DNA of 41,418 nt, from contig JBBTUK010000009.1 of NCBI GenBank assembly GCA_038063775.1, positions 21,379 to 62,796 on the forward strand. The letters are read 5' to 3'. The notes beneath the pieces were generated by a model that ran no database searches, was not told the origin of the DNA, and worked only from the letters and a program-made list of their open reading frames with translations. A program made the translations under genes and the position numbers. Origin of the DNA: Patescibacteria group bacterium (GTDB taxonomy: Bacteria > Patescibacteriota > Minisyncoccia > Moranbacterales > UBA2206). Positions 1 through 41,418 of the stretch are shown one piece after another; within the stretch, counting starts at the first letter, position 1, and each line of letters starts with the position of its first letter.

Positions 1-1191
1 TTCATAAGCTGCCGGCGTGGCCGAAGTAAAGATCAGTTGATTTATTTTCTTCTCAAATTCGCTAAACTTGAGCGGCCGGTTATCAAAAGCGCTCGGCAAA
101 CGGAATCCGTTTTCTACCAAAGAATTTTTCCGTGAATAATCGCCGTTAAACATCCCATTGAGCTGGGGTACCGTTACATGCGATTCGTCAAGCACCATTA
201 AAAAATCTTCGGGAAAATAATCAATGAGTGTGTAAGGCGCTTCACCGGCTTTCCGACCGGTTAAAAACCTGGAATAATTTTCAATTCCGTTGCAATAGCC
301 GATCTCTTTCATCATTTCCAGATCCTGTTTGGTCCTTCTTTCCAGCCTTTCCGCTTCCAAAAGTTTTTTATTTTCCCGGAGCCACTTCACCCGCTCCTTT
401 ATTTCTTTTTCTATTTCTTGGAGCGCGCTTTCCATCATTGGTTCCGGCACCACAAAATGTTTGGCTGGATAAATTACTGCTTTTTCAAGTTTACCCAACT
501 CTTCGCCAGTCAAAAAATCATACTCAAAAATCTTAGCGACTCGCTCGCCGGAAATCTCAATCCTAGTTACAATTTCCCGCCCCGGCGGCATTATTTCCAA
601 CGTTTCGCCAGTTACGCGAAATTTTCCACGCGTCAAAACATCGCTTCTTTTATACTGCATCTCGATCAATTCTTTTATAATGGAGGCACGGTCAATTGTT
701 TCCCCTAGTTTTATTTCTAGCGTGATATCGCGGTAATATTCCGGCGATCCCAAACCGTAAATGCAGGAAACGGAGGCGACGATGATAGTGTCCTTTCTGG
801 AAAGCAAAGCGGCCGTGGACGCATGCCGCAGCCGGTCAATCTCTTCATTGATCTGCGCTTCCTTTTCAATGTAAGTGTCGCTCGAGGCGATGTAGGCCTC
901 CGGCTGGTAATAGTCATAATAAGAAACGAAATATTCCACAGCATTTTTGGGGAAAAAGGTCCGGAACTCTTGCGCCAATTGCGCCGCCAGAGTCTTGTTG
1001 GGCGCGATGACCAAGGTTGGCTTCTGGACTTTTTCGATCACATTGGCGATGGTGAAAGTTTTGCCCGATCCCGTCACGCCTAAAAGCGTCTGGAATTTTT
1101 GCCCGGATTTTATACCTTTGACCAACTTATCTATGGCCTTCGGTTGATCTCCGTCTGGTTTAAATTTTGAATTTATTTTAAACTTTCCCAT
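1..1191 (-). CDS. uvrB: excinuclease ABC subunit B, N-terminal ~397 codons (3' end lies outside the window)
   Basis: Minus-strand translation from the ATG at 1189-1191 reads [47 protein letters not shown] (Walker A) ...[10 protein letters not shown]... and stays open to position 1. It is absent from the ORF track because it has no in-window stop. The plus-strand ORFs at 228-1147 are out-of-frame shadows. Confidence 0.93.
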
Positions 1192-1192
1192 A

Positions 1193-1268
1193 CCCGGTAG
1201 TAGAATTTTGACTTATTTATTTACTAAATTTTCTCCCGGAGAAAATTGGTCAAAATTTCACTACCGGG
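1193..1268 (-). repeat. palindromic MITE-like element, subfamily A (76 bp), flanked by CATA/CATA (TATG on the gene strand)
   Basis: Arms are cccggtagtagaattttgac ... gtcaaaatttcactaccggg, with an internal hairpin aattttct-ccgg-agaaaatt. It is nearly the reverse complement of the copy at 18832-18907. It abuts the uvrB ATG. Confidence 0.85.
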
Positions 1269-1374
1269 CATATCAGCATATACTACAACTCTAATGCAAA
1301 AATGTCCAAAATAAAAGGGCAGTTTGTCTGCCCGAAAAAGACTGTGAACTTTATGGACCTTATAAACTTTCAAC

Positions 1375-2475
1375 TTATAAGTATGCTTGCTTTCCCCTCT
1401 CAGTAAGCTTTTCAATGATCTTTTTCACATCACCGACATTTTTCCGGTCAACTACCAAAATGGCATCGTCGGTCTCAACAATAATAATGTCTTTGAGACC
1501 GATCGTGGCCACCAGCTTGTCTGAGGCATGAATAAAGCAGTTCTTGCTGTTCACATCCACATGCTTGCCTTTGGCCACCACCGATTTGCCTAGGTTCCCT
1601 TTAAAAAAATCAAAAAGAGCTCCCCAATTTCCGACATCGCTCCAGTCCAGTTCCGAAGGGACGACCAAGCGGTCATTTTTCCCTAATTTTTCCACGATGG
1701 CTGGTTCGACTGGTCTCGCTTTCAGACCATTGTAAATTCTATCAGAATTTTTTCGATCTTTTCCCATTTTTTGCAAAGCCTGAAAAATATCCGGCGTCAA
1801 ATCTTTGGTCCATTTCAAAAATTCTTCGGCGGAAAAAATGAAGTAGCCGGCATTCCAGAGATATTCCCAGCCAGTCAGATATTTTTCGGCCGTTTTTCGG
1901 TCCGGTTTTTCAATAAAAGCATCGGCATAAAAAATCCTTTTTTTACCTGAGTTGGAAAATTCTTTTCCCATTTTAATGTAGCCTAATCCGGTGTCGGCAA
2001 AAGTCGGGTTTATTCCCACGGTTATCAGTTTGTCGCTGTGATTTTGCGCTGTTTCGAGAGCTGCTGAAACGGAAATCACAAATTCTTTTTCATTTTTGAT
2101 GGCATGATCCGATGGAATCGTCGCAATAATAGCCGCAGGATTGGAATTATAAATATATTTCGAGACCAATGCGATGGCTGGAGCCGTTCCGCGCGCGGCC
2201 GTTTCAATAATCAGTTGTCCTTTTTTTATCTGGGGCAACTGTTTCAAAGCCAGCTTTTTGTATTTTTCCGTTGTCGAAACCATTATATTCTTCCTCGGGA
2301 CTACTTTGGACACCCGACCGTAAGTCTCCTGGATCATCGTTCTCGAAGAAGTCAGTTTTTGGAACTGCTTGGGCATGTCGCGCCGGCTCAATGGCCAAAG
2401 GCGCGTGCCGGTTCCTCCCGCCATAATTACCGCGTACCAATTGCTCTTTTTTTGTTTCTGATTATTTTTGGGCAT
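1375..2475 (-). CDS. manC: mannose-1-phosphate guanylyltransferase-like nucleotidyltransferase
   Basis: Contains the NTP-transferase signature YAVIMAGGTGTRLWPLSR. I placed the start at ATG 2475 (MPKNNQKQKK) rather than the ORF-track 2523. A hairpin gggcagacaaactgccc plus T-run lies downstream on the minus strand (1313-1345). Confidence 0.85.
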   Translation of the reverse strand: MPKNNQKQKKSNWYAVIMAGGTGTRLWPLSRRDMPKQFQKLTSSRTMIQETYGRVSKVVPRKNIMVSTTEKYKKLALKQLPQIKKGQLIIETAARGTAPAIALVSKYIYNSNPAAIIATIPSDHAIKNEKEFVISVSAALETAQNHSDKLITVGINPTFADTGLGYIKMGKEFSNSGKKRIFYADAFIEKPDRKTAEKYLTGWEYLWNAGYFIFSAEEFLKWTKDLTPDIFQALQKMGKDRKNSDRIYNGLKARPVEPAIVEKLGKNDRLVVPSELDWSDVGNWGALFDFFKGNLGKSVVAKGKHVDVNSKNCFIHASDKLVATIGLKDIIIVETDDAILVVDRKNVGDVKKIIEKLTERGKQAYL

Positions 2476-2553
2476 AAAATGTCGTTTACTTTTATTACCA
2501 TGCTGTATATAATTAAAACACACTAAAATAAAAAGTGAAAGACCCGCTATTGA

Positions 2554-2625
2554 CCCCGTAGTGAATTTTCGGCCGTCCCGCCGTGGCGGGACTGAAAATA
2601 TAAAAGCCGAAAATCTACTACCGGG
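2554..2625 (+). repeat. palindromic MITE-like element, subfamily B (72 bp), flanked by TTGA/TTGA
   Basis: Arms are ccccgtagtgaattttcggc ... gccgaaaatctactaccggg, with an internal GC hairpin gtcccgc-cgtg-gcgggac. The TTGA flanks are at 2550-2553 and 2626-2629. Confidence 0.85.
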
Positions 2626-2654
2626 TTGACCAAATCGGCAATAGCTGATAAGCT
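2626..2654 (+). promoter_or_regulatory. candidate sigma70-type promoter TTGACC-N17-TAAGCT
   Basis: The -35 box begins with the right-hand TTGA flank of the element. It lies 25 nt upstream of the 2679 ATG. Confidence 0.4.
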
Positions 2655-2678
2655 AATATAAGTTTTATCCATAAGTTT

Positions 2679-3026
2679 ATGAGCCTCATAATCCGAATTT
2701 TGGCCAATTCCGCGGCTATTTGGGCCGCTAACCGGCTTATTCCGGGCTTCGTTTTTACCGGCACCTATGTTGAACTTTTCATCGCTGGAGCTGTTTTGGG
2801 AATAGTTAATGGCTTGGTCGGACCGATTTTGAAGCTAATTTCCTTTCCGATAATTTTCCTGACCTTGGGACTTTTCAGCATAGTGATCAACATATTCCTA
2901 TTATACCTGGCAGCCAGTTTTCTCTCCACTCTTCATATCCAGAGCCTTGGCGCGGCTTTTTGGGGAATCATTATCATCAGCCTGATAAACAATTTAGTGA
3001 CCCATCTTAGCAAACAAAACGATTAG
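2679..3026 (+). CDS. small 4-TM membrane protein, YvlD/DUF360 (phage holin family 4)-like
   Basis: 115 aa and highly hydrophobic, with four predicted helices. The family assignment comes from the overall pattern only. Confidence 0.6.
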   Translation: MSLIIRILANSAAIWAANRLIPGFVFTGTYVELFIAGAVLGIVNGLVGPILKLISFPIIFLTLGLFSIVINIFLLYLAASFLSTLHIQSLGAAFWGIIIISLINNLVTHLSKQND

Positions 3027-3030
3027 CCAA

Positions 3031-3252
3031 ATGCTCAAAACAATAAACATAATAGAAATCGTCGTCGCCATCCTCCTCGCCATTTCGATTCTTCTGCAGA
3101 ATCGGGGTGCCGGTCTTTCTTCGACTTTTGGGGGAGACTTCGGAGGATATTACAGCAAGCGTGGCTTTGAAAAATTTTTGGTTTACTTTTCAATTTTCTT
3201 GTCGGCGGTTTTCCTTATTTTGGCGATCGCGGCTTTGTTTCTTAGCAGATAA
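3031..3252 (+). CDS. secG: preprotein translocase subunit SecG
   Basis: 73 aa with two TM helices separated by LLQNRGAGLSSTFGGDFGG, which is typical of SecG. Confidence 0.8.
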   Translation: MLKTINIIEIVVAILLAISILLQNRGAGLSSTFGGDFGGYYSKRGFEKFLVYFSIFLSAVFLILAIAALFLSR

Positions 3253-3261
3253 TTCCCTTGA

Positions 3262-3297
3262 CCTGCCCGCAATGCTACGCGTAGCGTTGCAGCCGGG
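3262..3297. repeat. GC-rich 36-bp palindrome
   Basis: The sequence cctgcccgcaatgctacgcgtagcgttgcagccggg has a near-perfect dyad centred on tacgcgta. It is preceded by TTGA and has no T-run. Confidence 0.6.
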
Positions 3298-3416
3298 TCA
3301 GTAAAATCAAAGATATCAGCGAATACACACGAACCAAGTGGCCATCCCTCAATCAGTGGCCTAACATAACAAAAGTACTCGATCTTAAAGAAAAGATTTT
3401 ATTCTATTTTCTTATC

Positions 3417-5021
3417 GTGCTATTGATTGGCTCCCTCGCGGCTTGGGGATTGTTTTTCTACTATTCAAAAACCAAAGCCCTTCCGGCTTATGGCGGAGAA
3501 TATATCGAAGGCATAGTCGGACAGCCCCAGCACATCAATCCGGTCATCGCTGCTTCCAACAATGCCGACGACAATCTGGCGCAAATAATTTATAGTGGTC
3601 TTTTGCAATATGACGGGCAGGGCAATCTTCGGAATGATTTGGCAGAAAGCTATGAAATTTCCGACGATAAGACTTTGTATACCTTTCACCTCAGGAAAGA
3701 CGCGCTCTGGCATGACGGCCAATTTTTGACCGCTCAAGATGTTTTGTTCACAATAAATTTGATAACCGATCCGGCCTACAAAAGCCCTTTGCGCGGTAAC
3801 TGGCAGGGAATTGAAACAAATTTAGTTGATGATCATACGCTCACCTTCCAGGTTAAAAATCCTTATGTCGGAATGCTCAACAACCTGACTTTCGGCATTT
3901 TACCCAAGCACATTTGGGAATCAACCACGCCAGAGAAATTCCCTCTGTCCGATCTCAACTTGGAACCAATTGGATCGGGGCCCTATAAATACAGCGCTTT
4001 CCAGAAAGATTCCAGCGGGAATATAATTTCTTATAAACTGGCTGCCAACCCGGTTTACTACCAGGAAAAGCCATTCATCACAAAGCTGGCTTTTGATTTC
4101 TATCCGGATGAAGATTCAATATTGGAGGCTTACAATAAAAAGGAGATTATGGGCATCAGCGGTTTATCGCCCCAAAAAGTTTCCAGCATTAAGCTGGAGC
4201 AAAGCACTTTTCTGCACAAATTTAACATCCCGAGATATTTCGCAGTTTTTATAAATCAAACAAAGAGCCTGCCGCTGACTAGCGATGAGGTCAGGGAAGC
4301 TCTTTCCTATGCGACAAACAAACAGGAAATTATTGATACGGTTTTAGGCGGCAATGGAAACCCGATTGATTCACCGATTTTACCGGGCATGGTCGGCTAT
4401 AAGGATGATCTGGAAAAAAGATCTTTTGATCTGGAAAAAGCCAACAAAATTTTGGATGATAATAGTTGGGTGCGCGGAGAAGACGGTATCCGGGCGAAAA
4501 ATAATGTTTTTTTGGAAATAAACATGTTCACGACAGACTGGCTGGAATTAGAACAAACGGCTGAATTGCTCAAAACTCAATGGGAGAAGATTGGAGCCAA
4601 AGTCAGTGTCAACGCCCTTTCCATATCCGACATCCAGCAAAACTATATCCGGCCCAGGGAATATGACTCTCTGCTTTTCGGCCAAGTCCTGGGAGCCGAC
4701 CCTGATCCGTATTCCTTCTGGCATTCAGGGCAAAAAAGGGATCCGGGCCTTAATTTGTCTCTTTTTGGAGATAACAAGACGGACGCCTTGATTGAAAAAG
4801 GCCGGATCGAATTTGATGTTGAAAAAAGAGCCGAACTATACCGGGAGTTCCAGCAAAATGTGAACGAGGAGATTCCGGCCATTTTTCTTTACAGCCCAGA
4901 TTACATTTACCCGGTCAACAAAAAAGTCCAGGGAATCGACGTGCAAAACATCATCTCTCCCGCCAGACGCTTTTCAGACATCAGCCATTGGTTCATCAAA
5001 ACCAAGAGGGTTTGGAAATAA
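3417..5021 (+). CDS. ABC transporter substrate-binding protein, family 5 (peptide/nickel type)
   Basis: 534 aa with an N-terminal membrane anchor. Its length and motifs fit OppA/DppA-like family-5 SBPs. It uses a GTG start, and no canonical start codon lies further upstream in frame after the stop at 3282. Confidence 0.8.
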   Translation: MLLIGSLAAWGLFFYYSKTKALPAYGGEYIEGIVGQPQHINPVIAASNNADDNLAQIIYSGLLQYDGQGNLRNDLAESYEISDDKTLYTFHLRKDALWHDGQFLTAQDVLFTINLITDPAYKSPLRGNWQGIETNLVDDHTLTFQVKNPYVGMLNNLTFGILPKHIWESTTPEKFPLSDLNLEPIGSGPYKYSAFQKDSSGNIISYKLAANPVYYQEKPFITKLAFDFYPDEDSILEAYNKKEIMGISGLSPQKVSSIKLEQSTFLHKFNIPRYFAVFINQTKSLPLTSDEVREALSYATNKQEIIDTVLGGNGNPIDSPILPGMVGYKDDLEKRSFDLEKANKILDDNSWVRGEDGIRAKNNVFLEINMFTTDWLELEQTAELLKTQWEKIGAKVSVNALSISDIQQNYIRPREYDSLLFGQVLGADPDPYSFWHSGQKRDPGLNLSLFGDNKTDALIEKGRIEFDVEKRAELYREFQQNVNEEIPAIFLYSPDYIYPVNKKVQGIDVQNIISPARRFSDISHWFIKTKRVWK

Positions 5022-5079
5022 TTGTTTTTGGATATATAATAGAAACACAAAATTCTTCTTCGTATAACCGCAACTTATG

Positions 5080-5190
5080 CCCAGTAGTGATCCGCCGAAA
5101 GTCCGATTGATTACTACTGATTAAACTAATAAAGCTACTAACTTTTCAATATATTTTCTGCCGTTAAAAAATAGGCGGACTACTACTGGG
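5080..5190 (+). repeat. palindromic MITE-like element, subfamily A variant (111 bp), flanked by TATG/TATG
   Basis: Arms are cccagtagtgatccgcc ... ggcggactactactggg. The TATG flanks are at 5076-5079 and 5191-5194, and the second contains the ATG of the next gene. Confidence 0.8.
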
Positions 5191-5191
5191 T

Positions 5192-6214
5192 ATGAAAAAT
5201 CTTTCGAGTCTGGATAAGAGTAATTTTAGACAAGTTATCATTGATTTCCCCAAGCAGTTTGAGCAGGGCTTTAAATTGGCAAAGGGCATAAAAATTAAAG
5301 GGCAATTCAATTCCTTAGTTGTTTCCGGCATGGGTGGATCTTCCTTGCCCGTTGATGTTTTGAAAATTTATTTGAAATCGCTTTATCGGAAAAATCCCAA
5401 AGAAAACAAACTGTTCACAGTATTTCAAAATCGCACTTACTCTCTTCCCCGCGAAGCCTATTACGGCGGACTTAATTTTATTTCTTCCTATTCCGGAACA
5501 ACCGAAGAAACTATTTCATCTTTAAGGGAAGCAATAAAAAACGAACTGCCGATTGTCGGATTTACATCGGGCGGAAAACTGGCCGAGCTCTGCCAGAAAA
5601 ACAAAATTCCCTGCGTAATATTTCCCAAAGGGATCGAGCCCCGCTCTGCTACCGGATATTTCTTCGCCTCAATGCTACAAGTTTTGGCTAATGCCGGAAT
5701 GATTGAAGATAAAAGCCGGGAATTAATAGCTCTGTCAAAAAATCTGCGGAAAGCTGTTTTGGAACTGGAGCTGGAAGGCAAAAAGATCGCCCAAAAACTC
5801 TTCGGAAAAACGCCCGTTATATACGCCCCCGCCAAGTTCGGAGCGCTGGCGATGATTTGGAAAATAAAAATCAACGAGAACGCCAAAACGCCGGCTTTTT
5901 ACAATGTCTATCCGGAACTCAATCACAACGAAATGGTCGGCTTTACTCTGCCACAAGGAAAATTCCATATCATAACGCTTATGGATAAAAATGACCACCC
6001 GCAAAATATCAAGCGGATGAAAATAACTGCCGCATTGCTTAGAAAAAAGGACATAGAAACAAATCTCATTGAAATGACTGATAAAAATATGTTTGACACT
6101 CTTTTTTCAACGCTTCTTCTCGGCGACTGGGTTTCCTATTACCTGGCTCTTCTCTACAAGCAAGACCCCGGCCCCGTCAAAATAGTAGAGGATCTGAAAA
6201 AACTGCTGGCTTAA
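5192..6214 (+). CDS. bifunctional phosphoglucose/phosphomannose isomerase (SIS domain)
   Basis: 340 aa with the SIS-type motif VVSGMGGSSLP. The architecture matches the archaeal/bacterial PGI/PMI family. Confidence 0.8.
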   Translation: MKNLSSLDKSNFRQVIIDFPKQFEQGFKLAKGIKIKGQFNSLVVSGMGGSSLPVDVLKIYLKSLYRKNPKENKLFTVFQNRTYSLPREAYYGGLNFISSYSGTTEETISSLREAIKNELPIVGFTSGGKLAELCQKNKIPCVIFPKGIEPRSATGYFFASMLQVLANAGMIEDKSRELIALSKNLRKAVLELELEGKKIAQKLFGKTPVIYAPAKFGALAMIWKIKINENAKTPAFYNVYPELNHNEMVGFTLPQGKFHIITLMDKNDHPQNIKRMKITAALLRKKDIETNLIEMTDKNMFDTLFSTLLLGDWVSYYLALLYKQDPGPVKIVEDLKKLLA

Positions 6215-6431
6215 ATTTTAAAGCCTAGAATCCAAATTTTCCCGCCAGGTCGGGATCCCGCCTAGGCGGTGACAAATAAAGTCCAGATCTAGGTTTTAAA
6301 ATTTTGTCATTTGAGCTTGACTTAGAATTTGAGCTTTGAAATTTAGATTTGAAATTCTTAATTTACAACTAATTAACTTCACGCGGCTCTCTGGCAGATT
6401 AAGTCTGCTAGAAAGTTGACAATAAAGAGTT

Positions 6432-8186
6432 ATGCTTAAAAAAGCAAACATAACGGTGATTCCCCTCTCTTCAAATGGGAGCGCTTTTAATCGTTTACAA
6501 TCGAACCGCAATTATTCCAAAAATAATCTGCGCATTATCCCTCTTGGGGGGCTGGAACAAGTCGGCCGCAATATGACCATCTTTGAATACGGTGCTGACA
6601 TCATCATTGTGGATATGGGACTCCAGTTCCCGGACGAAGACATGCCGGGCATTGATTACCTTATCCCGGACATCACCTATCTGCACGGCAAAGAAAAAAA
6701 TATCCGCGGCGTGCTCATCACCCACGGCCATTACGACCACATCGGAGCCATTCCCCATATTATGGAACGGATTGGCAATCCGCCGATTTATATGACTGAG
6801 CTGACGCGCGGAATCGTCATGAAAAGACAAGACGATTATAAAGACAAGTCGCCGCTCAACATCCATACGGTCAAAAAAATAGATCGTCTGCGGCTCGGCG
6901 CCTTTAACATTGAATTTTTCCATGTCAACCACACCATTCCGGACGCCGTCGGCATCGCCCTCACCACGCCGGTTGGCACCGTCATCCACACCGGTGACTT
7001 CAAGTTTGATCATTCACCGGTTTCCGACGATCCAGCCGATGTCGCCAAAATCGCCCGGCTCGGCAGCGAGAATGTTCTGGCTTTGATGTCGGATTCAACC
7101 GATTCCAAGACTCCCGGCTATTCCCTTTCCGAATCAAAAATCGCCAAGACTTTGGACGAGATATTCGAACGCACGGAAGGTCGACTCATCATCGCCACCT
7201 TCGCCGCGCTCATCAGCCGCATCCAATCGGTCGTGACAGCGGCGGAAAAACACGGACGCAAAGTCGCCGTTGACGGCTATTCTATGCGCACGAATGTCGA
7301 AATCGCCAAAAATCTCGGTTATCTCCAAGCCAGAAAAGGCACCTTGATCCCGATAAACAAGATTGGCGATTATCCGGAAAGCAAAATAGCGATTCTTTGC
7401 ACCGGAGCGCAGGGTGAAGCCAACGCGGTGCTGATGCGCATCATCAACGGTGAACACCGCTTTGTCAAAGTCAAAAAAGGCGACACTTTCATTTTGTCTT
7501 CCTCGGTCATTCCTGGAAACGAAAGAACGGTGCAGTCCATTATGGACACGCTCTACCGGAAAGATGCCAAGGTCATCCATTACAAAATGATGGATGTTCA
7601 CGCCGGCGGACACGCCCGTCAGGAAGATTTGAAAATGATGATCAATTTGATCCGCCCGAAATATCTCATTCCTATCCACGGAAATTATTATATGCTGAAA
7701 CTCCACGGGGAACTCGGCATCTCGGTTGGCTTGGATCCGAAAAACATCCTGATCGGCGAAAACGGACGAGTGATCGAATTTGATTACCGCGGCAACGGGA
7801 AAATCACCGAAGAAAAAGTGCCGACTAATCAAATTATGGTGGACGGCTTGGGGGTGGGCGACATCGGACAAGTGGTCTTGCGCGACCGGCAAGTCTTGGC
7901 CAAAGACGGTATGTTCACCATCATCGTCATCATTGACGGCAAGACCAAAAAGATTATCGGCAAACCTCAAGTCACTTCCCGCGGATTCATCTTTGTCAAG
8001 GAGAACTTTGATCTGGTGAACGCCACCAAGAAAAAAGTGGAAGAGATCATCGCCCAAAAAACTTCGAAAGGGGCAGCGGTCAATTGGGATTATGTGAAAA
8101 ACAACATCCGCGAAACGGTGGGCTCATTCCTCTACCAAAAGACCCAAAGGAGACCCATGATTCTTCCAGTCGTAATAGAAGTATAG
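6432..8186 (+). CDS. rnj: ribonuclease J
   Basis: 584 aa starting LRIIPLGGLEQVGRNMT, with the metallo-beta-lactamase motif ITHGHYDHIG, a beta-CASP region and an RNase J C-terminal domain. Confidence 0.93.
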   Translation: MLKKANITVIPLSSNGSAFNRLQSNRNYSKNNLRIIPLGGLEQVGRNMTIFEYGADIIIVDMGLQFPDEDMPGIDYLIPDITYLHGKEKNIRGVLITHGHYDHIGAIPHIMERIGNPPIYMTELTRGIVMKRQDDYKDKSPLNIHTVKKIDRLRLGAFNIEFFHVNHTIPDAVGIALTTPVGTVIHTGDFKFDHSPVSDDPADVAKIARLGSENVLALMSDSTDSKTPGYSLSESKIAKTLDEIFERTEGRLIIATFAALISRIQSVVTAAEKHGRKVAVDGYSMRTNVEIAKNLGYLQARKGTLIPINKIGDYPESKIAILCTGAQGEANAVLMRIINGEHRFVKVKKGDTFILSSSVIPGNERTVQSIMDTLYRKDAKVIHYKMMDVHAGGHARQEDLKMMINLIRPKYLIPIHGNYYMLKLHGELGISVGLDPKNILIGENGRVIEFDYRGNGKITEEKVPTNQIMVDGLGVGDIGQVVLRDRQVLAKDGMFTIIVIIDGKTKKIIGKPQVTSRGFIFVKENFDLVNATKKKVEEIIAQKTSKGAAVNWDYVKNNIRETVGSFLYQKTQRRPMILPVVIEV

Positions 8187-8258
8187 AAGACCGACTTGCC
8201 CCGTGGTCGCCCCTGGCGACTTTACGGGGTGATCCTGCCCGTTGTGATTGAAGTATAA
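8187..8258 (+). other. in-frame duplicate of the rnj C-terminal tail (KT...VILPVVIEV stop), interrupted by a palindrome
   Basis: Directly after the rnj TAG the frame continues as aag acc ... gtg atc ctg ccc gtt gtg att gaa gta taa. This repeats KT/(M/V)ILPVVIEV from 8139-8186, with wobble differences in most codons. Confidence 0.85.
8199..8229. repeat. 31-bp GC-rich palindrome inside the duplicated rnj tail
   Basis: The sequence ccccgtggtcgcc-cct-ggcgactttacgggg gives 12 paired positions. Its termini CCCCGT...ACGGGG resemble the ends of the larger elements. Confidence 0.75.
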
Positions 8259-8267
8259 AAAAGAATT

Positions 8268-8299
8268 AGAAAATCCCCCGCCAAGGCAGAGGATTTTCT
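8268..8299. terminator. hairpin between the convergent rnj and 8308-9120 genes
   Basis: A 9-bp stem agaaaatcc ... ggattttct, followed by T-rich sequence. Confidence 0.5.
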
Positions 8300-8307
8300 A
8301 TTTGGAT

Positions 8308-9120
8308 TTACTTGCCCAATATTACCACAACATCCGCACTTTGCTGTTCAGCGGTCAGCGCTTCCTTAACTTCGGCCTTTATTTTACCGGCAGCTAAAAT
8401 TTCCTTCAGTGCTTCGGCCGGCTTTTTGAATTGTTCGCCTTTATAATAAACAGTTGCACCGATTACATTTTCTCCTTGCCCGTTGCCCGCCTCAGTTTTG
8501 ACATACCCCTGTCCGGCTAACAAGGTCTTGATTCTGCCGGCGCTGCCCGCCGCCGCTCCCGCGTTCAAAACTTTCACGCCTAGAGCCGCCGGCGCGACTT
8601 CCGCTATTTGATTGTTTTCGATGGTATTTTTTTCTTCGGCAGAATTGTCCGAAGCAGCTTCCTGATTGACCGGAATAACGACCTCGTTTTCCTTTTCACC
8701 GGCCGGATTGGCCGCTGGTTTTTTTAGCCGCCAGAGATATCCGCCACCAATGAGCGCGCCTAGAACAATCAAACTCAAAACTGCGAAAAATATTTTTTTA
8801 CCGAGAGAGGTTTTTCCTTCCACATATTCCAGCTGGCTGTTCGCCGGTTTTTCTTCCTCCGTTTTTTTCCTGCCCAAGCTGGCAATAAAAGTCTCTTGCT
8901 TTTTTATTTTATCCTTGTATATTTCTTCCTTCTTCACCTTTTCAACTTTTATAGTTTTCCTTTCACCGGGAAGCACTATGTCTTCGATTATCCTCTCTCC
9001 TTGATAAAATTCCTTGCTTCCGATTTTTTCCATCGGAACCGGTTCCCAATTTTCTTCAGAGCCTTTTGTTTCTTCGCCCATATTCTCCTTTTTGATATCA
9101 ATATTATTTTTACTTGCCAT
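8308..9120 (-). CDS. membrane-anchored LytR_C (LytR/CpsA/Psr C-terminal) domain protein
   Basis: 270 aa with a K/E-rich N-terminus, one TM helix (IFFAVLSLIVLGALIGGGYLW) and a C-terminal VKVLNAGAAAGSAGRIKTLLAGQGY...ADVVVILGK. It is a paralog of the C-terminal half of the 11282-13465 product. Confidence 0.75.
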   Translation of the reverse strand: MASKNNIDIKKENMGEETKGSEENWEPVPMEKIGSKEFYQGERIIEDIVLPGERKTIKVEKVKKEEIYKDKIKKQETFIASLGRKKTEEEKPANSQLEYVEGKTSLGKKIFFAVLSLIVLGALIGGGYLWRLKKPAANPAGEKENEVVIPVNQEAASDNSAEEKNTIENNQIAEVAPAALGVKVLNAGAAAGSAGRIKTLLAGQGYVKTEAGNGQGENVIGATVYYKGEQFKKPAEALKEILAAGKIKAEVKEALTAEQQSADVVVILGK

Positions 9121-9188
9121 TTTTTTGTTTTAGCTTAATTGCATTCAGTATACAATTTACTGCGCAATTTGCCAAAGCATGTACAAAA

Positions 9189-9257
9189 ATGTTATTTTAT
9201 TTACATCAAAAAACTCAAAGAAGGCTCTTGATACTGCTCGTCGTAATAGAAGTTTAA
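9189..9257 (+). other. third relic copy of the rnj C-terminal tail (MLFYLHQKTQRRLLILLVVIEV stop)
   Basis: Compare rnj ...SFLYQKTQRRPMILPVVIEV stop. The match is 14 of the last 17 residues, with many synonymous DNA differences. It lies between two minus-strand genes. Confidence 0.7.
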
Positions 9258-9269
9258 AAAAATAAATTT

Positions 9270-9299
9270 AAAACCCGCCGCCGAAACGGGGTGGTTTTT
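9270..9299 (-). terminator. intrinsic terminator downstream of 9306-9608
   Basis: On the minus strand, aaaaaccaccccg-tttcggcgg-cgggtttt is followed by a T-rich run. Confidence 0.5.
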
Positions 9300-9305
9300 C
9301 ATCGG

Positions 9306-9608
9306 TCACTTTGACGCTTTAGTTATGACTTTGAGCATCACGTAACCTCCGGAGGCGAAGAAAAAGAGGGCGAAAACCCGGGAAGTATAGAAAATTTGAT
9401 TGGAAAAATCTAGTGAAATAATATTGAAATATTTATTTATTTGGACAAACGAGGCTACTAAGAGAACGAAGCCGCACAAGAAAAAAAATTTAAAAGCGGC
9501 ATCCAGCCCTTTTTCTGTGCGCAATACCAGCTTCACCATGACTACGTTGGCAAAAATGGCTATAGTCAAATTCAACAGATCAAAAAATAACTCAATTTTG
9601 CTCGGCAT
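9306..9608 (-). CDS. small hydrophobic membrane protein (about 3 TM), unknown function
   Basis: A 100-aa ORF co-directional with and closely spaced to the surface locus. I recognise no motif. Confidence 0.5.
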   Translation of the reverse strand: MPSKIELFFDLLNLTIAIFANVVMVKLVLRTEKGLDAAFKFFFLCGFVLLVASFVQINKYFNIISLDFSNQIFYTSRVFALFFFASGGYVMLKVITKASK

Positions 9609-9619
9609 ATATTTTTATT

Positions 9620-10849
9620 TTAATTGCTTATTAAAAATCCTTTTTCCCTCAAAACGTTTTCATCAATCGGCCGGTAAGACAAGAACCTCTTGTATTCCAA
9701 AATGACAATGAATATCATGGCGATGAAAAGCAGAAGTATGAAGGAGATATCAAAAATAACCGTCTTGGAGAATTTTTCCTCCGTTATTACGGTGCCGCCT
9801 ATTTGAATGACCGGCCGGTCAACCGTGTTGAATGTGACGGCTTGGACATATTTGTCCTGTCCGATTTGCGGGACTACTTTTAACAGATATTTTCCGGAAA
9901 TTACTCGGTTTTGCAGGTCAATCCTTTTGAGAAAAGAGCCTCCGTTGTCCAAAAGTATTTTATCTGAAAATTGGGAAATCAGTTTTTCCTCCTCTTTGCT
10001 CAAAGAACTGTTCCACTCATAGGCATACAGGCTGTAGTTTATTTTTGCTTCAGCCGGCGAGCCGCTCCCCAGGGGAGTAAAAATAAGCTGCATATCCAGC
10101 TTATCACCGGGATTGAATTCTTTTTTGTTCAGCAGAACTGCATTGAAAAGATAGGTATTTCCGGCCGTTTTTTCCATAAGTCGGTCCCCCAGATCGTTGT
10201 CGCCCGGTGATTCTTGATAGTATGATTCATTGAGGGATAGATTCGCCGGCCTGCCTATGTTTTTGTCCGCCTCCACGGTAAAATAATATTTCTGTGTGAA
10301 AACATCGCGTTTGCCTGAAATCTCAAAAGGTGAAAAATTATACGCCTCAATTGAATGCTCTCCGTTTTCCAGCGGTTGGCCGTAATTCGTCCAGGTCCAG
10401 TTTCCCCGACTGTCGCTAAAAGTTGATGAAAAAAATCCCTCGGAATGGATTTCCAAAAAAACTTCCGAATTCGGATAGAGAACGGTGCCGGAAAAAAATA
10501 TTATGGGACTTGTCAGACGATTGTTTCTTTTTTGCTTTTCAATTAACTTTTCTCTTTCCGCCTGCGCCGGATCCTGGATCGCGACAATGATTCTGTAATC
10601 TGAATTTTTTAGATCAGCCTCATCCGATTCCTCCTCTTCTTCTTCCGCCGGTTCGGTTTTTTCTATCGGATTAAAAGGCGTTATCTCCTGCCGGAATCTG
10701 ACTGTTTCCGCGGCATAAGCAAAACTAAGATGCTTGCCCAGAATGACATAAAACAAAACGAGGTGAATCAATATCATTGCCAAGAACCCGGATAAGATTA
10801 TGAGTTTTTTGACTGTTTTTTTTTGTTTGAGAAAATCTTTTTTGTCCAT
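9620..10849 (-). CDS. bitopic surface protein with N- and C-terminal TM helices and an Ig-like/beta-sandwich-like ectodomain
   Basis: 409 aa with an acidic linker EPAEEEEEESDE. Its start overlaps the upstream stop (TAATG at 10849), which suggests translational coupling. Confidence 0.6.
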   Translation of the reverse strand: MDKKDFLKQKKTVKKLIILSGFLAMILIHLVLFYVILGKHLSFAYAAETVRFRQEITPFNPIEKTEPAEEEEEESDEADLKNSDYRIIVAIQDPAQAEREKLIEKQKRNNRLTSPIIFFSGTVLYPNSEVFLEIHSEGFFSSTFSDSRGNWTWTNYGQPLENGEHSIEAYNFSPFEISGKRDVFTQKYYFTVEADKNIGRPANLSLNESYYQESPGDNDLGDRLMEKTAGNTYLFNAVLLNKKEFNPGDKLDMQLIFTPLGSGSPAEAKINYSLYAYEWNSSLSKEEEKLISQFSDKILLDNGGSFLKRIDLQNRVISGKYLLKVVPQIGQDKYVQAVTFNTVDRPVIQIGGTVITEEKFSKTVIFDISFILLLFIAMIFIVILEYKRFLSYRPIDENVLREKGFLISN

Positions 10850-11232
10850 TAGGTATAGGTTCTCACTTCTTCGAGAAGCCCGTTATTTTTTACGAAATCA
10901 ATAGTTAAACTTTTTTTGCTCGATATCTCGCCGGCGTTCAAACTGATAATTTTTTGGTAATCGCTGAAAATTTTGTCGCTGGCGCTGATTTCCGTTTTCA
11001 GCTTGGAATCAAAAAACTTTATCATATACTGGCCGTCAGTTTCCGTAATGTTGCTCCAAATATCTTTTATCTCCCTGCCCTGGTCCAGATAAACGAATCT
11101 CACAGGAAGGATGGCTTGGCTGAAATTAATATTTTGGGCTTGCGCTGCTTTAAACGTAAAGAGATTAATAATAAAAGCGGCCAGAACCGTCCCGCTTAAA
11201 ATAAGTTTTCTGCTTTTTAAGTTCACCCGCAT
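10849..11232 (-). CDS. small secreted protein, unknown function
   Basis: 127 aa with a signal-peptide-like N-terminus (LILSGTVLAAFIINLFTFKAAQAQ). Its stop overlaps the next gene's start. Confidence 0.55.
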   Translation of the reverse strand: MRVNLKSRKLILSGTVLAAFIINLFTFKAAQAQNINFSQAILPVRFVYLDQGREIKDIWSNITETDGQYMIKFFDSKLKTEISASDKIFSDYQKIISLNAGEISSKKSLTIDFVKNNGLLEEVRTYT

Positions 11233-11281
11233 TTTCAGCCTAAGGCTGATCCGCCTTGGGCGGATACCTTTTTAATTTTGA

Positions 11282-13465
11282 TTATTTTCCCAGCATTACC
11301 ACGACATCGGCGCTTTTTTGTTCCATGGTGGCCGCTTTCTTAACCAACGCGTCTATCTTTTGTCCGCTGATTACTTCTTTGATAGCTTCCGCCGTTTCTT
11401 TCAAGCTGTCATCCTTATAGTACACTGCCGCTCCCGAATGATCGCTGGCCAGAGCATTTTTGGCCTCTGCCTTAGAATATCCTCCGCTCACGAGAATATC
11501 TTTTATTTTTCCGGCCGCCCCTTCCGATGCTCCGCCATTTAGAACTATGAGGCTGATCTTCGCCTTTGTATCATTATTTCCAAGAGAGGCGTTCTGATCG
11601 GCAGTATTTTTCTCCTCTTCAGCGGCTTGATTTTTATTCGCATCCTCTGAATTATTGCCTATTGAAATGGGAGGAATTTTTTCCTGGATCACAATTTCTT
11701 CTTTTCCGTTTTTTCCCAAGAATGCCACGACTCCCCAGATCGCAATCGCCAAAAAAATTGCTCCCGGAATGATCCAGCCTAGTTTTTTCCAGAGAAAACT
11801 TTTCTCCTCAACTATTTCTTCTTTTTCCTCGGATACTTCCCTCCTGGCCAGCTTCGCGATAAATTCTTCCTTGCTCTTCTTTTTTTGGGCGGGCTCTTCG
11901 CCGGCCGGACCGGTTTTTTCGCCGTAAATTTCCTCTTTTTTCACCGGTTCGGCTTTGATTTTTTTGCCTTCATTTTCTATTTTTTCTTTTTCAATCACTT
12001 TTTGAACTGCTTCTTCAATCGGAGCCTCTTCGGCCGGTAAAATATCCTCTGGTTCTTTTTCTATTAATAAGTTCTCCACTTTTTTCTCCAGCATTGCTTC
12101 GTTAATCGGAGAAACGCCGTCCAGAGGCGGAATCAATATTGTCCGTCCCGTTTCTAAGGAATATGGGGCTTTTAACTTATTAACCTTCACTAAAACTTTC
12201 CAATTAACATTGTTCTGCAGGGCTAACCCCACAACGTCCTCGCCTTTTTGCACGGCATAAGGAACCCAGCCGATGCCGCCGTATTTCTTCTTATGATAAA
12301 GTCTCCAGGCCTCATATGCCGCAAAAGCCAACAAAAACAGAACGGATGCGATGGCCATCTCTCGCCAGGGAATGACCCATATTTTTATTTCGGGTCCGAC
12401 TACCGCCACTTCCTGACCGCCAGCATCTTCGTATTTCATTTCCGTCGCGAAAGAAAAACGGCCGAAACGGGGATTGTGCCAGGAATAGTTGGAAATGAAG
12501 CTGTCTTTTTTCAGCACCTGGAATTTCCGGCTTACATCCTCGCTTCTTTTTCCGAACAGCAAGTCTTTGACATGGATGATATTTTCCTGCTCAATGCTGA
12601 CATTGCCGTCATTTTTGACCGAAGATTGGACCAGATATTCCTGGGGCCTCTTCGGATCACCGAACCAGTCGGCAAAGCTGAACTCCTTGAAATTTTTGAT
12701 AACCTTAAAATCTCCCAGCGTCAGTTTTTTTATGATTTCTCCGGGCACCGTTTCATAGATTCGGACGCCCACCCGGGTCGTCAGTTTTATGGCTGAACCG
12801 GTTTCCGCCTTTTGCGTTTCCGGTTCCACTTTTTGGATTAGGACCCCTCCCGTGTGTTCGCCGACATCAACTTCCTTCGGAACCCTGATAACAAAAGGGA
12901 TGAACAGTTTTTCCTTGGACGCCATTTCTTTTTCCACTGATTCAACGCCGGCGCACCATTTTTCCAGCTCCTGAAATTGCGTTTCTTCGACTTTCGGCTT
13001 TATTTTTACTTTTTTATTTTGAACATCAAATTCGTCCTGAATCTCCTCCCGGCTCAAGCGGCAAACTTCCAATATTTTCTTGTCTTTCCTTTTAAAAAGT
13101 CCCTGGAAAAATTCCGGCAGCGGAGCGGGATAAAAGCTTACCCAGGAACCGACTTCCAGTTTTGGTTCGCTGAATTGCTTCAGGGCGAAACCGCCGCTGG
13201 AGCTCGGCGTCGTATCCGCCGCGTATATCAGAGCTTTCCAGGACTCCGAGAAAAGATTATTCACTTCCAGCAAGTCTTCCTTCGCTTCCCCTGGATTTAA
13301 TTTATAAATGAACCAGGAAGCGCTGTTTTCCACGTTCGGATCCGGATTGGCCGGTTTCCCGCCGAGCATTCCGTATTCAATGGCCCGGGCCTGGTCGGTT
13401 CCGGCCAGCGCGAATAAGGCTGATAGGCACAAAATCGTTAAAAAAACTTTTATTTTTATTTTCAT
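11282..13465 (-). CDS. DUF916/DUF3324-like cell-surface protein fused to LysM and LytR_C domains
   Basis: 727 aa, in order: a signal peptide; SWFIYKLNPGEAKEDLLEVNNL...YAADTTPSSSGGFALKQ (a DUF916-like pattern); TM1 at aa ~369-389 followed by HKKKY; a LysM-like segment YAVQKGEDVVGLALQNNVNWKVLVKVNKLKAPYSLETGRTILIP; an E/K-rich linker; TM2 at aa ~562-584; and LytR_C (ISLIVLNGGASEGAAGKIKDIL...ADVVVMLGK). Confidence 0.7.
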   Translation of the reverse strand: MKIKIKVFLTILCLSALFALAGTDQARAIEYGMLGGKPANPDPNVENSASWFIYKLNPGEAKEDLLEVNNLFSESWKALIYAADTTPSSSGGFALKQFSEPKLEVGSWVSFYPAPLPEFFQGLFKRKDKKILEVCRLSREEIQDEFDVQNKKVKIKPKVEETQFQELEKWCAGVESVEKEMASKEKLFIPFVIRVPKEVDVGEHTGGVLIQKVEPETQKAETGSAIKLTTRVGVRIYETVPGEIIKKLTLGDFKVIKNFKEFSFADWFGDPKRPQEYLVQSSVKNDGNVSIEQENIIHVKDLLFGKRSEDVSRKFQVLKKDSFISNYSWHNPRFGRFSFATEMKYEDAGGQEVAVVGPEIKIWVIPWREMAIASVLFLLAFAAYEAWRLYHKKKYGGIGWVPYAVQKGEDVVGLALQNNVNWKVLVKVNKLKAPYSLETGRTILIPPLDGVSPINEAMLEKKVENLLIEKEPEDILPAEEAPIEEAVQKVIEKEKIENEGKKIKAEPVKKEEIYGEKTGPAGEEPAQKKKSKEEFIAKLARREVSEEKEEIVEEKSFLWKKLGWIIPGAIFLAIAIWGVVAFLGKNGKEEIVIQEKIPPISIGNNSEDANKNQAAEEEKNTADQNASLGNNDTKAKISLIVLNGGASEGAAGKIKDILVSGGYSKAEAKNALASDHSGAAVYYKDDSLKETAEAIKEVISGQKIDALVKKAATMEQKSADVVVMLGK

Positions 13466-13492
13466 CTGTTTTATGTTTTTTTAATTTTCTAA

Positions 13493-13501
13493 ATTATACC
13501 A
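13493..13501 (-). promoter_or_regulatory. extended -10 element TGgTATAAT upstream of 11282-13465
   Basis: The minus strand reads ccggattgTGgTATAATttag, about 28 nt upstream of the ATG. Confidence 0.4.
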
Positions 13502-13520
13502 CAATCCGGCATAATAATAA

Positions 13521-13546
13521 AACTGATACGCTAATGCGTATCAGTT
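13521..13546 (-). terminator. intrinsic terminator after 13573-14223
   Basis: A perfect 11-bp stem aactgatacgc/gcgtatcagtt with loop taat, followed on the minus strand by ttttattatt. Confidence 0.65.
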
Positions 13547-13572
13547 ATTAAAATCAAAGTTTTTCAATTATT

Positions 13573-14223
13573 TTAGGTCGCTGTCAAAGTCATGTTTAAG
13601 GTGTAGCTTCCCGTGGTTTGGGCTCCCGGAATGGTTTGCGACAGGCTGGTGCCGGTCAGATCCCATTGTCCGGGCTTTGGAGCTCCGGCCGCGGCCGTCA
13701 TCAGATCAATGCTACTCACTGATCCTTCCACGAAAGCATCGCTTGTCCCCTTGGAAACATTGGTTGTAGCCGTTCCGCCGACGCCCGCGATGGTTCCCAC
13801 GCTCGGATCAATGGTCATTTGTCCGCCATAAGAATCCGTATCCACTCCATCCCCGGCGCTGGCCGTGGAATCGTTATAATCATAGTAATTTGTTCCATTG
13901 GACCAAGCGGCAGTCGCTCCGCTGGTAGCCGCGATATTGAGCGTCCAGGTATCGGTCGTCCCGCTGGGATTGGTAATGCGCATCCGTTCGCTGGAGGTGC
14001 CTAGCGTGGCCGCCGAGGCTTGATAAGTCATGGAAAAAGCCTTGGAGGGAAAAGCCACGCCAGGGCTAGTTACTGTATTTCCACTAGCGTCTACGATTTG
14101 CACATCCAGAGAGCCGGTTATGGATTGGGAAAATTCGGTCGTGTCGGAAGCTAGTGCCGCCAGAACTCCAGTCAGGACAGAAACCGCAAACACCAGCGAA
14201 ATAACAGTTATTAATTTACGCAT
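13573..14223 (-). CDS. secreted WxL-like module protein (paralog 1)
   Basis: 216 aa with a signal peptide, then GSLDVQIVDASGNTV..., TWTLNIAATSG, ...GQWDLTGTSLSQTIPGAQTTGSYTLNMTLTAT. The layout matches WxL-type surface domains: two W-x-L motifs and a C-terminal aG.Y...tlt segment. Confidence 0.65.
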   Translation of the reverse strand: MRKLITVISLVFAVSVLTGVLAALASDTTEFSQSITGSLDVQIVDASGNTVTSPGVAFPSKAFSMTYQASAATLGTSSERMRITNPSGTTDTWTLNIAATSGATAAWSNGTNYYDYNDSTASAGDGVDTDSYGGQMTIDPSVGTIAGVGGTATTNVSKGTSDAFVEGSVSSIDLMTAAAGAPKPGQWDLTGTSLSQTIPGAQTTGSYTLNMTLTAT

Positions 14224-14258
14224 GTTTGTTTTGTAATAATTAAATCGCCTGATTTTGC

Positions 14259-14930
14259 TTATGAAATAGACAGGACCATAGTTATGGAATAGCTGCCGGC
14301 CGCCTGGGAAGCAGGCAGTTTTTGGGTAATGTTGTCAGCCGCGCCGATGAAATCCCAGCGGCAGGTAGTGGCCGCGCCGGCCGCCGCCGACATGATGTCA
14401 ATGCTATTAGTCGTGCCTTCCACGAAAGAATCGCTAGTTCCCAAGGAAACATTGGTTGTAGCGCATCCGGAAACTCCGGTTATGGAACCCGTACTCGGAT
14501 TGACCGTCATCTGCCCGCCGTAAGAATCAGTGTCCGCTCCGTCCGTGTATCCCGAACCGTCATTGAAATCGTAATAAGCCGTCCCGGTTGTCCACGTGGC
14601 GGTTGTGGCGCTGGCGGCTAAATTAGCCGTCCAGATTGCTGTCGTTGTCGGATTGGAAGCCCGGACTCTTTCGGCCGAAGTGCCGAACTGCCCGGTGGCG
14701 TCCTGGGTGCTAAAACTGAAGGTTTTCGCTCCCAGGGAAATAGCCGGACTGGCTACTGTGGTGCCCGCCGCGTCCACGACATCAACGCTCAAAGAACCGG
14801 CGTTGATCGTCTGATTAAAAGTGGATGAGTTGCTGGCGAAGACTTGTATTCCGACCAAGAATACGAAGATCAGTGCCAGAACAAGCGATTTTTGGCCTAT
14901 TTTAGCCATTTTTCTGATTTTTGTTTTCAT
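14259..14930 (-). CDS. secreted WxL-like module protein (paralog 2)
   Basis: 223 aa: AGSLSVDVVDAAGTTV..., IWTANLAAS, ...CRWDFIGAADNITQKLPASQAAGSYSITMVLSIS. It aligns end to end with 13573-14223. Confidence 0.65.
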   Translation of the reverse strand: MKTKIRKMAKIGQKSLVLALIFVFLVGIQVFASNSSTFNQTINAGSLSVDVVDAAGTTVASPAISLGAKTFSFSTQDATGQFGTSAERVRASNPTTTAIWTANLAASATTATWTTGTAYYDFNDGSGYTDGADTDSYGGQMTVNPSTGSITGVSGCATTNVSLGTSDSFVEGTTNSIDIMSAAAGAATTCRWDFIGAADNITQKLPASQAAGSYSITMVLSIS

Positions 14931-15004
14931 ATTTTTGATGTAATTATTTAAAATTTGCTTTAAACAAAGCTTTTTTCGCTTTTAAGCCACTTCTTAGCTT
15001 TAGC

Positions 15005-15037
15005 AAAACAAAAAATGAATCCTCACCCCGAGAATTC
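15005..15037 (-). terminator. terminator-like hairpin inside the 5' leader of the WxL-like operon (candidate attenuator)
   Basis: The minus strand reads gaattctc-ggggt-gaggattc (8-bp stem) followed by attttttgtttt. It lies about 60 nt downstream of the predicted TSS and about 75 nt upstream of the 14930 ATG. Confidence 0.5.
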
Positions 15038-15102
15038 ACCCTAGATAGCCCCTTTATTGTCGTCTATGTCGTTTTATCCCCTTTTTAAGCTATTGTAATA
15101 CC

Positions 15103-15131
15103 ATTATACACGATATCAAGGATTGTGTCAA
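15103..15131 (-). promoter_or_regulatory. consensus sigma70 promoter TTGACA-N17-TATAAT
   Basis: The minus strand reads TTGACAcaatccttgatatcgtgTATAAT. The TTGA of the -35 box is the left flank repeat of the GIY-YIG element. Confidence 0.7.
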
Positions 15132-15417
15132 CCCCGCACTAACTTTCGTTCAAAGACTTTTTGATTCTTCTTCTTAATTGCGCCCAGGCTTGTCCAAATT
15201 GCTTTATTTGCTTTTCTCTTTCTTTTGCGTCCCACTCGGATAAATACGCTTCATAATACATGAGTTTCCAGATGTGTCCTTTTGTAGAAAAAGAATTTCC
15301 CTCATTGTGGTCAAAAAGTCTTTTCCGCAAGTTACTACTATATCCATAGTATAGCTCCTTGCGCTCATTTCTCAGGACATAAAAATAATGCATACAATAA
15401 CGAAAGTTAGTGCGGGG
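15132..15417 (-). mobile_element. 286-bp element with perfect 19-bp terminal inverted repeats carrying a GIY-YIG ORF, flanked by TCAA/TCAA
   Basis: The inverted repeat ccccgcactaactttcgtt (15132-15150) pairs with aacgaaagttagtgcgggg (15399-15417). The TCAA flanks are at 15128-15131 and 15418-15421. The ORF fills 255 of the 286 bp. Confidence 0.75.
15139..15393 (-). CDS. GIY-YIG nuclease family protein (single catalytic domain, COG2827/UPF0213-like)
   Basis: 84 aa: MHYFYVLRNERKELYYGYSSNLRKRLFDHNEG...YYEAYLSEWDAKEREKQIK, matching the GIY...YIG...R...H/N...E pattern. The stop and last four codons lie inside the inverted repeat. Confidence 0.85.
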   Translation of the reverse strand: MHYFYVLRNERKELYYGYSSNLRKRLFDHNEGNSFSTKGHIWKLMYYEAYLSEWDAKEREKQIKQFGQAWAQLRRRIKKSLNES

Positions 15418-17793
15418 TCAAGTGGCCGTTAGCGTCATACCAATGGAATAGCTGTCCGCTTGTTGCTGGGCCGGTATATCCTGGGTCAGCGCCACGCCCG
15501 TAAAGTCCCAGTAACAGCCAAAGGAGGTGGTGGACGTTAGAAGAGTTACACTGTTGCCCGCGTCAAAATAGGCAGCTGATCCTTTGGATGGTGAGACGGC
15601 GCCGCAACCCCCCTCCGGCGTTATTGTTCCCGCGCTGGGATCCACCCTTAGCCGGCCGTTAGCCGCCGTGTCATTGAAATCATAATTATAGGTTGCGCCT
15701 TGCCAAAGAGTCGAGGCGCCGCCGGTCGCTGCAATCGTAAGGTTCCAGTTTCCATTAGCTGTAGTATTGGTCAATCGAATTTTCTGGCTGGCCACGCCGA
15801 GCGTTCCAGCGGAGGTCTGTCCCACCCAGTCGAACGTTTCGGCGGAAAAAGAAACGGACGGACTGCCCACCGGTGTACCGCCCGAATCCACGATGTCCAC
15901 TGACAGCGTACCCGCAGAAAGCGTGATGGTCCCGGAAGAATAATCATTCACTTGGGAATTCACTCCGTCACTGACCAAGCCGTAGACATAATAGCTGCCC
16001 GCCGACATGCCGGCCGTATCCCAGGAACAAGTCGCTCCCGTGCCTTCGCCCGCCGAGGCGCAAGCACCCGTAATGGCCGTACCGTCCAGACCCGAACCAT
16101 TGGAATCCCAATAAAAGACCGCGTTAACGATGTTGTCAGAATCAGCCAAATCATAAGTGATGTTATACAGAGTGCCGATGGGCACGCTGTCACTCACCCC
16201 ATCCGGCTGGCTGACGGTGAGCGTCGGCCGGGCGTTGATGGTCACCACTCCCGGTGAATAGTCGCTGACTTCAGTGTTGACCGTGTCATTGACATCCCGG
16301 CCGTAAATATAATAAGTGCCGGGCGAGACGCCGGTCGTGTTCCAGGCGCAAGTGCCGCCCGAGGCTTCGCCCTGGTTCTGGCAGGCGGCAATGGAAGTGC
16401 CGTTGAGCCCCGTACCATCCGTGTCGTAATAGAAATCCACGGTAACCGTGCTGTCGGTGTCGGCCAGATTGTAAGTTATGTAATTATAAGTGCCGTCCTG
16501 GGCGATGGTATCACCGGTGCCGTCAGGCTGAGTGACAGTTAAAGTCGGCGCGTCGTTGATCCGGATCCGGCCGGTTGAAACATCAACGACATCCGGATTC
16601 ACTCCGTCATTGGCCACGCCATAAATATAGTAATACGTACTGAGACTCATGCCCTCGCCAAGAGGGCTGAAGGAACATGTTGCGTTGGTTCCCTCAATTT
16701 GGTTTTGACAGCTTGAGATGGCCGTGCCCCCGGCTCCGTTGCCGTCCGTTTCATAGTAAAAATCGGCGGTAGCGGTTCCCGCGTCGGCCAAGTCATATTG
16801 GATCTGGTAATTGCCTCCGTCCGCTACGTCCGTGTCCGAGGCTGGATTATCCACCGTGACGGTCGGCGGAGTATCTGCATAAGGTCTTAAAGCCAAGGTG
16901 ACCGCCGTCCACGAATCGCTTGTGGTGGTCGTGCCCCCACCGGCAAATGCCGCCGGATCATAGGCGCCGGAAGACCAGGTCGTATACCCGGCTCCGACCA
17001 TGCCGTCTTGGGTGTCATTCCCATTTGCCGCGCGGAAATCAGTGAGATATGACGCGGTGTAATTGCCGCCCGTTGAGCCGGATCCGGCGCCGGCTACATA
17101 AATCCACGCTCCGGAGGAAGTGGGCGTAATCGCCCCCGGATTTACAACCCGAGTATTTATCGCTCCGGCAGTGACTGCCGCGACATCAAGGGGCGTGCCT
17201 GCATCAACATTCCGGAACACATGAACAGACCAGGCGCGGCCGCCAGACGCGTCGCCGCCCGCGAGAATCACCGAGGTTTCCGGCGTCCCCGGCATAAACC
17301 GATACGCCACTCGGAGATTTGAGTCGTAAGAGTCGTTCTGATACAGCTCCGACCCGGCCAGTGTGTAGGCCGTTCCCCCACTATTATTGATCGTCAGCGC
17401 CTTGTTGGCTGTGTCCCCATTGGAAAACGCGACAATGACCAGATCGTCGGCCGCTGGCGTTGAAGCACTGCCGTTGGTGAGCGAAAAATTAACCGTCGTG
17501 TTGCCGCTAACACCGGCAGAGCTGCCCACCTGGCCTCCCACATAGGATACTGCCGCCAGAGCGGTGTGAATCCTTAACTTTTCCGGCAAATCCCGGATAG
17601 ACGCGTATTTATCCACGATGTCCGAACCGCTATCTTTTTGCGTAAGCCAAATTCTGTCCACGATTCCCCGGGTGCTGATGTAGGAATCTACCAGGGTCTT
17701 TACGAGATAAAAAGAGGCGTTGGAAAAAACCAGTCCTGTAATTACCAGAAATACTACCAGGAATCTGAATATTTTTCCGCTTCGTTTGCCCAT
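15418..17793 (-). CDS. large membrane-anchored surface protein: N-terminal TM, unknown ~280-aa domain, 3 tandem ~105-aa repeats, C-terminal WxL-like module
   Basis: 791 aa. The C-terminal 164 aa (GTLSVDIVDSGGTPV...NWNLTIAAT...CYWDFTGVALTQDIPAQQQADSYSIGMTLTAT) are paralogous to the two small proteins downstream. The TGA stop lies within the TCAA flank of the GIY-YIG element. Confidence 0.8.
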   Translation of the reverse strand: MGKRSGKIFRFLVVFLVITGLVFSNASFYLVKTLVDSYISTRGIVDRIWLTQKDSGSDIVDKYASIRDLPEKLRIHTALAAVSYVGGQVGSSAGVSGNTTVNFSLTNGSASTPAADDLVIVAFSNGDTANKALTINNSGGTAYTLAGSELYQNDSYDSNLRVAYRFMPGTPETSVILAGGDASGGRAWSVHVFRNVDAGTPLDVAAVTAGAINTRVVNPGAITPTSSGAWIYVAGAGSGSTGGNYTASYLTDFRAANGNDTQDGMVGAGYTTWSSGAYDPAAFAGGGTTTTSDSWTAVTLALRPYADTPPTVTVDNPASDTDVADGGNYQIQYDLADAGTATADFYYETDGNGAGGTAISSCQNQIEGTNATCSFSPLGEGMSLSTYYYIYGVANDGVNPDVVDVSTGRIRINDAPTLTVTQPDGTGDTIAQDGTYNYITYNLADTDSTVTVDFYYDTDGTGLNGTSIAACQNQGEASGGTCAWNTTGVSPGTYYIYGRDVNDTVNTEVSDYSPGVVTINARPTLTVSQPDGVSDSVPIGTLYNITYDLADSDNIVNAVFYWDSNGSGLDGTAITGACASAGEGTGATCSWDTAGMSAGSYYVYGLVSDGVNSQVNDYSSGTITLSAGTLSVDIVDSGGTPVGSPSVSFSAETFDWVGQTSAGTLGVASQKIRLTNTTANGNWNLTIAATGGASTLWQGATYNYDFNDTAANGRLRVDPSAGTITPEGGCGAVSPSKGSAAYFDAGNSVTLLTSTTSFGCYWDFTGVALTQDIPAQQQADSYSIGMTLTAT
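15913..16869 (-). repeat. three in-frame tandem ~315-bp coding repeats (aa ~309-627)
   Basis: The repeat units are PTLTV(T/S)QPDG...Y(N/D)LAD.D....V.FY(Y/W)D..G.G..GT.I..C......G..C.W.T.G...G.YY.YG...D.VN, each with two conserved Cys. Confidence 0.8.
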
Positions 17794-17798
17794 GATGC

Positions 17799-18767
17799 TT
17801 AATTTTCGCTGTAGCCGCTTACATAATTGAAGACTTGTTCGGATATTTTTTTCATCAGGTCTTCCGCCTCTCGTTTGTCCCTCCCGCTTACCATTACGGT
17901 CAAGATGTACGGCCGGTTCGGAGCGTAAATGATGCCCGAATCCATATACACATTTTTGTCCTCGGCGACGCCGATTTTGTGGGCATAGACCGTGCCCTCC
18001 GGCAATCCGCCTTTGAGATATTCGTCAAATCGGGTTTCCGAAAGATAAGCCAGGAGCTTTTGGGAACTCTCCTCTGACAGATATGAAGAATTATAAAGCG
18101 CCCGGAAATTAGCCGAGTATTTTTTCGCCCCGATTTCTCCTCCCGCTGAGAAAAAATCACCGGCTCCGAGATGTTCGTAAACATCGTAGATTTCCCTGGT
18201 TTCCAGATTTCTCACCAGGATAAAGTTGGCCGTGTTGTCGGAATCCACCAAAGCGCGGCGGACCAGATCTTCGATGGTAAAGATCGAGCCAGTCGGCTCC
18301 TTGAAGAGAGTTCCGAAGCTTTCTTCCTTGTCGGCCGCCATCAGAACCAGTTTATTGTCCCATTTCCATTCGCCCTTTTCAATCTTTTTGGCCACCGCCA
18401 TGGCCACCGGCAATTTGAGGAGGCTCGCCGGCCAGAATTGCGCGTCCTTGTTGATGGAGATATTGGCGCCGGTCGGCAAATATTCGAAATAGATAGATAT
18501 ATCTTTTTGGCCTTCGTATTTATTCAGCTCGTCCCGAAGCGGCTGGATGTTTATGATCAGGTCTTTCTGGTTTACTGATTTTCTAGCCGGATTCAGAAGT
18601 TGAAATTTGTCTTCCGTTTCTTCTGTTTGCTTTTTAGAGCCGTCCTTGATCTGGGTAAAATAGAATATTGTGAACAGATTCAAAACAACCAAAACCGCTA
18701 GAGCGGCAATAAAAAACTTTTGGTTATCAAGCTTTTCCGCGATTTTTTTGTTATTTTTTTCTTGCAT
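17799..18767 (-). CDS. class A beta-lactamase-like serine hydrolase, membrane-anchored
   Basis: It carries SxxK (PASLLKLP), SDN (DSDNTANF) and KxG (HKIGV) motifs. I trimmed the start to ATG 18767 (MQEKNNKK) because the ORF-track start at 18854 lies inside the repeat 18832-18907. Confidence 0.7.
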   Translation of the reverse strand: MQEKNNKKIAEKLDNQKFFIAALAVLVVLNLFTIFYFTQIKDGSKKQTEETEDKFQLLNPARKSVNQKDLIINIQPLRDELNKYEGQKDISIYFEYLPTGANISINKDAQFWPASLLKLPVAMAVAKKIEKGEWKWDNKLVLMAADKEESFGTLFKEPTGSIFTIEDLVRRALVDSDNTANFILVRNLETREIYDVYEHLGAGDFFSAGGEIGAKKYSANFRALYNSSYLSEESSQKLLAYLSETRFDEYLKGGLPEGTVYAHKIGVAEDKNVYMDSGIIYAPNRPYILTVMVSGRDKREAEDLMKKISEQVFNYVSGYSEN

Positions 18768-18831
18768 AGTGATGCTTATATTATACAATAATTTGCCAGA
18801 ATAAGCATTTTGATGATAGTTTATATATATG

Positions 18832-18907
18832 CCCGGTAGTGAAATTTTGACCAATTTCCTCCGGGAGGAAATTTTTATATTATTTAAGTCAAAATTCTAC
18901 TACTGGG
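18832..18907 (+). repeat. palindromic MITE-like element, subfamily A (76 bp), flanked by TATG/TATG
   Basis: Arms are cccggtagtgaaattttgac ... gtcaaaattctactactggg, with an internal hairpin aatttcct-ccgg-aggaaatt. The TATG flanks are at 18828-18831 and 18908-18911, and the second contains the trpS ATG. Confidence 0.85.
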
Positions 18908-18908
18908 T

Positions 18909-19919
18909 ATGAAAAGGATTTTTTCCGGCATTCAGCCGTCAGGCAACTTGCACCTGGGCAATTACCTTGGGGCCATCAAAAACTGGGTCAAGCTTCAAAA
19001 CGAGTATGACTCTATTTTTTGCGTGGTGGATCTCCACGCCATTACTGTTCCGCAAGATCCGGAGGAACTCAAGAAAAAAATCATCGAAGTGGCCAAAATA
19101 TATTTGGCCGCCGGCATAGACCCCAAAAAATCGGCGATTTTCATCCAATCGCATGTCCCCGAACACGCGGAGTTGGCGTGGATTTTGAATACTTTGGCCA
19201 AGATTTCCGAAATGGAACGAATGACCCAATTCAAGGATAAATCGGCCAAGAATAAAGAGGGCGTTGGTATGGGACTGTTCGATTACCCAGTGCTGATGGC
19301 CGCCGATATTCTTCTTTACGATACGCAAGTCGTCCCGGTCGGCGAAGACCAGCTGCAACACATTGAAATAACCAGGACATTGGCCAAAAGATTTAATACT
19401 CGTTTCGGCGAAACATTTGTGATTCCCAAAGCTTATTATATGGAAAATGAAGGAATGCTTGCCCGCCAAAGCCTTGGCGTCGGCGGGAGGATTATGGGAC
19501 TGGATGATCCAGCTAAAAAAATGAGCAAGTCGGCCGAGTCGGAATACAATTACATCGCCCTTACGGATTCCGAAGAAGCGGTGCGCAGAAAAATCAAAAA
19601 GGCCGTGACTGACTCCGGAACCGAAATAAAATATGCTGATGATAAACCGGCACTTAAGAATTTGATAAATATCTATTCTCTCTTGTCCGACAAAAAACCG
19701 CAGGAAATTGAAAAATTATATAAAGACAAAGGATACTCTGAATTTAAAACTGACTTAGCTGAAGTAATTATAAATTTCCTGAAACCTTTTCAGGAAAAAT
19801 ATAACGCTCTCTCGGACGAAGAAGTTCTAAAAATCCTCCGGGAAGGCGCGGAAAAAGTTCGTCCGCTGGCTAATAAAAAACTGGAAGAAGTAAAAAATAA
19901 AGTTGGATTTATTTTGTAA
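18909..19919 (+). CDS. trpS: tryptophan--tRNA ligase
   Basis: 336 aa: IFSGIQPSGNLHLGNYLGA (HIGH region) and KMSKS (KKMSKSAES). Confidence 0.93.
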   Translation: MKRIFSGIQPSGNLHLGNYLGAIKNWVKLQNEYDSIFCVVDLHAITVPQDPEELKKKIIEVAKIYLAAGIDPKKSAIFIQSHVPEHAELAWILNTLAKISEMERMTQFKDKSAKNKEGVGMGLFDYPVLMAADILLYDTQVVPVGEDQLQHIEITRTLAKRFNTRFGETFVIPKAYYMENEGMLARQSLGVGGRIMGLDDPAKKMSKSAESEYNYIALTDSEEAVRRKIKKAVTDSGTEIKYADDKPALKNLINIYSLLSDKKPQEIEKLYKDKGYSEFKTDLAEVIINFLKPFQEKYNALSDEEVLKILREGAEKVRPLANKKLEEVKNKVGFIL

Positions 19920-19924
19920 AATTT

Positions 19925-21283
19925 TTATCCCCGCACTAAGATCAAAAGCTCATCGCGTTTCTCTTCCATGAGCTTTTTTGTTTTGGCTTCTACATTCAAG
20001 CGGATCACCGGCTCGGTGTTGGACCCGCGAAGATTAAACCTCCACGCTGGATAGTCAATGGAAACTCCGTCAATTTCATTCAGGACTCCATCATCATATT
20101 TTTCCTTGGCTTTTGCTAAAACTGCTTGGACATCTGTTACTTCATTATTTATTTCCCCGCTTACAAAATATTTTTGCCAAAACATTTCATTCATAATTTC
20201 CGAGAGTGTCCTATTTTGCGTTGACAAAAATTCCAGCATCAAAGCCAGCGGAATCATACCATTGTCACAATAAAAATAATCACGGAAATAATAATGGCCG
20301 CTCATTTCACCGCCGAAAACAGTATCCTCGCCTCTCATTCTTTCTTTGATAAAGGCATGCCCGGCTTTATTGACTATGGTGGTTCCGCCATTTTCCTTTA
20401 CAATGTCTTCAACGGCCCAGGTTAACCTTGGATCGTGAAGAATTGCGGAGCCGGGAAATCTCTCGAGAAATATTTTAGCCAGAAGCGCCGTGATAAAATA
20501 CCCTTCAATAAACTCTCCCTTCTCCGTGAAAAAGAAGCAGCGGTCCGCGTCGGCATCCCAAGCCACTCCGAAATCCGCTCCGTTTTCAACCACTAGCTTG
20601 GAAATTTCTTCCCGGTTTTCCGGAATCAGTGGATCCGGCCGTCCTTTGGGAAAATTTCCGTCTGGCTCAAAATTCATTTTTATTATTTCCGTTTGTGTCC
20701 CCTCTAAAATTTTTTCCAAAGCTTTCCCGGCCATTCCAAAATTCGTGTTGGCGACAATTTTGAATTTTTTAAACTTTGAAAAATCGGCAAAAGTTTTTAC
20801 TTTAACAACATATTCTTCCAAAATATCCCGCTCTTCAATTAATTTCTTTTCTTGTTCATTTAATTCATAATCTTCGTTTCGTGTTTCATAGTTTTTGGCG
20901 ATATCTCTGATTTCAAACAGCCCGGTATCCGAAGAAATTGGCCTTGATCCTTCGCGAACGAATTTCATCCCGTTATATTCTTTGGGATTATGCGACGCGG
21001 TGATGGTGAATCCCCCGGAATATCCATAGCTAGCAACAGCAAAATAAAACATGTCGGTCGAAACTATTCCAATATCAATGACTTTTATTCCGGAATCGGT
21101 AACGGCTTTAATGGCCGCTTTTTTCAAAGTAGCTGATGACAACCTGACATCGCAGCCAATAACCACTTCGGTAGGCTTAACAAATTCCAAATAGGCTTTG
21201 GCAATTCTGTAAACATCCGCTTCATTTATTTCGTTAGGATAGACTCCTCTGACATCATAAGCCCTAAAAATTTGTTCGTTCAT
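19925..21283 (-). CDS. phosphomannomutase/phosphoglucomutase (alpha-D-phosphohexomutase family)
   Basis: 452 aa with the active-site TASHNP and metal site WDADADR. Confidence 0.88.
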   Translation of the reverse strand: MNEQIFRAYDVRGVYPNEINEADVYRIAKAYLEFVKPTEVVIGCDVRLSSATLKKAAIKAVTDSGIKVIDIGIVSTDMFYFAVASYGYSGGFTITASHNPKEYNGMKFVREGSRPISSDTGLFEIRDIAKNYETRNEDYELNEQEKKLIEERDILEEYVVKVKTFADFSKFKKFKIVANTNFGMAGKALEKILEGTQTEIIKMNFEPDGNFPKGRPDPLIPENREEISKLVVENGADFGVAWDADADRCFFFTEKGEFIEGYFITALLAKIFLERFPGSAILHDPRLTWAVEDIVKENGGTTIVNKAGHAFIKERMRGEDTVFGGEMSGHYYFRDYFYCDNGMIPLALMLEFLSTQNRTLSEIMNEMFWQKYFVSGEINNEVTDVQAVLAKAKEKYDDGVLNEIDGVSIDYPAWRFNLRGSNTEPVIRLNVEAKTKKLMEEKRDELLILVRG

Positions 21284-21295
21284 ATTTATTTATTT

Positions 21296-21351
21296 GTCAT
21301 TCCGGACTCGATCCGGAATCTAATTAGATGCTGAACCAAGTTCAGCATGAC
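21296..21351. repeat. compound double-hairpin repeat (REP-like)
   Basis: gtcat + attccgga-ctcga-tccggaat + spacer + atgctgaac-caa-gttcagcat + gac. Two perfect stems are nested in gtcat...atgac. Confidence 0.6.
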
Positions 21352-21363
21352 ATTATTTTATCA

Positions 21364-21392
21364 TTGACAGGACAACTATTACAAGCGAAAAT
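21364..21392 (+). promoter_or_regulatory. candidate promoter TTGACA-N17-GAAAAT upstream of ychF
   Basis: Judged from spacing and hexamers only. Confidence 0.4.
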
Positions 21393-21421
21393 TATATTAG
21401 TAATTAATTACTAGAGAATTC

Positions 21422-22510
21422 ATGAAAATAGGAATCGTGGGGCTCCCCAATGTCGGCAAATCAACGCTTTTTAAGGCGCTGACCAAGGTCCCGGTGGACA
21501 TCAACAATTATCCCTTTTGCACCATCGAACCCAATGTTGGCATTGTTAAGGTTCCTGATGCGCGCTTGGAAAAGCTTGCTAAGTTGTCGAATTCCGCCAA
21601 GATCATTCCGGCCATCGTGGAATTTGTGGACATCGCCGGACTGGTTAAGGGTGCGTCTCTTGGCGAAGGCTTGGGTAATAAATTTCTGGCCAACATCCGC
21701 GAGACGGACGCTATTGTCCAGGTAGTTCGGGTTTTCGAAAATGAAACTATCACGCATGTCCATAATAAGATTGATCCGGAACACGATATTGAAATAATCA
21801 ATATGGAGCTGATTCTGGCTGATCTGGAGACGGTCCAGAAAACACTGGTACGCTTAGAAAAAGAGGTGCGCGGTAATAAAAAAAGCGCTCAAGAACAATT
21901 GAGCGCGGTAAAAAAAATCAAAGAAACTTTGGAAGCGGGAAAACTGGCTAACGAAACTTTCTTAGACTACGCGGAAGAAAACACCAAGCAAATCGTGCGA
22001 GAAATTTCGCTTTTGACTATAAAACCGTTTTTGTATGTTTATAATGCTTGCCCCGTTAAATCCGACGAAGTCGGTGCGGAGCTATTTAACGGGGTTTATT
22101 ATAAAATTCCTGAAAAATTAAAAGCGAAAAAGAACTTTGTTATTTTAGATATTAAAATTGAAGAAGAGCTGATCGAAATGTCAAAAGAAGAAGCGGCGGA
22201 AATGGGAATCAAATCCAACATTGATTCTTTGATCGTGGAAGCTTACAAGCTGCTCGGACTGATTACCTTCCTTACGACTGGAGAAGACGAAACTCGCGCC
22301 TGGACCATCAAAAAAGGCTCTTCAGCCCCTTTGGCCGGCACGGCTATTCACAACGATTTCAAAGATAAATTCATCCGCGCCGAAGTCATCCAGTGGGATA
22401 AACTTTTGGAGGCTGGCTCTTGGGGCAAGGCCCGCGAATTGGGAACGCTCCGGACAGAAGGGAAAGATTATATTGTCCAAGATGGTGATGTTGTAGAATT
22501 CAAAATCTGA
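21422..22510 (+). CDS. ychF: redox-regulated ATPase YchF
   Basis: 362 aa: MKIGIVGLPNVGKSTLF (G1), DIAGLVKGAS, and a C-terminal TGS-like region ...RTEGKDYIVQDGDVVEFKI. Confidence 0.93.
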   Translation: MKIGIVGLPNVGKSTLFKALTKVPVDINNYPFCTIEPNVGIVKVPDARLEKLAKLSNSAKIIPAIVEFVDIAGLVKGASLGEGLGNKFLANIRETDAIVQVVRVFENETITHVHNKIDPEHDIEIINMELILADLETVQKTLVRLEKEVRGNKKSAQEQLSAVKKIKETLEAGKLANETFLDYAEENTKQIVREISLLTIKPFLYVYNACPVKSDEVGAELFNGVYYKIPEKLKAKKNFVILDIKIEEELIEMSKEEAAEMGIKSNIDSLIVEAYKLLGLITFLTTGEDETRAWTIKKGSSAPLAGTAIHNDFKDKFIRAEVIQWDKLLEAGSWGKARELGTLRTEGKDYIVQDGDVVEFKI

Positions 22511-22517
22511 TGGGGAT

Positions 22518-22553
22518 GCCTGCCTCGTAGCAAGCCCTGCTTTGCTACTGGGG
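22518..22553 (+). repeat. conserved hairpin motif, copy 1
   Basis: gcctgcctcgtaGCAAgccctgctttgCTACTgggg. A second copy lies at 40638-40673, with covarying stem positions. Confidence 0.6.
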
Positions 22554-22579
22554 TGATTGAATTTAAGATTTAAACTTGA

Positions 22580-22652
22580 CCCCGTAGTAGATTTTCGGCT
22601 TTTATTTTTTTCAGCCCCGCCGCGGCGGGGCGACCGAAAATTCACTACGGGG
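22580..22652 (-). repeat. palindromic MITE-like element, subfamily B (73 bp), flanked by TTGA/TTGA
   Basis: Arms are ccccgtagtagattttcggc ... accgaaaattcactacgggg, with an internal hairpin gccccgc-cgcg-gcggggc. It is approximately the reverse complement of 2554-2625. Confidence 0.85.
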
Positions 22653-22681
22653 TTGACTTCCGCTAAATAGTCTGCTAAACT
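22653..22681 (+). promoter_or_regulatory. candidate promoter TTGACT-N17-TAAACT
   Basis: The -35 box begins with the right-hand TTGA flank of the element. It points into the structured region 22688-22830. Confidence 0.55.
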
Positions 22682-22687
22682 ATATTC

Positions 22688-22830
22688 AACCTAGAAAGTC
22701 CCATGATTCTCTCGCTTTGGTCCGCTGAAGTTTTAACGGAAGCGACCCTCGACCCGCCTACGCTATTGCTTCGGCGCGGTAAGATAAGAGAATATAATCC
22801 GCAAGGAGAGCTTTCTTTGGGGACTTTTTT
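22688..22830 (+). ncRNA. unclassified structured RNA candidate (~140 nt) upstream of rpsF
   Basis: A long-range closing stem pairs agaaagtccc (22693-22702) with ggggacttt (22819-22827), followed by a T6 run. An inner ctctc/gagag pairing, a GC-UUCG-GC tetraloop hairpin and a ggtccgct...agcgacc hairpin are also present. I recognise no family. Confidence 0.4.
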
Positions 22831-22836
22831 AATCCT

Positions 22837-22919
22837 ATAACCCAAAACCTGGAGCCCAAAACCTACAAAAATCTGATTTTAAAATAAATTAGGTTACGGG
22901 TTATGGGTTACGGGTTACG
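22837..22919 (+). promoter_or_regulatory. leader module: C/A-rich segment + AT spacer + 4 tandem GGTTAYG heptamers, ending 8 nt before the rpsF ATG
   Basis: ataacccaaaacctggagcccaaaacctac...ggttacgggttatgggttacgggttacg. It is homologous to the module upstream of recA (26726-26829, minus strand). Confidence 0.6.
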
Positions 22920-22927
22920 TGAATTAA

Positions 22928-23398
22928 ATGCAATACGAATTATTCTATTTGGTCGCCAGATCCAGAGAAGCGGACCTGCCAAAAATAAGAGAATCGGTTA
23001 CAAAAATCGTCACCGAGGAAGGCGGAGTTTTTGAACCGAAAGAAACGGTGGAAAAAAGAAAACTGTCTTACCAGATCAAACACGAGACTCACGGCGCCTA
23101 TATCGCGCAGAGATTTGAGCTGGAGGACACTGAAAAATTGCGAACCATAACTCGCAAGCTCAACCTTTCACCGGACATCTTGCGTTTTCTTATCAGCCGG
23201 GCGTCAGAACTTCCGGAACTCAAATCACGGGAAGAAAGAATAGAGGCCGGCGAGCGTCTGGCCAAGGAAAAAGAAAGATCCGCCGAGATTAAAAAAACCA
23301 CCGAAGAAGAAAAGAAAGCTGAACCCGCTAAAGAGAAAAAACCCGCTCCGCAAGAAGAAGACATAGATAAAAAGTTAGAAGAAATTTTAAACATTTAA
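22928..23398 (+). CDS. rpsF: 30S ribosomal protein S6 with a K/E-rich C-terminal extension
   Basis: MQYELFYLV...RKLSYQIKHETHGAYI, in the conserved S6-SSB-S18 gene order. Confidence 0.9.
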   Translation: MQYELFYLVARSREADLPKIRESVTKIVTEEGGVFEPKETVEKRKLSYQIKHETHGAYIAQRFELEDTEKLRTITRKLNLSPDILRFLISRASELPELKSREERIEAGERLAKEKERSAEIKKTTEEEKKAEPAKEKKPAPQEEDIDKKLEEILNI

Positions 23399-23407
23399 TA
23401 TAAACTT

Positions 23408-23872
23408 ATGAACGTCAACAAAGTTATCCTGGTCGGACGGCTTACGCGCGATCCGGAAATCAGAAGCACCGCATCCGGACAATCCGTAGCCTCTATCAGT
23501 CTCGCCAATAACCGCTTTTGGAAAGACAAAAATGGACAGCGGCAAGAAAAAACATCTTTTCACAATGTCGTTCTTTGGGGAAGACTCGCCGAAATCGCCG
23601 GCCAATATCTGACCAAGGGTCAGGAAGCCTACATTGAAGGCCGCCTGGAAAGCCGAAAATACGTCGCCAAAGACGGAACCAATCGCTACGTCACGGAAGT
23701 TGTCGCGGAGAATATGCAACTTGGATCCAAGCCGCAGGGCGGCGGATCATTTTCTCCTGGCGCTTCTTCCCCAGCCGCGCCGTCCGCTCCGGCCGTAGCC
23801 GCTGAAGAAATTCCAACCATAAACTTGGACGAAGAACCGGACGAAGTAAAAATAGAAGATGTGCCGTTTTAA
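23408..23872 (+). CDS. ssb: single-stranded DNA-binding protein
   Basis: MNVNKVILVGRLTRDPEIR... (OB fold), a Gly/Pro/Ala-rich linker, and an acidic tip ending DVPF. Confidence 0.93.
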   Translation: MNVNKVILVGRLTRDPEIRSTASGQSVASISLANNRFWKDKNGQRQEKTSFHNVVLWGRLAEIAGQYLTKGQEAYIEGRLESRKYVAKDGTNRYVTEVVAENMQLGSKPQGGGSFSPGASSPAAPSAPAVAAEEIPTINLDEEPDEVKIEDVPF

Positions 23873-23970
23873 TGATTTAAATCGCTAATCAACGCGAATT
23901 TACTCGCTAATTATCACGAATTAGAGATTATTCGAGAATAAATTAGAGTAGATTCGAGATTCATATCATC

Positions 23971-24207
23971 ATGAATTACAAAAATAATACCATAGCAAAA
24001 CCCGAAAAAAAATCTTGTTTCTTTTGCCAAAGCAAAATAGATAAGATTGATTACAAGGACGCTTATCTTATCCGCCGATTTATGAATTCGCAGGGAAAAA
24101 TTTACCCGCCGAAAAGGCATGGAACCTGCTCTAAGCACCAGAGAATCCTGTCCAACGCCATCAAAAAAGCCCGCGTCATGGCGCTGGTTCCTTTCGTTGT
24201 TAAATAA
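23971..24207 (+). CDS. rpsR: 30S ribosomal protein S18
   Basis: 78 aa: CFFCQSKIDKIDYKDAYLIRRFMNSQGKIYPPKRHGTCSKHQR. Confidence 0.92.
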   Translation: MNYKNNTIAKPEKKSCFFCQSKIDKIDYKDAYLIRRFMNSQGKIYPPKRHGTCSKHQRILSNAIKKARVMALVPFVVK

Positions 24208-24296
24208 ACCATGTGGCGTATAGCATAAAGCATGTAACATTTTAGTTGCAAATGTTTTATGTTGTATGCTTAAGATTACAGAAAAATATGTTAAAC

Positions 24297-24845
24297 ATGG
24301 CCGACATTAAGTCAGGAAAAAATATCGTTTGGGAAGAAATTCCCTACGCTGTTCTCTACCACGAACATTCCAAAACCGGCCGGGCCGGTGCCGTTTTGCG
24401 CACCCGCCTCAAAAATCTGCTGACGGGAAATGTGTTGGAAAAAACTTTCCAGGGCTCGGAAAAAGTTTATGAGGCCGACATCACAAAGTCTAAGGCTCAG
24501 TATTTATACAAAGAAAACCAGGGCTTTGCTTTTATGGATATGGAATCTTATGAACAGTTCACTCTTTCTGCCGAAAGTCTGGGCGTGGCGGTAAATTATT
24601 TGATTGAAGGAACGGAAGTGACGGTGCTCAATTACAACGGCAACGCCATAAACATAGAGTTGCCGATCAAGATAAAACTGAAAGTCATCGAAGCTCCTCC
24701 CGGCGTCAAAGGCAACACGGTTTCCACCGGCGGCAAGATGGTCACGCTCGAAACGGGGCTCAAAATCTCCACGCCGCTTTTTGTGAATGAGGGGGATGAA
24801 ATAATCGTCAATACGGAGAAGGGCGAATACGTCAGCCGGGCGTAA
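24297..24845 (+). CDS. efp: elongation factor P
   Basis: Contains KTGRAGAVLRTRLKNLLTG and ...KGNTVSTGGKMVTLETG. I chose the start at ATG 24297 (MADIKSGK); 24288 is an alternative. The ORF-track start at 24246 adds an unsupported hydrophobic extension. Confidence 0.88.
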   Translation: MADIKSGKNIVWEEIPYAVLYHEHSKTGRAGAVLRTRLKNLLTGNVLEKTFQGSEKVYEADITKSKAQYLYKENQGFAFMDMESYEQFTLSAESLGVAVNYLIEGTEVTVLNYNGNAINIELPIKIKLKVIEAPPGVKGNTVSTGGKMVTLETGLKISTPLFVNEGDEIIVNTEKGEYVSRA

Positions 24846-24851
24846 CTTATT

Positions 24852-24887
24852 CTATCCACTTTCTTTTCTGTAAAAGAAAGTGGATAG
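24852..24887. repeat. perfect 16-bp-stem hairpin just after efp
   Basis: ctatccactttctttt-ctgt-aaaagaaagtggatag. The half-site aaagaaagtggata recurs as a direct repeat at 25133-25146. Confidence 0.7.
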
Positions 24888-24917
24888 AAAGAAACTGCCG
24901 CACCGGCTCGTGCTTGT

Positions 24918-25043
24918 GGCAAATTCTTTCCGCGGACTCGCTAAAATCACTAAAACGACGTCGCTCCGGAAAGGGGATGAGTGATTTTTGCGCTCGTCCG
25001 CTGGAATTTGCCTACGCACATTCGCTATGTGCGGGTTTTTTTA
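24918..25043 (+). ncRNA. unclassified rod-like structured RNA candidate with an intrinsic terminator
   Basis: A nested helix of about 95 nt: ggcaaattc/gaatttgcc (24918-26 with 25004-12), gcggac/gtccgc, aaaatcact/agtgatttt, and an apical ctcc-ggaaa-gggg. It is followed by the terminator cgcacat-tcgct-atgtgcg + T7 (25015-25043). Confidence 0.45.
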
Positions 25044-25161
25044 TTTAAACCAACATACCGTTTCAGCCTTGCAAAATGCGATGCTGAAAATTCAAGCGAG
25101 TGAGCGTTAAAAAAGATAAAACCTTTGTTGTCAAAGAAAGTGGATAAAATATTACAAACTT

Positions 25162-25183
25162 AAAAACCCCGTAAGGGGTTTTT
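25162..25183. terminator. bidirectional intrinsic terminator
   Basis: aaaaacccc-gtaa-ggggttttt. Confidence 0.7.
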
Positions 25184-25200
25184 AAGAAGATTTGTATTTA

Positions 25201-25304
25201 CCCCTACACCAACTTTTACAAAACAAGATAGAAGGTAGGAATTTTATAAAGAGATTTGTTCGCTTTATGATTTGCGGATTGCGTTGTAAAAGTTGGTGTG
25301 GGGG
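25201..25304. repeat. palindromic MITE-like element, subfamily C (104 bp), flanked by TTTA/TTTA
   Basis: Arms cccctacaccaacttttacaa ... ttgtaaaagttggtgtggggg match at 20 of 21 positions. The TTTA flanks are at 25197-25200 and 25305-25308. The arm resembles the GIY-YIG element inverted repeat (CCCC.CAC.AACTTT). Confidence 0.75.
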
Positions 25305-25311
25305 TTTAGTT

Positions 25312-25455
25312 TTAGAAAAGTCCCAAGTTTGAGAAAAGCGTGAGCGTCATCAGAGGCATCAGCGCCACCAGAATTTCTATCCCGGTCTGTTCGGCTTGTT
25401 TGGCCTCCTGTTCTCTCTTTTCGCACTCCGGACATTCGTGCTTTGGCTCATCCAT
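25312..25455 (-). CDS. 47-aa protein with a CPEC motif and C-terminal TM helix, unknown function
   Basis: MDEPKHECPECEKREQEAKQAEQTGIEILVALMPLMTLTLFSNLGLF. The ORF-track start at 25542 lies inside the promoter -10 box, so I trimmed it to ATG 25455. Confidence 0.45.
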   Translation of the reverse strand: MDEPKHECPECEKREQEAKQAEQTGIEILVALMPLMTLTLFSNLGLF

Positions 25456-25540
25456 ATTTTTGTGTTTCCCCGCCAAGGCGGGGTAATTAATAATTAAAAA
25501 GAAAAAACGGGCATTCACCCGCTTTTTACTTTGTATACCC

Positions 25541-25569
25541 ATTATACACTATTTTCACCCTCAAGTCAA
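25541..25569 (-). promoter_or_regulatory. near-consensus promoter TTGACT-N17-TATAAT
   Basis: The minus strand reads TTGACTtgagggtgaaaatagtgTATAAT. The TTGA of the -35 box is the flank repeat of element 25570-25704. Confidence 0.65.
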
Positions 25570-25704
25570 CCCCGTAGTAGATTTTCGGCTCTTGCAAAGA
25601 TGTTAAGCTGCAGCTGACAGATATACTGCAAGGTAAAATATTTTATAATTTTTGTGGTATTTTTTAAGTCCCACTGGCGGGACGGCCGAAAATTCACTAC
25701 GGGG
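25570..25704 (-). repeat. palindromic MITE-like element, subfamily B long form (135 bp), flanked by TCAA/TCAA
   Basis: Arms are ccccgtagtagattttcggc ... ggccgaaaattcactacgggg, with an internal hairpin gtccc...gggac next to the GTGA arm. The right flank lies 2 nt from the recA stop. Confidence 0.8.
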
Positions 25705-25710
25705 TCAAGT

Positions 25711-26715
25711 CTACGCCGCCGCTTCTTCTGCTTCGCTGACCTTTTTGAAAATTTCGGTAGAAATTTCCTTCATTAATTTCGGATCAGTTTTGAGCGCCAC
25801 TTTGGCAACTTCTCTACCAACGCCTAATTTTATTTCTTTGAATGCATACGAGTTTCCTTTTTTCTCAATCACTTCATATTTTACTCCTGTGTCCAACAAG
25901 TCTCCCGAGGCGGAAATCCCTTCGTTATACATTATGTCGACTTCGGTCGTCTTGAACGGCGGCGCGACTTTGTTTTTGACGATCTTCACTTTCACGCGAT
26001 TGCCGACGATATCTTCCCCTTTTTTTATCTGCGCGGCGCGGCGCACTTCGATCCTGACGGATGAATAAAATTTGAGCGCGTTTCCGCCGGTAGTCGTTTC
26101 CGGGTTGCCAAAGACCACTCCGATTTTCATTCTGATCTGGTTGATGAAAATTACCGTGCAGTTCGCTTTGGCCACGATCGCCGTGAGCTTGCGAAGAGCC
26201 TGCGACATAAGCCGAGCTTGCCGCCCCATATGCGAATCTCCCATTTCGCCTTCAATTTCAGCTTTCGGCACGAGCGCCGCCACCGAGTCCACAACAATGA
26301 TACTGATTGCTCCCGAGTTGACCAAAGTTTCCACAATATCCAAAGCCTGTTCGCCGTTATCCGGCTGGGAAATCAAAAGATTATTGATTGACACGCCAAT
26401 TTTTTTCGCGTATTCCGGATCCAAAGCGTGTTCCGCGTCAATGAAAGCGGCAACACCTTTGGCTTTTTGGGCGTTGGCGATGATGTGGAGAGTTAGTGTT
26501 GTTTTACCGGAAGATTCCGGACCGTATACTTCAATCACCCTGCCGCGGGGAATGCCCCCGATGCCCAGCGCGATGTCCAAAGAGATCGAGCCGGTTGGAA
26601 TTGATTCCACATTGACCCTTTTCACCTCTCCCAGCTTCATAATCACGCCTTCACCGAACTTTTCTTTTATTTGATCCATCACGGTATCGATATTTTTTAC
26701 GCTTTCTTCTTTCAT
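25711..26715 (-). CDS. recA: recombinase RecA
   Basis: 334 aa: [17 protein letters not shown] (Walker A), [19 protein letters not shown]. Confidence 0.95.
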
Positions 26716-26725
26716 AATAAATTTT

Positions 26726-26829
26726 CTGTAACCTGTAACCTGTAACCTGTAACCTGTAACCTGTAACTTAAAATATATAAAATTTAGATTTAAGAGGTTT
26801 TGGTTTTCAGGTTATAGATTGTGGGTTAT
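26726..26829 (-). promoter_or_regulatory. leader module: C/A-rich segment + AT spacer + 6 tandem heptamers (GTTACAG on the coding strand), ending 10 nt before the recA ATG
   Basis: The plus strand carries (ctgtaac)x6 at 26726-26767. The minus strand reads ataacccacaatctataacctgaaaaccaaaacctc...(gttacag)6 aaaatttatt ATG. A TGaTATAAT extended -10 lies at 26844-26852 on the minus strand. Confidence 0.6.
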
Positions 26830-26868
26830 GAGATTATGATGATATTATATCACTAATACCGATTTAGT

Positions 26869-27864
26869 CTAGTAGCTGGTGTCGGGAGTAAATATAACGC
26901 CCCGGATCGGGCTAGGATCATTCCCTAAGGTTCCGATGTCCTTGCCGTTGAATTTTACAAAGGTGGCGTTGCCTTTTCCGGAATTTATGCTAATTTTTCT
27001 CGTCGCGCTGAATTTTTGCGTCGCTCCCGACAGCATGGTTCCGTTAAAAACCAGATTTCCATCCGCTTCGACATTTACCCAAACCGGGCCAGGATCAACT
27101 TTGAGCTCAATCTCGATTTCTTTTTGCGGGCTGACATTTTCTATTTTGGCCTTCTCCGAATTGTTCTCCTCGCTCTCGTTCTGGTAATTTGACTGGACTG
27201 TCAGAGTTTGGATGGTTTCTTTTTCAAATCTGTTTACCGCCTTAACATTGATAAAATTATTTCCTGCTTGCAAGGTTAGGTCCTCCCTGAATTTTCCTTC
27301 ATCGTTTACCAGTATTGGCTGGTCATTTATGTAAAGGTTGGCGTCTTTTTCGGTCCTTCCCTCCACCAAGACAGAGTTGCCGGAAATAAACGCATTTTGC
27401 TCCGGACTTAACACCACCAGGCTGGGGGCGCTGGCGAAAGAGCCAACTTCTTTATAGAGATAAAAAAAACCCCCTAATGTTAGCAGGGTTATGATGCTTA
27501 TCGTGATTATTTTGGGCGTCAAGACAAAGGGGTTTATCCTTAACGGCTTGGCGCGTTCCTGGTTTTGTTCGCCGTTTTTGTTTTTCTCCAAATTATCTTT
27601 AATCCCTTTTTCTTTCTCGTATAATCTGACTAAAATATTGGTGTCGATGCCTAAAAAATCGGCGTAATTTTTGAGAAAGCCCCGCGTATAAACATCCACC
27701 GGTAATTTTTCATACCGGCCATCTTCTAAATATTCCAAATATTTGATCTGGATTCTGGTGTGCTTGGAAACTTCGCTTAAACTTATCCGCCTGTCACTTC
27801 TTAATTTTTTAAGTTTTTCTCCCAGCGTCAGAGTCCCGATGCTTTTTTTGATAAATCCGTTCAT
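26869..27864 (-). CDS. RodZ-like protein (XRE-type HTH + TM + DUF4115-like C-terminal domain)
   Basis: LGEKLKKLRSDRRISLSEVSKHTRIQIKYLEYLEDGRY, one TM helix, and a C-terminal VWVNVEADGNLVFNGTMLSGATQKF. I trimmed the start to ATG 27864 to avoid overlapping ftsK. Confidence 0.75.
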   Translation of the reverse strand: MNGFIKKSIGTLTLGEKLKKLRSDRRISLSEVSKHTRIQIKYLEYLEDGRYEKLPVDVYTRGFLKNYADFLGIDTNILVRLYEKEKGIKDNLEKNKNGEQNQERAKPLRINPFVLTPKIITISIITLLTLGGFFYLYKEVGSFASAPSLVVLSPEQNAFISGNSVLVEGRTEKDANLYINDQPILVNDEGKFREDLTLQAGNNFINVKAVNRFEKETIQTLTVQSNYQNESEENNSEKAKIENVSPQKEIEIELKVDPGPVWVNVEADGNLVFNGTMLSGATQKFSATRKISINSGKGNATFVKFNGKDIGTLGNDPSPIRGVIFTPDTSY

Positions 27865-27899
27865 AAAATTCAAAAACAAAAATTCAAAATTATTGCCTA

Positions 27900-30254
27900 C
27901 TACATCTGCCATTTGTCCCGCGCTGTCTGGTCCTGGATTGGATCCTCGTAATTCATCGCTTCCTCCGGTCCGCCGGCTGGCGGATTGGCCGCATAAACTT
28001 CTCTTGGCTTGGCTCCGTCCGCTGGGCCGATTACACCTTTTTCCTCCAGCATATCCAGGATCCTGGCCGCTTTGGGATAACCTATTTTCATCCGGCGCTG
28101 AAGCAGTGTCGCCGAGGCCTTGCCCGAACGGATCACTTCTTGTTTGGCCGCTTCATATGTGTCATTTTCTTTTTCATCGCCCTCGGCTCCCTTGAATTCC
28201 AAAGGAGAATCATACTGGGAGGAGGAAATTATTTTTTCGCTGATTTCTTTTTGTTCCTCCTTTTGGTCAAGCAAAAATTTAACCACCTTTTTTACCTCTG
28301 CTTCAGTAACAAAAGCACCTTGGATCCTTTTGGGCTTGGAAGAATTGGTTGAAACATAAAGCATATCGCCGTTGCCTAACAGCTTTTCCGCTCCGGCCAT
28401 ATCAAAAATTGTCCGAGAATCAATTTGGGAGCCGACTTGAAATGCGATTCGATTGGTGATATTGGCTTTGATAAGGCCGGTTATTACTCTGACTTCCGGA
28501 CGCTGGGTGGAAACAATCAGGTGGATCCCGACAGCTCTGGCTAGTTGCGCCAGCCTGACGATAGCGCCTTCCACTTCTTTGCCATGGCTTGCCATCAAAT
28601 CGGCCATCTCGTCAATGACAATTACGATATGCGGAATTTTTTCCAATTCTTCTTCCATTATCTCGCCCGATTCGAGATCGGTATATTTCCTTTTTTGTCC
28701 GGCGGCGACTTGCAGATTATACGAGGCTATGTCCCGGGAGGAAATATCCTGCATCAACCGGAATCTTCTCTCCATTTCTCCGACCGCCCACTTAAGAACA
28801 GTGACTACTTTACTGCTGTCGGTTATCACATCCGCCAAAAGATGGGGTATTTTGTTATAGAGAGAAAGCTCCACGCGTTTGGGATCCACCATTATAAATT
28901 TCAAATCTTTCGGAGAATTTTGATAAAGAAGAGAGGTAATGATGGAATTTATGCAAACCGATTTACCTTTTCCGGTGGCTCCGGCAATCATCAGGTGGGG
29001 CATTTTCCCCAGATCTTCCACTATATAATTTCCGCTGATATCCTTGCCCAAAGCCATAGAAAGTTTTGATTTCTTCTGAGCAAACTCTCGGCTGTCCAGA
29101 ATATCCCGCAAATTAACATTGGTGGTTTTCCGATTGGGAATTTCTATGCCGATCAGCGGCTTTCCAGGTATCGGCGCTTCTATCCTTATGGAACGGGCGG
29201 CCAAGGCAAGTGCGAGATCATTTTGCAAAGCCAGAATCCGGGAAATTTTAACTCCGACCGCTGGACGAAAAGTATATTGAGTAACCGATGGACCGACTGT
29301 TATTTCACCCGGCTCGACTCCGATGCCGAAATCTTTTAATTTTCTGATTATGATTGCCACCGTCCTGTCTTTGTCCCCTGGATCAGCTTCGCCAGCCGAC
29401 CTGTCCAAGAGGTCTACGGGCGGGAACTGCCATTCTCCATCGTCGCCCCTTAGATCATCCGACGTTATATTTCTGATAGTTTTTCTGGAAAATGTTTTCT
29501 TTATGGAATCCACGCTGCTAGAAAGTTTTTTGAATAGTTTTGCATCCACAAACCGGTCCGCCCCCTCGACAAATTCGATATTTTCGATATTTTCATCCGC
29601 TTCTATTTTCGCGGCCGGAAAATCTTCGTCCGGATTTTCCACTACGCTTTCTGCTAGAATATCTTCTGGCTCGTCGTCGGCAAATAAAGGTCCTTCTTTT
29701 TCTTTGAGTTCTTTTAATTTATGGAGAAAACGGACAATGGGAAAATTGAGAGAGACTACGACACCCACTAAAAATAAAGCCAGAATCACTACCAATCCTC
29801 CGGCTTTTTCCAGATACCCGACCGCGCCGTAAGCCACCGCAAAACCGACATAACCTCCGCCGGAACCCGCCAGCGCCGCCTCTTTCATGTTCTCAATATC
29901 ATAAAACCAGTGGAAAAATCCGGCCAAGCTTACAAGAGCGACCAGAAGCCCGGCCAATTTGGATATATAAAAAGCAGGCTCCTTCCGAAGCAGTAAAACA
30001 ATTCCCGCGATCGCCAAAAAGACCGGAAAAATGAATTTTGCCCAGCCGATTAGCGTACCGGTAATTTTATTCAAGAATTCGCCCGCCGGTCCGGCTTTCC
30101 CAAAAAATCCCAGCAAAATTAAAAGCGCCAAAGCGAATAAAAAAATAGCCGAAACGCTTCTTTTGATGTCACTGTTGGTGCTACTTTTCGGTTTATCGTT
30201 TTTTTCTTCGTTGGAATTGTTATTTCCGCCTCTCGTGGATTTTTTTTTGCCCAT
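27900..30254 (-). CDS. ftsK: DNA translocase FtsK/SpoIIIE
   Basis: 784 aa with N-terminal TM helices, the motor-domain Walker A GATGKGKSV, and a C-terminal winged-helix gamma domain (ASATLLQRRMKIGYPKAARILDMLEEKGVIGP). Confidence 0.93.
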   Translation of the reverse strand: MGKKKSTRGGNNNSNEEKNDKPKSSTNSDIKRSVSAIFLFALALLILLGFFGKAGPAGEFLNKITGTLIGWAKFIFPVFLAIAGIVLLLRKEPAFYISKLAGLLVALVSLAGFFHWFYDIENMKEAALAGSGGGYVGFAVAYGAVGYLEKAGGLVVILALFLVGVVVSLNFPIVRFLHKLKELKEKEGPLFADDEPEDILAESVVENPDEDFPAAKIEADENIENIEFVEGADRFVDAKLFKKLSSSVDSIKKTFSRKTIRNITSDDLRGDDGEWQFPPVDLLDRSAGEADPGDKDRTVAIIIRKLKDFGIGVEPGEITVGPSVTQYTFRPAVGVKISRILALQNDLALALAARSIRIEAPIPGKPLIGIEIPNRKTTNVNLRDILDSREFAQKKSKLSMALGKDISGNYIVEDLGKMPHLMIAGATGKGKSVCINSIITSLLYQNSPKDLKFIMVDPKRVELSLYNKIPHLLADVITDSSKVVTVLKWAVGEMERRFRLMQDISSRDIASYNLQVAAGQKRKYTDLESGEIMEEELEKIPHIVIVIDEMADLMASHGKEVEGAIVRLAQLARAVGIHLIVSTQRPEVRVITGLIKANITNRIAFQVGSQIDSRTIFDMAGAEKLLGNGDMLYVSTNSSKPKRIQGAFVTEAEVKKVVKFLLDQKEEQKEISEKIISSSQYDSPLEFKGAEGDEKENDTYEAAKQEVIRSGKASATLLQRRMKIGYPKAARILDMLEEKGVIGPADGAKPREVYAANPPAGGPEEAMNYEDPIQDQTARDKWQM

Positions 30255-30538
30255 TAAAATTGTGTTTTAACCAGAATCACCAGCAGAGTCGCCAGGAGAA
30301 AAAAAAGCAGCCGGGTTTTTCTCTGATAATTCTTAAAATTTTTGTAAGAAAACTTGACTGATTGCGGTCCTTGGCTCTGAAAAATGAGCGGGAAAGAAAC
30401 TCCGGAACTCCGGGTAAGAACGATGACATGCCCGCAGAGCATGAGAACCGTTTTATAAAAATTTATTGTCACTTCGGAAGCCCCGGCGGACTGGAGTTTT
30501 TCAATCTTTGCTTTGATATTGGTATAGGCTTTTTGCAT
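30254..30538 (-). CDS. hypothetical 94-aa protein with a C-terminal TM helix
   Basis: Its stop overlaps the ftsK start (TAATG), which suggests coupling. I recognise no motifs. Confidence 0.35.
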   Translation of the reverse strand: MQKAYTNIKAKIEKLQSAGASEVTINFYKTVLMLCGHVIVLTRSSGVSFPLIFQSQGPQSVKFSYKNFKNYQRKTRLLFFLLATLLVILVKTQF

Positions 30539-30545
30539 ATTCCTG

Positions 30546-30929
30546 TTAGGCTTTTACATATTTTTTAACAATTTCCGCCAGTTGCTTCGGCGTGACTTGC
30601 GCTTTGATCACATATTCTTTGGCACCCAGCCTCATGGCTTCCGCTTTATCTGCTTCATTATATAAGTTGGTATGCATTATCACCGGCACATCTTTGGTTT
30701 TTTGATTTTCTCTTATTTTTTTCAAGACAAAAAAACCGTCTCCATCCGGCATCACAATGTCCAAAATCACCATATCCGGTTCGTTTTCTTCAATCAGGCG
30801 CAGTCCTTCTTGGCCGCTTTTGGCTATTCCGACGCTAAAACCCATCAGGCTTAGCGCTTCGTCATACATAGCGCCAAGCACTTCGTCGTCCTCGACCAAA
30901 ACCACTCTTATTCTTTTTTTATTTTCCAT
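30546..30929 (-). CDS. single-domain response regulator (CheY-like receiver)
   Basis: RVVLVEDDEV...DMVILDIVMPDGDG...PVIMHTN...KEYVIK. The start ATG 30929 lies 6 nt after a TGcTATTAT extended -10, so the mRNA looks leaderless. Confidence 0.8.
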   Translation of the reverse strand: MENKKRIRVVLVEDDEVLGAMYDEALSLMGFSVGIAKSGQEGLRLIEENEPDMVILDIVMPDGDGFFVLKKIRENQKTKDVPVIMHTNLYNEADKAEAMRLGAKEYVIKAQVTPKQLAEIVKKYVKA

Positions 30930-30976
30930 ACTTATATAATAGCACAAATTTGTTCCCGAAAAAACACAAAAAATAA

Positions 30977-30996
30977 CCCCCCGCTGCACGGGGGCT
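30977..30996 (-). terminator. intrinsic terminator after rpoC
   Basis: The minus strand reads agcccccg-tgcag-cgggggg followed by ttatttttt. Confidence 0.65.
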
Positions 30997-31005
30997 ATTT
31001 TTGTC

Positions 31006-34000
31006 TTACTCTTTGCTCCTGAACCCGGTTCCCGCCGGGATAAGTTTGCCCAAAATCACATTCTCTTTGAGTCCTCTCAGTTTATCTTCTTTCCCTTCCA
31101 CGGCGGCATTGATGAGAATCCTGGCCGTTTCCTGAAAGGAAGCAGCGGATAAAAAGCTTTCGGTTGACAGTGCAACCTTTGTGATTCCAAGCAGCATCCT
31201 TTCGCCCTTGGCCAGAAGCTGTCCGCTGGCTTTGACTTTTTCGTTTACCTCTTCAAATTCATCTTTTTCAATTATATCTCCGATTAAAAGCGTCGTATCT
31301 CCCGGATCGCTTACATTAACCCGGCTGAACATTTGCCTGATTATAATTTCAATATGTTTGTCATTGATGCCTTCTCCCTGGGAAGCGTAAATTTCCTGAA
31401 TTTCACGGATTATATACCGGTGAACTTCTTCCTGGCCCCGAATCCGGTAGAGATTTTTGAGATCGATATTTCCTTCATTAAGCTTGGAACCTTTCCCGAC
31501 AAGCTCTCCCTTGAAAACCTTGACGGTGCTGCCAGCGGGAATTTCGTATTCAACAACTTTTTTATTCTTATCTTGGGTCTCGATCTTCACGCTGATTATT
31601 TTATCCGCGTTTTCAATGTCAATGACTTTTCCGTCAATTTCAGTGATTACCGCTTCTCCTTTCGGCAGTCTGGCTTCAAATAATTCAACCACGCGGGGCA
31701 AACCTTGGGTGATATCCGATCCGGCCACGCCCCCGACATGGAAAGTCCGCATCGTTAACTGGGTGCCCGGCTCGCCGATGGCCTGCGCGGCGACGATTCC
31801 AACCGCCTGCCCTATCTGCACCAGCCCGCCCCTGCCTAGATCAATCCCGTAGCATTTTTGACAAATTCCTCTTCGGGTTTTGCAAGTTATGGAAGATCTG
31901 ATTTTAGCTTTGTCAATTACCAATTTTTCAATTGCATTTCCCTGTTCTTTGGAAACCAAGCTACCCTTCTTTACCGCCACTTCTTTCGTTTTGGGGTTGA
32001 TAATGTCCTCGGCAAGAACACGGCCCACAATTCTGTTGTAAAAATTTTGGCCGATCCGATCAGAGTCTTCTTTATAAACATAAACGCCTTCTTTGCCTTT
32101 ACAGTCTTCTTCCTGAATTATAACGTCTTGAGAAACATCTACCAGTCTTCTGGTGAGATAGCCGGCCGTGGCGGTTCGGAGCGCAGTATCGGCCATACCC
32201 TTTCTGGCGCCGTGCGTAGAGATAAAATATTCCAAAACATTCAGGCCTTCCTTGAAACAGCTCTTGATCGGCAACTCAATGGTTTCTCCGGTCGGACCGG
32301 CCATGAGCCCTTTCATCCCGGCCATTTGCACGACCACCGCTTCAGAGCCGCGGGCTTTAGAATAAACCATGGCATAGACCGGCCCTTCCTTGTCTATGGA
32401 TTCTCTCAGAGCCTCAGTGATTTTATTTTTCGCATTGTTCCAAATCTCGATTGCTTGCCCTTTTCTCTCTTCTTCGGTCAGCAGTCCCATATTATACTGT
32501 TTTTTTATAATTTCTACCTGCTCTTTCGCTACCCGCAAAATTTCTTTTTTCTTTTCCGGAGTTTTCAGGTCCCCCATGCCCCAGCTAATTCCGGATTTTG
32601 ACACGGACTCAAAGCCAAGGTCTTTGATCTTGTCGACAAAAATAGCAGTTCCATCCAACCCGACAGTCTGAATGACCTTAGCCACCAGAGATTTTAGCTC
32701 TTTCTTCGTCATTTCTTCATTGATAAATCTAAGTTCCGCGGGGATAATTTCATTCAGCTTTATTCTCCCGACAGAAGTTTCAATGACTTTGCCATTATAA
32801 GAAATTTTTACTTTGGCCCGTATATCAACATGTCCCAATTCATAGGCCAAAATCGCCTCATCGACTGAATAAAAATATTTACCTTCTCCCTTGGCTCCGC
32901 TCACCAAATGGGTAATATAATAACAGCCTAAAACCATATCCAGAGTTGGAGTGGTAATTGGTTCGCCGCTGGCCGGTTTCAAAAGATTTTTGGTGCTGAG
33001 CATGAGGTTCTCACATTCCCAACGCGCTTTATCCGTCAGCGGAACGTGCGCAGCCATTTGGTCTCCATCGAAGTCAGCATTAAAAGCCGAACAAACCATT
33101 GGATGAACCTGGATAGCCTTTCCCTCGATAAGCACCGGATGGAAAGCTTGGATGCTCAAACGGTGAAGGGTTGGCGCACGATTTAACATTACATAATGAT
33201 GGGAAATTATTTCGTCCAGGATTTCGTAGGATTTTTCATGTTCCGCCTCTACCATTTTTCCGGCATTCCTCACATTGTAAGCCAGCTCTCTTTCAATCAG
33301 CTTGTTGATGATAAAAGGCTTGAAAAGTTCCAATGCCATTTTTTTGGGAATACCGCATTGGTGCAATTTCAATTTGGGTCCGACCACGATAACGCTACGG
33401 CCTGAATAATCAACCCTCTTTCCGAGAAGATTTTGCCGGAAACGCCCTTGCTTGCCTTTGAGAGTATCAGCCAGAGATCTAAGCGCTCTCCGCTGACCGG
33501 TTGAGGCCGTCACACTGACTTGCCCGCGACGGGCGCTGTTGTCAAAAAGCGCGTCCACGGCTTCCTGCAGCATCCTTTTTTCGTTTCGAGTAATCACTTC
33601 TGGCGCGCCGATTTCAATCAGCCGCTTTAGCCGGTTATTGCGATTAATAATTCGGCGATATAAATCATTCAGATCGGAAGTGGCGAAACGTCCTCCATCC
33701 AAAGCCACCATAGGTCGCAGATCCGGAGGAATAACCGGAATAACCGCCGGCATCATCCACTTCAATTGCAATTCGGCATTGATAAATCCTTGGAAAAATT
33801 TGATTCTTTTTAGGATTTTTTTTCTGTCTATCGACTCTTCGCTGGTCAATTCTTTTTTTAATTTCTTTATTTCCTCTTGTAGATTGATGCTTTCTAAAAT
33901 TTTTCGGATAGCTTCCGCTCCGATTCCAGCTTTGAAGACTTGTCCATAGCGGGAAGATAAATTAAAATATTCCAGTTCGGAAATTATCCGCTGTTTAGAA

Positions 34001-34581
34001 AGATTTTTAAGTTCTTCTTTGGCAGTTTTGTAAATGGCCTTCAGCTCTTCCATCTTCTTCTCCTTGCTTTGCTCGTCGAGTTTGCCAATTTCTTTTTGCT
34101 TGGCTTTAAATTCCTGATCCAGTTGCGTGATGGCTCTTTCTCTCTCTTTTTCATCCACCTCAAGAATAATATAGCTGGCAAAATAAATAATCTTCTCCAA
34201 TTCTTGCGGGCTCATATTCAAAGCCAGGCCGATTTTGGACGGAACCCCTCTCAAAAACCAAATATGGGAAACCGGCACCGCTAGCTTAATGTGCCCCATT
34301 CTCTCCCGACGGACGCTCGATCTGGTCACTTCCACTCCGCATTTGTCGCAAACGATTCCTTTATACCTGATGCGCTTGTATTTTCCGCAATAACACTCCC
34401 AGTCCTTGGAAGGACCGAATATTTTCTCGTCAAAAAGTCCGTCTTTTTCGTAACGCTGAGTCCGATAATTTATTGTTTCGGGCTTGGTGACTTCTCCATG
34501 CGACCACTCCAAAATCTCTTCCGGACTGGCCAGTTTTATTTTAACTCCGTTAAAGTCACTAACTCTGGTAATTGATTCCAT
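31006..34581 (-). CDS. rpoC: DNA-directed RNA polymerase subunit beta'
   Basis: 1191 aa with the NADFDGD catalytic motif and zinc-binding CYCGKYKRIRYKGIVCDKCGVEV. Confidence 0.97.
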   Translation of the reverse strand: MESITRVSDFNGVKIKLASPEEILEWSHGEVTKPETINYRTQRYEKDGLFDEKIFGPSKDWECYCGKYKRIRYKGIVCDKCGVEVTRSSVRRERMGHIKLAVPVSHIWFLRGVPSKIGLALNMSPQELEKIIYFASYIILEVDEKERERAITQLDQEFKAKQKEIGKLDEQSKEKKMEELKAIYKTAKEELKNLSKQRIISELEYFNLSSRYGQVFKAGIGAEAIRKILESINLQEEIKKLKKELTSEESIDRKKILKRIKFFQGFINAELQLKWMMPAVIPVIPPDLRPMVALDGGRFATSDLNDLYRRIINRNNRLKRLIEIGAPEVITRNEKRMLQEAVDALFDNSARRGQVSVTASTGQRRALRSLADTLKGKQGRFRQNLLGKRVDYSGRSVIVVGPKLKLHQCGIPKKMALELFKPFIINKLIERELAYNVRNAGKMVEAEHEKSYEILDEIISHHYVMLNRAPTLHRLSIQAFHPVLIEGKAIQVHPMVCSAFNADFDGDQMAAHVPLTDKARWECENLMLSTKNLLKPASGEPITTPTLDMVLGCYYITHLVSGAKGEGKYFYSVDEAILAYELGHVDIRAKVKISYNGKVIETSVGRIKLNEIIPAELRFINEEMTKKELKSLVAKVIQTVGLDGTAIFVDKIKDLGFESVSKSGISWGMGDLKTPEKKKEILRVAKEQVEIIKKQYNMGLLTEEERKGQAIEIWNNAKNKITEALRESIDKEGPVYAMVYSKARGSEAVVVQMAGMKGLMAGPTGETIELPIKSCFKEGLNVLEYFISTHGARKGMADTALRTATAGYLTRRLVDVSQDVIIQEEDCKGKEGVYVYKEDSDRIGQNFYNRIVGRVLAEDIINPKTKEVAVKKGSLVSKEQGNAIEKLVIDKAKIRSSITCKTRRGICQKCYGIDLGRGGLVQIGQAVGIVAAQAIGEPGTQLTMRTFHVGGVAGSDITQGLPRVVELFEARLPKGEAVITEIDGKVIDIENADKIISVKIETQDKNKKVVEYEIPAGSTVKVFKGELVGKGSKLNEGNIDLKNLYRIRGQEEVHRYIIREIQEIYASQGEGINDKHIEIIIRQMFSRVNVSDPGDTTLLIGDIIEKDEFEEVNEKVKASGQLLAKGERMLLGITKVALSTESFLSAASFQETARILINAAVEGKEDKLRGLKENVILGKLIPAGTGFRSKE

Positions 34582-34617
34582 AACTTATATTGATTACTGA
34601 ACTAATTTAATCAAAAA

Positions 34618-37600
34618 TTATTCCTGATTGGGATCTTTTTCCTCTCCTTCAATTTCTTTTTTCGCGCCAGTCAGTTCCACGCCCAAACCCAGACCCTTTA
34701 ATTCATTTACCAAAACATTAAAAGAGGTCGGGATATTCGGGCTTTTTATCGCTTCACCCTTAATAATTGATTCATAAGCTTTTGATCTACCCATCACATC
34801 ATCTGATTTTATCGTGAGCATTTCCTGGAGGGCATAAGCCGCTCCATAGCCTTCCAGCGCCCAGACTTCCATTTCTCCAAAGCGCTGTCCTCCAAATTGC
34901 GCTTTTCCCCCCAAAGGTTGCTGAGTGATCAAAGAATAGGGTCCGATGGAGCGCATATGGATCTTGTCGTCCACCAGATGATGCAGTTTCATGACATACA
35001 TAACTCCCACCGTCGATTTAGTATCAAAATATTCTCCGGTTCTGCCATTTACCAATCTTATTTTCCCATCTTCCGGCAAGGCGGCTCTCTTGAGCTCTTC
35101 CCGTATCTGCGCCTCCGTAACTCCTTCCAGGGCCGGAGAAGCGGCTTTATAGCCAAGCTTTAAGGCTGCCCAGCCCAAATGAGTTTCCAATATCTGCCCG
35201 ATATTCATACGGCTGGCCACGCCCAAAGGATTTAAAATCATATCCACCGGGGTGCCGTCCGGCAGATAAGGCATATCTTCCGCGGTGGCAATTTTCGAAA
35301 TAACTCCTTTGTTTCCGTGCCGACCGGCCAGTTTATCTCCAACAGAAATCTTTTTGAGTTGCGCGACTGAAACCTGGATCTGCTGGATGACGCCAGTCGA
35401 AAGCTTATCGCCTTGTTCCCGCGAAAATATTTTTATATCCACTACTTTTCCATATTCGCCGTGCGGCAGATAAAGCGAACTGTCCTTAACGTCTCTGGAT
35501 TTTTCTCCAAAAATAGCTCGCAGTAATCGTTCCTCGCTCGTCAGGTCCCCTTCGCCTTTGGGAGAAATTTTTCCAGTCAGGATATCTCCCGATTTGACTT
35601 CCGCTCCGATGCGAATAATTCCGGTTTCATCCAGATTTTTCAATCTTTCTTCTCCGATGTTGGGAATATCCCGCGTTATCATTTCCGGTCCGAGTTTTGT
35701 GTCGCGCACATCTATGGAAAAGTCTTCGATGTGAATCGAACTGTAGCGGTCATCCTGGACCAGGCGCTCGGAAATAACGATGGCATCTTCATAGTTGAAC
35801 CCTTCCCATGGTATGAAAGCCACCAGCACATTTTGTCCGAGCGATAGTTCACCGTGATCGGTGGAAGCGCCATCGGCTAAAAGCTGGCCCTTTTTTACCT
35901 TATCCCCCTTATTCACTCGTGGTATCTGGTTCATGGAAGTAAAGGCATTTGATTTGGCAAAACTTTGTAGCCGATATTCTCTTTTGTAAAAAGGTTTTTT
36001 GGCTCCGGCGGGAGTTTCTTCTTTCACAATAATATGATTGCTGTCCACTTCCGTAACAACTCCTTCGAAGCAAGCGATTACGACTTGTCCTGAATCAGCC
36101 GCGGCCTTATCTTCAATTCCGGTGCCGACCAGTGGCGCTTGCGGTTTGACGCACGAAACCGCTTGGCGTTGCATATTTGAACCCATGAGCGCCCGGTTGG
36201 CGTCATCGTGTTCTAGAAAAGGGATAAGAGAAGTGGCTACGGAAATCATTTGCTTGGCTGAAACATCCATATAATCTAGTTTCTCGGCTTCAATCTCAGC
36301 CGCGTTGCCTTTGACCCTGGCTTCTACGATCTGCTCTAAAATATTTCCATGTTTATCCACACTGACTCCGACATGAGCGATACTTTTTCTGTCTTCTTTG
36401 GCTGCGTTAACATATGCGATTTCTTTACTCACCCACGGGTTGATCTTTATCGTCTTGTATTTTTTATTTTTGGAAATTTTCTTAGCCGCCGCTTCATCGA
36501 TTTTTGTTCCGGTTTTTATTCCATCTACGTCTTCCCGCAAAATCTTGTGCAAAATATTTTCTTCGCTGTTTTCTATCTCCTTATAGACTTTCAGATAAGG
36601 AGTTTCCAAAAATCCGTATTCATTGACTTTTGCATATGTGGCCAAGTGGCCGACCAGCCCGATGTTCGGGCCTTCTGGAGTTTCCACTGGGCAAATCCTC
36701 CCGTAATGAGAATGATGGACATCTCTGACTTCAAAACCCGCCCGTTCACGTGTAAGGCCGCCCGGCCCCATGGCGGAAAGCCTTCGTTTATGTTCGAGTT
36801 CTGCTAGCGGATTGACTTGGTCCATAAATTGGGATAATTGCGAGCTGGCAAAAAATTCCTTGATCGCCGCCGCGATTGGCCGCGAATTGACCAGCTGTCC
36901 GGGCACAACCAAAGTAATGTCGCAAGTGCTCATCCGGTCTTTAATGTTGCGCACCATTCTGGATAGCCCGACGCGCAATTTATTCTGCACGAGCTCGCCG
37001 ACGGAACGCACTCTTCGGTTGCCCAAATGATCGATATCATCGGCCTGGGCCGCTTTATCATTGTTAAGCTTTATGATTTCCTTTATTATTGCAATTAAAT
37101 CTTCCCGGCGCAGCACCCGATATTCTTCGGTATGGGGAAAATCAACTTCCAGCCTTTGGTTCAGCCGGTATCTTCCGACATCCCCGAAATCATAACGTTC
37201 AAAATTAAAAAACATCGCGTTGATCATTTGCTTGGCGTTATCTTCCGTCGCAAAGTCACCGGGACGAATTCTTTTATAAACTTCTTTATACCCTTCGCCT
37301 TGATTTTTCGCCGCATCCTTGGTTATGGTTTCTGCTATATGCTTCGTTTCACCGATATCGACCTCCTGGAAAAGTTTCAGTAATTCTTTGTCCGTGGAAA
37401 ATCCAAAAGCCCTGAGCAGAGATGTGACAGGTACCTTTCTTTTGCGATCTATTTTTACCGACAAAACACCCTCGAAATCCGTGTCGATTTCGAGCCAAGC
37501 CCCGCGGTTAGGAATAATCTTCGCGCCGAAAAGTTTCTTGCCTTTCTGGTAATTCATGGTGAAGAAAACACCCGGACTTCTGATCAGTTGGCTCACTACG

Positions 37601-38025
37601 ACGCGCTCGACGCCGTTGATGATGAAAGTTCCCCGCTCTGTCATGATGGGGAAGTCACCGAGATAAATTTCCTGCTCCTTTATTTCTCCGGTCTTCTTGA
37701 TGATCAGCTTGACTTTGCACCTGAGCGGCGCTTCAAAAGATATGTTCTTGTTTTTTGCCGTTACCTCGTCATATTTCGGCTCATCCAGGTAATAGTCTTC
37801 AAAAAATAATTCCAAATCTTTCCCCGTGAAATCAGTAATGGGGTTTATTTCCTTCAAAAGTTCCCTCAGGCCTTTTTCCAAAAAATGAGCATACGAATTT
37901 ATCTGGGTTTCAATCAGATTGGGCAGGGAGACCATTGACATCGATTTAAAGAACTTTCTTTTGGACAATGAAGACTCTGAATTAAAGGTATCTTTAACCT
38001 TTAATTCCTTTTGGACTTTAAGCAT
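34618..38025 (-). CDS. rpoB: DNA-directed RNA polymerase subunit beta
   Basis: 1135 aa: GDKLAGRHGNKGV, and the rif-cluster region SQLSQFMDQVNPL. A GGAGAG Shine-Dalgarno lies 9 nt upstream. Confidence 0.97.
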   Translation of the reverse strand: MLKVQKELKVKDTFNSESSLSKRKFFKSMSMVSLPNLIETQINSYAHFLEKGLRELLKEINPITDFTGKDLELFFEDYYLDEPKYDEVTAKNKNISFEAPLRCKVKLIIKKTGEIKEQEIYLGDFPIMTERGTFIINGVERVVVSQLIRSPGVFFTMNYQKGKKLFGAKIIPNRGAWLEIDTDFEGVLSVKIDRKRKVPVTSLLRAFGFSTDKELLKLFQEVDIGETKHIAETITKDAAKNQGEGYKEVYKRIRPGDFATEDNAKQMINAMFFNFERYDFGDVGRYRLNQRLEVDFPHTEEYRVLRREDLIAIIKEIIKLNNDKAAQADDIDHLGNRRVRSVGELVQNKLRVGLSRMVRNIKDRMSTCDITLVVPGQLVNSRPIAAAIKEFFASSQLSQFMDQVNPLAELEHKRRLSAMGPGGLTRERAGFEVRDVHHSHYGRICPVETPEGPNIGLVGHLATYAKVNEYGFLETPYLKVYKEIENSEENILHKILREDVDGIKTGTKIDEAAAKKISKNKKYKTIKINPWVSKEIAYVNAAKEDRKSIAHVGVSVDKHGNILEQIVEARVKGNAAEIEAEKLDYMDVSAKQMISVATSLIPFLEHDDANRALMGSNMQRQAVSCVKPQAPLVGTGIEDKAAADSGQVVIACFEGVVTEVDSNHIIVKEETPAGAKKPFYKREYRLQSFAKSNAFTSMNQIPRVNKGDKVKKGQLLADGASTDHGELSLGQNVLVAFIPWEGFNYEDAIVISERLVQDDRYSSIHIEDFSIDVRDTKLGPEMITRDIPNIGEERLKNLDETGIIRIGAEVKSGDILTGKISPKGEGDLTSEERLLRAIFGEKSRDVKDSSLYLPHGEYGKVVDIKIFSREQGDKLSTGVIQQIQVSVAQLKKISVGDKLAGRHGNKGVISKIATAEDMPYLPDGTPVDMILNPLGVASRMNIGQILETHLGWAALKLGYKAASPALEGVTEAQIREELKRAALPEDGKIRLVNGRTGEYFDTKSTVGVMYVMKLHHLVDDKIHMRSIGPYSLITQQPLGGKAQFGGQRFGEMEVWALEGYGAAYALQEMLTIKSDDVMGRSKAYESIIKGEAIKSPNIPTSFNVLVNELKGLGLGVELTGAKKEIEGEEKDPNQE

Positions 38026-38147
38026 ACGAACAACTCTCCTTCCTTACTTATTTCGTTAAATTTCTTAGAAATAAGCAATGATGAATGAGATTATGATAAG
38101 ATTATTTAATTCAAGTCTATTTTAACCCCCTTGACAAACATAGAACC

Positions 38148-38175
38148 ATTATACATGAGCCAAAAATATTTGCAA
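38148..38175 (-). promoter_or_regulatory. candidate rpoB promoter TTGCAA-N16-TATAAT
   Basis: The minus strand reads cTTGCAAatatttttggctcatgTATAAT, about 120 nt upstream of the rpoB ATG. Confidence 0.5.
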
Positions 38176-38395
38176 GTATTAATTTTACTTTTCTACGAGA
38201 AATAAGGGTGATTTTGCCTACTTTTGGATATTTTGCTTTATTTGAGCCTTCGTTTTTTTACTTCCAAATCTCTCGAGATTTTCCTAAATTAGACTTATCC
38301 TTGAGTTATCCACAACGTAAAATGAAATTTACGCTCAGAGCGAATTTCATCACGGGTAACACCTCGGCGATAAAGTTTAATTTACGGAGCACGCT

Positions 38396-38668
38396 TCAAA
38401 TCCTTTTCCTGGCCCAATTAAAAGAATCGGCTATGGACTTGGCAATCCGATAAGTTGTATAAGAATCATCCATATCCGCTTCCAGTTGCATTCTGTCAAT
38501 ATCCTTTGTTCCCAGTTTGCTTTTTTTCAGAAGCTTATCGATGCTTGGCAGAAGTTTCTCCGCTAAATTCCGCTCCTCTGGAAAAACCACCTTATCCAAA
38601 ATATCATTGTTACTTTTGAGAAAAATACTGATTATATTTTTCTCGATTTTAATCTTGATGTTCATCAA
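38396..38668 (-). CDS. hypothetical 90-aa protein
   Basis: An ORF only, with no recognisable motif. A hairpin at 38322-38350 plus a short T-run lies downstream on the minus strand. Confidence 0.4.
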   Translation of the reverse strand: MMNIKIKIEKNIISIFLKSNNDILDKVVFPEERNLAEKLLPSIDKLLKKSKLGTKDIDRMQLEADMDDSYTTYRIAKSIADSFNWARKRI

Positions 38669-38721
38669 TCTGGCTTGTATAATTATTTTCGCCTGTAGCT
38701 CTGCGAAATTTAGTAATTACT

Positions 38722-38772
38722 AAAAAAACTAGGCTGGACAGATAAGTCAGAACCAGAAGACCTGTTAGAGCC
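38722..38772 (-). terminator. extended imperfect hairpin + T7 after the amidase gene
   Basis: The minus strand reads ggctctaacaggtcttctggttctgacttatctgtccagcc tag ttttttt. Confidence 0.55.
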
Positions 38773-38803
38773 ACGGGTGGTGCTTATTTACTTTATACAG
38801 ACC

Positions 38804-39547
38804 CTAATCCATTTTATTCCAGTCAAAGTTCCAGGGGTCGTCCTTTCTTCCAGGAGCTATTTGGCTATGGCCTAGAACATATTTTATTTTATATCGCCCT
38901 TTTATATATTTTAGCAGATTATTGAGAGAATCATATTGTTTATCGGTAAAATTGCCATCCTTGGTGTTCATGAGCTCAATACCGATAGAAGTCTCATTAA
39001 CATTGGTCCGGCCGTCCGGCAAACTACTCACTCCAGCATGATATGCAATGTTTTTTTCCTCGACCAGACGATAGATCGTTCCGCCCCGGTCAACAAGATA
39101 GTGGGCAGAAACTCCATAGCTTTCATATTCCTTGATAAGCCCCTTGACGCTGAAAGGGTCGGCTCCCAAAGCGTCATAGGATGAATGGATAATTATAGTG
39201 TCAATGGTCCGACCGGCAGATTTTTCAAATCCGCTGGATAGAAGCTTGTCAACAATCGCGAATTTTGGGGACGAATTATTAGTGTTTTTCGGCGGTTCGG
39301 TCAGTACTGGTTCTTTTTTAATTTCGCCCTCCGTTTTTTCCGGAATTTTTTCCGGTTCGGGAATAATTTCTGCATTCTCGCTTTCCGGCTGGCTGTTTGA
39401 TAAAATATCGTCTGTTTGATAATTATTTTCCAGTATTATTTCTTTCTTGCTCGTGGCGGAAAATAACGGCAGCCAAAAAACGCCGGTTATGATAACCAGT
39501 AGCGCCATTGCTATTGCTATTGTTTTATAGTTCAGATATTTTTTCAT
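38804..39547 (-). CDS. N-acetylmuramoyl-L-alanine amidase (Amidase_2/PGRP family), membrane-anchored
   Basis: IDTIIIHSSYD...AHYLVDRGGTIYRLV...AYHAG...IGIELMN...GHSQIAPGRKDDPWNFDW. I set the start at ATG 39547 (MKKYLNYKT) because the ORF-track start at 39592 lies inside the repeat 39549-39691. Confidence 0.85.
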   Translation of the reverse strand: MKKYLNYKTIAIAMALLVIITGVFWLPLFSATSKKEIILENNYQTDDILSNSQPESENAEIIPEPEKIPEKTEGEIKKEPVLTEPPKNTNNSSPKFAIVDKLLSSGFEKSAGRTIDTIIIHSSYDALGADPFSVKGLIKEYESYGVSAHYLVDRGGTIYRLVEEKNIAYHAGVSSLPDGRTNVNETSIGIELMNTKDGNFTDKQYDSLNNLLKYIKGRYKIKYVLGHSQIAPGRKDDPWNFDWNKMD

Positions 39548-39548
39548 T

Positions 39549-39691
39549 CCCGGTAGTAGAATTTTGGCGTTTACACATGCTAGATTGACCAAAATTCCAT
39601 GAAATTAAAAATTTAAATTAGTTTACCGATTATACATGTCATATTTTTAAAGTTTTTTTCCAAAAAACTTAGCCGAAATTTCACTACTGGG
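39549..39691 (-). repeat. palindromic MITE-like element, subfamily A long form (143 bp), flanked by CATT/CATT (AATG on the gene strand)
   Basis: Arms are cccggtagtagaattttggc ... gccgaaatttcactactggg, with an internal hairpin aagtttttt-gg-aaaaaaactt next to the GTGA arm. It lies between the traX-like stop (TAG, then 1 nt) and the amidase ATG. Confidence 0.8.
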
Positions 39692-39695
39692 CATT

Positions 39696-40358
39696 CTATT
39701 TCGCGAAATATGGCAGCCGACTGATGCCGTAAATTATGACCAGATGGACAGGATAAAAAAAGTAAAAAAAATATTTATTCAGCTGCAGTTTAGGCAAGTT
39801 TTTCGGATAATATAAAACTACAGCCGAACCAAGAAGCCCGAAGGCCTGCCAAGGACTGAGCAAAAAAAAGCCCAGGATATTCACCGCCGCCTGCGCACGC
39901 AAAATAAGTTCCTTTTTTTGGAAGATATGGAAGGCCAGAACAGTTAAAATTCCATACACGGAATAATCTATTGGAATAATAATTGAAAGTAACATAATTA
40001 ATCCAAGCAGTGGATATTTTCTTTTTTCATAAGCGTGGATGGCCAGCAGGCCAAAAAGCAGGGTAAAAAAAATGTTGAGTATTTTTATATGTGTTGCGAT
40101 AAAAAAGGGCACTTGGGTAATAACCGCAAAAATGAATAGTCGTAAGGCATATTTTTTGAAATTGGAAGTGTAAATATATCCTTGCGTCAGATAATAAGCA
40201 AAGATGGGAAATGCCAGCCGGCCGATAACCCTCAAAAAAATCATTTGGGGATAAAGAATAACTCCAATATGGTCAATGACCATCGCGATAACCCCGATTA
40301 TTTTGAGCGTATCGTGCCTGGTATTCTTGATATCGATTTTTTTATTTTTATTTATCAT
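39696..40358 (-). CDS. TraX family membrane protein
   Basis: 220 aa: LKIIGVIAMVIDHIG...IGRLAFPIFAYYLTQGYIYTSNFKKYALRL, the TraX pattern. Confidence 0.75.
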   Translation of the reverse strand: MINKNKKIDIKNTRHDTLKIIGVIAMVIDHIGVILYPQMIFLRVIGRLAFPIFAYYLTQGYIYTSNFKKYALRLFIFAVITQVPFFIATHIKILNIFFTLLFGLLAIHAYEKRKYPLLGLIMLLSIIIPIDYSVYGILTVLAFHIFQKKELILRAQAAVNILGFFLLSPWQAFGLLGSAVVLYYPKNLPKLQLNKYFFYFFYPVHLVIIYGISRLPYFAK

Positions 40359-40379
40359 TCTGATTAAAGAATAACATAC

Positions 40380-40488
40380 AAAAAGACAAAATAAAAAAAC
40401 ATCGTTCGATTTTTTTTGAGCGGGTAACGGGAATCCCTGCCCGCAACGCTTTGCGTAATGATACAGGCGGGGAATCCGTATCTCAACC
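40380..40488 (-). promoter_or_regulatory. structured 5' leader candidate upstream of the traX-like gene
   Basis: On the minus strand: the hairpin gatacgg-attccccgc-ctgtatc, then ACGCAAAGC, the hairpin gcggg-cagggattcccgtta-cccgc, then an A8/T7 weak hairpin with a T-run before the ATG. Confidence 0.3.
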
Positions 40489-40525
40489 TTGCCCCAGACA
40501 CTAAAATTTGAATTATATAAAAACG

Positions 40526-40596
40526 AGCGAGAAACGGGAATCGAACCCGCATTTCTTGCTTGGGAAGCAAGTGTACTGCCACTGTACTATTCTCGC
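40526..40596 (-). tRNA. tRNA-Gly (anticodon CCC)
   Basis: The reverse complement reads GCGAGAA-TA-GTACAGTGGCAGTAC-A-CTTGC-TTCCCAA-GCAAG-AAAT-GCGGGTTCGATTCCCGT-TTCTCGC-T, a full cloverleaf with discriminator U and no encoded CCA. Confidence 0.9.
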
Positions 40597-40637
40597 ATAA
40601 ATCGATGCAAATTTAGTGCGGAGCTTTGGAAGGTCGC

Positions 40638-40673
40638 GCCTGCCTCGTACCGAGCCCTGCTTTGGTTCGGGGG
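40638..40673 (+). repeat. conserved hairpin motif, copy 2
   Basis: gcctgcctcgtaCCGAgccctgctttgGTTCGgggg. It matches 22518-22553 except for the covarying stem segments. Confidence 0.6.
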
Positions 40674-40741
40674 TTCTGCAACCATACCCGCTTGCGGTAT
40701 AATTAAAGCATAACAATTTAGGATGAAAAATCAAGAAACTA

Positions 40742-40770
40742 TTGACTTTGGCTTTATATAAAGATATTAT
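40742..40770 (+). promoter_or_regulatory. candidate promoter TTGACT-N17-TATTAT for tRNA-Pro
   Basis: The hexamers and spacing fit. The tRNA 5' end lies 19 nt downstream of the -10 box. Confidence 0.6.
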
Positions 40771-41418
40771 TCATTAGCATTCAAAAAACGGGGCGTTGTG
40801 TAATGGTAGCGCGCTTGGTTTGGGACCAAGTAGTCCGAGTTCGAGTCTCGGCGCCCCGACCAACTTAAACTTTTTTCAAATTCAGAGGCGATTGATTGCT
40901 CGCTCGCCCCGCCTTCGGCGGGACTACGCTCGCATTTTTCCGCATATTTCGGAATTAAATCGTAAGGTCGGACAAATTCAAATTCAGCTTTTCGGGAAAG
41001 CAAGCGGCGGTTCGTTCCAATTTTTTCCGTCAATGATTTTATTTCATAAAAATCATTGGACAAAGCAAGTTTTTCGGCGTGGTGAGCGGTATTTATCCAA
41101 TTTCGCAAAGGTTCAATCCAATTGTTTCCCTTTCGCCCAAAATCAGACTTTCTTTTGTTAAGGTCTGTTTTTGTTTTAATGAGTTCGTCCTTTTTCACAA
41201 GGTAAGTTTCCTTTTCAATTGAGCCGTCCAAAAAAGCGTTGACCAATTTATCAAGTTTCGTTTCCGCCTCTTTTATCTTTTCATTAAGATTTTGGGCGAA
41301 AGATTGCGACGACAAAACAGTTTCTTTTTCCCAAACATCAACTTGAGCTTTCATCTTTTCCGTCCAGTCGTCGCCAAGAGCGACATTTTGAAGCCGTGAT
41401 TTTAATTGATCGGCGAGC
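40767..41418 (-). CDS. large serine recombinase family protein, C-terminal part (5' end outside the window; 3' ~95 nt read antisense through tRNA-Pro and are doubtful)
   Basis: The ORF is open to the window edge. KLDKLVNAFLDGSIEKETYLVKKDELIKTKTDL...GNNWIEPLRNWINTAHHAEKLA...KIGTNRRLLSRKAEFEF matches the coiled-coil/C-terminal region of recombinase-family (resolvase/invertase-type) integrases. Confidence 0.6.
   Translation of the reverse strand, partial: LADQLKSRLQNVALGDDWTEKMKAQVDVWEKETVLSSQSFAQNLNEKIKEAETKLDKLVNAFLDGSIEKETYLVKKDELIKTKTDLNKRKSDFGRKGNNWIEPLRNWINTAHHAEKLALSNDFYEIKSLTEKIGTNRRLLSRKAEFEFVRPYDLIPKYAEKCERSPAEGGASEQSIASEFEKSLSWSGRRDSNSDYLVPNQARYHYTTPRFLNANE
40789..40862 (+). tRNA. 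tRNA-Pro (anticodon UGG), CCA encoded
   Basis: CGGGGCG-TT-GTGTAATGGTAGCGC-G-CTTGG-TTTGGGA-CCAAG-TAGT-CCGAGTTCGAGTCTCGG-CGCCCCG-A-CCA. Confidence 0.9.

Follow-up and report, generated by a model that had tools for sequence, protein, structure and literature searches.

A family of foldback miniature elements in groundwater Patescibacteria and its probable GIY-YIG nuclease-encoding relatives

Why does a 72-bp imperfect palindrome recur between the genes of a Patescibacteria genome, and why do its two arms always differ from each other in the same two nucleotides? The question is raised by positions 2554-2625 of the window, by which we mean the whole stretch of 41,418 nucleotides (41 kb) that was analysed. 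A first-pass annotation had recognised seven copies of the element and had proposed that its structure is under selection, as expected of a folded nucleic acid recognised by a protein or of a functional RNA. The seven copies, the target duplication of the 72-bp copy and a related non-coding element are located as follows:

2554-2625, plus strand: class B copy of 72 bp, in the order GTAGTGA arm, GTCCCGC/GCGGGAC hairpin, A/T-rich spacer, CTACTAC arm
2550-2553 (left) and 2626-2629 (right), no strand: target duplication TTGA of copy 2554-2625
1193-1268, minus strand: class A copy of 76 bp, with CATA on both flanks (1189-1192 and 1269-1272), which is TATG on the minus strand
5080-5190, plus strand: divergent copy of 111 bp, with inner arms ATCCGCC/GGCGGAT and TATG on both flanks
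18832-18907, plus strand: class A copy of 76 bp, with TATG on both flanks
22580-22652, minus strand: class B copy of 73 bp, with TTGA on both flanks
25570-25704, minus strand: long class B copy of 135 bp, with TCAA on both flanks, 2 nt past the recA stop codon
39549-39691, minus strand: long copy of 143 bp, with CATT on both flanks, which is AATG on the minus strand
25201-25304, no strand: non-coding element of 104 bp, with ends CCCCTACACCAACTTTTAC and TTTA on both flanks

In all seven copies, one end reads CCCNGTAGTGA and the complement of the other end reads CCCNGTAGTAG. The motif CCNGTAGTRR is matched 14 times in the window, against 0.31 matches expected from shuffles, and each of the seven copies accounts for exactly two of the 14 matches, a GTAGTGA end and a GTAGTAG end. 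Thus, the arm asymmetry that had been claimed for the seven copies is indeed present in every one of them, and so is the irregularity described as a fixed G.U plus A.C: the paired arms of each copy have a G.T at position 10 and an A.C at position 11, and these two positions open as a 2x2 internal loop when DNA energy parameters are used. The claim that all copies place a hairpin directly beside the GTGA arm holds for six of them, but not for copy 5080-5190, which has no clear hairpin. Two pairs of sibling stems had been put forward as compensatory, and both contrasts are two-sided: GTCCCGC/GCGGGAC (2575-2592) versus GCCCCGC/GCGGGGC (22614-22631), each found at these coordinates, and AATTTTCT/AGAAAATT versus AATTTCCT/AGGAAATT in the copies 1193-1268 and 18832-18907, respectively. 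Folded as single-stranded DNA, copy 2554-2625 has z-scores of -5.5 and -5.9 (one per strand), and the z-scores of the window-copy folds lie between -3.7 and -7.0 in seven out of eight, the eighth being that of copy 39549-39691 (-1.76).

The copies in the window are 72 to 143 bp long (n = 7 in 41 kb); three are oriented along the plus strand and four along the minus strand, without a replication-strand bias. Five of the seven follow a co-directional gene, and four directly adjoin a start codon. The genes of the window are housekeeping genes (uvrB, trpS, recA, ftsK, ssb, rpsF, efp, rpoB, rpoC and the gene for RNase J), and there is no conventional transposase gene among them. The trpS gene of the window is also present on a contig from a groundwater sample of Hainich that was filtered at 0.1 um.

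The distribution of the element was studied by scanning one genome per species with a pattern in which both swap positions were left free as purines. At least 117 stretches matched, and nearly all of those listed are located in Patescibacteria genome bins, which are labelled Nomura-, Zambryski-, Wolfe-, Yanofsky-, Portnoy-, Nealson- and Taylorbacteria, Paceibacterota and Saccharibacteria. The 115 listed copies from other genomes span about 100 Patescibacteria species. GA/AG is the state of the two arms in 103 of them, AA/AA in six, which form a separate symmetric subfamily, GA/GA or AG/AG in five, and GG/AG in one. The same loci also contain 13 copies that the pattern had not picked out; with the dinucleotide left unrestricted, 12 of these are GA/AG, and the lone exception is a false pair across nested elements. 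Hence, the asymmetry was kept by the large majority of copies in the larger alignment, even though both positions were free to be either purine. The swap is also kept in the end families GTAGAGA/GTAGAAG, GTTGTGA/GTTGTAG, GGCAGTGA/GGCAGTAG and GGGAGGTGA/GGGAGGTAG, in which neighbouring bases have been altered on both arms together; a few end families are symmetric, and these include the family of the nuclease element of the window that is described below.

The swap has the effect that one strand carries G.T followed by A.C and the other A.C followed by G.T, so that an otherwise palindromic sequence gains a strand identity. The hairpins of the top and bottom strands thereby become non-equivalent, which, by analogy with characterised systems, may plausibly provide a strand cue for a hairpin nuclease. 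The need of a strand-specific hairpin nuclease for such an orientation cue would explain why the swap has survived while the surrounding bases drift. The two arms can also be read as double stop codons (TAG TGA and TAG TAG); this candidate cause was rejected because it leaves unexplained why the arms must differ.

Pairing was analysed in an alignment of 97 distinct copies. The outer stem comprises 20 bp, namely 9 bp, the G.T and A.C pairs, and another 9 bp, and it is 92.6% paired. Two-sided changes were counted at stem positions 13, 17, 18, 19 and 20 (22, 37, 15, 40 and 48, respectively), and 91-100% of the pairs are kept at position 13 and at positions 17-20. The covariation score of the outer stem is 0.292 compared with 0.081 for shuffles; none of the 500 shuffles reaches this value, and a score of at most 0.065 is obtained when the partners are slid, so that the covariation signal in the larger alignment exceeds all controls. 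Position 4 is free, being unpaired in 44% of the copies, and a uniform process that homogenises the arms can therefore not explain the pairing pattern. The interiors, with a mean length of 33 nt, have a mean z-score of -2.5 relative to dinucleotide shuffles, with 60% of them below -2, and in 61 of the 97 copies they form two small hairpins on a tight three-way junction. Close siblings differ by six compensated stem changes versus one uncompensated single change, and in their interiors a change is about three times as frequent at unpaired as at paired positions. The genome to which the window belongs contains several inner-arm variants side by side, each complementary to its own partner. Together, the stem covariation, the z-scores of the interiors and the compensated changes between siblings support the view that selection acts on a folded nucleic acid.

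The two strands do not differ in how well they fold, and G.T pairs are as rare on one (32/891) as on the other (30/879); this speaks for DNA and against an RNA of a single polarity. In a search of Rfam, only tRNAs reached the gathering score, with nothing credible for the elements at E-values up to 5, and no RNA runs that contain the window locus were found. Readings of the stem as a kink-turn or a dif-like site were ruled out by inspection of the sequence.

A perfect direct repeat of 4 bp flanks all seven copies of the window (TATG in three cases, TTGA in two, and AATG and TCAA in one each). For 113 distinct copies, the exact flank repeat is 4 bp long in 59, 5 bp in 30 and 3 bp in 12; a repeat of 3-6 bp is present at 102 of the 113, and one of 3-5 bp at about 90%, when some five four-base matches would be expected by chance. 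These flanking duplications imply that the elements are mobile at the DNA level. Nested insertions occur, as do tandem insertions that share one repeat, and one locus contains a tandem array of four identical copies in which neighbours share one CTTG. The flanks differ between close siblings, and a given flank can be found with the element in either orientation. In groundwater runs, the depth of the bins containing the element is several-fold above that of their surroundings, and metagenome contigs break at the copies, diverging into many different flanks exactly at the element edges. Empty sites were not found in eight groundwater runs, in which no joint skips a whole copy; the inter-arm joints that they contain come from other copies with different interiors. 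The viral contigs searched contained no copies. The elements thus have 20-bp terminal inverted repeats and flanking duplications, are multi-copy and non-coding, and have ends in common with a coding element, as is characteristic of miniature inverted-repeat transposable elements (MITEs).

The sites of insertion follow a pattern. In about half of the cases, the element has been inserted precisely at the upstream boundary of a -35 or -10 promoter box; other insertions are located on a start codon. For the promoter boxes, 226 element sides were tested for a -35 hexamer with at least 5/6 matches and a -10 box at 16-18 bp. Such a hexamer with a spaced -10 box begins at offset 0 on 23 of the 226 sides, compared with 0.12 expected, and one base from the edge on six or seven more sides, with almost none at 2-30 bp. 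An extended -10 box (TGnTAnnnT) is found at offset 0 on 14 sides, compared with 0.26 expected, and plain -10 hexamers begin at the element edge on nine sides. Both arms face promoters equally (12 versus 11). The copies of the window fit this pattern: the right TTGA of copy 2554-2625 opens TTGACC-N17-TAAGCT, the right flank of copy 22580-22652 reads, from 22653, TTGACT-17-TAAACT, which is promoter-like, and a minus-strand TTGACT-17-TATAAT begins at 25569, the edge of copy 25570-25704; the latter two were placed at these edges by a promoter scan. In the four TATG or AATG copies, the ATG that adjoins the TAG arm serves as the start codon of a gene. It is that of uvrB at copy 1193-1268, that of a phosphoglucose-isomerase-like (pgi-like) gene, with the ATG at 5192, in the right flank of copy 5080-5190, and that of trpS, with the ATG at 18909, in the right flank of copy 18832-18907. 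Copy 39549-39691 sits between the stop codon of a TraX-family gene and the ATG of an amidase gene. The left-flank ATG of copy 18832-18907 (18829) opens a frame of 27 codons whose TGA overlaps the trpS ATG. Each time, the box or codon that was split by the insertion is rebuilt by the duplication. The exact landing at box edges may reflect a preference for TTGA-type sites, a tether to bound RNA polymerase, or the survival of harmless insertions, although the latter alone does not predict so sharp a peak at one offset.

The window contains one further element, which encodes a protein:

15132-15417, minus strand: coding relative of 286 bp, with perfect 19-bp terminal inverted repeats CCCCGCACTAACTTTCGTT and TCAA flanks (15128-15131 and 15418-15421)

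Its sole gene, at 15139-15393 on the minus strand, encodes an 84-aa GIY-YIG nuclease. The element is inserted at TTGACA-17-TATAAT, overlapping the TGA stop codon of the upstream gene, and a form consisting only of its repeats was seen as the joint 15146>15403. The ends of the 104-bp element at 25201-25304 resemble those of this nuclease element. It should be noted that the window nuclease element has symmetric ends and a core unlike that of the seven copies, and hence its nuclease may not be the enzyme that moves them. A coding element that does have the ends of the family, including the swap, was found elsewhere (locus L086, 5070-5391) in a pairing search for arms 70-400 bp apart; this element of 322 bp is flanked by TATG on either side, and its interior is filled by a gene for a 91-aa protein, of which the window nuclease is a homologue. 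A pairing search for arms 150-7000 bp apart yielded only adjacent or nested copies. Both proteins match the Pfam GIY-YIG family PF01541, with E-values of 2.3e-17 (L086) and 1e-11 (window). The Tyr, Tyr-x-Gly, Arg, His and Glu residues that characterise the catalytic domain are conserved, in that Y6, Y17, G19, R27, H31 and E63 are invariant in the nuclease alignment. Among solved structures, the UPF0213 proteins 1zg2 (1e-6) and 1ywl come closest, with SLX1 next.

A metagenome scan with three nuclease proteins gave at least 546 relatives, of which the best 80 loci, with 81 reading frames, were examined. Both arms of the family are present at a fixed spacing from the reading frame in 45 of these 81, and the same best 80 loci provide 46 distinct nuclease-encoding elements of 291-363 bp (about 315 bp). 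These elements were found by protein similarity alone; the GA/AG swap is present in 43 of the 46, and the complementarity of the ends extends exactly as far as position 20. They encode only a single-domain GIY-YIG nuclease of 84-91 aa. A duplication of 3-5 bp is present at 36 of the 46, being TATG in 20 of these 36, and in 33 of the 46 the element borders directly on the ATG of a host frame that is at least 60 codons long. In 14 cases with the GTGA arm upstream, the ATG in the flank shares its frame with the nuclease gene, which gives MPGSENSTAIMF...; with the TAG arm in that position, this ATG starts a leader of eight codons, the TGA of which overlaps the ATG of the nuclease gene. The stop codon of the nuclease gene is located 18-22 nt ahead of the host ATG or overlaps it as ATGA. 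From this layout of start, leader and stop, the element appears to borrow the start signal of the host gene and to return translation to that gene. One locus (L047) corresponds to the case of a non-intron GIY-YIG insertion in the rRNA gene of a member of the CPR; a study of CPR rRNA-gene insertions had noted GIY-YIG genes in non-intron insertions that had apparently not been spread by homing. No other gene emerged as a partner of the miniature copies, since clustering 2020 reading frames near them gave only large housekeeping superfamilies at inconsistent positions. Thus, the proposal of a fold recognised by a protein is supported, and the single-domain GIY-YIG nuclease encoded between the same ends is its candidate partner.

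Taken together, we consider it probable that the feature is a non-autonomous, foldback, MITE-like transposable element, whose autonomous relatives are the GIY-YIG elements of about 315 bp that share its 20-bp ends with the swap. The copies, their asymmetry, covariation and duplications, the pattern of insertion sites and the physical link to a nuclease gene are the observations that this view brings together. With the swap as a strand cue for a hairpin nuclease, element 2554-2625 can be read as a miniature derivative of a GIY-YIG foldback element. In the proposed mechanism, the two ends would pair in single-stranded DNA into a stem of 9 bp, two mismatches and 9 bp, which in miniature copies would be closed by small internal hairpins. 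The nuclease would recognise this folded single-stranded form, as its characterised Ssn relatives do, and the swap would allow it to distinguish the hairpin of the top strand (G.T, A.C) from that of the bottom strand (A.C, G.T). By acting in trans, we infer, it would also mobilise the miniature copies. Insertion would duplicate 3-5 bp of the target, mostly 4 bp. Coding elements would land on host start codons, the nuclease gene thereby borrowing the start signal of the host gene, and miniature copies on start codons or at the upstream edge of -35 or -10 boxes, where the duplication would restore the host signal. GIY-YIG nucleases hydrolyse DNA and, to our knowledge, do not join it; for this reason, the strands are assumed to be rejoined by host ligation or repair. 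Several considerations weigh against this reading: the covariation of the ends could arise from end families that co-evolve with their own nuclease on double-stranded DNA, and the duplication calls for a host step beyond the known chemistry of GIY-YIG enzymes. The unbiased orientation of the window copies, the lack of empty sites in the metagenome contigs, the symmetric ends of the window nuclease element and the differences from the Ssn system described below also count against it.

Other explanations have to be weighed against this one. The elements might be ordinary MITEs moved by a DDE transposase acting on double-stranded ends, most likely of the IS1380/piggyBac type, with the GIY-YIG gene as a passenger or addiction module. 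The CCC...GGG tips, the 4-5 bp duplications of the T..A type and the use of both orientations agree with this: piggyBac has CCC tips and TTAA duplications with the variants TCAA and TATG, and its prokaryotic relative IS1380 is characterised in ISfinder by 'Cc' ends and repeats of 4-5 bp. However, a tblastn search of all loci, about 0.9 Mb around the 117 listed copies, with ISEcp1 TnpA as query gave no match to an IS1380-like gene, and no transposase family recurs near these copies. Moreover, nothing but the nuclease gene fits into the elements of about 315 bp, which are nevertheless bordered by clean duplications at numerous genes, and a model based on double-stranded ends leaves unexplained both the opposite two-nucleotide swap across several diverged end families and the selected folding of the miniature interiors. 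We therefore regard this explanation as unlikely and keep it as a low-probability rival. The proposal of a functional RNA, such as a translation-controlling hairpin in a leader or between cistrons, a stabiliser of the 3' end or a site for RNase III, with G.U and A.C as features of the RNA, would account for the location of five window copies downstream of a co-directional gene and of four at a start codon; the stem is long enough for RNase III, and G.U and A+.C can stack in an RNA helix. We do not favour it, and think it very improbable, because the strands fold alike and have rare and symmetric G.U pairs, because about half of the copies are located upstream of a -35 or -10 box, outside the downstream transcript and in either orientation, because no Rfam family matches, and because the flanking duplications show mobility at the DNA level.

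It is also conceivable that the elements have been domesticated by their hosts in a REP/RAYT-like manner, as promoter insulators or upstream elements, for restriction of incoming single-stranded DNA, or as recombination sites, and are kept by selection at the level of the host instead of through continued transposition. Patescibacteria are thought to depend on DNA uptake, the tips of 12-16 nt are conserved across many candidate phyla, the elements adjoin promoters, and two species (L064 and L068) share the position of a copy upstream of rnhB. Domestication has also been proposed by the authors of the Ssn study (PMC11893778). Against this, the nested and tandem copies and the very abundant variants with identical arms indicate recent activity, and the coding copies behave like selfish genes that borrow host start codons. 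Domestication thus seems improbable as the sole account, although it is compatible with the foldback-element explanation and not a strict alternative to it. Finally, the structure might not be selected at all, if the covariation resulted from template-switch 'palindrome correction' during replication and the swap had been inherited from one founder copy. Correction of a quasi-palindrome can indeed alter both arms in one event, and five of the 115 listed copies have become symmetric (GA/GA or AG/AG). But such correction should erase the swap, yet at least 90% of copies keep it, including lineages in which the neighbouring bases have diverged. The homogenisation would also have to be non-uniform, with position 4 so often unpaired while positions 17-20 stay 91-97% paired. 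In the interiors, moreover, changes are about three times more frequent at unpaired than at paired bases. We give this possibility hardly any weight.

In summary, here we have described a previously undescribed family of miniature mobile elements in ultra-small groundwater Patescibacteria, of which the 72-bp repeat is one copy. The flanking duplications, the pattern of insertion sites and the coding relatives are new with respect to the first-pass annotation. A description of the family was not found in the literature on its end sequences, on MITEs of Patescibacteria, or on GIY-YIG proteins associated with inverted repeats and duplications; the only related reports found were the Ssn paper (PMC11893778) and the note on non-intron GIY-YIG genes in CPR rRNA insertions. 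A stronger view, on which we remain undecided and lean slightly to the negative side, is that these elements constitute a new class of transposon: about 315 bp long, with a GIY-YIG nuclease of about 85-91 aa as the sole protein, a folded single-stranded intermediate, a strand set by the swap, capture of start codons, and miniatures aimed at the upstream edges of sigma-70 boxes. If this view is correct, they would be, as far as we know, among the smallest autonomous mobile elements, and their chemistry, a hydrolytic nuclease combined with host repair, would be unlike the DDE, HUH, tyrosine and serine mechanisms.

The genomes of Patescibacteria are very small and are believed to be poor in mobile elements. 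In this light, it is of interest that 41 kb of DNA with housekeeping genes contain seven copies, a coding relative and a ninth, related element, of a family present in about 100 further species. If the GIY-YIG protein does mobilise the copies, the Ssn single-strand nucleases would become linked to real transposition, the conserved mismatch of the stem would gain a testable role in strand choice, and mobile DNA could persist in compact genomes with their genes intact, by virtue of a duplication that rebuilds the start codon or promoter box. Besides, the nucleases are candidate tools specific for the sequence and structure of single-stranded DNA, and the repeats break metagenome assemblies at predictable places.

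Features of the family are reminiscent of several known systems. As in the attC sites of integrons, it would be a folded single strand that is recognised; only the outer boxes are conserved in sequence, a fixed irregularity of the stem would select the strand, and the terminal structure is variable and can branch. In contrast to attC sites, there are no R boxes (GTTRRRY; RYYYAAC...GTTRRRY), integrase or cassette array here; the ends read CCCNGTAGT, and the elements are dispersed and flanked by duplications. The IS200/IS605 elements, which lack terminal inverted repeats and duplications and in which a guide sequence of the element itself specifies the flanking tetranucleotide, differ in that the ends are true inverted repeats here, with the flank repeated on both sides, and in that the orientation of the window elements shows no replication-strand bias. 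Guide pairing of the IS200/IS605 type was ruled out because the flank is found at both ends of the element and in either orientation to it, and because siblings that are nearly identical have different flanks. The IS1380/piggyBac elements have in common with the family the CC(C) tips and the T..A duplications of 4(-5) bp, including TCAA and TATG. However, no DDE transposase was found, and coding elements of 291-363 bp are too small to encode one.

The Correia elements of Neisseria are likewise short and non-coding, with terminal inverted repeats and a short duplication, are intergenic and near promoters, fold into long hairpins, and comprise subfamilies with different interiors. They duplicate TA, however, and have no known coding relative, whereas the coding relative here is a GIY-YIG nuclease and not a DDE transposase. 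What is unusual here is the conserved left/right swap, together with insertion sites at box edges and start codons. The REP/REPIN-RAYT systems also consist of abundant intergenic hairpins, with a conserved GTAG near the 5' end of the stem, inverted pairs that form a longer hairpin, and a small nuclease-type enzyme that, in the present family, probably reads folded single strands as well. Here, however, the enzyme is of the GIY-YIG type, and there is no Y1/HUH gene in the window and none that recurs near the 117 listed copies. In addition, REPs are without the flanking duplications found here, and GTAG is located 4 nt inside a CCC tip in our elements.

The closest characterised system is that of the Ssn nucleases (family cd10448) and their repeats (Ssn/SRM). 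Ssn proteins are single-domain GIY-YIG proteins of about 94 aa whose binding to hairpin repeats is restricted to single-stranded DNA (Chenal et al., Nat Commun 2025, PMC11893778). They cleave upstream of the repeats in a strand-specific manner, and their genes are flanked by cognate repeats; for the NTS repeats of Neisseria, restriction of incoming single-stranded DNA during transformation has been proposed, and the authors noted a likeness to an insertion sequence (PMC11893778). That paper does not mention Patescibacteria. The present family shares with Ssn/SRM a single-domain GIY-YIG protein of about 90 aa (84-91 aa here), a gene bordered on both sides by cognate inverted repeats (45 of 81 loci here), and, as proposed here, recognition that would depend on orientation; like our elements, the Ssn repeats are non-coding hairpins, with hundreds of copies per genome that are nearly all intergenic. 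The systems differ in that the duplications, the miniatures with branched interiors, the capture of start codons and the insertion at promoter edges are undescribed for Ssn, and in that UPF0213 proteins (cd10456) and SLX1 are the nearest solved structures of the nuclease studied here. Finally, whereas the Ssn repeats are local hairpins of 20-50 nt with an oriented flank, one on each side of the gene, in the Patescibacteria family it is the two 20-nt ends that pair with each other, and a fixed tandem mismatch that gives the pair its orientation.

One element of the window has the ends of a family other than that of the seven short foldback copies and encodes a nuclease; a second, non-coding element probably belongs to the same end family:

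Window 15132-15417: nuclease-coding element of 286 bp, whose 19-bp inverted ends match perfectly and are flanked by TCAA duplications.
Window 25201-25304: non-coding inverted-repeat element of 104 bp, with TTTA duplications.

The sole coding content of the former is an 84-aa GIY-YIG nuclease, and the element has inserted at a -35 box, TTGACA, which shares bases with the stop codon (TGA) of a gene for a 791-aa surface protein. The ends of the non-coding element (CCCCTACACCAACTTTTAC) are closer to those of the nuclease element than to those of the seven copies, and it is probably a miniature copy belonging to this second end family. The surface proteins encoded at 14000-18000, which are large, rich in threonine and glycine and without a Pfam match, lie in a region with a G+C content of 0.49-0.56, versus about 0.43 in the rest of the window.

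Among the loci surrounding family copies in other Patescibacteria genomes, three show odd arrangements (L116:2207-2525, L114:5933-6150 and L091:5740-5985): four identical copies of 75 nt arrayed in tandem and sharing single CTTG repeats, an element nested within another element, and the use of a TTGA inside another copy's arm as insertion target. A symmetric subfamily, in which both arms read GTAGTAAA, is present at four further loci (L023, L025, L089 and L092; for instance, L025:2778-2843). At each of them it adjoins the ATG of a different gene; the four genes are unrelated, and mreB, an SDR gene and a dksA-like gene are among them. The element has the same orientation in all four cases and is flanked by a repeat of TG only; the A of the ATG is the final A of the element. 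At the trpS copy of the window (18829-18912), the TATG on the left flank starts a 27-codon frame (MPGSEILTNFLREEIFILFKSKFYYWV) that spans the entire element and whose TGA overlaps the trpS ATG. This frame is not kept in the sibling copy upstream of uvrB.

In most copies, inner arm positions 15-20 often read TTGGCA, TTGACA or TTGCCA, so that each end presents an inward-facing -35-like hexamer. The most frequent insertion target is TTGAC. At many loci (e.g., L038, L048, L064 and L113), -10 boxes lie just 6-9 nt upstream of start codons, a spacing that points to leaderless or near-leaderless mRNAs for many of the genes in these genomes.

The window also contains two GC-rich hairpin sequences, at 3259-3300 (TTGACC...GGGTCA) and 11232-11264, that look like additional repeat families. 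In the groundwater runs, depth in the bins containing them is 4-10 times that of the surroundings, and many contigs continue from their edges into unrelated sequence. Immediately upstream of recA, the heptamer CTGTAAC is repeated in six to seven tandem copies (26726-26774).

Genes homologous to that of the GIY-YIG nuclease also occur without the family ends (L047:1515-2073, L085:5587-6133 and L063:7619-8000), within a 16S rRNA gene or beside partly duplicated tRNA-like sequences; these settings indicate that the nuclease clade is also present in other kinds of insertions.

Follow-up and report, generated by a model that had tools for sequence, protein, structure and literature searches.

Two leftover rnj ends behind the RNase J gene of a Candidatus Moranbacteria lineage most likely mark repeated recombination

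Introduction

Integrases that target the 3′ ends of genes and bring a replacement end in their attP site leave attL/attR duplications behind, as in the islands at tRNA genes or in ICESt1/ICESt3 and the CIMEs at the 3′ end of fda. Rickettsia palindromic elements (RPEs) reportedly lie in frame inside protein genes. Ribosomes can cross a stretch of message by translational bypassing, as in phage T4 gene 60, or by termination-reinitiation or shunting across a hairpin. For Rhs, CdiA and T6SS effector loci, C-terminal displacement has been proposed to proceed via homology-facilitated illegitimate recombination (Jackson et al. 2009; Kirchberger et al. 2017, PMC5361080), and for all three a displacement mediated by anchors, with 3′ regions left behind as orphans, has been put forward (PMC5361080).

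Here, we describe a locus within a 41,418-nt stretch of DNA (the window) in which the RNase J gene, rnj, is followed by two leftover copies of its own 3′ end. The working end is referred to as tail1 and the copies as tail2 and tail3. The likeness to Rhs, CdiA and T6SS loci is that a conserved gene body would be the anchor, an incoming allele would give the new 3′ end and the old end would persist downstream as an orphan, repeated events building arrays of orphan ends that then spread by ordinary homologous recombination (PMC5361080). In those systems, however, what is displaced is a variable toxin domain accompanied by an immunity gene, and diversity is selected, whereas nothing functional is exchanged at rnj, since every displaced tip codes for one invariant nine-residue end of a housekeeping ribonuclease. 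The rnj relics also differ in being only 27-51 nt long and in having a mobile palindrome in the junction, conserved across lineages. Displacement of this kind is a known process, here in an unusual place.

The att duplications are resembled in that inserted DNA lies between direct repeats of a 3′ end, the working copy can come from the element, and tandem accretion and tiny cis-mobilisable remnants occur; the 42-nt repeats around a toxin-antitoxin cassette at one related locus (L120) have this appearance. Unlike them, the rnj region showed no integrase in ~150 loci (crude motif screen), only about 45 nt lie between tail1 and tail2, and these two have no common core, since at most 8 bases in a row are identical. 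With REP, MITE and RPE repeats the palindrome shares membership of a short, scattered hairpin-forming family with conserved feet and variable interiors, one copy of which is translated in an essential gene (ychF), but no cognate transposase was found in the window. Its copies in rnj tails and in tRNA-Leu D-loops occupy the same relic position in several lineages, a property undescribed for REPs or RPEs. Finally, a stop codon, a stable hairpin nearby, a matching Val codon where the hairpin ends and a frame-independent coding signature downstream recall bypassing, although here the hairpin lies 10-13 nt past the stop and not at the take-off codon as in the T4 gene 60 type, and tail2 is broken in four of nine lineages.

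Results

Three rnj ends in the window

The rnj product has the Lactamase_B, RNase_J_b_CASP and RNase_J_C domains, on record in Pfam for exactly this protein. Its gene ends in KTQRRPMILPVVIEV-TAG (8139-8186) and is followed, in the same frame, by KTDLPRGRPWRLYGVILPVVIEV-TAA (8187-8258). Within the eight ILPVVIEV codons, tail1 and tail2 differ at six wobble positions (T/C, T/G, A/C, C/T, A/G and A/T) and nowhere else, and their longest identical run is GAAGTATA (at most 8 bases). Among ~1.4 million 17-residue windows scored in the window and ~80 genome loci, only true rnj tails and their relics reached high scores, and a nine-residue identity right after the stop is therefore far beyond chance. 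The tail1/tail2 junction is also present in L001 (ENA, Hainich groundwater, 8.8 kb; four SNPs relative to the window) and is identical in L002 (Logan, a different run).

Tail3 is 77% identical to tail1 over 53 nt and carries three non-synonymous changes (P>L, M>L and P>L). The tail2 and tail3 regions can be aligned through the stop, an A-run and the hairpin (Table 1). Tail3 starts at the exact position of the trpS start codon in L084, behind a homologous promoter region, and its joint sits in an A-run (ACAT/CAAAA, the slash marking the joint).

An initial annotation, made from the window sequence, had reported the second ILPVVIEV tail with its six wobble changes and unchanged peptide, as well as the 31-bp palindrome with ends like those of mobile palindromes; both stand, and the palindrome has family members in this genome and in relatives. 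It had called the arrangement a tandem in-frame duplication. The second copy is in frame here, but the frame is incidental (two of eight lineages) and two allelic ends appear to be juxtaposed; a third tail, with its own terminator, had been missed.

Table 1. Features of the rnj-trpS region, in window coordinates
Feature	Position	Strand	Basis
rnj (RNase J), working gene, 584 aa	6432..8186	+	ORF list
Last 69 nt of rnj including tail1 (VGSFLYQKTQRRPMILPVVIEV-TAG), ancestry unlike the rest of the gene	8118..8186	+	Comparison with L183
Junction spacer AAGA, 1-4 nt and variable between lineages	8187..8190	+	Lineage comparison
Conserved flank CCGACTTG; its CTTG is common to palindrome-family ends	8191..8198	+	Nearly invariant in 8-9 lineages
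Imperfect 31-nt palindrome CCCCGTGGTCGCC-CCT-GGCGACTTTACGGGG, type A hairpin, member of mobile palindrome family	8199..8229	+	MFE fold
Tail2, GTG ATC CTG CCC GTT GTG ATT GAA GTA TAA (VILPVVIEV-stop), putative displaced former working end	8229..8258	+	L183 comparison
15-pair terminator-like hairpin 3′ of tail2, bidirectional, shared with convergent LytR_C gene	8267..8300	.	Sequence
LytR_C-domain gene, belongs to first rnj-trpS spacer allele	8308..9120	-	Pfam LytR_C, 1.2e-8
Divergent promoter region copy A, homologous to L084 trpS promoter region and to copy B	9121..9206	+	Alignments
Tail3, QKTQRRLLILLVVIEV-TAA, decayed third rnj end, left edge of second spacer allele	9207..9257	+	ORF 9114..9257; repeat D8
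Second rnj-trpS spacer allele, eight minus-strand genes, ends in promoter copy B	9258..18742	-	ORFs; Pfam for some
Terminator-like hairpin 3′ of tail3	9274..9295	+	Sequence
Divergent promoter region copy B, upstream of trpS	18743..18830	+	Alignment
87-nt MITE-like element at trpS start codon	18829-18915	.	Sequence
trpS, conserved right-hand anchor of variable spacer	18909..19919	+	Pfam tRNA-synt_1b, 1.6e-80

The layout in other Moranbacteria lineages

For comparison, ~160 related loci were fetched, and all of those with the rnj 3′ end on the contig (the contig of L064 truncates it) carry a canonical tail of the RRPM[VI]LP[VI][VI]IEV type. The succession of rnj stop, CCGACTTG, CCCCG…CGGGG hairpin and GTG with a second ILPVVIEV tail was also found in eight other Moranbacteria lineages (L013, L015, L021, L083, L084, L094, L160 and, partly deleted, L186). 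A TAG stop is associated with this palindrome layout (8/9 versus 8/34, p = 6e-4). On the left, the junction spacer is AAGA, AGA, CAGA, GCGA, A, AAA, G or T, and AAAA in L186; the "KT" match of the second copy is thus complete in the window only, the others having 1-4 variable bases before the conserved CCGACTTG. The right junction CGGGG/TG is base-identical in all lineages with the layout. Moreover, hardly any variation is seen in the 13 nt CCGACTTGCCCCG, in the hairpin feet or in GGGGTG, in lineages where the synonymous sites of the adjacent tails are saturated. In L083, 45 nt separate the stop from the hairpin, and L015 has TGATGA inside the hairpin.

The frame of tail2 agrees with that of rnj in only two of the eight readable lineages (the window and L160). 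Programmed stop-codon read-through is not supported, as the downstream ORF is in frame only in these two, TGATGA interrupts the L015 hairpin and the spacer length varies; an ORF running from the conserved TTG through the hairpin into tail2 was rejected, being in frame for the window, L160 and L015 only. Proteomics for a read-through product, a check suggested in the initial annotation, is unlikely to be positive because neither frame nor spacer length is conserved.

Copies of tail2 elsewhere differ at synonymous or V/I positions only and range from intact to partly deleted. Five of the eight readable ones are intact (window, L084, L160, L021 and L015), with no second-position change; L094 has one nonsense change, L013 a 2-nt insertion, and L083, L186 and tail3 are heavily decayed or deleted. 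In four of the nine lineages (L083, L094, L013 and L186) tail2 is hence broken or deleted with the flank kept. GTG and TAA are invariant except in the decayed L083 (ATG) and L186 (GTG region deleted, TAG stop), and the peptide carries host-clade variants (position 2 is I in the window and in L084, position 6 is I in L015). Relic starts lie close together, 42-57 nt ahead of the stop.

A family of small mobile palindromes

In the MFE structure predicted for 8130-8310 (fold z = -3.4), the palindrome folds into a stable hairpin. In six copies of the type A hairpin, 91% of cells are paired and two pairs are altered on both sides; the interiors in L084 (type B) and L021 (type C) are unrelated, and the CCCCG/CGGGG feet are the same. 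Rfam has no family for the palindrome region, the weak matches at 8251-8327 (Brucella sRNA 120, rimP leader) lying far below the gathering scores. A scan of viral contigs for the flank plus hairpin feet gave 20 matches, approximately the chance number, all in GC-rich coding sequence unrelated to rnj, and an attP-like copy on a virus was rejected on this basis.

The rnj palindrome belongs to a family of small mobile palindromes (CTTG-CCCCR…YGGGG). In the window, CTTGCCCCGT…ACGGGGT copies are found at 8195-8230 and 22047-22095, and larger MITE-like elements with CCCCGTAGT termini at six sites; additional family copies occur in L131, L134, L040, L124, L033, L036 and L049. CTTG-CCCCGT opens the ychF palindrome and the larger elements, as at rnj. 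The ychF palindrome is in frame and translated, and its peptide is conserved within YchF in many lineages; alleles of 348 aa without and 362 aa with the insert constitute a presence/absence polymorphism at an orthologous site. At rnj, layouts with and without the hairpin also exist (the window has one, the L186 layout is without, L183 has none). The larger elements are flanked by TTGA/TCAA and the ychF copy by a 9-nt near repeat (GTTTATAAT / GTTTATTAT), and no target-site duplication was seen at the rnj palindrome. Matches of the form TTGCCCCG…CGGGG near tRNA-Leu are not parts of the tRNA itself: the palindromes split relic 5′ pieces of the gene that lie upstream of the intact tRNA.

Ancestry of the two tails

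The nearest relative of the window, L183 (88% nt), has a single tail and no palindrome, followed by LytR_C and trpS as in the window and L084. Against L183, the last 69 nt of rnj are 72.5% identical (19/69 differences) and the upstream part 88.8% (171/1531 differences; Fisher p = 3.6e-4); 18 of the last 23 codons differ, compared with one of the preceding 12. Per-30-nt difference profiles against L183 place the left breakpoint of the window and that of L083 near each other, at about -60/-69. The last 60-69 nt of rnj, including tail1, thus differ in ancestry from the rest of the gene.

Aligning the rnj 3′ ends of relatives, as the initial annotation had proposed, showed that tail2 differs from the L183 working tail at 4 positions and tail1 at 8, in tail comparisons that rest on 24-27 nt and have low statistical power. 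Tail2 of L084 differs from the same working tail at 1/24 positions. Tail2 probably corresponds to the tail in use in the nearest relative that lacks a palindrome. Among sister lineages, each of the two types serves as the only, working tail (L185, L187 and L188 versus L183 and L189). Outside the clade of the window, nearest-neighbour tail ancestry over all lineages is powerless because synonymous sites are saturated (mean 7.2/24). The annotation had offered two readings, either coding selection on the second copy up to the recent past or import of one copy from an rnj allele that had diverged, and the comparative data (tail2 close to the L183 working tail, mosaic rnj end) fit both. The alleles it envisaged with only the palindrome-containing tail did not turn up: no such rnj was found among the ~160 loci and 31 near homologues whose sequences were read, and a 60-aa hypothetical palindrome-tail query returned four short canonical fragments only, in a search weakened by its word index.

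A second mosaic was seen in L015, whose rnj is 100% identical to that of L105 up to ~230 nt before the stop and then ~6% divergent, with unrelated sequence past the stop until trpS. There it is tail1, not tail2, that resembles the single tail of the close relative L105.

A hypervariable spacer between rnj and trpS

The spacer between rnj and trpS is hypervariable, and tail3 is the left edge of a second spacer allele. Past a spacer of variable content, trpS lies downstream of rnj in L015, L084, L105, L183 and L191, the spacer measuring ~0.1 kb in L191, 0.2 kb in L015, 0.5 kb in L105, ~1 kb in L084 and L183, and 10.7 kb in the window. Over 80 genome loci the gene order downstream of rnj is unconserved; upstream, PGI-rnj is kept in many. 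The LytR_C gene of the first allele is likewise found 3′ of rnj in L084 and L183, then trpS. None of the ~160 related loci shares the second-spacer genes directly after rnj, and L190 alone among them has LytR_C and Beta-lactamase2 genes in this position. Within promoter copy A, a promoter-like site (TTGCCA-18-TATTTT) is found at 9169-9198.

Discussion

Two leftover rnj ends most likely mark repeated recombination, in which a new gene end was swapped in and the old one pushed downstream. We give a probability of roughly 0.55 to the full reading, namely 3′-end displacement by anchor-mediated recombination with untranslated relics, in which the 120 bases would be two allelic rnj ends abutting and not a recent duplication. 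The rnj-trpS stretch in this Candidatus Moranbacteria group would be a spacer often exchanged via recombination anchored in both conserved genes. In the lineage of the window, a diverged rnj end would have recombined in, with the left crossover in the conserved NNIRET-coding stretch; the incoming end would comprise the last 60-70 nt (tail1 and the TAG stop), with the palindrome-bearing junction behind it. As the right-hand join would have been imprecise, the end in use before (tail2, complete with TAA, A-run and terminator) would have been displaced just downstream instead of replaced and would now be an untranslated relic, a mobile palindrome copy sitting where the QRRPM codons stood. A similar one-sided event anchored in trpS may have added the second spacer allele, whose left edge would keep the last 51 nt (tail3) of the rnj that once preceded it. 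The manner of joining, akin to homology-facilitated illegitimate recombination, the order in which palindrome and displacement arrived, and the untranslated state of tail2 are what we infer.

In line with anchor-mediated displacement, there is a breakpoint inside the anchor gene with differing 3′ ancestry (window versus L183; L015 versus L105), a displaced end downstream from a different, formerly functional allele (tail2 near L183; tail2 and tail3 keeping stop, A-run and terminator) and variable DNA exchanged beyond the anchor (80 genome loci; spacer of 0.1-10.7 kb). The intact state of tail2 in five of eight lineages would mean that displacements are recent and repeated, or that tail2 is refreshed by crossovers in recipient tails. 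The A-run at the tail3 joint would suit an illegitimate join at short microhomology. The base-identical CGGGG/TG, however, with no more than a 1-4 nt variable spacer on the left, counts against displacement, since independent illegitimate joins would not recreate it, and so does the likeness of tail1, not tail2, of L015 to the single tail of L105. The clustered relic starts, too, suggest site specificity and not illegitimate joining at random, unless longer repeats are lost through instability. Furthermore, a neutral relic junction should have decayed, so that the invariant flank and hairpin feet beside saturated sites imply a palindrome module that is mobile or under selection. The near-invariant flank and hairpin, and the kept tail2 peptide, remain unaccounted for by displacement.

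As an alternative that we consider unlikely, a miniature, non-autonomous, site-specific element might target the tail-coding end of rnj and keep the gene alive by supplying a replacement end. The element would consist of replacement tail, TAG, CCGACTTG and hairpin, the host tail would become tail2, and a recombinase or transposase would act in trans on flank and hairpin. Such an element would account for flank and feet that are conserved around variable interiors (types A, B and C), for the identical right junction and for the association with TAG; it also fits tail2 being native in the clade of the window, the similar left breakpoints of the window and L083 against L183, the clustered relic starts and the 42-nt direct repeats around the L120 cassette. 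However, no integrase-type motif (HxLRH or serine-recombinase) was found by a crude motif screen of 307 ORFs within 3.6 kb downstream of rnj in ~150 loci, nor any transposase or recombinase in Pfam scans that covered 17 ORFs in the window and one in L063, and the pattern is at chance level in viral contigs. The tail1 copies are mutually as diverged as any tails, the L015-L105 breakpoint lies at ~-230 and not at -69, and the palindromes are not rnj-specific, the same ones being found in unrelated contexts (ychF, tRNA-Leu relics).

Rather improbable is that the palindrome came first, inserted in frame in a working rnj tail in the manner of an RPE, so that KT-DLPRGRPWRLYG-VILPVVIEV would have served for long until canonical tails recombined in upstream and retired the palindrome-bearing end. 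In the window and L160, the palindrome keeps the frame and contains no stop, several differences between type A hairpins are synonymous in that frame (TTG/CTG, CGC/CGT, TAC/TAT, GGG/GGA), and the sister palindrome in YchF is demonstrably translated. Against this, the search for a palindrome-only rnj tail came back empty in the loci and homologues read, independent rescues with the same junction would be required, and in L084 (type B), L021 (type C), L094 and L013 the hairpin is out of frame, although tail2 of L084 and L021 is intact.

Expression of tail2 would be a third possibility, to which we assign very little weight. Stop, flank, hairpin, GUG and tail2 would together be a recoding device in which flank and hairpin are the signal and ribosomes re-initiate at, or hop to, the invariant GUG, yielding either fM-ILPVVIEV (nine residues of the RNase J C-terminus) or an RNase J with a second ILPVVIEV strand. 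If true, the conserved flank, hairpin, GUG, peptide and TAA would be explained alongside the unconserved frame and spacer. The pattern of tail2 is of the coding type, with unchanged second positions and saturated wobble positions; flank and hairpin are conserved, with compensatory changes; a stable hairpin stands ~10-13 nt past the stop and before the start or landing codon; the final sense codon of rnj and the landing codon both encode Val; whether tail2 shares the frame of rnj does not matter in this reading; the tail2 peptide co-varies with tail1 of the same genome; and GTG and TAA are kept outside the decayed L083 and L186 copies. Conversely, the decay series is pseudogene-like, with tail2 broken or deleted in four lineages that keep the flank, the GUG has no Shine-Dalgarno spacing, the L083 hairpin is 45 nt away from the stop, the device would be without precedent, and displacement more simply explains the likeness of tail2 to the L183 working tail.

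An in-situ tandem duplication of the last 48 nt, by slippage at an AAAAGA microhomology common to CAAAAGACC (unit start) and TAAAAAAGA (after the stop), followed by divergence of the second copy and insertion of the palindrome, scarcely recommends itself. The copies do abut without spacer in the window, but they would have been identical at birth, and yet all seven differences within the tail (ATG/GTG and six of eight wobble positions) are synonymous or conservative, unlike changes expected in a free-running relic; in addition, the ancestry of the tail1 segment differs from that of the rest of the gene and tail2 is nearer to the L183 tail than tail1 is. Similarly, a diversity-generating retroelement (VR/TR) was rejected, as the wobble differences are not confined to adenine and no reverse transcriptase was found among the scanned ORFs. 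An assembly artefact merging two strain variants, the refutation foreseen in the initial annotation and a reading with no supporting point, is next to impossible, given that three assemblies from different samples and pipelines (window, L001 and L002) agree to the base, that eight other lineages have the same layout and that the junction lacks a shared k-mer through which two variants could merge.

If displacement holds, the locus would be a clean natural record of DNA exchange in CPR bacteria, which are neither culturable nor manipulable: conserved genes would be anchors, variable spacers would be swapped or stacked, and short orphan gene ends would be datable scars, found here on either side of a conserved block, at the 3′ end of rnj and the 5′ end of tRNA-Leu. 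Across a genome, they could serve to map recombination hot spots and to order events in uncultured lineages. The locus also documents the small-palindrome family of Moranbacteria, translated in YchF and repeatedly occupying relic gene ends. The conserved ~45-nt module of flank plus hairpin, with its nine-codon tail beside saturated silent sites, is the more valuable lead; should it reflect a recoding signal, or a tiny element with a replacement end for the gene, it would represent a translational or mobile device of a new kind.

Displaced rnj ends are also found elsewhere, in L063 and in L120, where the direct repeats (38-42 nt, 97%) surround a DUF6922-AbiEii cassette. The "second tails" of L043, L132 and L138 are part of a full second rnj paralogue, which is a separate phenomenon, and that of L078, with a marginal score, adjoins a GC-rich hairpin directly 3′ of the stop.

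Copies of the rnj 3' end and their recurrence

In this Candidatus Moranbacteria (Patescibacteria) genome, the working end of the RNase J gene rnj (tail1) is followed by two further copies, tail2 and tail3 (see the table). Between the ILPVVIEV codons of copies 1 and 2, six of eight third positions are changed and no other position, and the palindrome within copy 2 folds into a stable hairpin (MFE fold of 8130-8310). Re-reading of sequence and fold confirmed the second tail and palindrome described in the initial annotation, which, however, overlooked tail3, a decayed copy with three non-synonymous changes. An A-run and then a terminator-like hairpin stand behind both copy 2 and copy 3, so that each has the appearance of an entire earlier 3' end of rnj.

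The tail1/tail2 junction is also present in L001, an 8.8-kb Hainich groundwater contig from ENA that differs from the window by four SNPs, and in L002, which Logan assembled from a different run. One of these SNPs lies within tail2 (window 8240, L001 position 3758; CCC/CCT) and is synonymous when tail2 is read as codons. About 160 related rnj loci (L handles) were gathered from genomes and metagenomes, and a canonical RRPM[VI]LP[VI][VI]IEV-type tail is present in every locus with the rnj 3' end on the contig (~160 loci; truncated L064 excepted). The window's layout was found in eight further lineages, L013 (also L108, L109), L015, L021, L083, L084, L094, L160 and, partly deleted, L186, with the stop followed by 1-4 variable bases, CC(G/A)AC(T/C)TG, a hairpin on CCCCG/CGGGG feet, GTG and another tail that ends in TAA. 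The hairpin interior exists in three unrelated versions, namely type A (window, L160, L094, L013, L015, L083), type B (L084, a perfect 24-nt palindrome) and type C (L021). In type A hairpins, 91% of cells are paired and two pairs are changed on both sides; Rfam gave no family match for the hairpin region.

Features of the window and of related loci (window coordinates unless a locus is named)
Feature	Position	Strand	Remarks
rnj	6432..8186	+	ends KTQRRPMILPVVIEV-TAG
Second copy	8187-8258	+	directly after rnj stop, same frame, KTDLPRGRPWRLYGVILPVVIEV-TAA; tail2 at 8229..8258
Imperfect palindrome	8199-8229		CCCCGT-GGTCGCC-CCT-GGCGACT-TT-ACGGGG
Terminator-like hairpin	8267-8300		behind copy 2, preceded by A-run
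LytR_C-domain gene	8308..9120	-	between copies 2 and 3
Divergent promoter region	9121-9206		homologous to that of L084; precedes tail3
Third copy (tail3)	9207-9257		QKTQRRLLILLVVIEV-TAA; 77% identity to first copy over 53 nt
Terminator-like hairpin	9274-9295		behind copy 3, preceded by A-run
Divergent promoter region, second copy	18743-18830		just upstream of real trpS (18909)
MITE-like element, 87 nt	18829-18915		at trpS start codon (18909)
Larger elements related to the 87-nt one	~1180-1273, 2550-2630, 22571-22659, 25563-25713, 39540-39694		termini CCCCGTAGTAGATTTTCGGC, TTGA/TCAA flanks
ychF palindrome	22047-22095		CTTGCCCCGT…ACGGGGT; in frame within ychF (21422..22510)
tRNA-Leu(CAG) relics	L134 1040-1242; L131 1100-1235; L040 3565-3700; L124 1010-1150; L036 3700-3790; L033 3760-3815

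Ancestry of the adjacent tails

The closest relative found, L183/L184, has rnj DNA 88% identical to that of the window and a single tail without palindrome; it shares the downstream order LytR_C, trpS with the window and L084. Compared with L183, identity is 72.5% in the last 69 nt and 88.8% in the remainder of rnj (p = 3.6e-4), with 18 of the last 23 codons differing versus one of the preceding 12. The L183 working tail differs from tail2 of the window at 4 of 24 positions, from tail1 at 8 of 24, and from tail2 of L084 at a single one. These comparisons point to two old tail haplotypes in the window's clade. The first (Leu CTT, mostly TAG stop) comprises tail1 of the window, L083, L084 and L186 and the single tail of L185 and L187, with L188 (Leu CTC) near it; the second (Leu TTG/CTG, Pro CCC in most copies, TAA stop) comprises tail2 of the window and L084 and the single tail of L183 and L189. 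In the wider clade, the TAG stop is linked to the palindrome layout (8/9 alleles versus 8/34, p = 6e-4), and tail2 bears the peptide variants of its host clade (I at position 2 in the window and L084, I at position 6 in L015). In the simplest reading of these alignments, tail2 would be the lineage's former working end, the present end and stop having been imported from a diverged allele. Such an import had been proposed beforehand, and both the tails and the last 69 nt, compared with L183, back it. The 413-nt rnj-LytR_C spacer of L183 holds a ~120-nt palindromic element (4440-4570).

We favor, with a probability of roughly 0.55, that the 120 bases record a 3'-end displacement: recombination would have brought in a diverged rnj end with a palindrome-bearing junction behind it, the former end would have been shifted downstream and left as an untranslated relic, and tail3 would be the trace of another such event.

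The rnj-trpS spacer

PGI-rnj is kept upstream in many of the 80 genome loci, which downstream of rnj have nothing in common with the window except a LytR_C homologue in L005. The recurrent right-hand neighbor is trpS, at highly variable distance (~0.1 kb in L191, 0.2 kb in L015, 0.5 kb in L105, ~1 kb in L084 and L183, 10.7 kb in the window). In the near-identical pair L015 (with layout) and L105 (without), rnj is identical up to ~230 nt before the stop, then ~6% different, and after the stop the sequences are unrelated until trpS. Divergence within rnj peaks in its last 30-60 nt in every close comparison.

In the window, tail3 starts at the exact position of the trpS start codon in L084. Given this and the duplicated promoter region, 9207-18742 appears to be another rnj-trpS spacer allele lying behind the first one, with tail3 as the rnj piece attached to its left end. 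This arrangement is what would be expected after a one-sided event in which trpS served as homologous anchor while the opposite side was joined illegitimately, a mechanism also put forward for Rhs and T6SS loci with their strings of orphaned 3' regions (PMC5361080). Displaced rnj ends that fit this picture occur in L120 (1172-2203), where a DUF6922 + AbiEii cassette (type IV toxin-antitoxin, ~950 bp) lies between two rnj-end direct repeats (42 nt, 97% identical, QRRPMVLPVVIEV-stop), and in L063 (5655-7047), a distant Patescibacteria lineage with rnj 59% identical to the window's, where a 445-aa ORF without Pfam hits separates rnj from a relic tail (KKTQRRLMILPLVVEV-stop).

The rnj genes of L160 and L158 are mosaics (last ~115 residues 85-89% identical to the window's, remainder 18-75%), which suggests that the C-terminal domain may have been exchanged between distant lineages. 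L043 carries two full-length rnj paralogues in tandem (4001-7592, ~49% identical to each other), and the second canonical tail ~1.8-1.9 kb downstream in L132 and L138 would be consistent with the same arrangement.

The palindrome family

The feet of the rnj palindrome and its preceding CTTG are matched by the small palindrome in ychF and, at six sites of the window, by the ends of larger MITE-like elements, bearing out the suspected likeness to mobile palindromes. The ychF copy is bordered by a 9-nt near repeat (GTTTATAAT / GTTTATTAT); YchF alleles measure 348 aa without and 362 aa with the insert, the encoded peptide NACPVKSDEVGAELFNGVYY is conserved in several lineages, and one YchF protein (P0163) carries 15 additional residues inserted at the hairpin loop. 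This conserved in-frame copy indicates that family members can be fixed and translated, as are Rickettsia palindromic elements inside protein genes.

In the other rnj clade, the intact tRNA-Leu(CAG) is preceded by at least one relic 5' piece derived from a diverged allele; in L134 this unit forms a tandem repeat. Palindromes of the CCCCR…YGGGGCA(A)G family interrupt these relics at two points, in the D-loop (between GTGAAA and TTGGCAGA) and behind GGCAGA. Thus, the pairing of an orphaned gene end with a palindrome is not peculiar to rnj, and it is present at both edges of the conserved block (rnj, tRNA-Leu).

Coding pattern of tail2 and points against neutral displacement

Only the window and L160 have tail2 in the reading frame of rnj, L015 has TGATGA within the hairpin, and the spacer length after the stop differs among lineages. 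Since frame and spacer length are not kept, stop-codon read-through is not a conserved property, and the in-frame duplication of the initial annotation is correct for the window but incidental across lineages. In the five lineages with intact tail2, its nine codons show no second-position difference, third positions are saturated and the sole replacements are V/I; tail1 and tail2 inside each genome show the same pattern. As argued from the outset, a free-running relic of a single old duplication cannot show this. Decay is seen in L094 (one nonsense codon), L013 (2-nt insertion), L083 (heavily decayed, extra 36-nt insert) and L186 (hairpin and half of the tail deleted).

Four observations sit badly with neutral displacement. 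CCGACTTGCCCCG, the hairpin feet and GGGGTG are nearly invariant despite saturated flanking synonymous sites; the right junction is base-identical in all layout lineages; tail2 is intact in 5/8 lineages where it is readable; and in L015 the likeness to the single tail of L105 lies with tail1 instead of tail2, as would follow from an exchange of the complete spacer together with the layout. The nearly invariant flank and hairpin feet, the identical junction and the intact tail2 require that the module itself be mobile or selected, and that tail2 be renewed whenever the module arrives in a new host, e.g., through a crossover on the right within the tail that the recipient already has. Neither small palindromic repeats nor the displacement of gene ends at recombination anchors is without precedent. 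New here is that the affected gene is a housekeeping ribonuclease of an uncultured CPR lineage, that the layout recurs exactly from species to species, and that palindromes are paired with orphaned gene ends. The locus is of value chiefly for the conservation of flank, hairpin and tail2, which displacement leaves unexplained.

Alternative explanations

A dedicated miniature element bringing a replacement rnj end would account for the invariant flank and feet, the base-identical right junction, the intact tail2 and the link between TAG and layout. We consider it unlikely, as a crude motif screen of 307 ORFs downstream of rnj in ~150 loci and Pfam scans of 17 window ORFs and one L063 ORF yielded no recombinase, left breakpoints are unequal (-69 versus -230), and the palindromes also occur outside rnj. 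That a palindrome-bearing in-frame tail once worked and was later retired suits the window and L160 and has a precedent in ychF; hairpin types B and C do not fit, palindrome-only rnj alleles are absent from the loci examined, and the idea is improbable. Translation of tail2 from the invariant GUG, via re-initiation or hopping, would explain the conservation in its entirety, a remarkable outcome, and would be expected to yield …VVIEVILPVVIEV or fMILPVVIEV, but broken copies in 4/9 lineages make it highly improbable. In-situ slippage duplication is hardly credible given the ancestry and coding pattern of the tails, and an assembly artefact merging strain variants, the initial annotation's own caveat, is negligible in view of L001, L002 and the eight lineages.

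Other repeats

Heptamer-like short repeats (CACGCAA, GAACGTCA, CGCGAAAC) lie directly 3' of the rnj stop in many layout-free lineages (L011, L113, L115, L118, L027, L099, L105, L120). Elsewhere in the window, a 202-nt repeat (13651-13852 / 14343-14544, 72% identity) corresponds to two paralogous minus-strand genes (13573..14223 and 14259..14930), and a (CTGTAAC)n tandem repeat (26726-26774) lies just upstream of the start codon of recA (25711..26715, minus strand).

Follow-up and report, generated by a model that had tools for sequence, protein, structure and literature searches.

A Patescibacteria surface-protein locus that probably corresponds to the WxL/WxLIP clusters of Gram-positive bacteria

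A 41,418-nt stretch of a Patescibacteria contig (the window) contains a run of surface-protein genes that we interpret, with some confidence, as corresponding, in Patescibacteria (CPR; here probably a Moranbacteria-like member), to the WxL/WxLIP (csc-type) cell-surface clusters of Gram-positive bacteria. The initial interpretation was largely supported. Clusters of this type are described from Lactobacillales and Bacillales (Siezen 2006, PMC1534035; Hassan & Williamson, PMC9772566, PMC10599100). They have been defined as at least one WxLIP and at least two WxL proteins within four genes (PMC10599100), a definition under which this locus falls.

ORF translation of the window recovered the nine co-directional genes of the initial annotation, all correctly placed on the minus strand and, as proposed, set between housekeeping genes (RNase J, TrpRS, PGM/PMM, PGI and YchF in the flanks). 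At the upstream end is a membrane-anchored, class-A serine beta-lactamase/PBP-like hydrolase (17799..18854, likely ATG at 18767; PF13354, 1.5e-38). Its translation contains SxxK (SLLK), SDN and KxG (KIG) motifs, and it scores 84.5 bits against NCBIfam bla_class_A, well below the 200-bit cut-off. Five nucleotides further on begins the gene for a large module protein of 791 aa (15418..17793). Two small module proteins of 223 aa (14259..14930) and 216 aa (13573..14223), each a signal peptide plus module, precede a WxLIP-like membrane protein of 727 aa (11282..13465). The remaining genes encode a secreted or anchored protein of 127 aa (10849..11232), a bitopic protein of 409 aa with hydrophobic helices at its N- and C-terminus (9620..10849), a membrane protein of 100 aa with three hydrophobic segments (9306..9608), and a LytR_C protein of 270 aa (8308..9120; PF13399, 1.2e-8). 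Stop and start codons had been described as overlapping among the small membrane-protein genes; this holds for the 127/409 pair (1 nt, at 10849) but not for the 409/100 pair, which is separated by 11 nt.

While every protein described above has a signal peptide or hydrophobic helix, the initial statement that all products are secreted or membrane proteins does not strictly hold, because a stand-alone gene for an 84-aa GIY-YIG nuclease (15139..15393, minus strand; PF01541, 1e-11) lies inside it and its product has no signal peptide, TM or hydrophobic segment. Homologs of this gene sit elsewhere in two of the loci used for comparison (L012 and L014). The gene is lodged in the locus and stands outside the surface set.

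A promoter-like site with the perfect consensus TTGACA-17-TATAAT (15103..15131, minus strand; 12/12, a consensus match only) is positioned upstream of both small-module genes. A terminator-like hairpin with an 11-bp stem (13521..13546, minus strand; a pattern match only) separates these genes from the WxLIP-like gene, and a second one with a 15-bp stem and T-run (8267..8300, minus strand; a pattern match) closes the locus. G+C content is 0.50-0.58 across 13.5-17.5 kb versus 0.445 in the whole window, in agreement with the G+C-rich stretch initially placed at 13.5-17.6 kb. The excess is found mainly in codon position 2 (0.54-0.58 versus about 0.32) because the proteins are rich in Thr, Ser, Ala and Gly. 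As this is an amino-acid composition effect, the G+C excess alone is no sign of foreign origin.

Judged by sequence and structural model together, the 727-aa protein is WxLIP-like: a predicted ectodomain of two Ig-like domains leads into a hydrophobic helix. A signal peptide (residues 1-27) precedes the two Ig-like domains (residues 28-365, nt 12371-13384), which hold a helical insert of ~65 aa with two conserved Cys. The first hydrophobic helix (residues 366-388) is followed by LysM (residues 403-446, nt 12128-12259; 9e-6), a Glu/Lys-rich linker, a second helix (residues about 560-583) and LytR_C (residues 637-727, nt 11285-11557; 5e-7). PF06030 (DUF916) is sub-threshold on this protein (E=0.0027 for the full length, 7.8e-4 for the ectodomain alone); it matches 22 of 22 aligned relatives, and many homologs at E about 1e-40 carry it above threshold. 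Foldseek comparison of the AlphaFold model (pLDDT 84.2) with 350,542 chains ranked first 9i25_C (E=2.2e-12, TM 0.64), which is 'WxLIP from E. faecium locus A bound to long WxL' (PDB 9i25), followed by two further chains of solved Enterococcus faecium WxLIP, 9i1y_A and 9i1y_B (E about 1e-11). The structural alignment with WxLIP covers both Ig-like domains, and the YFDL motif of WxLIP (PMC10599100) has an aligned counterpart in a conserved [YW]-F-x-[LY] strand close to the N-terminus. A CPR-only WxLIP-like profile did not reach EfmWxLIP1 by sequence, and Pfam DUF3324 (PF11797) matched neither the second Ig-like domain nor any CPR relative scanned. Of the proposed DUF916/DUF3324-like character of the N-terminal region, the DUF916 part is supported, and the DUF3324 part has no Pfam match.

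LytR_C does occur at two positions, as annotated. The 270-aa protein consists of a charged N-terminus, one TM helix and LytR_C, and it matches the C-terminal parts of 727-aa homologs in phmmer (about 1e-23); the 727-aa protein's C-terminal half is its paralog. LysM and LytR_C had been regarded as accessory parts distinguishing this locus. Both are matched by Pfam, but their fusion is a common, standard architecture among Patescibacteria homologs and is not locus-specific.

The 791-, 223- and 216-aa proteins have in common a C-terminal beta-sandwich module of ~180 aa (module HMM 1.4e-60, 6e-75 and 7.5e-82, respectively), and the HMM detected no further copies in the window. In the 791-aa protein, for which the term 'giant' was an overstatement, a signal/anchor helix (residues 8-26) is followed by a Gly/Ala/Thr-rich domain (residues 81-305), three repeats of ~105 aa with a Cys pair in each (residues 306-621, nt 15931-16878) and the WxL-like module (residues 622-791, nt 15421-15930); no Pfam family matched this protein above threshold. 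The module family has no Pfam assignment. With 769 representatives at E<=1e-3, it contains no fewer than 769 clusters (50% identity), and all of its named members are Patescibacteria. Among the matches listed, large proteins (330-2069 aa) carry the module at the C-terminus behind varying, adhesin-like passenger domains (PATR, Laminin_G_3, fn3, DUF2341, Ig), and the others are small and module-only.

Homology of the CPR module to WxL is probable from sequence comparison, but not proven. Pfam WxL (PF13731) matched none of the window proteins and 0 of 70 module-family members even at E<=0.1, the second Trp-x-Leu motif is missing, and Foldseek did not place the solved WxL domain 9i25_A among its 50 best matches to the module model. 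Profile-profile alignment of module and WxL with signal peptides removed (hhalign) gave P=2.2e-4, and P=9e-5 (probability 60%) with wider WxL diversity; the score was 35.0 versus a maximum of 15.6 for shuffled columns. The alignment is collinear; W-T-L pairs with W-T-L, and the C-terminal WxL strand with IP..Q..Y...TLT. These P values lie in the twilight zone, as they vary from 0.03 to 9e-5 with the WxL sequences included. The CPR module HMM ranked WxL or WxL-like ORFs adjoining DUF916 genes as its top 5 of 255 ORFs, and such ORFs were also its sole two matches among an independent 142. Composition-preserving shuffles equalled the real score in 0, 0, 2, 3, 9, 16, 61 and 103 of 300 cases for the eight targets. 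The label 'WxL-like' is thus upheld by layout, context and weak but consistent profile signals, though not by Pfam membership.

Co-conservation of the gene set was confirmed in relatives. A WxLIP-like gene adjoins the module genes in all seven distinct module-bearing loci retrieved (L006, L007 and L009-L013, leaving aside L008, a short duplicate of the gene pair in L007), and homolog searches gave 15 small-protein/WxLIP-like pairs on contigs of identical size. The order is nearly whole in L012, a Moranbacteria-like contig (bla, large, small, small, WxLIP-like, 127, 409, 100), where the hydrolase homolog holds the same position (4.8e-82). The 127-aa protein has no Pfam or NCBIfam match, and its homologs follow the WxLIP-like gene in L006, L009 and L012. 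Domain scans likewise returned no family for the 409- and 100-aa proteins, and DUF916 likeness was not detectable in the former. Homologs of the 409-aa protein are present in L009 (1e-110) and L012 (7e-106), and those of the 100-aa protein once in L009 and three times in tandem in L012. Two loci reached via distant WxLIP-like proteins (L014 and L015) had no module match.

Compared with csc-type clusters, the locus has the same adjacent, co-directional genes, one protein whose DUF916-type ectodomain consists of two Ig-like domains and is accompanied by a hydrophobic helix, and at least two co-encoded secreted proteins with a common beta module of 160-190 aa. In both systems the module stands alone in small proteins and is C-terminal in a large protein with variable binding domains, and the first W-x-L motif can be aligned between them, as can the C-terminal 'P..Q..Y...' strand. 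The systems differ in host phylum, Patescibacteria here and Firmicutes there. Pfam WxL does not recognise the module, which lacks the second Trp and carries an acidic insert that is conserved (YDFND...DGxDxDSxGGQ). The WxLIP-like protein contains the helical Cys-pair insert, lacks a Pfam DUF3324 match and bears LysM, a second helix and LytR_C as fused extensions. An LPXTG (CscD-type) protein is absent, and the companions are the beta-lactamase-like hydrolase and the 127-, 409-, 100- and 270-aa membrane proteins.

The WxL closest to the CPR module is actinobacterial and likewise has no second Trp. In plasmid pairs from Streptomyces, Embleya, Cellulosimicrobium, Clavibacter and Arthrobacter (L003-L005, L016-L018), a DUF916 protein adjoins proteins, small or large, whose C-terminal WxL-type module ends, as here, in Y-x-x-T-[IL]-T-L-T-L. 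Among single sequences, the CPR profile matched best in two of these loci (L004, L017). Unlike the CPR module, the actinobacterial modules are still recognised by the WxL profile (E=1e-5 to 1e-20), and one of them scores above the Pfam threshold (29.1 bits). Their passenger domains differ (glycoside hydrolase, ricin, LamG), and a scan of three actinobacterial DUF916 proteins matched neither LysM nor LytR_C.

The structural models also raise the possibility, which we consider unlikely, of a pilus-like fibre system, a monoderm analogue of chaperone-usher pili. Here the small proteins would be pilin-like subunits polymerising by donor-strand exchange, the 791-aa protein a tip adhesin with a C-terminal pilin-like domain as in FimH, and the WxLIP-like protein a membrane-tethered chaperone or base. 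The all-beta model of the 216-aa protein (pLDDT 82.7) has FimA pilins, including self-complemented variants, as its best PDB matches (E=1e-4 to 6e-3), but TM-scores are modest (0.37-0.56), identity is 8-10%, and the likeness may reflect merely a common incomplete Ig-like sandwich. Below WxLIP, the 727-aa model matches the chaperone-usher chaperones CfaA, CsuC and CupB2 (E about 1e-7 to 1e-5), and L014 encodes a second WxLIP-like protein in which PapD_N is weakly matched (E=0.026). The promoter and hairpin bracketing the two small genes are an arrangement frequent around major-subunit genes. The likeness to chaperone-usher pili is at the level of predicted fold and of plan (an adhesin with a C-terminal pilin-like domain and a partner completing an incomplete sandwich). 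There is neither an usher nor an outer membrane, nor any sequence similarity, and no fibres are reported for WxL systems in PMC10599100 or PMC9772566.

It is also improbable, slightly more so, that the module is unrelated to WxL and represents a CPR-specific surface-coat or S-layer-type family beside a DUF916/LysM/LytR_C envelope protein, in a cluster serving general envelope construction rather than adhesin display. The Pfam and structural failures to recover WxL, the composition of the small proteins and their apparently strong promoter, the hydrolase and LytR_C neighbours, and the lack of module matches in L014 and L015 would suit such a family. However, the WxLIP-like linkage is tight across lineages, the small/large split with a C-terminal module is exactly the WxL pattern, similarity to WxL is order-dependent and above the composition effect, and L014 contains a small/large pair of its own together with an ORF that matches PF13731 below threshold. 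That the modules are TasA/camelysin-like fibre proteins is very improbable: the cluster offers only small secreted beta-rich proteins as a general feature, and Pfam gave no Peptidase_M73/TasA match to the window proteins or to the 70 family members. The 50 best Foldseek matches included no TasA or camelysin structure, and, among the ORFs listed for 6.5-20.5 kb, no gene for a SipW-type signal peptidase was noted.

In the WxL/WxLIP-type reading that we favor, the WxLIP-like ectodomain would bind the module non-covalently, likely by insertion of a beta-hairpin strand (about residues 202-240, its tip disordered in the model) into an incomplete sandwich; strand insertion has been proposed, and now crystallised, for E. 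faecium WxLIP-WxL. Through this binding, the 791-aa protein and both small module proteins would stay attached to the cell envelope. The scaffold itself would be tied to the wall by LysM and LytR_C, although the positive-inside rule would place LysM in the cytoplasm, a poor fit with a wall-binding role. The Gly/Ala/Thr-rich domain and Cys-pair repeats of the 791-aa protein would form its exposed binding end. Given their own consensus promoter and downstream hairpin, the small proteins are probably abundant platform or filler subunits, and the hydrolase and the 127-, 409-, 100- and 270-aa membrane proteins may be lineage-specific helpers. If the organism is an episymbiont, as the initial annotation considered, the complex may conceivably take part in cell-cell attachment. 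A diverged WxL/WxLIP cluster may be an apparatus for adhesin presentation by tiny CPR bacteria.

The ORF listing of the window shows ten co-directional ORFs on the minus strand, between RNase J (6432-8186, plus strand) and TrpRS/PGM (18909-21283). They encode a membrane-anchored beta-lactamase-like hydrolase (17799-18854; PF13354, 1.5e-38), a 791-aa protein (15418-17793; no Pfam family above threshold), an 84-aa GIY-YIG nuclease (15139-15393; PF01541, 1e-11), two secreted proteins of 223 aa (14259-14930) and 216 aa (13573-14223), a 727-aa protein (11282-13465; LysM, 9e-6; LytR_C, 5e-7; weak PF06030, 0.0027), proteins of 127 aa (10849-11232), 409 aa (9620-10849) and 100 aa (9306-9608), and a 270-aa protein (8308-9120; LytR_C, 1.2e-8). 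The 223-, 216-, 127-, 409- and 100-aa proteins had no Pfam match. The initial annotation had described the products as exclusively secreted or membrane proteins. Nine of the ten do carry a signal peptide or hydrophobic helices; the GIY-YIG protein, which was overlooked earlier, has neither. Overlapping stop and start codons, also described for the small membrane-protein genes, are limited to the 127/409 pair (1 nt), with no overlap in any other pair.

Structural and transitive sequence evidence identifies the 727-aa product as a WxLIP-like protein. Its own match to PF06030 (DUF916 or PGBD; now WxLIP_PGBD) is below threshold (18.2-19.9 bits, where the cut-off is 27.3; E = 0.0027 to 7.8e-4). The N-terminal 397 residues retrieve more than 150 relatives, of which the close ones are built alike, carrying LysM and in most cases LytR_C, and distant ones (E about 1e-40) carry PF06030, including one annotated as a DUF916 protein of Peregrinibacteria. 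PF06030 was matched at E<=1 in all 22 of the aligned sequences, and the alignment places the window protein collinear with Enterococcus, Paenibacillus and actinobacterial WxLIP/DUF916 proteins across both extracellular domains and the hydrophobic helix. The top PDB match of its AlphaFold model (pLDDT 84.2) in Foldseek is 9i25_C (E = 2.2e-12, TM 0.64), titled "WxLIP from Enterococcus faecium locus A bound to long WxL", followed by 9i1y_A and 9i1y_B (about 1e-11); the chaperone-usher chaperones CfaA, CsuC and CupB2 are among the next matches. A profile restricted to WxLIP-like proteins of candidate-phyla-radiation (CPR) bacteria, searched against PDB sequences, gave LysM matches only and did not reach EfmWxLIP1. 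Since relatives carry PF06030 and the predicted fold matches a solved WxLIP, the DUF916-like assignment of the N-terminal region stands.

The accompanying assignment to DUF3324 does not. PF11797 (DUF3324, or HBD) matched no CPR member and only two Firmicutes controls among the 22 sequences. Instead of it, the CPR members give fn3_5 and NPCBM_assoc-type Ig matches. At the DUF3324 position, the model of the 727-aa protein has a second Ig-like domain that is spanned by the Foldseek alignment (343 columns against a 251-residue chain). This predicted second domain falls outside Pfam DUF3324. Directly after it come hydrophobic residues 366-388 (helix 367-395 in the model), which in the alignment coincide with the TM helices of WxLIPs from Firmicutes and Actinobacteria.

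Several features of the 727-aa protein were noted in addition. Its DUF916-like domain contains a helical insert of ~65 aa (residues ~105-172; ~12950-13150, minus strand) with two nearly invariant cysteines, C135 and C171, which is present in close CPR relatives and absent from Peregrinibacteria-type, Firmicutes and actinobacterial proteins. LysM lies between two hydrophobic helices (residues 366-583), after a Lys-rich stretch resembling a stop-transfer sequence; the commonest layout in the CPR family is signal peptide, ectodomain, helix and LysM. The positive-inside rule would place the LysM segment in the cytoplasm, provided that the first helix crosses the cell's own membrane. A test for a second WxLIP-like protein in the 409-aa product gave no support.

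The 791-aa protein ends in 170 residues that are clearly homologous to the 223- and 216-aa proteins in their mature form, and this shared module defines a large family. A word-indexed search found 61 relatives, none with a Pfam domain, and the named ones come from Moranbacteria, Kerfeldbacteria and "Patescibacteria group". An exhaustive profile search extended the family to 769 representatives (50% identity clusters) at E<=1e-3; named members of the further clusters are again Patescibacteria, including Dojkabacteria. Among the best 150 of the 769, proteins of about 200-260 aa consist of a signal peptide and the module, and every larger protein (330-2069 aa) has the module at the C-terminus or within about 20 residues of it. 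Passenger domains of the large members vary (PATR, Laminin_G_3, fn3, DUF2341, Ig); the passenger of the window's 791-aa protein comprises a 225-aa Gly/Ala/Thr-rich domain and, after it, three ~105-aa repeats that each contain a Cys pair. No WxL, TasA or pilin family was detected when the three module proteins and 70 relatives were scanned with Pfam and NCBIfam, and the module profile found nothing relevant among PDB sequences even at E<=10. The small proteins also share an acidic insert, Y-D-F-N-D ... D-G-x-D-x-D-S-x-G-G-Q (residues ~113-135 of the 216-aa protein and the equivalent in the 223-aa protein), which is conserved, modelled with low confidence, shortened in the 791-aa protein and absent from WxL domains; it may be a metal-binding loop.

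We compared the module with genuine WxL domains from an Enterococcus plasmid (genes for large WxL, LPXTG, small WxL and WxLIP proteins), a Paenibacillus plasmid, and actinobacterial plasmids on which DUF916 genes lie beside WxL-HMM-matching ORFs mostly annotated as hypothetical. PF13731 has no match at E<=1 in the three window proteins and none at E<=0.1 in 70 family members, and our own WxL HMM gives E = 3e-4 at best, to one module-family member. The first Trp-x-Leu motif is nearly invariant in the module (W-T-L, W-N-L or W-T-A-N-L; W93 of the 216-aa protein). The second is absent, with M/L-T-L lacking Trp at that position; actinobacterial WxL modules likewise have no second Trp and end in Y-x-x-T-[IL]-T-L-T-L. 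With signal peptides removed, hhalign gave P = 2.2e-4 (probability 45%), and with added WxL diversity P = 9e-5 (probability 60%) over 108 collinear columns. The hhalign score was 35.0, whereas none of 40 column shuffles exceeded 15.6, and the alignment pairs the W-T-L motifs as well as "IP..Q..GSY.i.MTLT" with "IP..Q..tY.ttivWnL". Against WxL sequence subsets the module scored P of 0.0015 to 0.03, compared to 1e-11 to 0.007 for genuine WxL subfamilies among themselves. The five top-ranked of 255 ORFs searched with the CPR HMM are WxL or WxL-like ORFs adjoining DUF916 genes, as are its only two matches at E<=1 in a second set of 142 ORFs. Composition-preserving shuffles for eight targets equalled the real score in 0, 0, 2, 3, 9, 16, 61 and 103 of 300 trials.

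Set against this, pilins of the FimA type are the top matches (E = 1e-4 to 6e-3, TM 0.37-0.56) of the AlphaFold model of the 216-aa module protein (pLDDT 82.7), and the solved WxL chain, 9i25_A, is not among its 50 best Foldseek matches. By sequence, the match of a genuine large WxL to 9i25_A is no better than E = 0.3, and a profile of real WxL domains did not find it among PDB sequences, indicating that WxL is too diverged for this route. The reading of the modules as WxL-like keeps its genomic context, its C-terminal layout and its weak profile signals, and loses on PF13731 and the missing second Trp. We consider remote homology to WxL probable, given several independent but weak signals, and functional equivalence to WxL as the WxLIP partner somewhat more likely still; the module family is at most a distant branch of WxL. 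The alternative of a TasA/camelysin-like module drew no Peptidase_M73/TasA Pfam match and no such protein among the 50 best structural matches.

As had been predicted, the gene set is co-conserved. Each of the seven distinct loci reached via a module protein has an adjacent WxLIP-like gene, excluding L008, a short duplicate contig of the small/WxLIP-like pair in L007. Gene orders are large, small, WxLIP-like, 127 (L006); small, WxLIP-like with LysM, large with PATR (L007); small, small, WxLIP-like, 127, 409, 100 (L009); small, WxLIP-like (L010 and L013); small, small, WxLIP-like, 358-aa module protein (L011); and bla, large, small, small, WxLIP-like, 127, 409 and three copies of 100 (L012). 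The conserved core is the large/small/WxLIP-like triad; the beta-lactamase-like gene and those for the 127-, 409-, 100- and 270-aa proteins are kept only in closer, Moranbacteria-like relatives. A profile scan of the genome collection with a narrower alignment yielded three loci, and 15 small-protein/WxLIP-like pairs sit on contigs of identical size.

The module is absent from two loci reached through distant WxLIP-like proteins. One of the two, the 408-kb contig L014, encodes a small (170 aa; 13796-14308) and a large (779 aa; 11341-13680) protein that share a different C-terminal module. It also encodes a 190-aa ORF with a sub-threshold PF13731 match (E = 0.0067; 3669-4241) and a 317-aa Ig-like, helix-bearing protein that, judged by eye, seems WxLIP-like and matches PapD_N weakly (E = 0.026; 14363-15316). 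This group may hold several diverged versions of the system side by side. The GIY-YIG gene, which in the window separates the large- and small-module genes, is not placed consistently in related loci, where its homologs lie at 15373-15651 (L012) and 18276-18581 (L014); this suggests a wandering element, not a member of the cluster.

Among the accessory proteins, the hydrolase scores 84.5 bits with NCBIfam bla_class_A (cut-off, 200 bits), and SxxK, SDN and KxG motifs are readable in its translation. It is a family member and a putative enzyme of unassigned substrate. The C-terminal half of the 727-aa protein (charged linker, helix and LytR_C) has a paralog in the 270-aa LytR_C protein, which looks like a duplicate of that half set up as a separate gene. 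No LCP catalytic domain (PF03816) precedes LytR_C in either protein; the Pfam scan finds only LytR_C.

The module-gene region is indeed richer in G+C than its surroundings (0.50-0.58 vs 0.445). Most of the excess is at codon position 2 (0.54-0.58 vs about 0.32), mirroring the Thr/Ser/Ala/Gly-rich proteins, and we therefore reject the excess as a sign of horizontal transfer. Pattern matching alone identified a perfect consensus promoter-like site (TTGACA-17-TATAAT; 15103-15131, minus strand) upstream of the 223-aa gene, a hairpin directly 3' of the 216-aa gene (13521-13546, minus strand) and a terminator-like hairpin with a 15-bp stem at the end of the locus (8267-8300, minus strand). The first two bracket the two small-module genes, which suggests separate, strong expression from a putative promoter and production of the small proteins in excess.

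By a published definition (PMC10599100), a WxL gene cluster needs one or more WxLIP proteins and two or more WxL proteins whose genes lie no more than four genes apart. One WxLIP-like and three module genes share a 6.5-kb stretch here, at most one gene apart, and the locus fits this definition only if the module is counted as WxL. Such clusters have been described almost entirely in Lactobacillales and Bacillales (PMC10599100, PMC9772566, PMC1534035), and full-text searches turned up no publication that connects WxL or DUF916 with CPR/Patescibacteria. What is new here is best called a recognisable WxLIP scaffold with new fusions, together with a large, unannotated, CPR-wide module family. DUF916 genes also adjoin WxL-HMM-matching ORFs (E = 1e-5 to 1e-20) on plasmids of Streptomyces, Embleya, Cellulosimicrobium and Arthrobacter, and in Clavibacter (L005) an ORF linked only by tblastn to a Streptomyces WxL C-terminus (E = 3e-3). 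These ORFs (L003, 4329-4838; L004, 2777-4807; L005, 4140-4766; L016, 2320-3435; L017, 2857-3501; L018, 1285-3648) are annotated, where at all, as hypothetical or RICIN. The pairs indicate that WxL/WxLIP clusters reach beyond Lactobacillales and Bacillales.

Our data establish a WxLIP-fold scaffold with a hydrophobic helix and three secreted module proteins, whose genes are tightly linked across relatives. By analogy with the E. faecium work (PMC10599100; title of PDB 9i25), the DUF916-like domain would bind the module via an inserted beta-hairpin, for which residues 202-240 of the 727-aa protein are the candidate because the tip is disordered in the model. The scaffold would thereby hold the adhesin-like 791-aa protein, along with both small proteins, at the envelope, and LytR_C, perhaps with LysM, could tie it to the wall. 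The predicted cytoplasmic position of LysM remains a puzzle for this mechanism. The main rival, in which the modules build fibres, is kept alive by the fold matches: the modelled module resembles chaperone-usher pilins of the FimA type and the modelled WxLIP-like protein their chaperones, which suggests that strand complementation is a mechanism common to both. The locus ORFs and their Pfam matches show neither an usher-like gene nor an outer-membrane component. In its fullest form, this rival is a widespread monoderm analogue of chaperone-usher pili in Patescibacteria, working by donor-strand complementation: a tethered WxLIP-like "chaperone" would load pilin-like modules, the small ones polymerising or tiling the surface, the large ones serving as host-recognition adhesins of an episymbiont with swappable passengers, and the conserved hydrophobic helix before LysM might enter a foreign membrane. 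We regard this as unlikely.

To our knowledge, host attachment and recognition by CPR bacteria are largely unknown beyond type IV pili. The cluster is a concrete, testable candidate for these functions, combining a scaffold with the fold of a solved WxLIP, variable adhesin-like heads, and a module family of at least 769 clusters at 50% identity without Pfam assignment. It extends the WxL/WxLIP system well past Lactobacillales and Bacillales, into Patescibacteria and Actinobacteria.

Follow-up and report, generated by a model that had tools for sequence, protein, structure and literature searches.

The stretch of DNA analysed here, referred to as the window (41,418 nucleotides from a Patescibacteria group bacterium of the Moranbacterales), carries a complete gene for RNase J, rnj, the end of which recurs further downstream in displaced copies, and this raises the question of how an essential gene came to be followed by relics of its own 3' end. 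The original prediction took these relics for the repeats that integrative elements leave when they insert serially at the end of a gene. The window was compared with fetched loci, denoted by L-numbers, for which RNase J orthologues were taken as 80 + 80 sequences (the best 80 loci of each collection). The closest RNase J matches to the window came from Moranbacteria MAGs, with an amino acid identity of no more than 88-91%. The features of the window on which the argument depends are the following:

6432-8186, plus strand: rnj, complete, encoding an RNase J of 584 amino acids (Pfam RNase_J_b_CASP, RNase_J_C, Lactamase_B and RMMBL).
8136-8186, plus strand: tail 1, the final 16 rnj codons and the stop codon TAG, the sequence that recurs downstream.
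8187-8231, plus strand: the spacer AAGACCGACTTG, a GC-rich hairpin (core 8199-8229, CCCCG...CGGGG) and TG.
8232-8258, plus strand: tail 2, ILPVVIEV followed by TAA, a second copy of the final eight rnj codons.
8267-8300, no strand assigned (reported as minus by the scan): a terminator hairpin between tail 2 and the LytR_C stop codon.
8308-9120, minus strand: the gene for a LytR_C-domain membrane protein of 270 amino acids (Pfam PF13399).
9207-9257, plus strand: tail 3, a truncated copy of rnj codons 569-584 followed by TAA, at the left edge of a 9.7-kb block.
9258-9305, plus strand: a terminator-like region behind tail 3 (hairpin 9274-9295), homologous to the real rnj terminator of relatives.
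9306-18854, minus strand: the block itself, made up of a surface-protein operon and a beta-lactamase-like gene; in L104, L003, L179 and L180, no such block separates LytR_C from trpS.
18909-19919, plus strand: trpS, the right-hand anchor of the variable zone (Pfam tRNA-synt_1b; synteny with L104, L179, L180 and L173).

Tail 3 lies 1 kb downstream of the real rnj and comprises 51 nt, encoding QKTQRRLLILLVVIEV and a stop codon, against QKTQRRPMILPVVIEV and a stop codon in tail 1. The two are identical at 39 of 51 nucleotides with no indel needed, their longest identical run being 14 nt (GTCGTAATAGAAGT), and they differ at the protein level by P574L, M575L and P578L. A repeat finder independently paired 8136-8188 with 9207-9259 (53 nt, 77% identity), and a six-frame search of the 41-kb window with the rnj tail gave a score of 64 at tail 3, against at most 37 in unrelated sequence. 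A tblastn search with the whole RNase J against all DNA downstream of rnj in the window returned, as the only further rnj fragment, the tail 3 site (E=0.003), the rest being noise. Together these results rule out chance similarity. The third tail had been placed at 9189-9257; the relic is real, and its homology to rnj begins at 9207. The 18 nt ahead of it (9189-9206), whose translation MLFYLH had been counted as rnj-derived, belong instead to the LytR_C upstream region, which is common to L104. Other, independently assembled sequences from this groundwater population show the three-tail structure as well, among them a contig of a 99.6%-identical strain, and the occurrence of that structure in four independent contigs rules out an assembly artefact.

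The 12 nucleotide differences between tail 3 and tail 1 are distributed 1/2/9 over first, second and third codon positions, which bears out the many synonymous differences seen earlier. This predominance of third positions indicates that tail 3 derives from a diverged coding allele of rnj and not from a recent duplicate of tail 1; duplication of tail 1 followed by neutral drift is ruled out by the same distribution. The three amino acid changes suggest that tail 3 has begun to decay since. Nucleotide similarity to 135 rnj tails was uninformative as to the donor, the best of them matching at 42 of 51 positions and the window's own tail at 39.

The interval between tail 2 and tail 3 holds a terminator hairpin and the minus-strand LytR_C gene, as first described, with a promoter-like site on the minus strand at 9147-9175 (promoter scan). 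The LytR_C protein is kin to the C-terminal part of a 727-aa protein encoded in the block (~40% identity), as had also been noticed. The proposal that this gene is an insert bracketed by att-like repeats did not survive comparison with relatives. In L003, L104, L175, L177 and L179, rnj faces LytR_C in the same convergent arrangement and no third tail is present: four of these loci have no extra tail at all, and L104 has tail 2 alone. The LytR_C orthologues of the window and L104 align over their full length (49% identity), and 4-fold degenerate rnj sites between the window and the L104 lineage are saturated (0.37). Since the rnj-LytR_C pair is kept in five relatives that lack the third tail, LytR_C belongs to the conserved convergent surroundings of rnj and is no insert.

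The DNA that is extra in the window runs from 9207 to ~18.9 kb and consists of tail 3, its terminator, seven operon genes and the beta-lactamase-like gene. The block genes encode, in order, a membrane protein of 100 aa, proteins of 409, 127, 727 (LysM + LytR_C), 216, 223 and 791 aa, and the beta-lactamase-like protein. LytR_C divergently adjoins trpS in L104, L003, L179 and L180. In L173, rnj and trpS flank the whole block, beta-lactamase-like gene included, with three genes intervening on the rnj side. The operon is fast-evolving, and it is kept in L166-L170 but at other places. Downstream of trpS, the window continues with pgm and ychF, as in relatives, and then with rpsF, ssb, efp and recA. 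Given that LytR_C is no insert and that the block is rnj-proximal in L173, the window can be read as the common rnj-LytR_C-trpS order with the block spliced in. The rnj stub sits exactly at the left splice of the 9.7-kb block, where tail 3 abuts the LytR_C upstream region shared with L104. On the other side, trpS gave no signal for an imported block, the window trpS being not specially close to that of L173.

Several further observations concern the block itself. The adjacent genes for the 216- and 223-aa proteins (13573-14930, minus strand) are paralogues sharing a 202-nt direct repeat (72% identity), without a Pfam match, and form part of the surface-protein operon that L166 and L173 have kept. 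A GIY-YIG ORF of 82 aa lies inside the block at 15131-15418, with perfect 20-bp inverted repeats (ACCCCGCACTAACTTTCGTT) at its ends and a possible target duplication of 4 bp (TCAA). L014 (7736-7797, just behind the rnj terminator) and L092 (983-1112) contain short copies that have these ends but no ORF, which makes this unit look like a small mobile element family. In L171 (193-6639), a homologue of the 409-aa gene is found at the opposite side of this neighbourhood (NTP-transferase, holin-like, secG, SBP, pgi), a position suggesting that surface-protein genes have moved around the region in different lineages.

Both displaced tails are followed by terminators of recognisable origin. When aligned with the post-stop region of L179, the 60 nt behind tail 3 scored 19 (background mean -10.9, maximum 6, over 159 post-stop regions) and the 60 nt behind tail 2 scored 16 (background mean -10, maximum 5). 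The hairpin at 9274-9295 is a weak terminator-like site in the scan. Both post-tail terminators are homologous to the terminator behind the rnj stop codon in L179, L175, L177 and L104, and in the first three of these rnj is directly followed by a terminator homologous to that behind tail 3, a positive answer to the synteny question posed for relatives. This homology indicates that tail 2 and tail 3, each with its terminator, once served as genuine rnj ends and belong to one allele family. Of the two, tail 2 with its terminator occupies the orthologous position, since LytR_C comes next.

Two arrangements behind an intact rnj are found in related Moranbacteria. In the first (L003, L104, L175, L177 and L179), rnj is followed by a terminator, the convergent LytR_C and trpS; in the second (L173), it is followed by the surface-protein operon, the beta-lactamase-like gene and trpS. 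The window would represent these two arrangements end to end, with the join inside the rnj gene end of one parent, so that 51 nt (codons 569-584 and the stop codon) and a terminator stayed behind, flanked by the LytR_C promoter and the operon. Each of the two joined blocks is thus known beside an intact rnj, and the piece left between them is a truncated rnj 3' end in the same orientation, diverged as a coding allele. On balance, tail 3 is probably a decaying, non-functional recombination scar that joins two gene neighbourhoods and arose by homology-anchored illegitimate recombination. DNA imported from a relative would have entered by homology-facilitated illegitimate recombination, with one crossover based on sequence common to both genomes (rnj, or trpS and the DNA beyond it) and the other end joined illegitimately at the A-rich run CAAAAAAC in codons 569-571. 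Because adjacency of LytR_C and trpS is the common state, the simpler reading is that the block was probably imported together with the donor's rnj stub; in the reverse direction, an imported rnj-LytR_C segment would have displaced the resident tail. Neither direction would need an element-encoded integrase.

Independent support for crossovers within the anchor gene comes from two of the relatives, in which rnj is chimeric:

L177 1236-3182, minus strand: chimeric rnj.
L175 6834-7943, minus strand: chimeric rnj.

The RNase J of these loci combines an rnj2-type body, 70-90% identical to the second paralogue (rnj2) of L041, L105 and L118, with an rnj1-type end of ~110 residues that is 91% (L177) and 85% (L175) identical to the window and is followed by the same terminator family and LytR_C. 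That no integrase was found in or around the bracketed DNA, together with a chimera in the rnj 3' region, favours homology-anchored recombination with one illegitimate end. The gene content behind rnj differs among the window, L086, L104, L013, L173 and L175, so the repeated exchange that had been proposed for this gene end finds support, while the integrase-driven mechanism proposed with it does not.

Displaced 3' ends produced by illegitimate recombination are reportedly described by Jackson et al. 2009. Homology-facilitated illegitimate recombination is the origin given for the displaced 3' ends ('orphan' C-terminal fragments) of rhs, CDI and T6SS effector loci (PMC5361080). Those loci resemble the rnj locus in having a conserved body followed by truncated 3'-end copies, each with its downstream DNA, and in the process itself, in which homology in the conserved part anchors the incoming DNA and its downstream end is joined illegitimately; the copies are diverged alleles and not recent duplicates (PMC5361080). 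They differ in that their displaced ends encode different toxins and so diversify function (PMC5361080), whereas the rnj copies repeat the same invariant 8-16 residues of a housekeeping RNase, in relics of 27-51 nt, and the cargo consists of ordinary envelope genes.

Relics of the same kind were found in a distant lineage, L061 (7560-10080), the RNase J of which is 59% identical to that of the window. The first of its two further relics (relic 2) comprises 16 codons and a stop codon, shows wobble-position divergence with six synonymous differences, and encodes the lineage's own ILPLVVEV, a variant present in one of ~160 RNase J sequences. The second (relic 3) is nearly identical to the lineage's own tail, truncated at both ends and devoid of a stop codon. 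These relics bracket a 445-aa gene and, separately, a small secreted protein with a RelE/ParE-RHH pair, ahead of ruvC. The stop codon of the 445-aa gene overlaps the relic frame by +1 beside an A-run.

The junction in the window also lies at an A-run (CAAAAAAC), as does the start of relic 2 in L061. No microhomology was clearly definable at the tail 3 junction, and no parental genome close enough was found. Two observations count against a scar. All four relics (tail 2, tail 3 and the two in L061) begin within the final 17 of 584 codons, a clustering that is unlike random illegitimate junctions and hints at a site preference, and the change of Pro574 to Leu is common to the three longer relics.

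Such a preference would be expected if a tyrosine or serine integrase, possibly acting in trans, targeted the last ~50 nt of rnj, the tails then being attL/attR sites from tandem accretion. This origin is unlikely, and equally so the accompanying scheme in which each insertion supplies a replacement tail and pushes the earlier tail downstream. Two distant lineages (the window clade and L061) do have tail copies at this one gene end, with all relic boundaries inside the final 17 rnj codons, and their synonymous differences are those expected if an element's copy serves as the coding tail once integrated. The DNA bracketed in L061 includes a toxin-antitoxin pair (RelE/ParE-RHH), typical island cargo, and of all ORFs in the fetched loci with 150 aa or more, rnj alone has its end duplicated within 200 nt downstream. 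However, no recombinase was found with the repeats: in 8308-9120, Pfam identified LytR_C alone; of the nine block ORFs scanned, eight are free of recombinase domains and the ninth is the GIY-YIG ORF; and the inserts of L061 are likewise without a recombinase. Integrase families were absent among the 25 Pfam families listed, out of 130, for 114 representative ORFs downstream of rnj, and two degenerate rnj-tail patterns had 0 matches in the viral database IMG/VR.

The repeats themselves also seem to depart from what an integrase would leave. LytR_C stands beside rnj in five relatives without flanking repeats; the left boundaries differ (codon 569 in tail 3, codon 576 in tail 2, codons 568/569 and 572 in L061); no identical core longer than 14 nt is shared among the repeats; and L061 relic 3 is truncated on both sides and has no stop codon. 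The comparison with attL/attR repeats therefore holds in that the relic is a diverged rnj end and has a counterpart in L061, and appears to fail at the integrase, the common boundary and a clear core. As a whole, the sequence evidence appears to be better accounted for by recombination among genomes having rnj in common than by integrase-mediated attL/attR formation. A dif/Xer-type site was also considered, and on inspection no resemblance to the dif consensus was apparent. In L088 (1388-2267), the last eight residues of a gene (EVIRNACF) and its stop codon are repeated on the opposite strand less than 200 nt downstream, probably as the ends of convergent paralogous genes.

Tandem accretion of integrase-less, cis-mobilisable elements is exemplified by ICESt1/ICESt3 at fda in Streptococcus thermophilus. 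SGI1 at trmE is an integrative element that targets and restores a gene 3' end (PMC2297512), and the dusA islands are a 5'-end analogue (PMC4482086). The rnj locus shares with the 3'-end elements the order of gene end, foreign DNA and short direct repeat, and the serial repeats that leave the gene intact. It differs from them in that no integrase, core with fixed boundaries or matching phage or provirus was found, and in that the bracketed LytR_C is a conserved syntenic neighbour.

Tail 3 could instead be what is left of a complete second rnj, formerly located on the plus strand with LytR_C on one side and the 100-aa gene on the other, of which a later deletion spared the final 51 nt and the terminator, an origin we consider improbable. 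Moranbacteria often have two RNase J paralogues, complete rnj1-rnj2 pairs stand in tandem in L041, L105 and L118, the chimera of L175/L177 joins the two types, and tail 3 has its own terminator and is convergent to the next gene, like a real gene end. The upstream pseudogene sequence that a decayed copy might have retained was not detected in the window: tblastn with rnj1 and three rnj2 proteins found nothing except 9198-9254, and upstream of 9207 lies an intact orthologous LytR_C with its promoter and no rnj-like sequence. No relative compared has an rnj gene beyond LytR_C, the tandem rnj2 of L041, L105 and L118 being directly behind rnj1. The flank that follows tail 3 belongs to the rnj1-type terminator family, which rnj2 flanks do not resemble by eye (they were not scored), and rnj2 tails are no closer to tail 3, with 32-37 of 51 nt identical against 39-42 of 51 for rnj1 tails. 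The tandem RNase J copies are ~50% identical to each other (L041 6001-9592, L105 5001-8597, L118 5001-8496).

The remaining explanations grant the extra tails a function, and they draw mainly on tail 2, which is part of a module of fixed order: the end of tail 1 with TAG, a spacer ACCRACYTG, a GC hairpin, TG, and ILPVVIEV-type codons with TAA. The module was found in six scattered lineages of a clade with at least 80% RNase J identity:

Window 8187-8258: module site.
L013 7702-7772: module site.
L019 7759-7832: module site.
L104 6837-6901: module site.
L011 7702-7775: module site.
L086 6807-6909: module site.

Relative to gene ends of the L179 type, the spacer and hairpin with the end of tail 1 form an insertion of 65-74 nt. 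The hairpin has a predicted fold of -25.4 kcal/mol (z = -2.7), with a conserved CCCCG/CGGGG base and an interior that is variable yet still paired. Rfam gave no credible family for the hairpin or the relic region. Identity of the module between carriers is 0.51-0.84, against 0.31-0.56 at 4-fold degenerate rnj sites, which are saturated among carriers (0.31-0.43; window-L086 0.56). By codon position, identity among carriers is 0.72/1.00/0.41 in tail 2 and 0.80/1.00/0.35 in the real tail. The differences between tail 1 and tail 2 of one genome are almost all synonymous, and the two share the I/V variants of the lineage. The stop codon before the hairpin is TAG in five of six carriers, against 7 of 36 non-carriers (p = 0.005), and that of tail 2 is TAA in all carriers. 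A Val codon followed by the stop codon, together with GTG ahead of tail 2, occurs in 5/6 carriers, and the hairpin begins 12 nt past the stop codon. The ILPVVIEV-type reading of tail 2 is intact in four of the six, broken by a 2-nt insertion in L011 and decayed in L086. Its frame relative to rnj varies (offsets of 72, 71, 74, 65 and 71 nt), and stop codons are present in the L013 spacer. Contigs of the Logan assembly of SRR32696710 (L082, L085) end at 8245 and 8259, either side of tail 2, and the 13 nt left uncovered may reflect strain heterogeneity or simply low coverage at the GC hairpin.

Simpler origins of the module were rejected. It is not a leftover rnj1-rnj2 intergenic region, as the tandem loci have no such spacer or hairpin, nor a dispersed repeat or MITE, the spacer motif having been seen behind rnj only and gene-end duplication within 200 nt being unique to this gene. 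Carriers do not cluster in segment-wise rnj identities, which argues against horizontal spread of the module with the rnj 3' region. An overlapping ORF on the reverse strand does not account for the conservation of tail 2, because stop codons interrupt that frame, and readthrough or a simple frameshift is incompatible with the stop codons in the L013 spacer and the varying frame offsets. The module may reflect repeated recent acquisition, a selected homology arm or recognition site, or decoding by ribosome hopping or re-initiation.

It is conceivable, if doubtful, that the rnj end in Moranbacteria is a dedicated exchange point, with a mini-cassette of 65-74 nt (replacement tail end, TAG, spacer and hairpin) that is flanked by copies of the rnj tail under selection and for that reason spreads or persists. 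The tails would then be matched to the invariant rnj codon positions, as homology arms or recombination sites for the exchange of downstream genes or through decoding of the second tail, and this one system, not accident, would have produced tail 3 and the relics of L061. That the extra tails in general are functional and under selection, whether decoded or used as homology arms or recombination sites beside rnj, is very unlikely. The invariant second codon positions of tail 2 beside third positions at 0.41, despite saturated 4-fold rnj sites, favour such selection, as do the I/V variants shared with tail 1, the rare ILPLVVEV encoded by L061 relic 2 with six synonymous differences, the conservation of spacer and hairpin above neutral sites and the enrichment of TAG before the hairpin in carriers. 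Against it, tail 3 occurs in a single population and differs by three non-conservative changes; tail 2 has a disruption in L011, is decayed in L086 and does not keep its frame relative to rnj, with stop codons in the L013 spacer; and the hairpin start at 12 nt past the stop codon is unlike that of T4 gene 60.

If the module were decoded, ribosome hopping or re-initiation past the hairpin would yield either a longer RNase J or a peptide of nine residues that mimics the final strand of RNase J. Programmed translational bypassing occurs in T4 gene 60 and in the mitochondrial 'byp' elements. The module (and it alone) resembles these cases in having a sense codon followed by a stop codon and a gap of ~45 nt with a stable hairpin, and possibly a matching Val codon just ahead of the conserved frame. 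It differs from them in that the hairpin lies away from the take-off site, a bypass would add no more than a second copy of the final eight residues, and two of six carriers (L011 and L086) have a disrupted downstream frame.

Tail 2, an unannotated copy of eight codons with coding-like evolution across saturated divergence, would, if explained, point either to recoding in an essential RNase or to a homology-guided mini-element of a new kind. Read as a scar, tail 3 would record the reshuffling of gene neighbourhoods in the tiny, recombinase-poor genomes of Patescibacteria. Such genomes appear to anchor exchange in a highly conserved essential gene, and the chimera of L175 and L177 would be the same process taking place inside that gene. 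Scars of this kind would be useful in reading synteny breaks and "hypothetical small ORFs" in the genomes of Patescibacteria.

Follow-up and report, generated by a model that had tools for sequence, protein, structure and literature searches.

The 23S rRNA intervening sequences (IVSs) are excised by RNase III, and ORF-bearing IVSs occur in Leptospira and Coxiella (PF05635, '23S rRNA IVS protein'). The REP/RAYT (REPIN-RAYT) systems combine a small single gene, coding for a Y1 HUH transposase (RAYT), with palindrome-forming repeats that also exist as many ORF-less palindromic copies; like IS200/IS605, they make no target duplications. IS1380 elements (ISfinder) and piggyBac typically end in CC...GG and produce 4–5-bp duplications. 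The GIY-YIG catalytic domain is found in selfish elements as the homing endonucleases I-TevI and the Seg proteins, which are 200–250 aa long, possess linker and DNA-binding domains, recognise 30–40 bp, and rely on homologous repair for their spread, with neither repeats nor duplications. Those GIY-YIG homing and restriction enzymes that have been characterised produce 1–2-nt 3′ overhangs rather than 4-nt staggers; to our knowledge, these hydrolytic nucleases lack strand-transfer activity and no bacterial transposon uses one, and neither do we know of a mobile-element role for the UPF0213 proteins. Our literature and database searches for a GIY-YIG-driven bacterial transposon returned no counter-example. 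CPR rRNA genes, however, are on record as having non-intron insertions that contain GIY-YIG ORFs (Brown et al., 2015, as cited in Tsurumaki et al., 2024, PMC11270868). In the text of that article that was searched, the term 'inverted repeat' has 0 occurrences, and we saw no discussion in the passages returned of target duplications, of intergenic, promoter or tRNA copies, or of ORF-less derivatives.

The window analysed here, a 41,418-nt (41 kb) stretch of a Patescibacteria group genome, contains a 294-base unit (15128–15421, flanks included) built on a perfect inverted repeat of 20 nt (15131–15150/15399–15418, 20/20 positions; arm ACCCCGCACTAACTTTCGTT at 15131–15150, its complement at 15399–15418), with a spacer of 248 nt between the arms (Table 1). 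A search of the window allowing three mismatches located the arm sequence at just these two places (0.02 expected). The ends of the cassette read CCCC...GGGG and its arms contain a conserved CC..GCAC core. A preliminary description of this locus, made from the sequence alone, had the repeats enclosing only an 84-aa GIY-YIG ORF, its ATG 5 nt from one arm, between TCAA/TCAA brackets, with the upstream TTGA giving the stop codon of a 791-aa gene and the downstream TTGA belonging to a consensus −35 box. All of this was borne out: the single substantial ORF (15139–15393, minus strand) matches Pfam PF01541, the gap before the ATG is 15394–15398, the brackets lie at 15128–15131 and 15418–15421, the TGA at 15420–15418, and the promoter TTGACA-17-TATAAT at 15131–15103 (12/12 consensus positions). 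Two details needed amendment. The repeats, correctly called perfect, had been given as 19 bp (15132–15150/15399–15417) instead of 20 nt, the omitted A/T being ambiguous as it is also part of the flank repeat; and the arm that indeed contains the stop codon (TAG, 15141–15139) holds the last three codons (N-E-S), not four.

Table 1. Features of the GIY-YIG cassette and of the ORF-less elements of the window (terminal repeats given without the ambiguous A/T position).
Feature	Position	Strand	Remarks
Upstream copy of 4-bp target duplication	15418..15421	-	TTGA on gene strand; contains the TGA that ends the 791-aa gene
5′ terminal inverted repeat	15399..15417	-	CCCCGCACTAACTTTCGTT on gene strand; 5 nt (15394-15398) before the ATG
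GIY-YIG nuclease gene, 84 aa, UPF0213/Slx1-like branch	15139..15393	-	Only gene of the element
Inner stem within ORF, 5′ strand	15311..15323	-	AAAGACTTTTTGA on gene strand; codons K-R-L-F-D
Inner stem within ORF, 3′ strand	15152..15164	-	TCAAAAAGTCTTT on gene strand; codons I-K-K-S-L
3′ terminal inverted repeat	15132..15150	-	Holds codons N-E-S and TAG stop of the GIY-YIG ORF
Downstream copy of target duplication, TTGA	15128..15131	-	First four bases of the −35 hexamer
Host promoter TTGACA-17-TATAAT of 223-aa gene, TG precedes	15103..15131	-	12/12 consensus; insertion target, intact afterwards
ORF-less 72-nt palindromic element	2554..2625	+	Arms CCCCGTAGTGAATTTTCGG; TTGA at 2550-2553, 2626-2629; right flank TTGACC-17-TAAGCT
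ORF-less 73-nt element, between ychF and rpsF	22580..22652	+	TTGA at 22576-22579, 22653-22656; right flank TTGACT-17-TAAACT
ORF-less 104-nt element	25201..25304	+	GIY-type arms CCCCTACACCAACTTTTAC; TTTA at 25197-25200, 25305-25308
ORF-less 135-nt element, just past recA stop	25570..25704	-	TTGA (TCAA on +, 25566-25569, 25705-25708); then TTGACT-17-TATAAT
ORF-less 143-nt element	39549..39691	+	Arms CCCGGTAGTAGA.. / ..TTCACTACTGGG; CATT at 39545-39548, 39692-39695

Two related genomes (L166 and L167) have the same locus free of the insert. The site in L167 reads ...GCCACTTGACA..., with one TTGA at which stop codon and −35 box overlap (...ACG GCC ACT TGA CA..); where the window has GCCAC-TTGA-[286 nt]-TTGA-CACAATCC, L167 has GCCAC-TTGA-CAAAAT, with TTGACA-17-TATAAT and no insert. 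L166 provides a second empty site, its downstream sequence being ~97% identical to that of the window. The cassette was therefore inserted into ACTTGACA, a sequence in which the 791-aa gene's stop codon shared bases with the −35 box in the promoter of the gene that follows; as the insertion duplicated TTGA, neither the stop codon nor the promoter was lost. The preliminary description had anticipated just this, a clean insertion between a stop and a promoter that once overlapped, with 4 bp duplicated, and the empty site that it predicted is the one in L167. The opposite case that it had raised, a syntenic host gene conserved in relatives, is contradicted by both empty sites and by the same arms flanking homologues between unrelated genes. 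An ordinary resident gene, with a regulatory or terminator hairpin for its flanking repeat and TCAA/TCAA by chance, might have accounted for the co-orientation of the unit with its neighbors, for a 23-bp stem right after the upstream gene that could act on RNA, and for its single copy in the population, where all contigs with the identical protein represent the same locus. The empty sites refute this reading, the recurrence of the arms in unrelated contexts and the statistically recurrent flank repeat also count against it, and we consider it barely conceivable.

The 84-aa protein matches the Pfam GIY-YIG profile PF01541 over residues 1–65 (E-value 1e-11, 45.4 bits; curated cut-off 22.6 bits). 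Pfam returns GIY-YIG alone, with no match to the Y1 HUH transposase (PF01797), and as the GIY-YIG ORF is the only one in the cassette, no transposase of a recognised class (DDE, HUH, serine, tyrosine) is encoded there. The catalytic residues Y15, G17, R25, H29, and E48 are invariant in 25 homologues and Y5 is nearly so, and the ORF is under strong purifying selection within the element (dN/dS 0.06–0.14). Pfam and an AlphaFold model (pLDDT 90.8) delineate a single domain with one C-terminal helix, and no additional DNA-binding domain, which in homing endonucleases confers 14–40-bp specificity, is present in the 84 aa. In profile searches against the PDB the best matches were UPF0213 structures (1zg2, E-value 1.7e-10; 1ywl, E-value 4.9e-8), and Foldseek ranked 1zg2 and 1ywl ahead of Slx1 (6seh), with weak E-values (3e-3 to 6e-2) and TM ~0.5. 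Judged by these nearest relatives in sequence and modelled fold, namely UPF0213 (BH0048 1zg2, EF2693 1ywl, E. coli YhbQ) and Slx1, the nuclease belongs to a UPF0213/Slx1-like branch, which, like its size and its bounding repeats, sets it apart from I-TevI and the Seg proteins. Unlike the cassette nuclease, Slx1 has an extra RING/PHD domain and requires its partner Slx4; its cleavage of branched and hairpin DNA would suit arms that form hairpins or cruciforms. The nuclease mRNA is SD-less.

Further repeat-flanked GIY-YIG genes, which the preliminary description had proposed looking for, proved to be common: bracketing repeats (score of at least 14) were recovered at 68 of 83 homologous loci as against 0 of 325 control windows. 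The cassette occurs in many phyla and in unrelated contexts, including promoters, DnaA boxes, tRNA 5′ ends, the RNase P P3 loop, and 23S/16S rRNA helices; for instance, it lies between TGT and MgsA in L006, between a P-type ATPase and MerR in L009, and between RecQ and MraZ in L169. Arms identical to those of the window recur in other contexts in L009, L011, and L169. More generally, the arms co-vary yet retain a CC..NCAC core (48/62 distinct arms; background 1.7%): 10 of 20 arm pairs show compensatory changes with almost none broken, and the arms of copies with saturated synonymous sites (dS>1) are still 19–20/20 identical. GIY-YIG gene and CC..NCAC-core arms are paired in Patescibacteria, Omnitrophota, Desulfobacterota, Cloacimonadota, and Gammaproteobacteria. 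Flank repeats of at least 4 nt accompany 20/68 GIY loci compared to ~2% in permuted pairs, and some other genomes hold 2–3 GIY copies (L013/L014, L015/L018, L006/L052). The element family is thus mobile and duplicates its target, and the unit in the window is one copy of a widespread family of miniature mobile elements for which, as far as could be found in the literature searched, there is no description.

Many relatives of the cassette reside in non-intron 23S/16S rRNA helices, in the 23S helix-25 region (L029, L034, L036, L042–L045, L048, L058, L062, L064, L084, L087) or near 23S nt 1850 (L037, L040, L088), at sites that are filled in some genomes and empty in others. They share protein family and kind of host with the CPR rRNA insertions of PMC11270868, whereas the window copy lies outside any RNA gene. 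Common to them and to 23S rRNA IVSs are a helix-extending stem from the insert ends, the classical helix-25 site, a sporadic distribution across phyla, and sometimes a loop ORF. However, the IVS product is a four-helix-bundle protein rather than a GIY-YIG nuclease, the cassette also occupies non-rRNA sites with 4-bp duplications, and the window copy, being intergenic, is not at an rRNA helix tip. Flank duplications were absent from the rRNA and RNase P copies, so that the family may spread in two or more ways.

A rival reading is that of a free-standing homing-endonuclease gene, the nuclease cutting empty alleles and homologous repair copying the gene, with the repeats acting only as an RNA stem for RNase III excision and the flank repeats arising from microhomology-mediated repair. 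We hold this to be improbable. It is in keeping with GIY-YIG being a classical homing-endonuclease family and with the GIY-YIG ORFs noted in CPR rRNA insertions (PMC11270868), as well as with the many copies at fixed sites of conserved genes without flank duplication (23S helix-25 region, 23S ~nt 1850, 16S, RNase P P3 loop), the identical occupation of all three 23S copies in one Desulfobacula genome, and a small G.U excess among non-Watson-Crick arm pairs on the sense strand (G.U 20 vs A.C 8). It sits poorly with a one-domain protein of 84 aa without a DNA-binding module, with intergenic copies at many sites that have only 4–6 nt in common and exact 4-bp duplications, and with ORF-less miniatures dispersed in both orientations with the same ends and duplications, a pattern that homing does not produce. 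A homing gene within an intron or intein, or beside a long specific target, was rejected, since Rfam returned no intron or other family at 15050–15500 (E<=1) and the targets share only 4–6 nt.

The window itself contains five ORF-less elements (Table 1), and such short elements far outnumber the GIY cassettes. Identical 4-nt flanks bound 45/57 of the metagenomic copies, the flank being TTGA in 30 of those 45; in 27 of these 30 the site is TTGAC, for the most part a −35 box, and 12/30 have at least 5/6 of TATAAT at 16–18 nt compared to 2.9% of control TTGA sites. Duplications are of 4 bp, occasionally 5–7, on T..A-type tetranucleotides (TTGA, TTTA, TATA, TGTA, TGAA). A 38-nt mini-element with a TTTA duplication, present in L102/L145, is missing from the near-identical contigs L105, L157, L151, and L117. 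In their terminal inverted repeats, short duplication, ~70 and ~135 nt classes, intergenic location, and interaction with promoters, these resemble bacterial MITEs such as the Correia elements; in the present case, however, it is the −35 hexamer itself that is targeted and restored, no DDE parent was found, and the GIY-YIG nuclease is the only enclosed protein. The parallel to REP/RAYT or MITE/transposase pairs drawn in the preliminary description holds for the REP/RAYT layout, including arms that vary between lineages but match within a genome and a gene flanked by two complete short palindromes in L084; it fails for the mechanism, given the exact 4-bp duplications and the GIY-YIG in place of an HUH enzyme.

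ORF-less elements sharing the arms of the local GIY cassette (L018, L061, L068, L036, L062) support a pairing of cassette and miniature in general. Within the window, where agreement at ~13 of 18 positions had first been noted, short-element and GIY arms are only ~60% alike (12/20 ungapped, 14/21 with one gap). The 25201–25304 element is closer, as had been observed, with CAC.AACTTT common to both, and its arms have the same core, CACCAACTTTT, as those of the GIY cassette L030. The suggestion that the cassette is the autonomous partner of these palindromic elements gains from the common CCCC/GGGG termini, TTGA duplication, and −35 target; the arms in the window nevertheless differ, and 75 metagenome loci with short-element arms yielded no GIY ORF bounded by them. 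For this window, we regard the partnership as plausible.

In another rival reading, the inverted-repeat unit is mobile but the GIY-YIG gene is a passenger or has another role (repair, addiction, RNA processing), cassette and miniatures alike being moved in trans by a conventional transposase, such as an IS1380/piggyBac-like DDE enzyme. This is a credible alternative, although we think it unlikely. The CCCC...GGGG termini and the 4-nt, T..A-type duplications follow the pattern of known DDE families, including IS1380/piggyBac-like MITEs; the short elements are more abundant than the cassettes and have different arms in the window; and GIY-YIG has no precedent as a transposase. Yet no transposase-sized unit lies within these arms in ~0.47 Mb of contigs selected by exact arm match or in 80 genome loci, and a cognate DDE element ending in the same way was likewise absent from those 80 loci and from 75 arm-selected metagenome loci. 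The 75 loci with the short-element arm gave no arm pair 0.7–3 kb apart, and so no other candidate enzyme. Moreover, purifying selection on the ORF is strong, and the constancy of GIY-YIG and CC..NCAC arms across five groups, from Patescibacteria to Gammaproteobacteria, is hard to explain by movement through the transposases of different hosts.

We therefore lean, with reserve, towards a miniature transposable cassette whose GIY-YIG nuclease is its own mobility enzyme and whose arms form a stem in the transcript; that the nuclease drives the movement is our inference. Against it stand the hydrolytic nature of GIY-YIG enzymes and their 1–2-nt overhangs, the different arms of the short elements in the window, the single copy of the cassette in this population, and the rRNA and RNase P copies that lack flank duplications. 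The nuclease would recognise the arms, or a hairpin or cruciform formed by them, and introduce a break with a 4-nt stagger at T-rich tetranucleotides, TTGA before C being preferred; host ligation and gap repair would then complete the insertion and yield the target duplication. More tentatively, and with the odds in our view somewhat against the proposal in its entirety, the nuclease and two 20-bp inverted repeats could constitute a self-mobilising transposon of a new enzymatic class, which targets short protein-binding motifs (the −35 hexamer TTGAC, DnaA boxes TGTG|NATAA) and the tips of hairpins in structural RNA genes, and from which both the MITE-like repeats of CPR genomes and one class of rRNA intervening sequences derive. 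If the nuclease does move the element, this would be the smallest known autonomous transposon and, among those of bacteria, the first to rely on a GIY-YIG enzyme; a further class would thereby join the DDE, HUH, serine, and tyrosine transposases. If it does not, the family would still offer one explanation for the GIY-YIG ORFs in CPR rRNA insertions, for ORF-bearing and ORF-less rRNA intervening sequences, and for small palindromic repeats in reduced genomes. Exact insertion into a −35 hexamer or DnaA box with regeneration of the motif is an unusual 'safe-harbour' strategy for genomes with almost no spare intergenic DNA. Cultures exist of several carriers (Halomonas ventosae, Methylotuvimicrobium sp. 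KM1, Deferribacter thermophilus, Lacimicrobium alkaliphilum), so the biochemistry can be tested directly.

At the RNA level, the arms are predicted to pair in the transcript into a stem of ~20 bp, making the insert a closed hairpin extension that RNase III could trim. Such behavior would explain the tolerance of the family in rRNA helices, in the RNase P P3 loop, before tRNAs, and in the space separating a gene from the following promoter, and also how the nuclease mRNA could be released from read-through transcripts. The excess of G.U over A.C among non-Watson-Crick arm pairs on the sense strand agrees with an RNA stem, small though it is. The minimum-energy fold (−90.9 kcal/mol, z −6.5) includes an inner stem within the ORF, which is conserved (pairs 113–121/279–287 in alignment A2), with two of its pairs co-varying.

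By reading positions 14900-15700 of the window together with a repeat finder, we found the GIY cassette to be delimited by a perfect 20-nt inverted repeat, whose arm ACCCCGCACTAACTTTCGTT has no further copy in the window even at three mismatches (0.02 expected). The single real ORF within it codes for an 84-aa protein matching the Pfam GIY-YIG domain (E 1e-11), with its ATG 5 nt from one arm and its stop and last three codons inside the other. With TCAA present on both flanks, the repeat-flanked GIY-YIG unit of the preliminary description is borne out. On the gene strand, the upstream TTGA includes the TGA stop of the 791-aa ORF and the downstream TTGA opens a 12/12 match to the promoter TTGACA-17-TATAAT, the junctions reading GCCAC-TTGA-[CCCCGCAC...GTGCGGGG]-TTGA-CACAATCC. 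An exact look-up of the neighboring 223-aa protein returned the window's own contig as the sole match, and a metagenome scan with an exact 22-mer of the predicted empty site had no match; two related contigs that carry the same locus without the insert were reached through homologues of the 223-aa protein (L166 and L167; L-numbers denote loci from other genomes or metagenomes). L167 reads ...ATGACGCTCACGGCCAC-TTGA-CAAAATACCCGCCAGCGTG-TATAAT, with one TTGA, the insert absent, and the TTGACA -35 box overlapped by the stop TGA of the upstream gene; the stop/promoter overlap predicted from the window (ACTTGACA) is thus seen there uninterrupted. L166, with ~97% identity to the window downstream, has TTGACA-17-TATAAT with nothing ahead of the promoter. 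These empty sites in relatives establish that the unit had rightly been read as an insertion, and the single TTGA at the empty-site overlap proves the 4-bp target duplication. The sole alternative, precise excision in the relatives, is likewise mobility.

Coordinates of the cassette, the ORF-less elements and associated features (window or comparison locus)
Feature	Sequence	Coordinates	Length	Flanking duplication	Remarks
GIY cassette, flanks	window	15128-15131, 15418-15421		TCAA	
GIY cassette, arms	window	15131-15150, 15399-15418	20 nt each		second is complement of first
GIY-YIG ORF	window	15139-15393 (-)	84 aa		
Leader hairpin	window	15012-15042 (-)	14 pairs		followed by T-run
791-, 223- and 216-aa genes	window	13573-17793 (-)			
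ORF-less element	window	2554-2625	72 nt	TTGA	
ORF-less element	window	22580-22652	73 nt	TTGA	
ORF-less element	window	25201-25304	104 nt	TTTA	
ORF-less element	window	25570-25704	135 nt	TTGA	
ORF-less element	window	39549-39691	143 nt	CATT/CATT	outer bounds 39545-39695; arms CCCGGTAGTAGA.. / ..TTCACTACTGGG; between TraX-like and amidase genes
Palindrome TTCTATCCACTTTCTTTT / AAAAGAAAGTGGATAGAA	window	24850-24889	18 bp		perfect
Third palindrome copy	window	25133-25151			
Palindrome copies and the stretch they bracket	window	24848-25151	~266 nt bracketed		bracketed part ends in hairpin and T-run (~25015-25050)
Cassette in RNase P RNA gene	L085	2966-3579			
Cassette in RNase P RNA gene	L086	969-1300			
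GIY ORF between palindromes	L084	2848-3369			palindromes 2848-2947 and 3269-3369
Distant repeat-less GIY-YIG gene	L112	2952-3164			
Distant repeat-less GIY-YIG gene	L136	9293-9493			
Distant repeat-less GIY-YIG gene	L153	4888-5094			
Distant repeat-less GIY-YIG gene	L155	3255-3455			
Distant repeat-less GIY-YIG gene	L165	7923-8198			
Miniature array	L102	1560-2400			
Miniature array	L105	900-1060			
Miniature array	L104	43-247			

The 84-aa protein has 44 close homologues, nearly all of 83-87 aa, in Moranbacteria and other Patescibacteria, and repeat-flanked copies were indeed found elsewhere. For instance, homologues with the same arms as the window cassette lie between genes for TGT and an MgsA-like ATPase (L006), a P-type ATPase and MerR (L009), and RecQ and MraZ (L169). 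A profile scan with one genome per species (497 relatives) left 80 loci, and a bracketing repeat scoring at least 14 occurs at 68/83 loci versus 0/325 control windows of equal size from the same loci. The arms co-evolve: their sequences vary by lineage (CCCCGCACTAAC.., CCCAGCACT.., CCGAGCACTCAAC.., CCCCTCAC..) with complementarity kept, and across 17 aligned elements double changes affect 10 of the 20 arm pairs and almost no pair is broken. A core CC..NCAC is present in 48 of 62 distinct arms, against a background of 1.7%. Even among copies with dS>1, where synonymous sites are saturated, the arms are still 19-20/20 identical and dN/dS is 0.06-0.14, which shows selection on both the protein and the arms. 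The GIY-YIG catalytic residues are invariant, and the predicted fold of the 84-aa protein (pLDDT 90.8) has as its nearest sequence and fold relatives the UPF0213 proteins 1zg2 and 1ywl, with Slx1 next, at weak Foldseek E-values. The protein had no match in PADLOC, PHROGs or NCBIfam, which gives no indication of a defence or phage gene; neither the GIY element nor the short elements fell into an Rfam family, whether at gathering score or at E<=1, and a viral-contig scan with the GIY arm gave one uninformative match. A promoter for the nuclease formed by the left TTGA and arm (TTGACC-16-TATTGT, 9/12) was rejected as a general feature, since its -10-like stretch is not conserved in the alignment of GIY elements used for pairing and covariation (A2).

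A distant GIY-YIG lineage (~45% identity) situated between tRNA genes has no bracketing inverted repeat and displays only a small hairpin immediately ahead of its ATG, so that repeats do not bound every small GIY-YIG gene of these genomes. Many GIY matches fall at contig ends (L010, L011, L012, L014, L020, L045), and one entire contig of 290 nt (Lacimicrobium alkaliphilum contig51, L082) is the element itself, as expected when a multi-copy repeat is assembled.

The family has a target preference. TTGA lies on both flanks at nine GIY loci besides that in the window, in most cases with C as the next base and a -10-like hexamer at a distance of 16-18 nt, and at these promoter sites the ORF is always oriented toward the promoter. 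A second target that recurs is DnaA-box-like, with a duplicated TGTG and NATAAC after it (L011, L012, L015, L119, L169); the TGTGNATAA at these sites is the complement of the DnaA-box consensus TTATNCACA. At a further set of loci (L054, L067, L077, L079) the start of a tRNA (Ala or Ser) falls 3-5 nt within the right arm, its first bases being the arm's final GGGG (also in L051 and L074), and the left flank carries a 4-11-nt copy of the tRNA start; the insertion thus regenerates the tRNA 5′ end. Overall, flank repeats of at least 4 nt occur at 20 of 68 GIY loci versus ~2% in permuted pairs. We rejected the possibility that they are a mere wobble extension of an RNA stem (UUGA/UUGA, UGUG/UGUG), since TTTA, CATT, TATA, CATA and TGAA flanks cannot pair.

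Structural RNA genes are also occupied. In two Saccharibacteria-type genomes the cassette sits within the RNase P RNA gene (L085, L086), its right arm directly abutting AGGAAAGTCC (conserved AGGAAAGTCCGGGC), and the match of this site to Rfam RNaseP_bact_a (206 bits) places the arms in the expected position of the P3 stem. Thirteen cassette loci lie in what we take, against the E. coli sequence, to be the helix-25 region of 23S rRNA, three lie near E. coli 23S position 1850, and others are apparently in 16S. The flank duplication is absent from the rRNA and RNase P copies, and every rRNA site is filled in some genomes and empty in others; for the rRNA copies, homing-type spread may be an alternative route. 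In Methylotuvimicrobium sp. KM1 (L084, 23S helix-25 region), a complete short palindrome stands on either side of the GIY ORF, both having the same arms, a layout that is REP-RAYT-like or, equally, a doubly nested stem.

The window contains five ORF-less elements (see table), of which that with the CATT duplication was absent from the preliminary description. A metagenome scan with the commonest miniature arm, CCCCGTAGTRRATTTTCGG, recovered 75 loci. They contain 87 paired elements, mainly of two size classes (58-74 and 130-143 nt), and 57 when each distinct flank context is counted once. Identical 4-nt flanks are present in 45 of these 57 (TTGA 30, TATA 4, CATA 4, AAAA 2, and one each of TGTA, TGTG, CAAA and CATT). 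C follows TTGA in 27/30, and at least 5/6 of TATAAT is found at 16-18 nt in 12/30 versus 2.9% for TTGA sites at large in those contigs, with both orientations represented (14 to 16). A 38-nt mini-palindrome with GIY-type arms and one TTTA is present in some and absent from others of a set of near-identical groundwater contigs, a clean filled/empty pair. Counting over 57 short elements (L091-L165 and the window), we observed non-Watson-Crick pairs (one A.C, one G.T) at arm positions 10-11 of almost all elements (position 10: 56/57); a small GC-rich hairpin, variable in sequence with pairing kept, adjoins the GTGAA arm, and both look like recognition features. Miniatures also form tandem or nested arrays of two arm families (L102, L105, L104) whose copy number differs from one near-identical contig to the next, which gives them the appearance of local hot spots.

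The proposal that the GIY cassette is the autonomous partner of these miniatures held in part. At five loci of other genomes, an ORF-less element with the arms of the local cassette lies within a few kb of it: in L018 the arms agree throughout the 16-nt search window (ACCCCGCACTAACTTT) and the following CG, with a TGAA duplication; in L061 the same arms recur; in L068 cassette and miniature alike have a TTTA duplication; and in L036 and L062 the elements lie in a second 23S helix and in 16S, respectively. Arms that match within a genome and differ between genomes are the pattern expected of an autonomous/non-autonomous pair. Within the window, three to four CCCCGTAG-type elements have termini, duplication and target in common with the cassette, but their arms agree at only 12/20 positions, and the arms of the element at 25201, though GIY-type, belong to a different subfamily. 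Among the 75 metagenome loci carrying CCCCGTAGTRRATTTTCGG, none had a GIY ORF between CCCCGTAG arms, and tblastn for a GIY ORF with short-element arms recovered only distant, repeat-less GIY-YIG paralogues beside tRNA genes. The partnership is plausible and has support from other genomes; for this window it is a candidate pairing. The main rival to mobilisation by the nuclease is trans-mobilisation of the elements by an unseen DDE transposase: CC..GG ends and 4-5-bp duplications are traits of IS1380/piggyBac, which the ends and duplications of these elements recall. A search for any other protein-coding unit or longer autonomous element bounded by CCCCGTAG arms found none.

If the GIY-YIG protein itself moves the element, it would recognize the arms or their hairpin/cruciform form, consistent with its Slx1-like affinities, and cut the target with a 4-nt stagger, after which host enzymes would complete integration. 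At the RNA level, the arms would pair in the transcript: the RNA of the window cassette folds at -90.9 kcal/mol (z -6.5), a conserved inner stem occurs in addition to the arm stem, and non-Watson-Crick arm pairs on the sense strand are G.U in 20 cases versus A.C in 8. Arm pairing, fold energy and G.U excess together suggest that the insert would be a closed hairpin, which we propose might explain its tolerance in rRNA helices and RNase P P3; trimming by RNase III, the fate of classical intervening sequences, may follow.

Inverted-repeat ends and target duplication are already known features of mobile elements; the gene and target of this one are unprecedented, and the chance of its being a new transposon class is substantial. 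In the literature searched, an incomplete set, we found no link between GIY-YIG, UPF0213 or YhbQ proteins and cassettes with inverted repeats, target duplications, MITEs or the targeting of promoters. Non-intron insertions of CPR rRNA genes that contain GIY-YIG ORFs have been documented (PMC11270868), and the term 'inverted repeat' has zero occurrences in that text.

The window has additional features. Between the consensus promoter and the 223-aa gene, the 5′ leader forms a hairpin, also kept in L166 and L167, which may be an attenuator or leader structure. None of the 791-, 223- and 216-aa proteins matches Pfam, and all three possess a common C-terminal region ending in ..TLTAT or ..VLSIS; with 178 Patescibacteria homologues, they resemble paralogues within one family of secreted or surface proteins. 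Finally, copies of a perfect palindrome near the 25201 element, the arms of which hold the DnaA-box-like GTGGATA, bracket a stretch for which Rfam returned chance hairpin matches only, and which could be an unannotated small RNA.

Follow-up and report, generated by a model that had tools for sequence, protein, structure and literature searches.

Hairpin insertions at start codons and -35 boxes of Patescibacteria have relatives that encode a small GIY-YIG nuclease

Results

Seven short hairpin elements lie at gene starts and promoters

The window analysed here is a stretch of 41,418 nt from a Patescibacteria group bacterium (contig JBBTUK010000009.1, assembly GCA_038063775.1). The original prediction described four palindromes within it, at 18832-18907(+), 5080-5190(+), 1193-1268(-) and 39549-39691(-). 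All four are found there, flanked on both sides by TATG at trpS, PGI and uvrB and by AATG at the amidase gene, and at each the distal ATG is the start of the ORF. The count of four was too low, however, as the window holds seven hairpin elements in total, the last three in the following list being additions. Outer coordinates include the direct repeats.

Copy c1, 18828..18911, plus strand: 76-nt element (18832-18907) between TATG at 18828-18831 and TATG at 18908-18911; trpS ATG at 18909
Copy c2, 5076..5194, plus strand: 111-nt element (5080-5190) between TATG at 5076-5079 and TATG at 5191-5194; PGI/PMI ATG at 5192
Copy c3, 1189..1272, minus strand: 76-nt element (1193-1268) between TATG at 1269-1272 and TATG at 1189-1192; uvrB ATG at 1191-1189
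Copy c4, 39545..39695, minus strand: 143-nt element (39549-39691) between AATG at 39692-39695 and AATG at 39545-39548; amidase ATG at 39547-39545
Copy c5, 2550..2629, plus strand: 72-nt element (2554-2625) between TTGA at 2550-2553 and TTGA at 2626-2629
Copy c6, 22576..22656, minus strand: 73-nt element (22580-22652) between TCAA (TTGA on the plus strand) at 22653-22656 and at 22576-22579
Copy c7, 25566..25708, minus strand: 135-nt element (25570-25704) between TTGA at 25705-25708 and TTGA at 25566-25569

Pfam searches identified the genes downstream of c1, c2 and c4 as trpS (tRNA-synt_1b), PGI (bact-PGI_C) and an amidase gene (Amidase_2), while the uvrB ORF was checked by its N-terminal protein sequence (23 residues). 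Copy c3 is a near-twin of c1, and c2 differs in its inner stem (TCCGCC/GGCGGA). The proximal ATG of c4 was correctly described as lying 1 nt past the TAG stop of the preceding, TraX-like gene.

A matched 4-nt direct repeat brackets every one of the seven elements, four on (T/A)ATG starts and three on the TTGA of -35 boxes. The right TTGA of c5 starts TTGACC-N17-TAAGCT, upstream of a holin-like gene (ATG at 2679). Read on the plus strand, c6 adjoins TTGACT (22653-22658)-N17-TAAACT (22676-22681), the rpsF-ssb promoter. At c7, just downstream of recA, the right TTGA starts TTGACT (25569-25564)-N17-TATAAT (25546-25541).

With at most one mismatch, the arm motifs CCCRGTAGTGA and CTACTACYGGG each occur seven times in the window, compared with 0.43 and 0.27 occurrences expected from shuffles; seven was reached in none of 100 shuffles for either motif. 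Folded as single strands, six of the seven window copies form one long hairpin (z-scores -4.4 to -7.3); the fold of the 143-nt amidase copy c4 is not significant (z -1.8). When the window was searched with the Rfam 15 covariance models only two tRNAs reached the gathering threshold; the elements had no match at gathering or at E<=1, which ruled out a known RNA family for the hairpins. Both of two independent assemblies of this organism (L001 and L197) contain the elements, which are therefore not assembly artefacts.

Orthologous empty sites carry a single copy of the repeat

The flanks of the four palindromes had led to the proposal that the elements insert into the initiation codon and that a 4-bp duplication restores the ATG; orthologous sites with a single TATG now back it. 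At trpS, relatives with 87% (L189/L190), 84% (L191) and 83% (L192/L193) amino acid identity have no element, and the same promoter is followed by one TATG. The gene is also empty, with a single TATG, in L196, and it is occupied by an element in a relative with 88% amino acid identity (L188). L196 comes from a related species, is a syntenic contig of 21 kb and lacks all of the elements. Its site orthologous to c6 reads as a single TTGACG-N17-TAAACT, and that orthologous to c7 as a single TTGACT-N17-TATAAT overlapping the recA stop. The single TATG or TTGA in relatives at three sites (c1, c6 and c7) shows that the elements inserted with duplication of 4 bp.

The family is distributed across the genomes of Patescibacteria, and 95 complete copies from other genomes were analysed. 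Tabulation of their flanks gave perfect 4-nt repeats in 73 of the 95, where shuffling of the flank partners gave a mean of 7.3 and a maximum of 16. More than 14 different 4-mers were matched left and right, and TTGA and TCAA, TATG and CATA, and CTTG and CAAG were each found at the same arm orientation. The position of the duplicated 4-mer slides around its landmark (TATG, ATGA and TGAA; TTGA and CTTG). We considered whether the 4-mer travels with the element and sets both target and orientation ('sticky-end inheritance'). As a sole rule this was rejected, because c6 (TCAA) shares its arm and interior orientation with c5 and c7 (TTGA), and the sliding likewise contradicts it.

Insertions coincide with start codons and -35 boxes

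The original prediction took the start codon to be the target. Sites of the ATG type are real, but three window copies and about a quarter of all copies lie instead on -35 hexamers, where the target sequence is TTGA or CTTG. Among copies from other genomes, 38 of the 39 ATG-type flanks are the start of an ORF with 60 codons or more; as background, only ~24% of the non-coding TATG/CATA 4-mers at these loci represent a first ATG. The -10-like boxes that had been described ahead of the proximal ATGs are present, for example 6 nt ahead at trpS:

Extended -10-like box TGATAGTTT, 18814..18822, plus strand: host trpS promoter, of the leaderless type; proximal ATG at 18829

This box is conserved as TAATGATAAC in the empty relatives. 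Reconstructed empty sites have TAnAAT-like boxes 6-8 nt upstream of the ATG, and TAnnnT peaks 6-7 nt before ATGs. Most of the ORFs opened by ATG-type flanks thus start 6-8 nt past a -10 box, the spacing expected of leaderless genes.

At trpS three species carry an element on the ATG; both the elements and their repeats differ, and this start codon was probably struck independently in each. Some insertions at one gene are shared by species at 51-84% amino acid identity; these could be old and retained rather than recurrent. The preference for +1, for -35 and occasionally for -10 suggests that promoter landmarks are targeted rather than a 4-mer.

Arm pairing and interior polarity are conserved

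The short elements are 57-157 nt long and each forms one long imperfect hairpin, with arms that begin CCCnGTAGT. Besides two fixed mismatches, the 20-bp arms pair at 94-100% of positions. The mismatches form an invariant two-base step at arm positions 10-11 (G.T and A.C), although the pattern used to search for elements fixed arm positions 1-3 and 5-12, so that invariance there is partly ascertainment. Arm pairing is kept by compensatory changes, with covariation at positions 4, 13, 17 and 19, and the inner stem varies freely provided that pairing holds. Relative to the interior and to the ORF, the arm mismatch can have either polarity, a pattern that fits no simple model.

A common orientation relative to the downstream gene, as claimed for the four palindromes, is true of those copies but not of arms in general (27 versus 11). 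The constant feature is the polarity of the interior, which is 28 to 1 at start codons in a GC-asymmetry test; this test was used in place of one based on shared 7-mers, which was swamped by A/T-rich low complexity.

The regenerated AUG sits at the base of a stem of -35 to -38 kcal/mol, and the RNA hairpin overlaps both AUGs. An upstream ORF (uORF) read from the proximal AUG has a median length of 15 codons. Its stop lies upstream of the host AUG in 29 of 32 real elements versus 26 of 32 interior-reversed ones, a comparison that does not separate real from reversed. Translational coupling as a rule was rejected; an AUGA overlap is confined to c1.

Coding relatives carry a GIY-YIG nuclease between the arms

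No partner gene had been noticed for the elements. Coding relatives with a GIY-YIG nuclease exist, and one of them lies inside the window.

Coding relative, 15128..15421, minus strand: putative autonomous element (15132-15417, 286 bp) between TTGA at 15421-15418 and TTGA at 15131-15128
84-aa GIY-YIG nuclease ORF, 15139..15393, minus strand: fills the space between the arms, with its TAG stop within the right arm

The arms of this copy are 19-nt perfect inverted repeats, CCCCGCACTAACTTTCGTT (15417-15399) and AACGAAAGTTAGTGCGGGG (15150-15132), and the arms paired with the 15139-15393 protein are of the CCCCGCACTAAC type. The TTGA at 15421-15418 contains the TGA stop of an upstream 791-aa gene, and the second repeat starts TTGACA-N17-TATAAT (15108-15103). 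No empty site was found for an ORF-bearing unit; the 791-aa gene upstream of the window copy encodes a fast-evolving surface protein without a close orthologue.

The 84-aa ORF matches Pfam PF01541 at E 1e-11, and arm-flanked ORFs range from E 1e-11 to 4e-18. A sequence search of the PDB returned the UPF0213 protein BH0048 (1.4e-8) and SLX1. The AlphaFold model of the nuclease (pLDDT 94.8) gave 1zg2 and 1ywl as best folds, followed by the Slx1 structures 6seh, 4xm5 and 7cq2. Across 40 relatives, Y5, Y15, G17, R25, H29, E48 and further positions are invariant. As judged by sequence and predicted structure, the protein is a member of the Slx1/UPF0213 branch of the GIY-YIG superfamily and consists of the catalytic domain only.

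Full-length copies measure 283-325 bp and have a nuclease of this kind (84-96 aa) as their sole ORF; ORF-bearing copies include L009, L090, L035 and the window copy at 15132-15417. Recognisable GTAG- or CAC-type inverted arms flank ~60 of the 68 testable metagenomic relatives. A perfect 4-nt repeat is present in 33 of the metagenomic units (TATG in 16), and about half of the ORF-bearing units, with boundaries called automatically, have no perfect repeat. The nuclease ORF starts 15-40 nt past the left arm and often ends within the right arm. In six loci and in L035 the host ATG is in frame with it (MPGSENS..IMF.YVY), and in other nuclease-bearing loci the host ATG is followed by TGAttATG.

Clusters of the nuclease protein follow arm type, 37 with GTAG versus 21 with CAC arms and zero cross-assignment. 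Units that are 88-90% identical sit in unrelated flanks. The only coding copy of the window has CAC-type arms, whereas its seven short elements have GTAG-type arms; a cognate GTAG coding copy was found only in other genomes and in other Hainich contigs. Over 20 nt, the arms of window subfamily B match those of the ORF-bearing L090/L136 perfectly.

Searches for other mobilisers

Elements of the family are multi-copy within genomes, with seven in the 41 kb studied here and several loci within single MAGs such as JAGUVE01, MHMW01 and CAZJOI01. Nested and tandem copies exist, and elements insert into the loops of other elements.

No DDE, HUH, recombinase or other transposase gene was found in the 41-kb window. 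Long copies were sought at 106 element loci, where no end pairs 0.45-8 kb apart had matching repeats; inspection by eye and by ORF content found no RAYT gene flanked by repeats at these loci or in the 41 kb of host DNA. Apparently orphan ends, which might have marked long autonomous copies with a classical transposase, proved to be elements with one mutated end (e.g. CTACTAACGGGG and CTACTGCGGGG). A phage vector was also rejected, as a scan of viral contigs gave 13 matches, 12 of them copies of one phage sequence with a chance 20-mer, and the right arm was present in none of the 13. Our literature search, though incomplete, met no description of such an element class, including GIY-YIG in combination with MITE or with Patescibacteria. 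Apparently, these tiny mobile hairpins of ultra-small bacteria (CPR/Patescibacteria) have not been described as a family so far.

Discussion

We think it likely that the palindromes are short, MITE-like members of a family of mobile hairpins that is mobilised by its own GIY-YIG nuclease and targets ATG and -35 sites. The role of the Slx1/UPF0213-type nuclease as the mobilising enzyme is something that we infer, as are the transposition chemistry, the targeting of promoter landmarks and the effect on host translation. The nuclease would recognise the arms of an extruded hairpin or cruciform through their terminal motif and mismatch, and would make 4-nt-staggered cuts at the base of the stem and at the target, after which host ligase and polymerase would complete integration. 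A GIY-YIG hydrolase forms no covalent intermediate, so integration requires other factors. Short elements would be moved in trans. The 4-bp duplication leaves an intact start codon or -35 box on the gene side. An element that lands at a leaderless start codon would come to lie at the 5' end of the mRNA of its host gene. Expression of the nuclease would then be driven by the promoter and ATG of the host, through in-frame fusion or stop-restart coupling, while the host ORF would start from the regenerated AUG at the stem base, probably once the stem has been opened by a ribosome loaded at the 5'-terminal AUG.

A conventional transposase (DDE, HUH/RAYT or recombinase) encoded elsewhere in the genome might instead move the elements as MITEs, the GIY-YIG gene being a passenger or a separate selfish gene that tends to settle in the loop. 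DDE-MITEs classically have TIR-like arms, a 4-bp duplication and multi-copy spread, and host DNA was sampled over 41 kb only. Since elements do enter the loops of other elements a loop-lodged gene is conceivable, and the arm type of the window's coding copy differs from that of the seven short copies. We nevertheless regard this explanation as unlikely. In ~60 of 68 unrelated metagenomic loci the space between the arms is filled exactly by the ORF, the phylogeny of the nuclease agrees perfectly with arm type, and in several lineages the left arm is read as an N-terminal extension of the ORF. Neither distant end pairs with matching repeats nor a transposase emerged from the 106 loci or the window, and an inner stem that varies freely while still pairing is unlike protein-bound TIRs.

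A single-strand mechanism, as in IS200/IS605-PATE or REP/REPIN-RAYT systems, would make the left 4-mer the target and the right one the element's own cleavage site, with no true duplication. We judge this very improbable, as more than 14 different 4-mers are matched on both sides, and the near-identical c5 and c7 (TTGA) and c6 (TCAA) have the same orientation, where a strand-specific guide predicts otherwise. The hairpin architecture with conserved mismatches would suit such a mechanism, but the two ends join into one hairpin rather than forming one subterminal hairpin each. GTAG at arm positions 5-8 recalls the tetranucleotide reportedly found at the 5' end of REPs, and the window subfamilies differ in their flanking 4-mer (WATG versus TTGA); the gene associated with the arms is nevertheless a GIY-YIG one, and no Y1/HUH gene was found in the window or flanked by arms. 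Less credible still is the view that the hairpins never inserted but were inherited vertically as ancient cis-regulatory structures (5' leaders or insulators). A stable RNA hairpin spanning both AUGs, the 28 to 1 interior polarity at start codons and the presence of an element at some orthologous genes in several species are compatible with such a role. It is contradicted by the empty sites in close relatives at three loci, by some copies upstream of -35 boxes and hence outside the transcript to be regulated, by nested and tandem copies, by the coding relatives, by the lack of an Rfam match, and by the trpS ATG, where elements and repeats differ between species. Individual copies may nevertheless have been exapted.

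A nuclease-mobilised hairpin family would share features with several known systems. The short elements resemble MITEs in being small and non-coding with terminal inverted repeats, in their duplication with empty sites and in their many dispersed copies, but the sole product of the longer partners that share their ends is a GIY-YIG nuclease, not a DDE, HUH, serine or tyrosine transposase. Correia/NEMIS elements of Neisseria (~60-150 bp) are gene-adjacent and co-transcribed, alter promoters and form a whole-element hairpin from their TIRs. Like the elements described here they are short, non-coding and multi-copy, with a single hairpin and a short target duplication. Theirs is a TA duplication, however, compared with 4 bp at start codons or -35 boxes here, and their presumed DDE-type partner is not known to have been found, whereas here the coding relatives encode a GIY-YIG nuclease and no transposase, and it is structure plus an 11-nt terminal motif that defines the arms. 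Rickettsia palindromic elements, which lie in frame within ORFs and are translated, with no duplication rule or partner enzyme known to be established, are likewise palindromic mobile repeats tied to coding sequence in a reduced-genome bacterium, but here it is the initiation codon that receives the insertion, and the ATG is regenerated. REP/REPIN-RAYT systems and IS200/IS605 PATEs are also abundant intergenic hairpin repeats with GTAG beside the stem, and a small nuclease-type enzyme reads their structure. This enzyme is a Y1 HUH protein, no duplication is made, and each REP or IS end has its own hairpin. A REP is a 20-40-nt palindrome with GTAG in front of it, two inverted REPs make up a REPIN, and IS200/IS605 elements lack terminal inverted repeats and insert strand-specifically 3' of one fixed tetra- or pentanucleotide. 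In the present family the ends pair together, matched 4-mers lie on both sides, and complementary 4-mers at the same arm orientation do not fit a strand-specific single target; no Y1 HUH TnpA was found in the window, and the arms have GTAG at positions 5-8 yet are not self-palindromic.

Slx1 cuts branched and stem-loop DNA, a substrate that fits a hairpin-armed element, and the Slx1/UPF0213 proteins (YazA/YhbQ-type, COG2827) provide the best sequence and fold matches. These nucleases are regarded as vertically inherited repair proteins, and we know of no description of them with inverted arms or at multiple loci. Selfish GIY-YIG members have been placed outside the Slx1 lineage (PMC1564403). 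Homing enzymes belong to a UvrC-like branch, measure ~200-250 aa with DNA-binding modules and are copied by homologous repair into the cognate allele, with no inverted arms or duplication (Dunin-Horkawicz et al. 2006, PMC1564403). Homing genes such as those of I-TevI and the T4 Seg proteins resemble the coding relatives in that a GIY-YIG nuclease is the only gene of a selfish element. The protein here is minimal, however, with 84-96 aa and the catalytic domain only, and it is flanked by inverted arms and 4-bp repeats and occupies many unrelated loci.

Looking further, we lean slightly towards the view that these elements form a new superfamily of transposable elements. Their sole protein would be a minimal Slx1-type nuclease acting on the hairpin or cruciform arms of the element itself, they would home to promoter landmarks and capture the host promoter and ATG, and they would be the smallest autonomous mobile elements, with short derivatives across the 5' ends of CPR housekeeping genes; we know of no autonomous mobile elements smaller than 283-325 bp. 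If the nuclease does mobilise them, it would add a catalytic class beside DDE, HUH, serine/tyrosine recombinases and Cas1, and would set the lower size limit of an autonomous mobile element at ~300 bp and a protein of less than 100 aa. A minimal nuclease that reads a defined DNA hairpin and makes cuts with a 4-nt stagger might also be of practical interest.

The family would further show that a selfish element can target the initiation codon, which is usually considered off limits; such targeting is workable only because mRNAs are leaderless and the ATG is rebuilt by the 4-bp duplication. The elements are also a natural setting in which to study how an ORF is translated from behind a 5'-terminal AUG and a 20-bp stem. 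They would matter for the annotation of CPR genomes, where gene starts, many small ORFs labelled 'GIY-YIG family' and N-terminal extensions or fusions that are spurious are concerned, and they bear on the tolerance of repeat expansion by genomes of ~1 Mb.

Seven hairpin elements in the window

Re-reading of the sequence confirmed the four hairpin elements of the original prediction in both position and flanking sequence, and Pfam confirmed the identities of the genes downstream. Searches with the terminal motifs (at most one mismatch) gave seven matches each in the window against 0.43 and 0.27 expected, with no shuffle reaching seven, and uncovered three copies that had been overlooked (c5-c7, subfamily B). 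All seven window copies are therefore bracketed by a matched 4-mer.

Hairpin elements in the window
c1, before trpS: TATG, 76 nt, TATG (gene strand)
c2, before a PGI/PMI-type isomerase gene: TATG, 111 nt, TATG (gene strand)
c3, before uvrB: TATG, 76 nt, TATG (gene strand)
c4, before an N-acetylmuramoyl-L-alanine amidase gene: AATG, 143 nt, AATG (gene strand)
c5, 2554-2625 (+): bracketed by TTGA
c6, 22580-22652 (-): bracketed by TCAA
c7, 25570-25704 (-): bracketed by TTGA

Six of the seven fold into a single long hairpin (z-scores -4.4 to -7.3); the fold of the 143-nt amidase copy was not significant (z -1.8). In the stem, a fixed two-base mismatch separates the outer segment, CCCnGTAGT/ACTACnGGG, from an inner segment of 9 bp whose sequence varies among the window copies, with pairing kept in all. 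The same elements recur in L001 and L197, independent assemblies of one organism.

Empty sites in related genomes

The bracketing 4-mers had been attributed to insertion with a 4-bp duplication, and relatives bear this out with a single 4-mer at the trpS, c6 and c7 sites. In relatives with 87%, 84% and 83% identical TrpS the same promoter (..AATTTGCCAAAG..TAATGATAAC..) is followed by one TATG and then the ORF, and the locus is occupied in a relative with 88% identical TrpS. Elements are absent throughout the 21-kb syntenic contig of a related species (L196; RecA 89%, TrpS 87%), where the c7 site downstream of recA reads TTGACT-N17-TATAAT once and the c6 site between ychF and rpsF reads TTGACG-N17-TAAACT once. 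Insertion with a 4-bp duplication is thus documented for three of the seven copies in the window.

The alternative of an old structure conserved at these sites is contradicted at trpS, since the same palindrome does not recur there in distant relatives. Genes for 72% and 60% identical TrpS do carry an element on the ATG, but these differ (141 and 88 nt, one with the repeat ATGA), and closer relatives are empty. This combination suggests that the trpS ATG has been hit recurrently. One 183-189-aa gene family carries elements in four species (51-84% identity); these may be old insertions or repeated hits.

Insertions at -35 boxes

None of c5-c7 lies on a start codon. The right-hand TTGA of c7 opens TTGACT-N17-TATAAT, the duplicated 4-mer of c6 opens TTGACT-N17-TAAACT on the other strand, upstream of rpsF-ssb, and that of c5 opens TTGACC-N17-TAAGCT. 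The duplicated 4-mer thus corresponds to the first four bases of a -35 hexamer, which insertion rebuilds on the gene side.

Several observations concern the neighbourhood of these promoters. The long leader of rpsF (S6), at 22682-22927 (+), contains blocks conserved with L196 (ATATTCAACCTAGAAAGTCC.ATGATTCT.TCGC ... CCGCAAGGAG); it had no Rfam match and may be an S6:S18-type autoregulatory leader. Downstream of the c7-regenerated promoter, at about 25440-25540 (-), there are two hairpins (CGGGTGAATGCCCG, with a T-run behind it, and CCCCGCCTTGGCGGGG) and then a small ORF (MDEPKHECPECEKREQEAKQAEQTG..) conserved in L196. In a Moranbacteria relative with 96% identical RecA (L195:7012-7260), an element downstream of recA has an intact left end after TTGA and a degraded right end (..CTACTGCTG..) running into unrelated sequence, and could represent a copy at the -35 site of c7 that has since decayed or been rearranged.

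Copies in other genomes and choice of target

One left-arm pattern scan of a genome collection returned 106 loci. Loci with both ends come mostly from MAGs labelled CPR (Moran-, Nealson-, Portnoy-, Wildermuth-, Kaiser- and Wolfebacteria, Paceibacteria, Parcubacteria and 'Saccharibacteria'), and a few carry other database labels (Bdellovibrionales, delta proteobacterium, Pseudomonadota). One-ended matches outside the CPR, in a gammaproteobacterium and in Rhodospirillaceae, Acidobacteriota and delta-proteobacterium (L018) MAGs, are taken to be chance. Of the 13 IMG/VR matches (L198-L210), all without a right arm, twelve proved to be copies of one phage sequence in which the 20-nt left-arm pattern occurs by chance. 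A match to a single arm should count only when the other arm is present too.

Complete elements number 95 and measure 57-316 nt. Their 4-nt direct repeats are perfect in 73 cases; shuffling of the flank pairing gave 7.3 on average and never more than 16. Imperfect repeats mostly match at three of four bases or consist of a 3-nt ATG repeat. One rare copy (L089:3074-3201) lacks the usual two-base mismatch: its arms form a perfect palindrome (GTAGTAG..CTACTAC), which might serve as a natural control for what the mismatch does.

Repeats flanking the elements (both strands collapsed)
TATG/CATA: 26 copies
TTGA/TCAA: 15 copies
CTTG/CAAG: 6 copies
TTTA: 4 copies
TTTG: 4 copies
AATG: 3 copies
TATA: 3 copies
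CTGG: 3 copies

In 38 of 39 ATG-flanked elements the flank ATG opens an ORF of at least 60 codons leading away from the element. At most reconstructed empty sites the ATG is preceded, at 6-8 nt, by a TAnAAT or TGnTAnAAT box, as in leaderless genes; element-bearing genomes show a TAnnnT peak 6-7 nt before first ATGs and weak Shine-Dalgarno-like words. A crude null, with insertion at any TATG/CATA followed by loss of intragenic insertions, would place about 24% of the elements on start codons (359 first-ATG sites versus 1155 other non-coding sites), against about 96% observed. Start codons are thus a real target.

The duplicated window at start codons spans -1..+3 (TATG/AATG, the majority), +1..+4 (ATGA, ATGG) or +2..+5 (TGAA, TGGA), the arm's last base in the last case providing the A or G of ATG/GTG; at -35 sites it is TTGA, or CTTG when shifted by one base. 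Because this window slides around its landmark, what is targeted looks like a position rather than a 4-mer. Four nested elements (L070, L099, L102, CTGG; L053, CGGG) occupy the 4-nt apical loop of another element's small GC hairpin and duplicate the loop itself, which may hint at a preference for unpaired or extruded DNA.

Relatives encoding a GIY-YIG nuclease

A single ORF lies between the arms in two 313-316-nt copies (L009, L090), in a unit at L035 and in one window unit, and encodes a GIY-YIG nuclease (PF01541, E 1e-11 to 4e-18).

15132-15417 (-): window unit; TTGA, CCCCGCACTAACTTTCGTT..84-aa ORF..AACGAAAGTTAGTGCGGGG, TTGA
15418-17793 (-): 791-aa gene upstream of the unit; Big/IPT-domain surface type, fast-evolving

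The TGA stop of the upstream gene, whose product shares just 48-69% identity, over parts of its length, with its best homologues, lies inside the first TTGA of the unit, and the second opens TTGACA-N17-TATAAT. No DDE, HUH or recombinase protein is encoded in the window.

Scanning metagenomes with a profile of four sequences yielded at least 271 relatives of the nuclease. Among 68 examinable loci, about 60 have the ORF between recognisable GTAG- or CAC-type inverted arms, and the other 8 have weak or atypical repeats. Most units measure 283-325 bp; by automatic boundary calls, 33 have a perfect 4-nt repeat (TATG in 16). GTAG arms are those of the hairpin elements under study, and CAC arms (CCCCGCACC.. 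or CCCCCACACC..) are those of the window unit. Two-group average-linkage clustering of the proteins reproduced the arm types (37 versus 21) without cross-assignment: nuclease clade and arm type co-vary. The subfamily B arms are identical over 20 nt to those of ORF-bearing L090 and L136, the latter from the same aquifer as the window organism, and 88-90% identical units were found in unrelated flanks.

The protein is the catalytic domain alone. Its best PDB sequence matches are the UPF0213 proteins BH0048 and EF2693, then SLX1; with an AlphaFold model (pLDDT 94.8), UPF0213 proteins and SLX1 rank first and I-TevI only later. Y5, Y15, G17, R25, H29, E48 and several other positions are invariant among 40 relatives. 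The ORF-bearing units encode an Slx1-type GIY-YIG nuclease and nothing else. In a 50%-identity library, 2156 representative clusters are related to it at E<=1e-3. Some longer relatives (230-290 aa; P0189, P0191, P0196, P0208, P0210, P0211, P0163), in which residues 1-85 form the GIY-YIG part, could be read-through or gene-call fusions with a host ORF, and one 2544-aa library protein has 11 partial matches.

Use of the host start codon

At ATG sites the nuclease ORF and the host gene always point in the same direction. The host-derived ATG shares the reading frame of the nuclease in the CCAGGTAGTGAAAATTCGAC lineage (MPGSENS.xIMF.YVY..; six loci and L035). Other lineages have an 8-codon ORF that opens at the host ATG and stops at a TGA 2 nt before the nuclease ATG (TGAttATG). 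An element on a leaderless gene therefore acquires a promoter and a 5'-terminal AUG, which would drive nuclease expression.

The G.T/A.C mismatch at arm positions 10-11 occurs in every copy, a constancy that the search pattern partly enforces, and in both polarities relative to interior and ORF (27 versus 11 at ATG sites), even among close relatives within one genome. Regardless of arm polarity, 28 of 29 scorable elements at ATG sites have the small GC hairpin promoter-proximal and the A/T-rich part gene-proximal; at -35 sites interior polarity is 6 versus 6. This pattern suggests that selection acts on the sequence being transcribed and translated into the host gene, and that the stretch between the arms occasionally inverts. 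In the leaderless transcript both AUGs are computed to lie within a stem of -35 to -38 kcal/mol, and an AUGA stop-start overlap is found in c1 only.

Discussion

Empty sites and matched 4-mers support the original interpretation of insertion on the start codon: the hairpin elements insert with a 4-bp duplication and strongly prefer leaderless ATGs and -35 boxes. The short forms, MITE-like in behaviour, resemble Correia elements in shape and in position at gene 5' ends, but their longer partners encode no transposase. The separate end hairpins, lack of duplication and strand-specific targets of IS200/IS605-PATE and REP/RAYT systems do not apply here, and no gene for their Y1 enzyme was found in the window or between element arms. 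Equally inapplicable are the DNA-binding domain, cognate-allele target and lack of repeats of homing endonuclease genes. A 2006 survey of the GIY-YIG superfamily placed selfish members outside the Slx1 branch and regarded the Slx1-like proteins of bacteria as repair factors passed on vertically (PMC1564403). Within our incomplete coverage of full-text literature we found no description of these elements, and on present evidence the class would be new in kind.

The nuclease probably mobilises long and short forms alike. As a more tentative joint reading, somewhat doubtful as a whole, it would recognise the extruded arms and make cuts staggered by 4 nt, both in the target and at the base of the stem, leaving joining to host enzymes; promoter landmarks would be selected because DNA there is distorted or unwound. 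The weakest point of this model is that a hydrolytic GIY-YIG enzyme alone is incapable of strand transfer.

A second, different family of small GIY-YIG genes (about 96 aa) is flanked by hairpins of its own (TGTCATTCCCGnnnnnnCGGGAAT ... ATTCCCGCnnnnGCGGGAATGACA; L192:2589-2879, L060:1687-1980). In a Moranbacteria relative it lies between convergent trpS and PGM, which in the window are separated by 5 nt (19920-19924); no 4-nt repeat was seen around the insertion. Its occurrence suggests that the pairing of a minimal GIY-YIG gene with flanking hairpins extends beyond the present elements.
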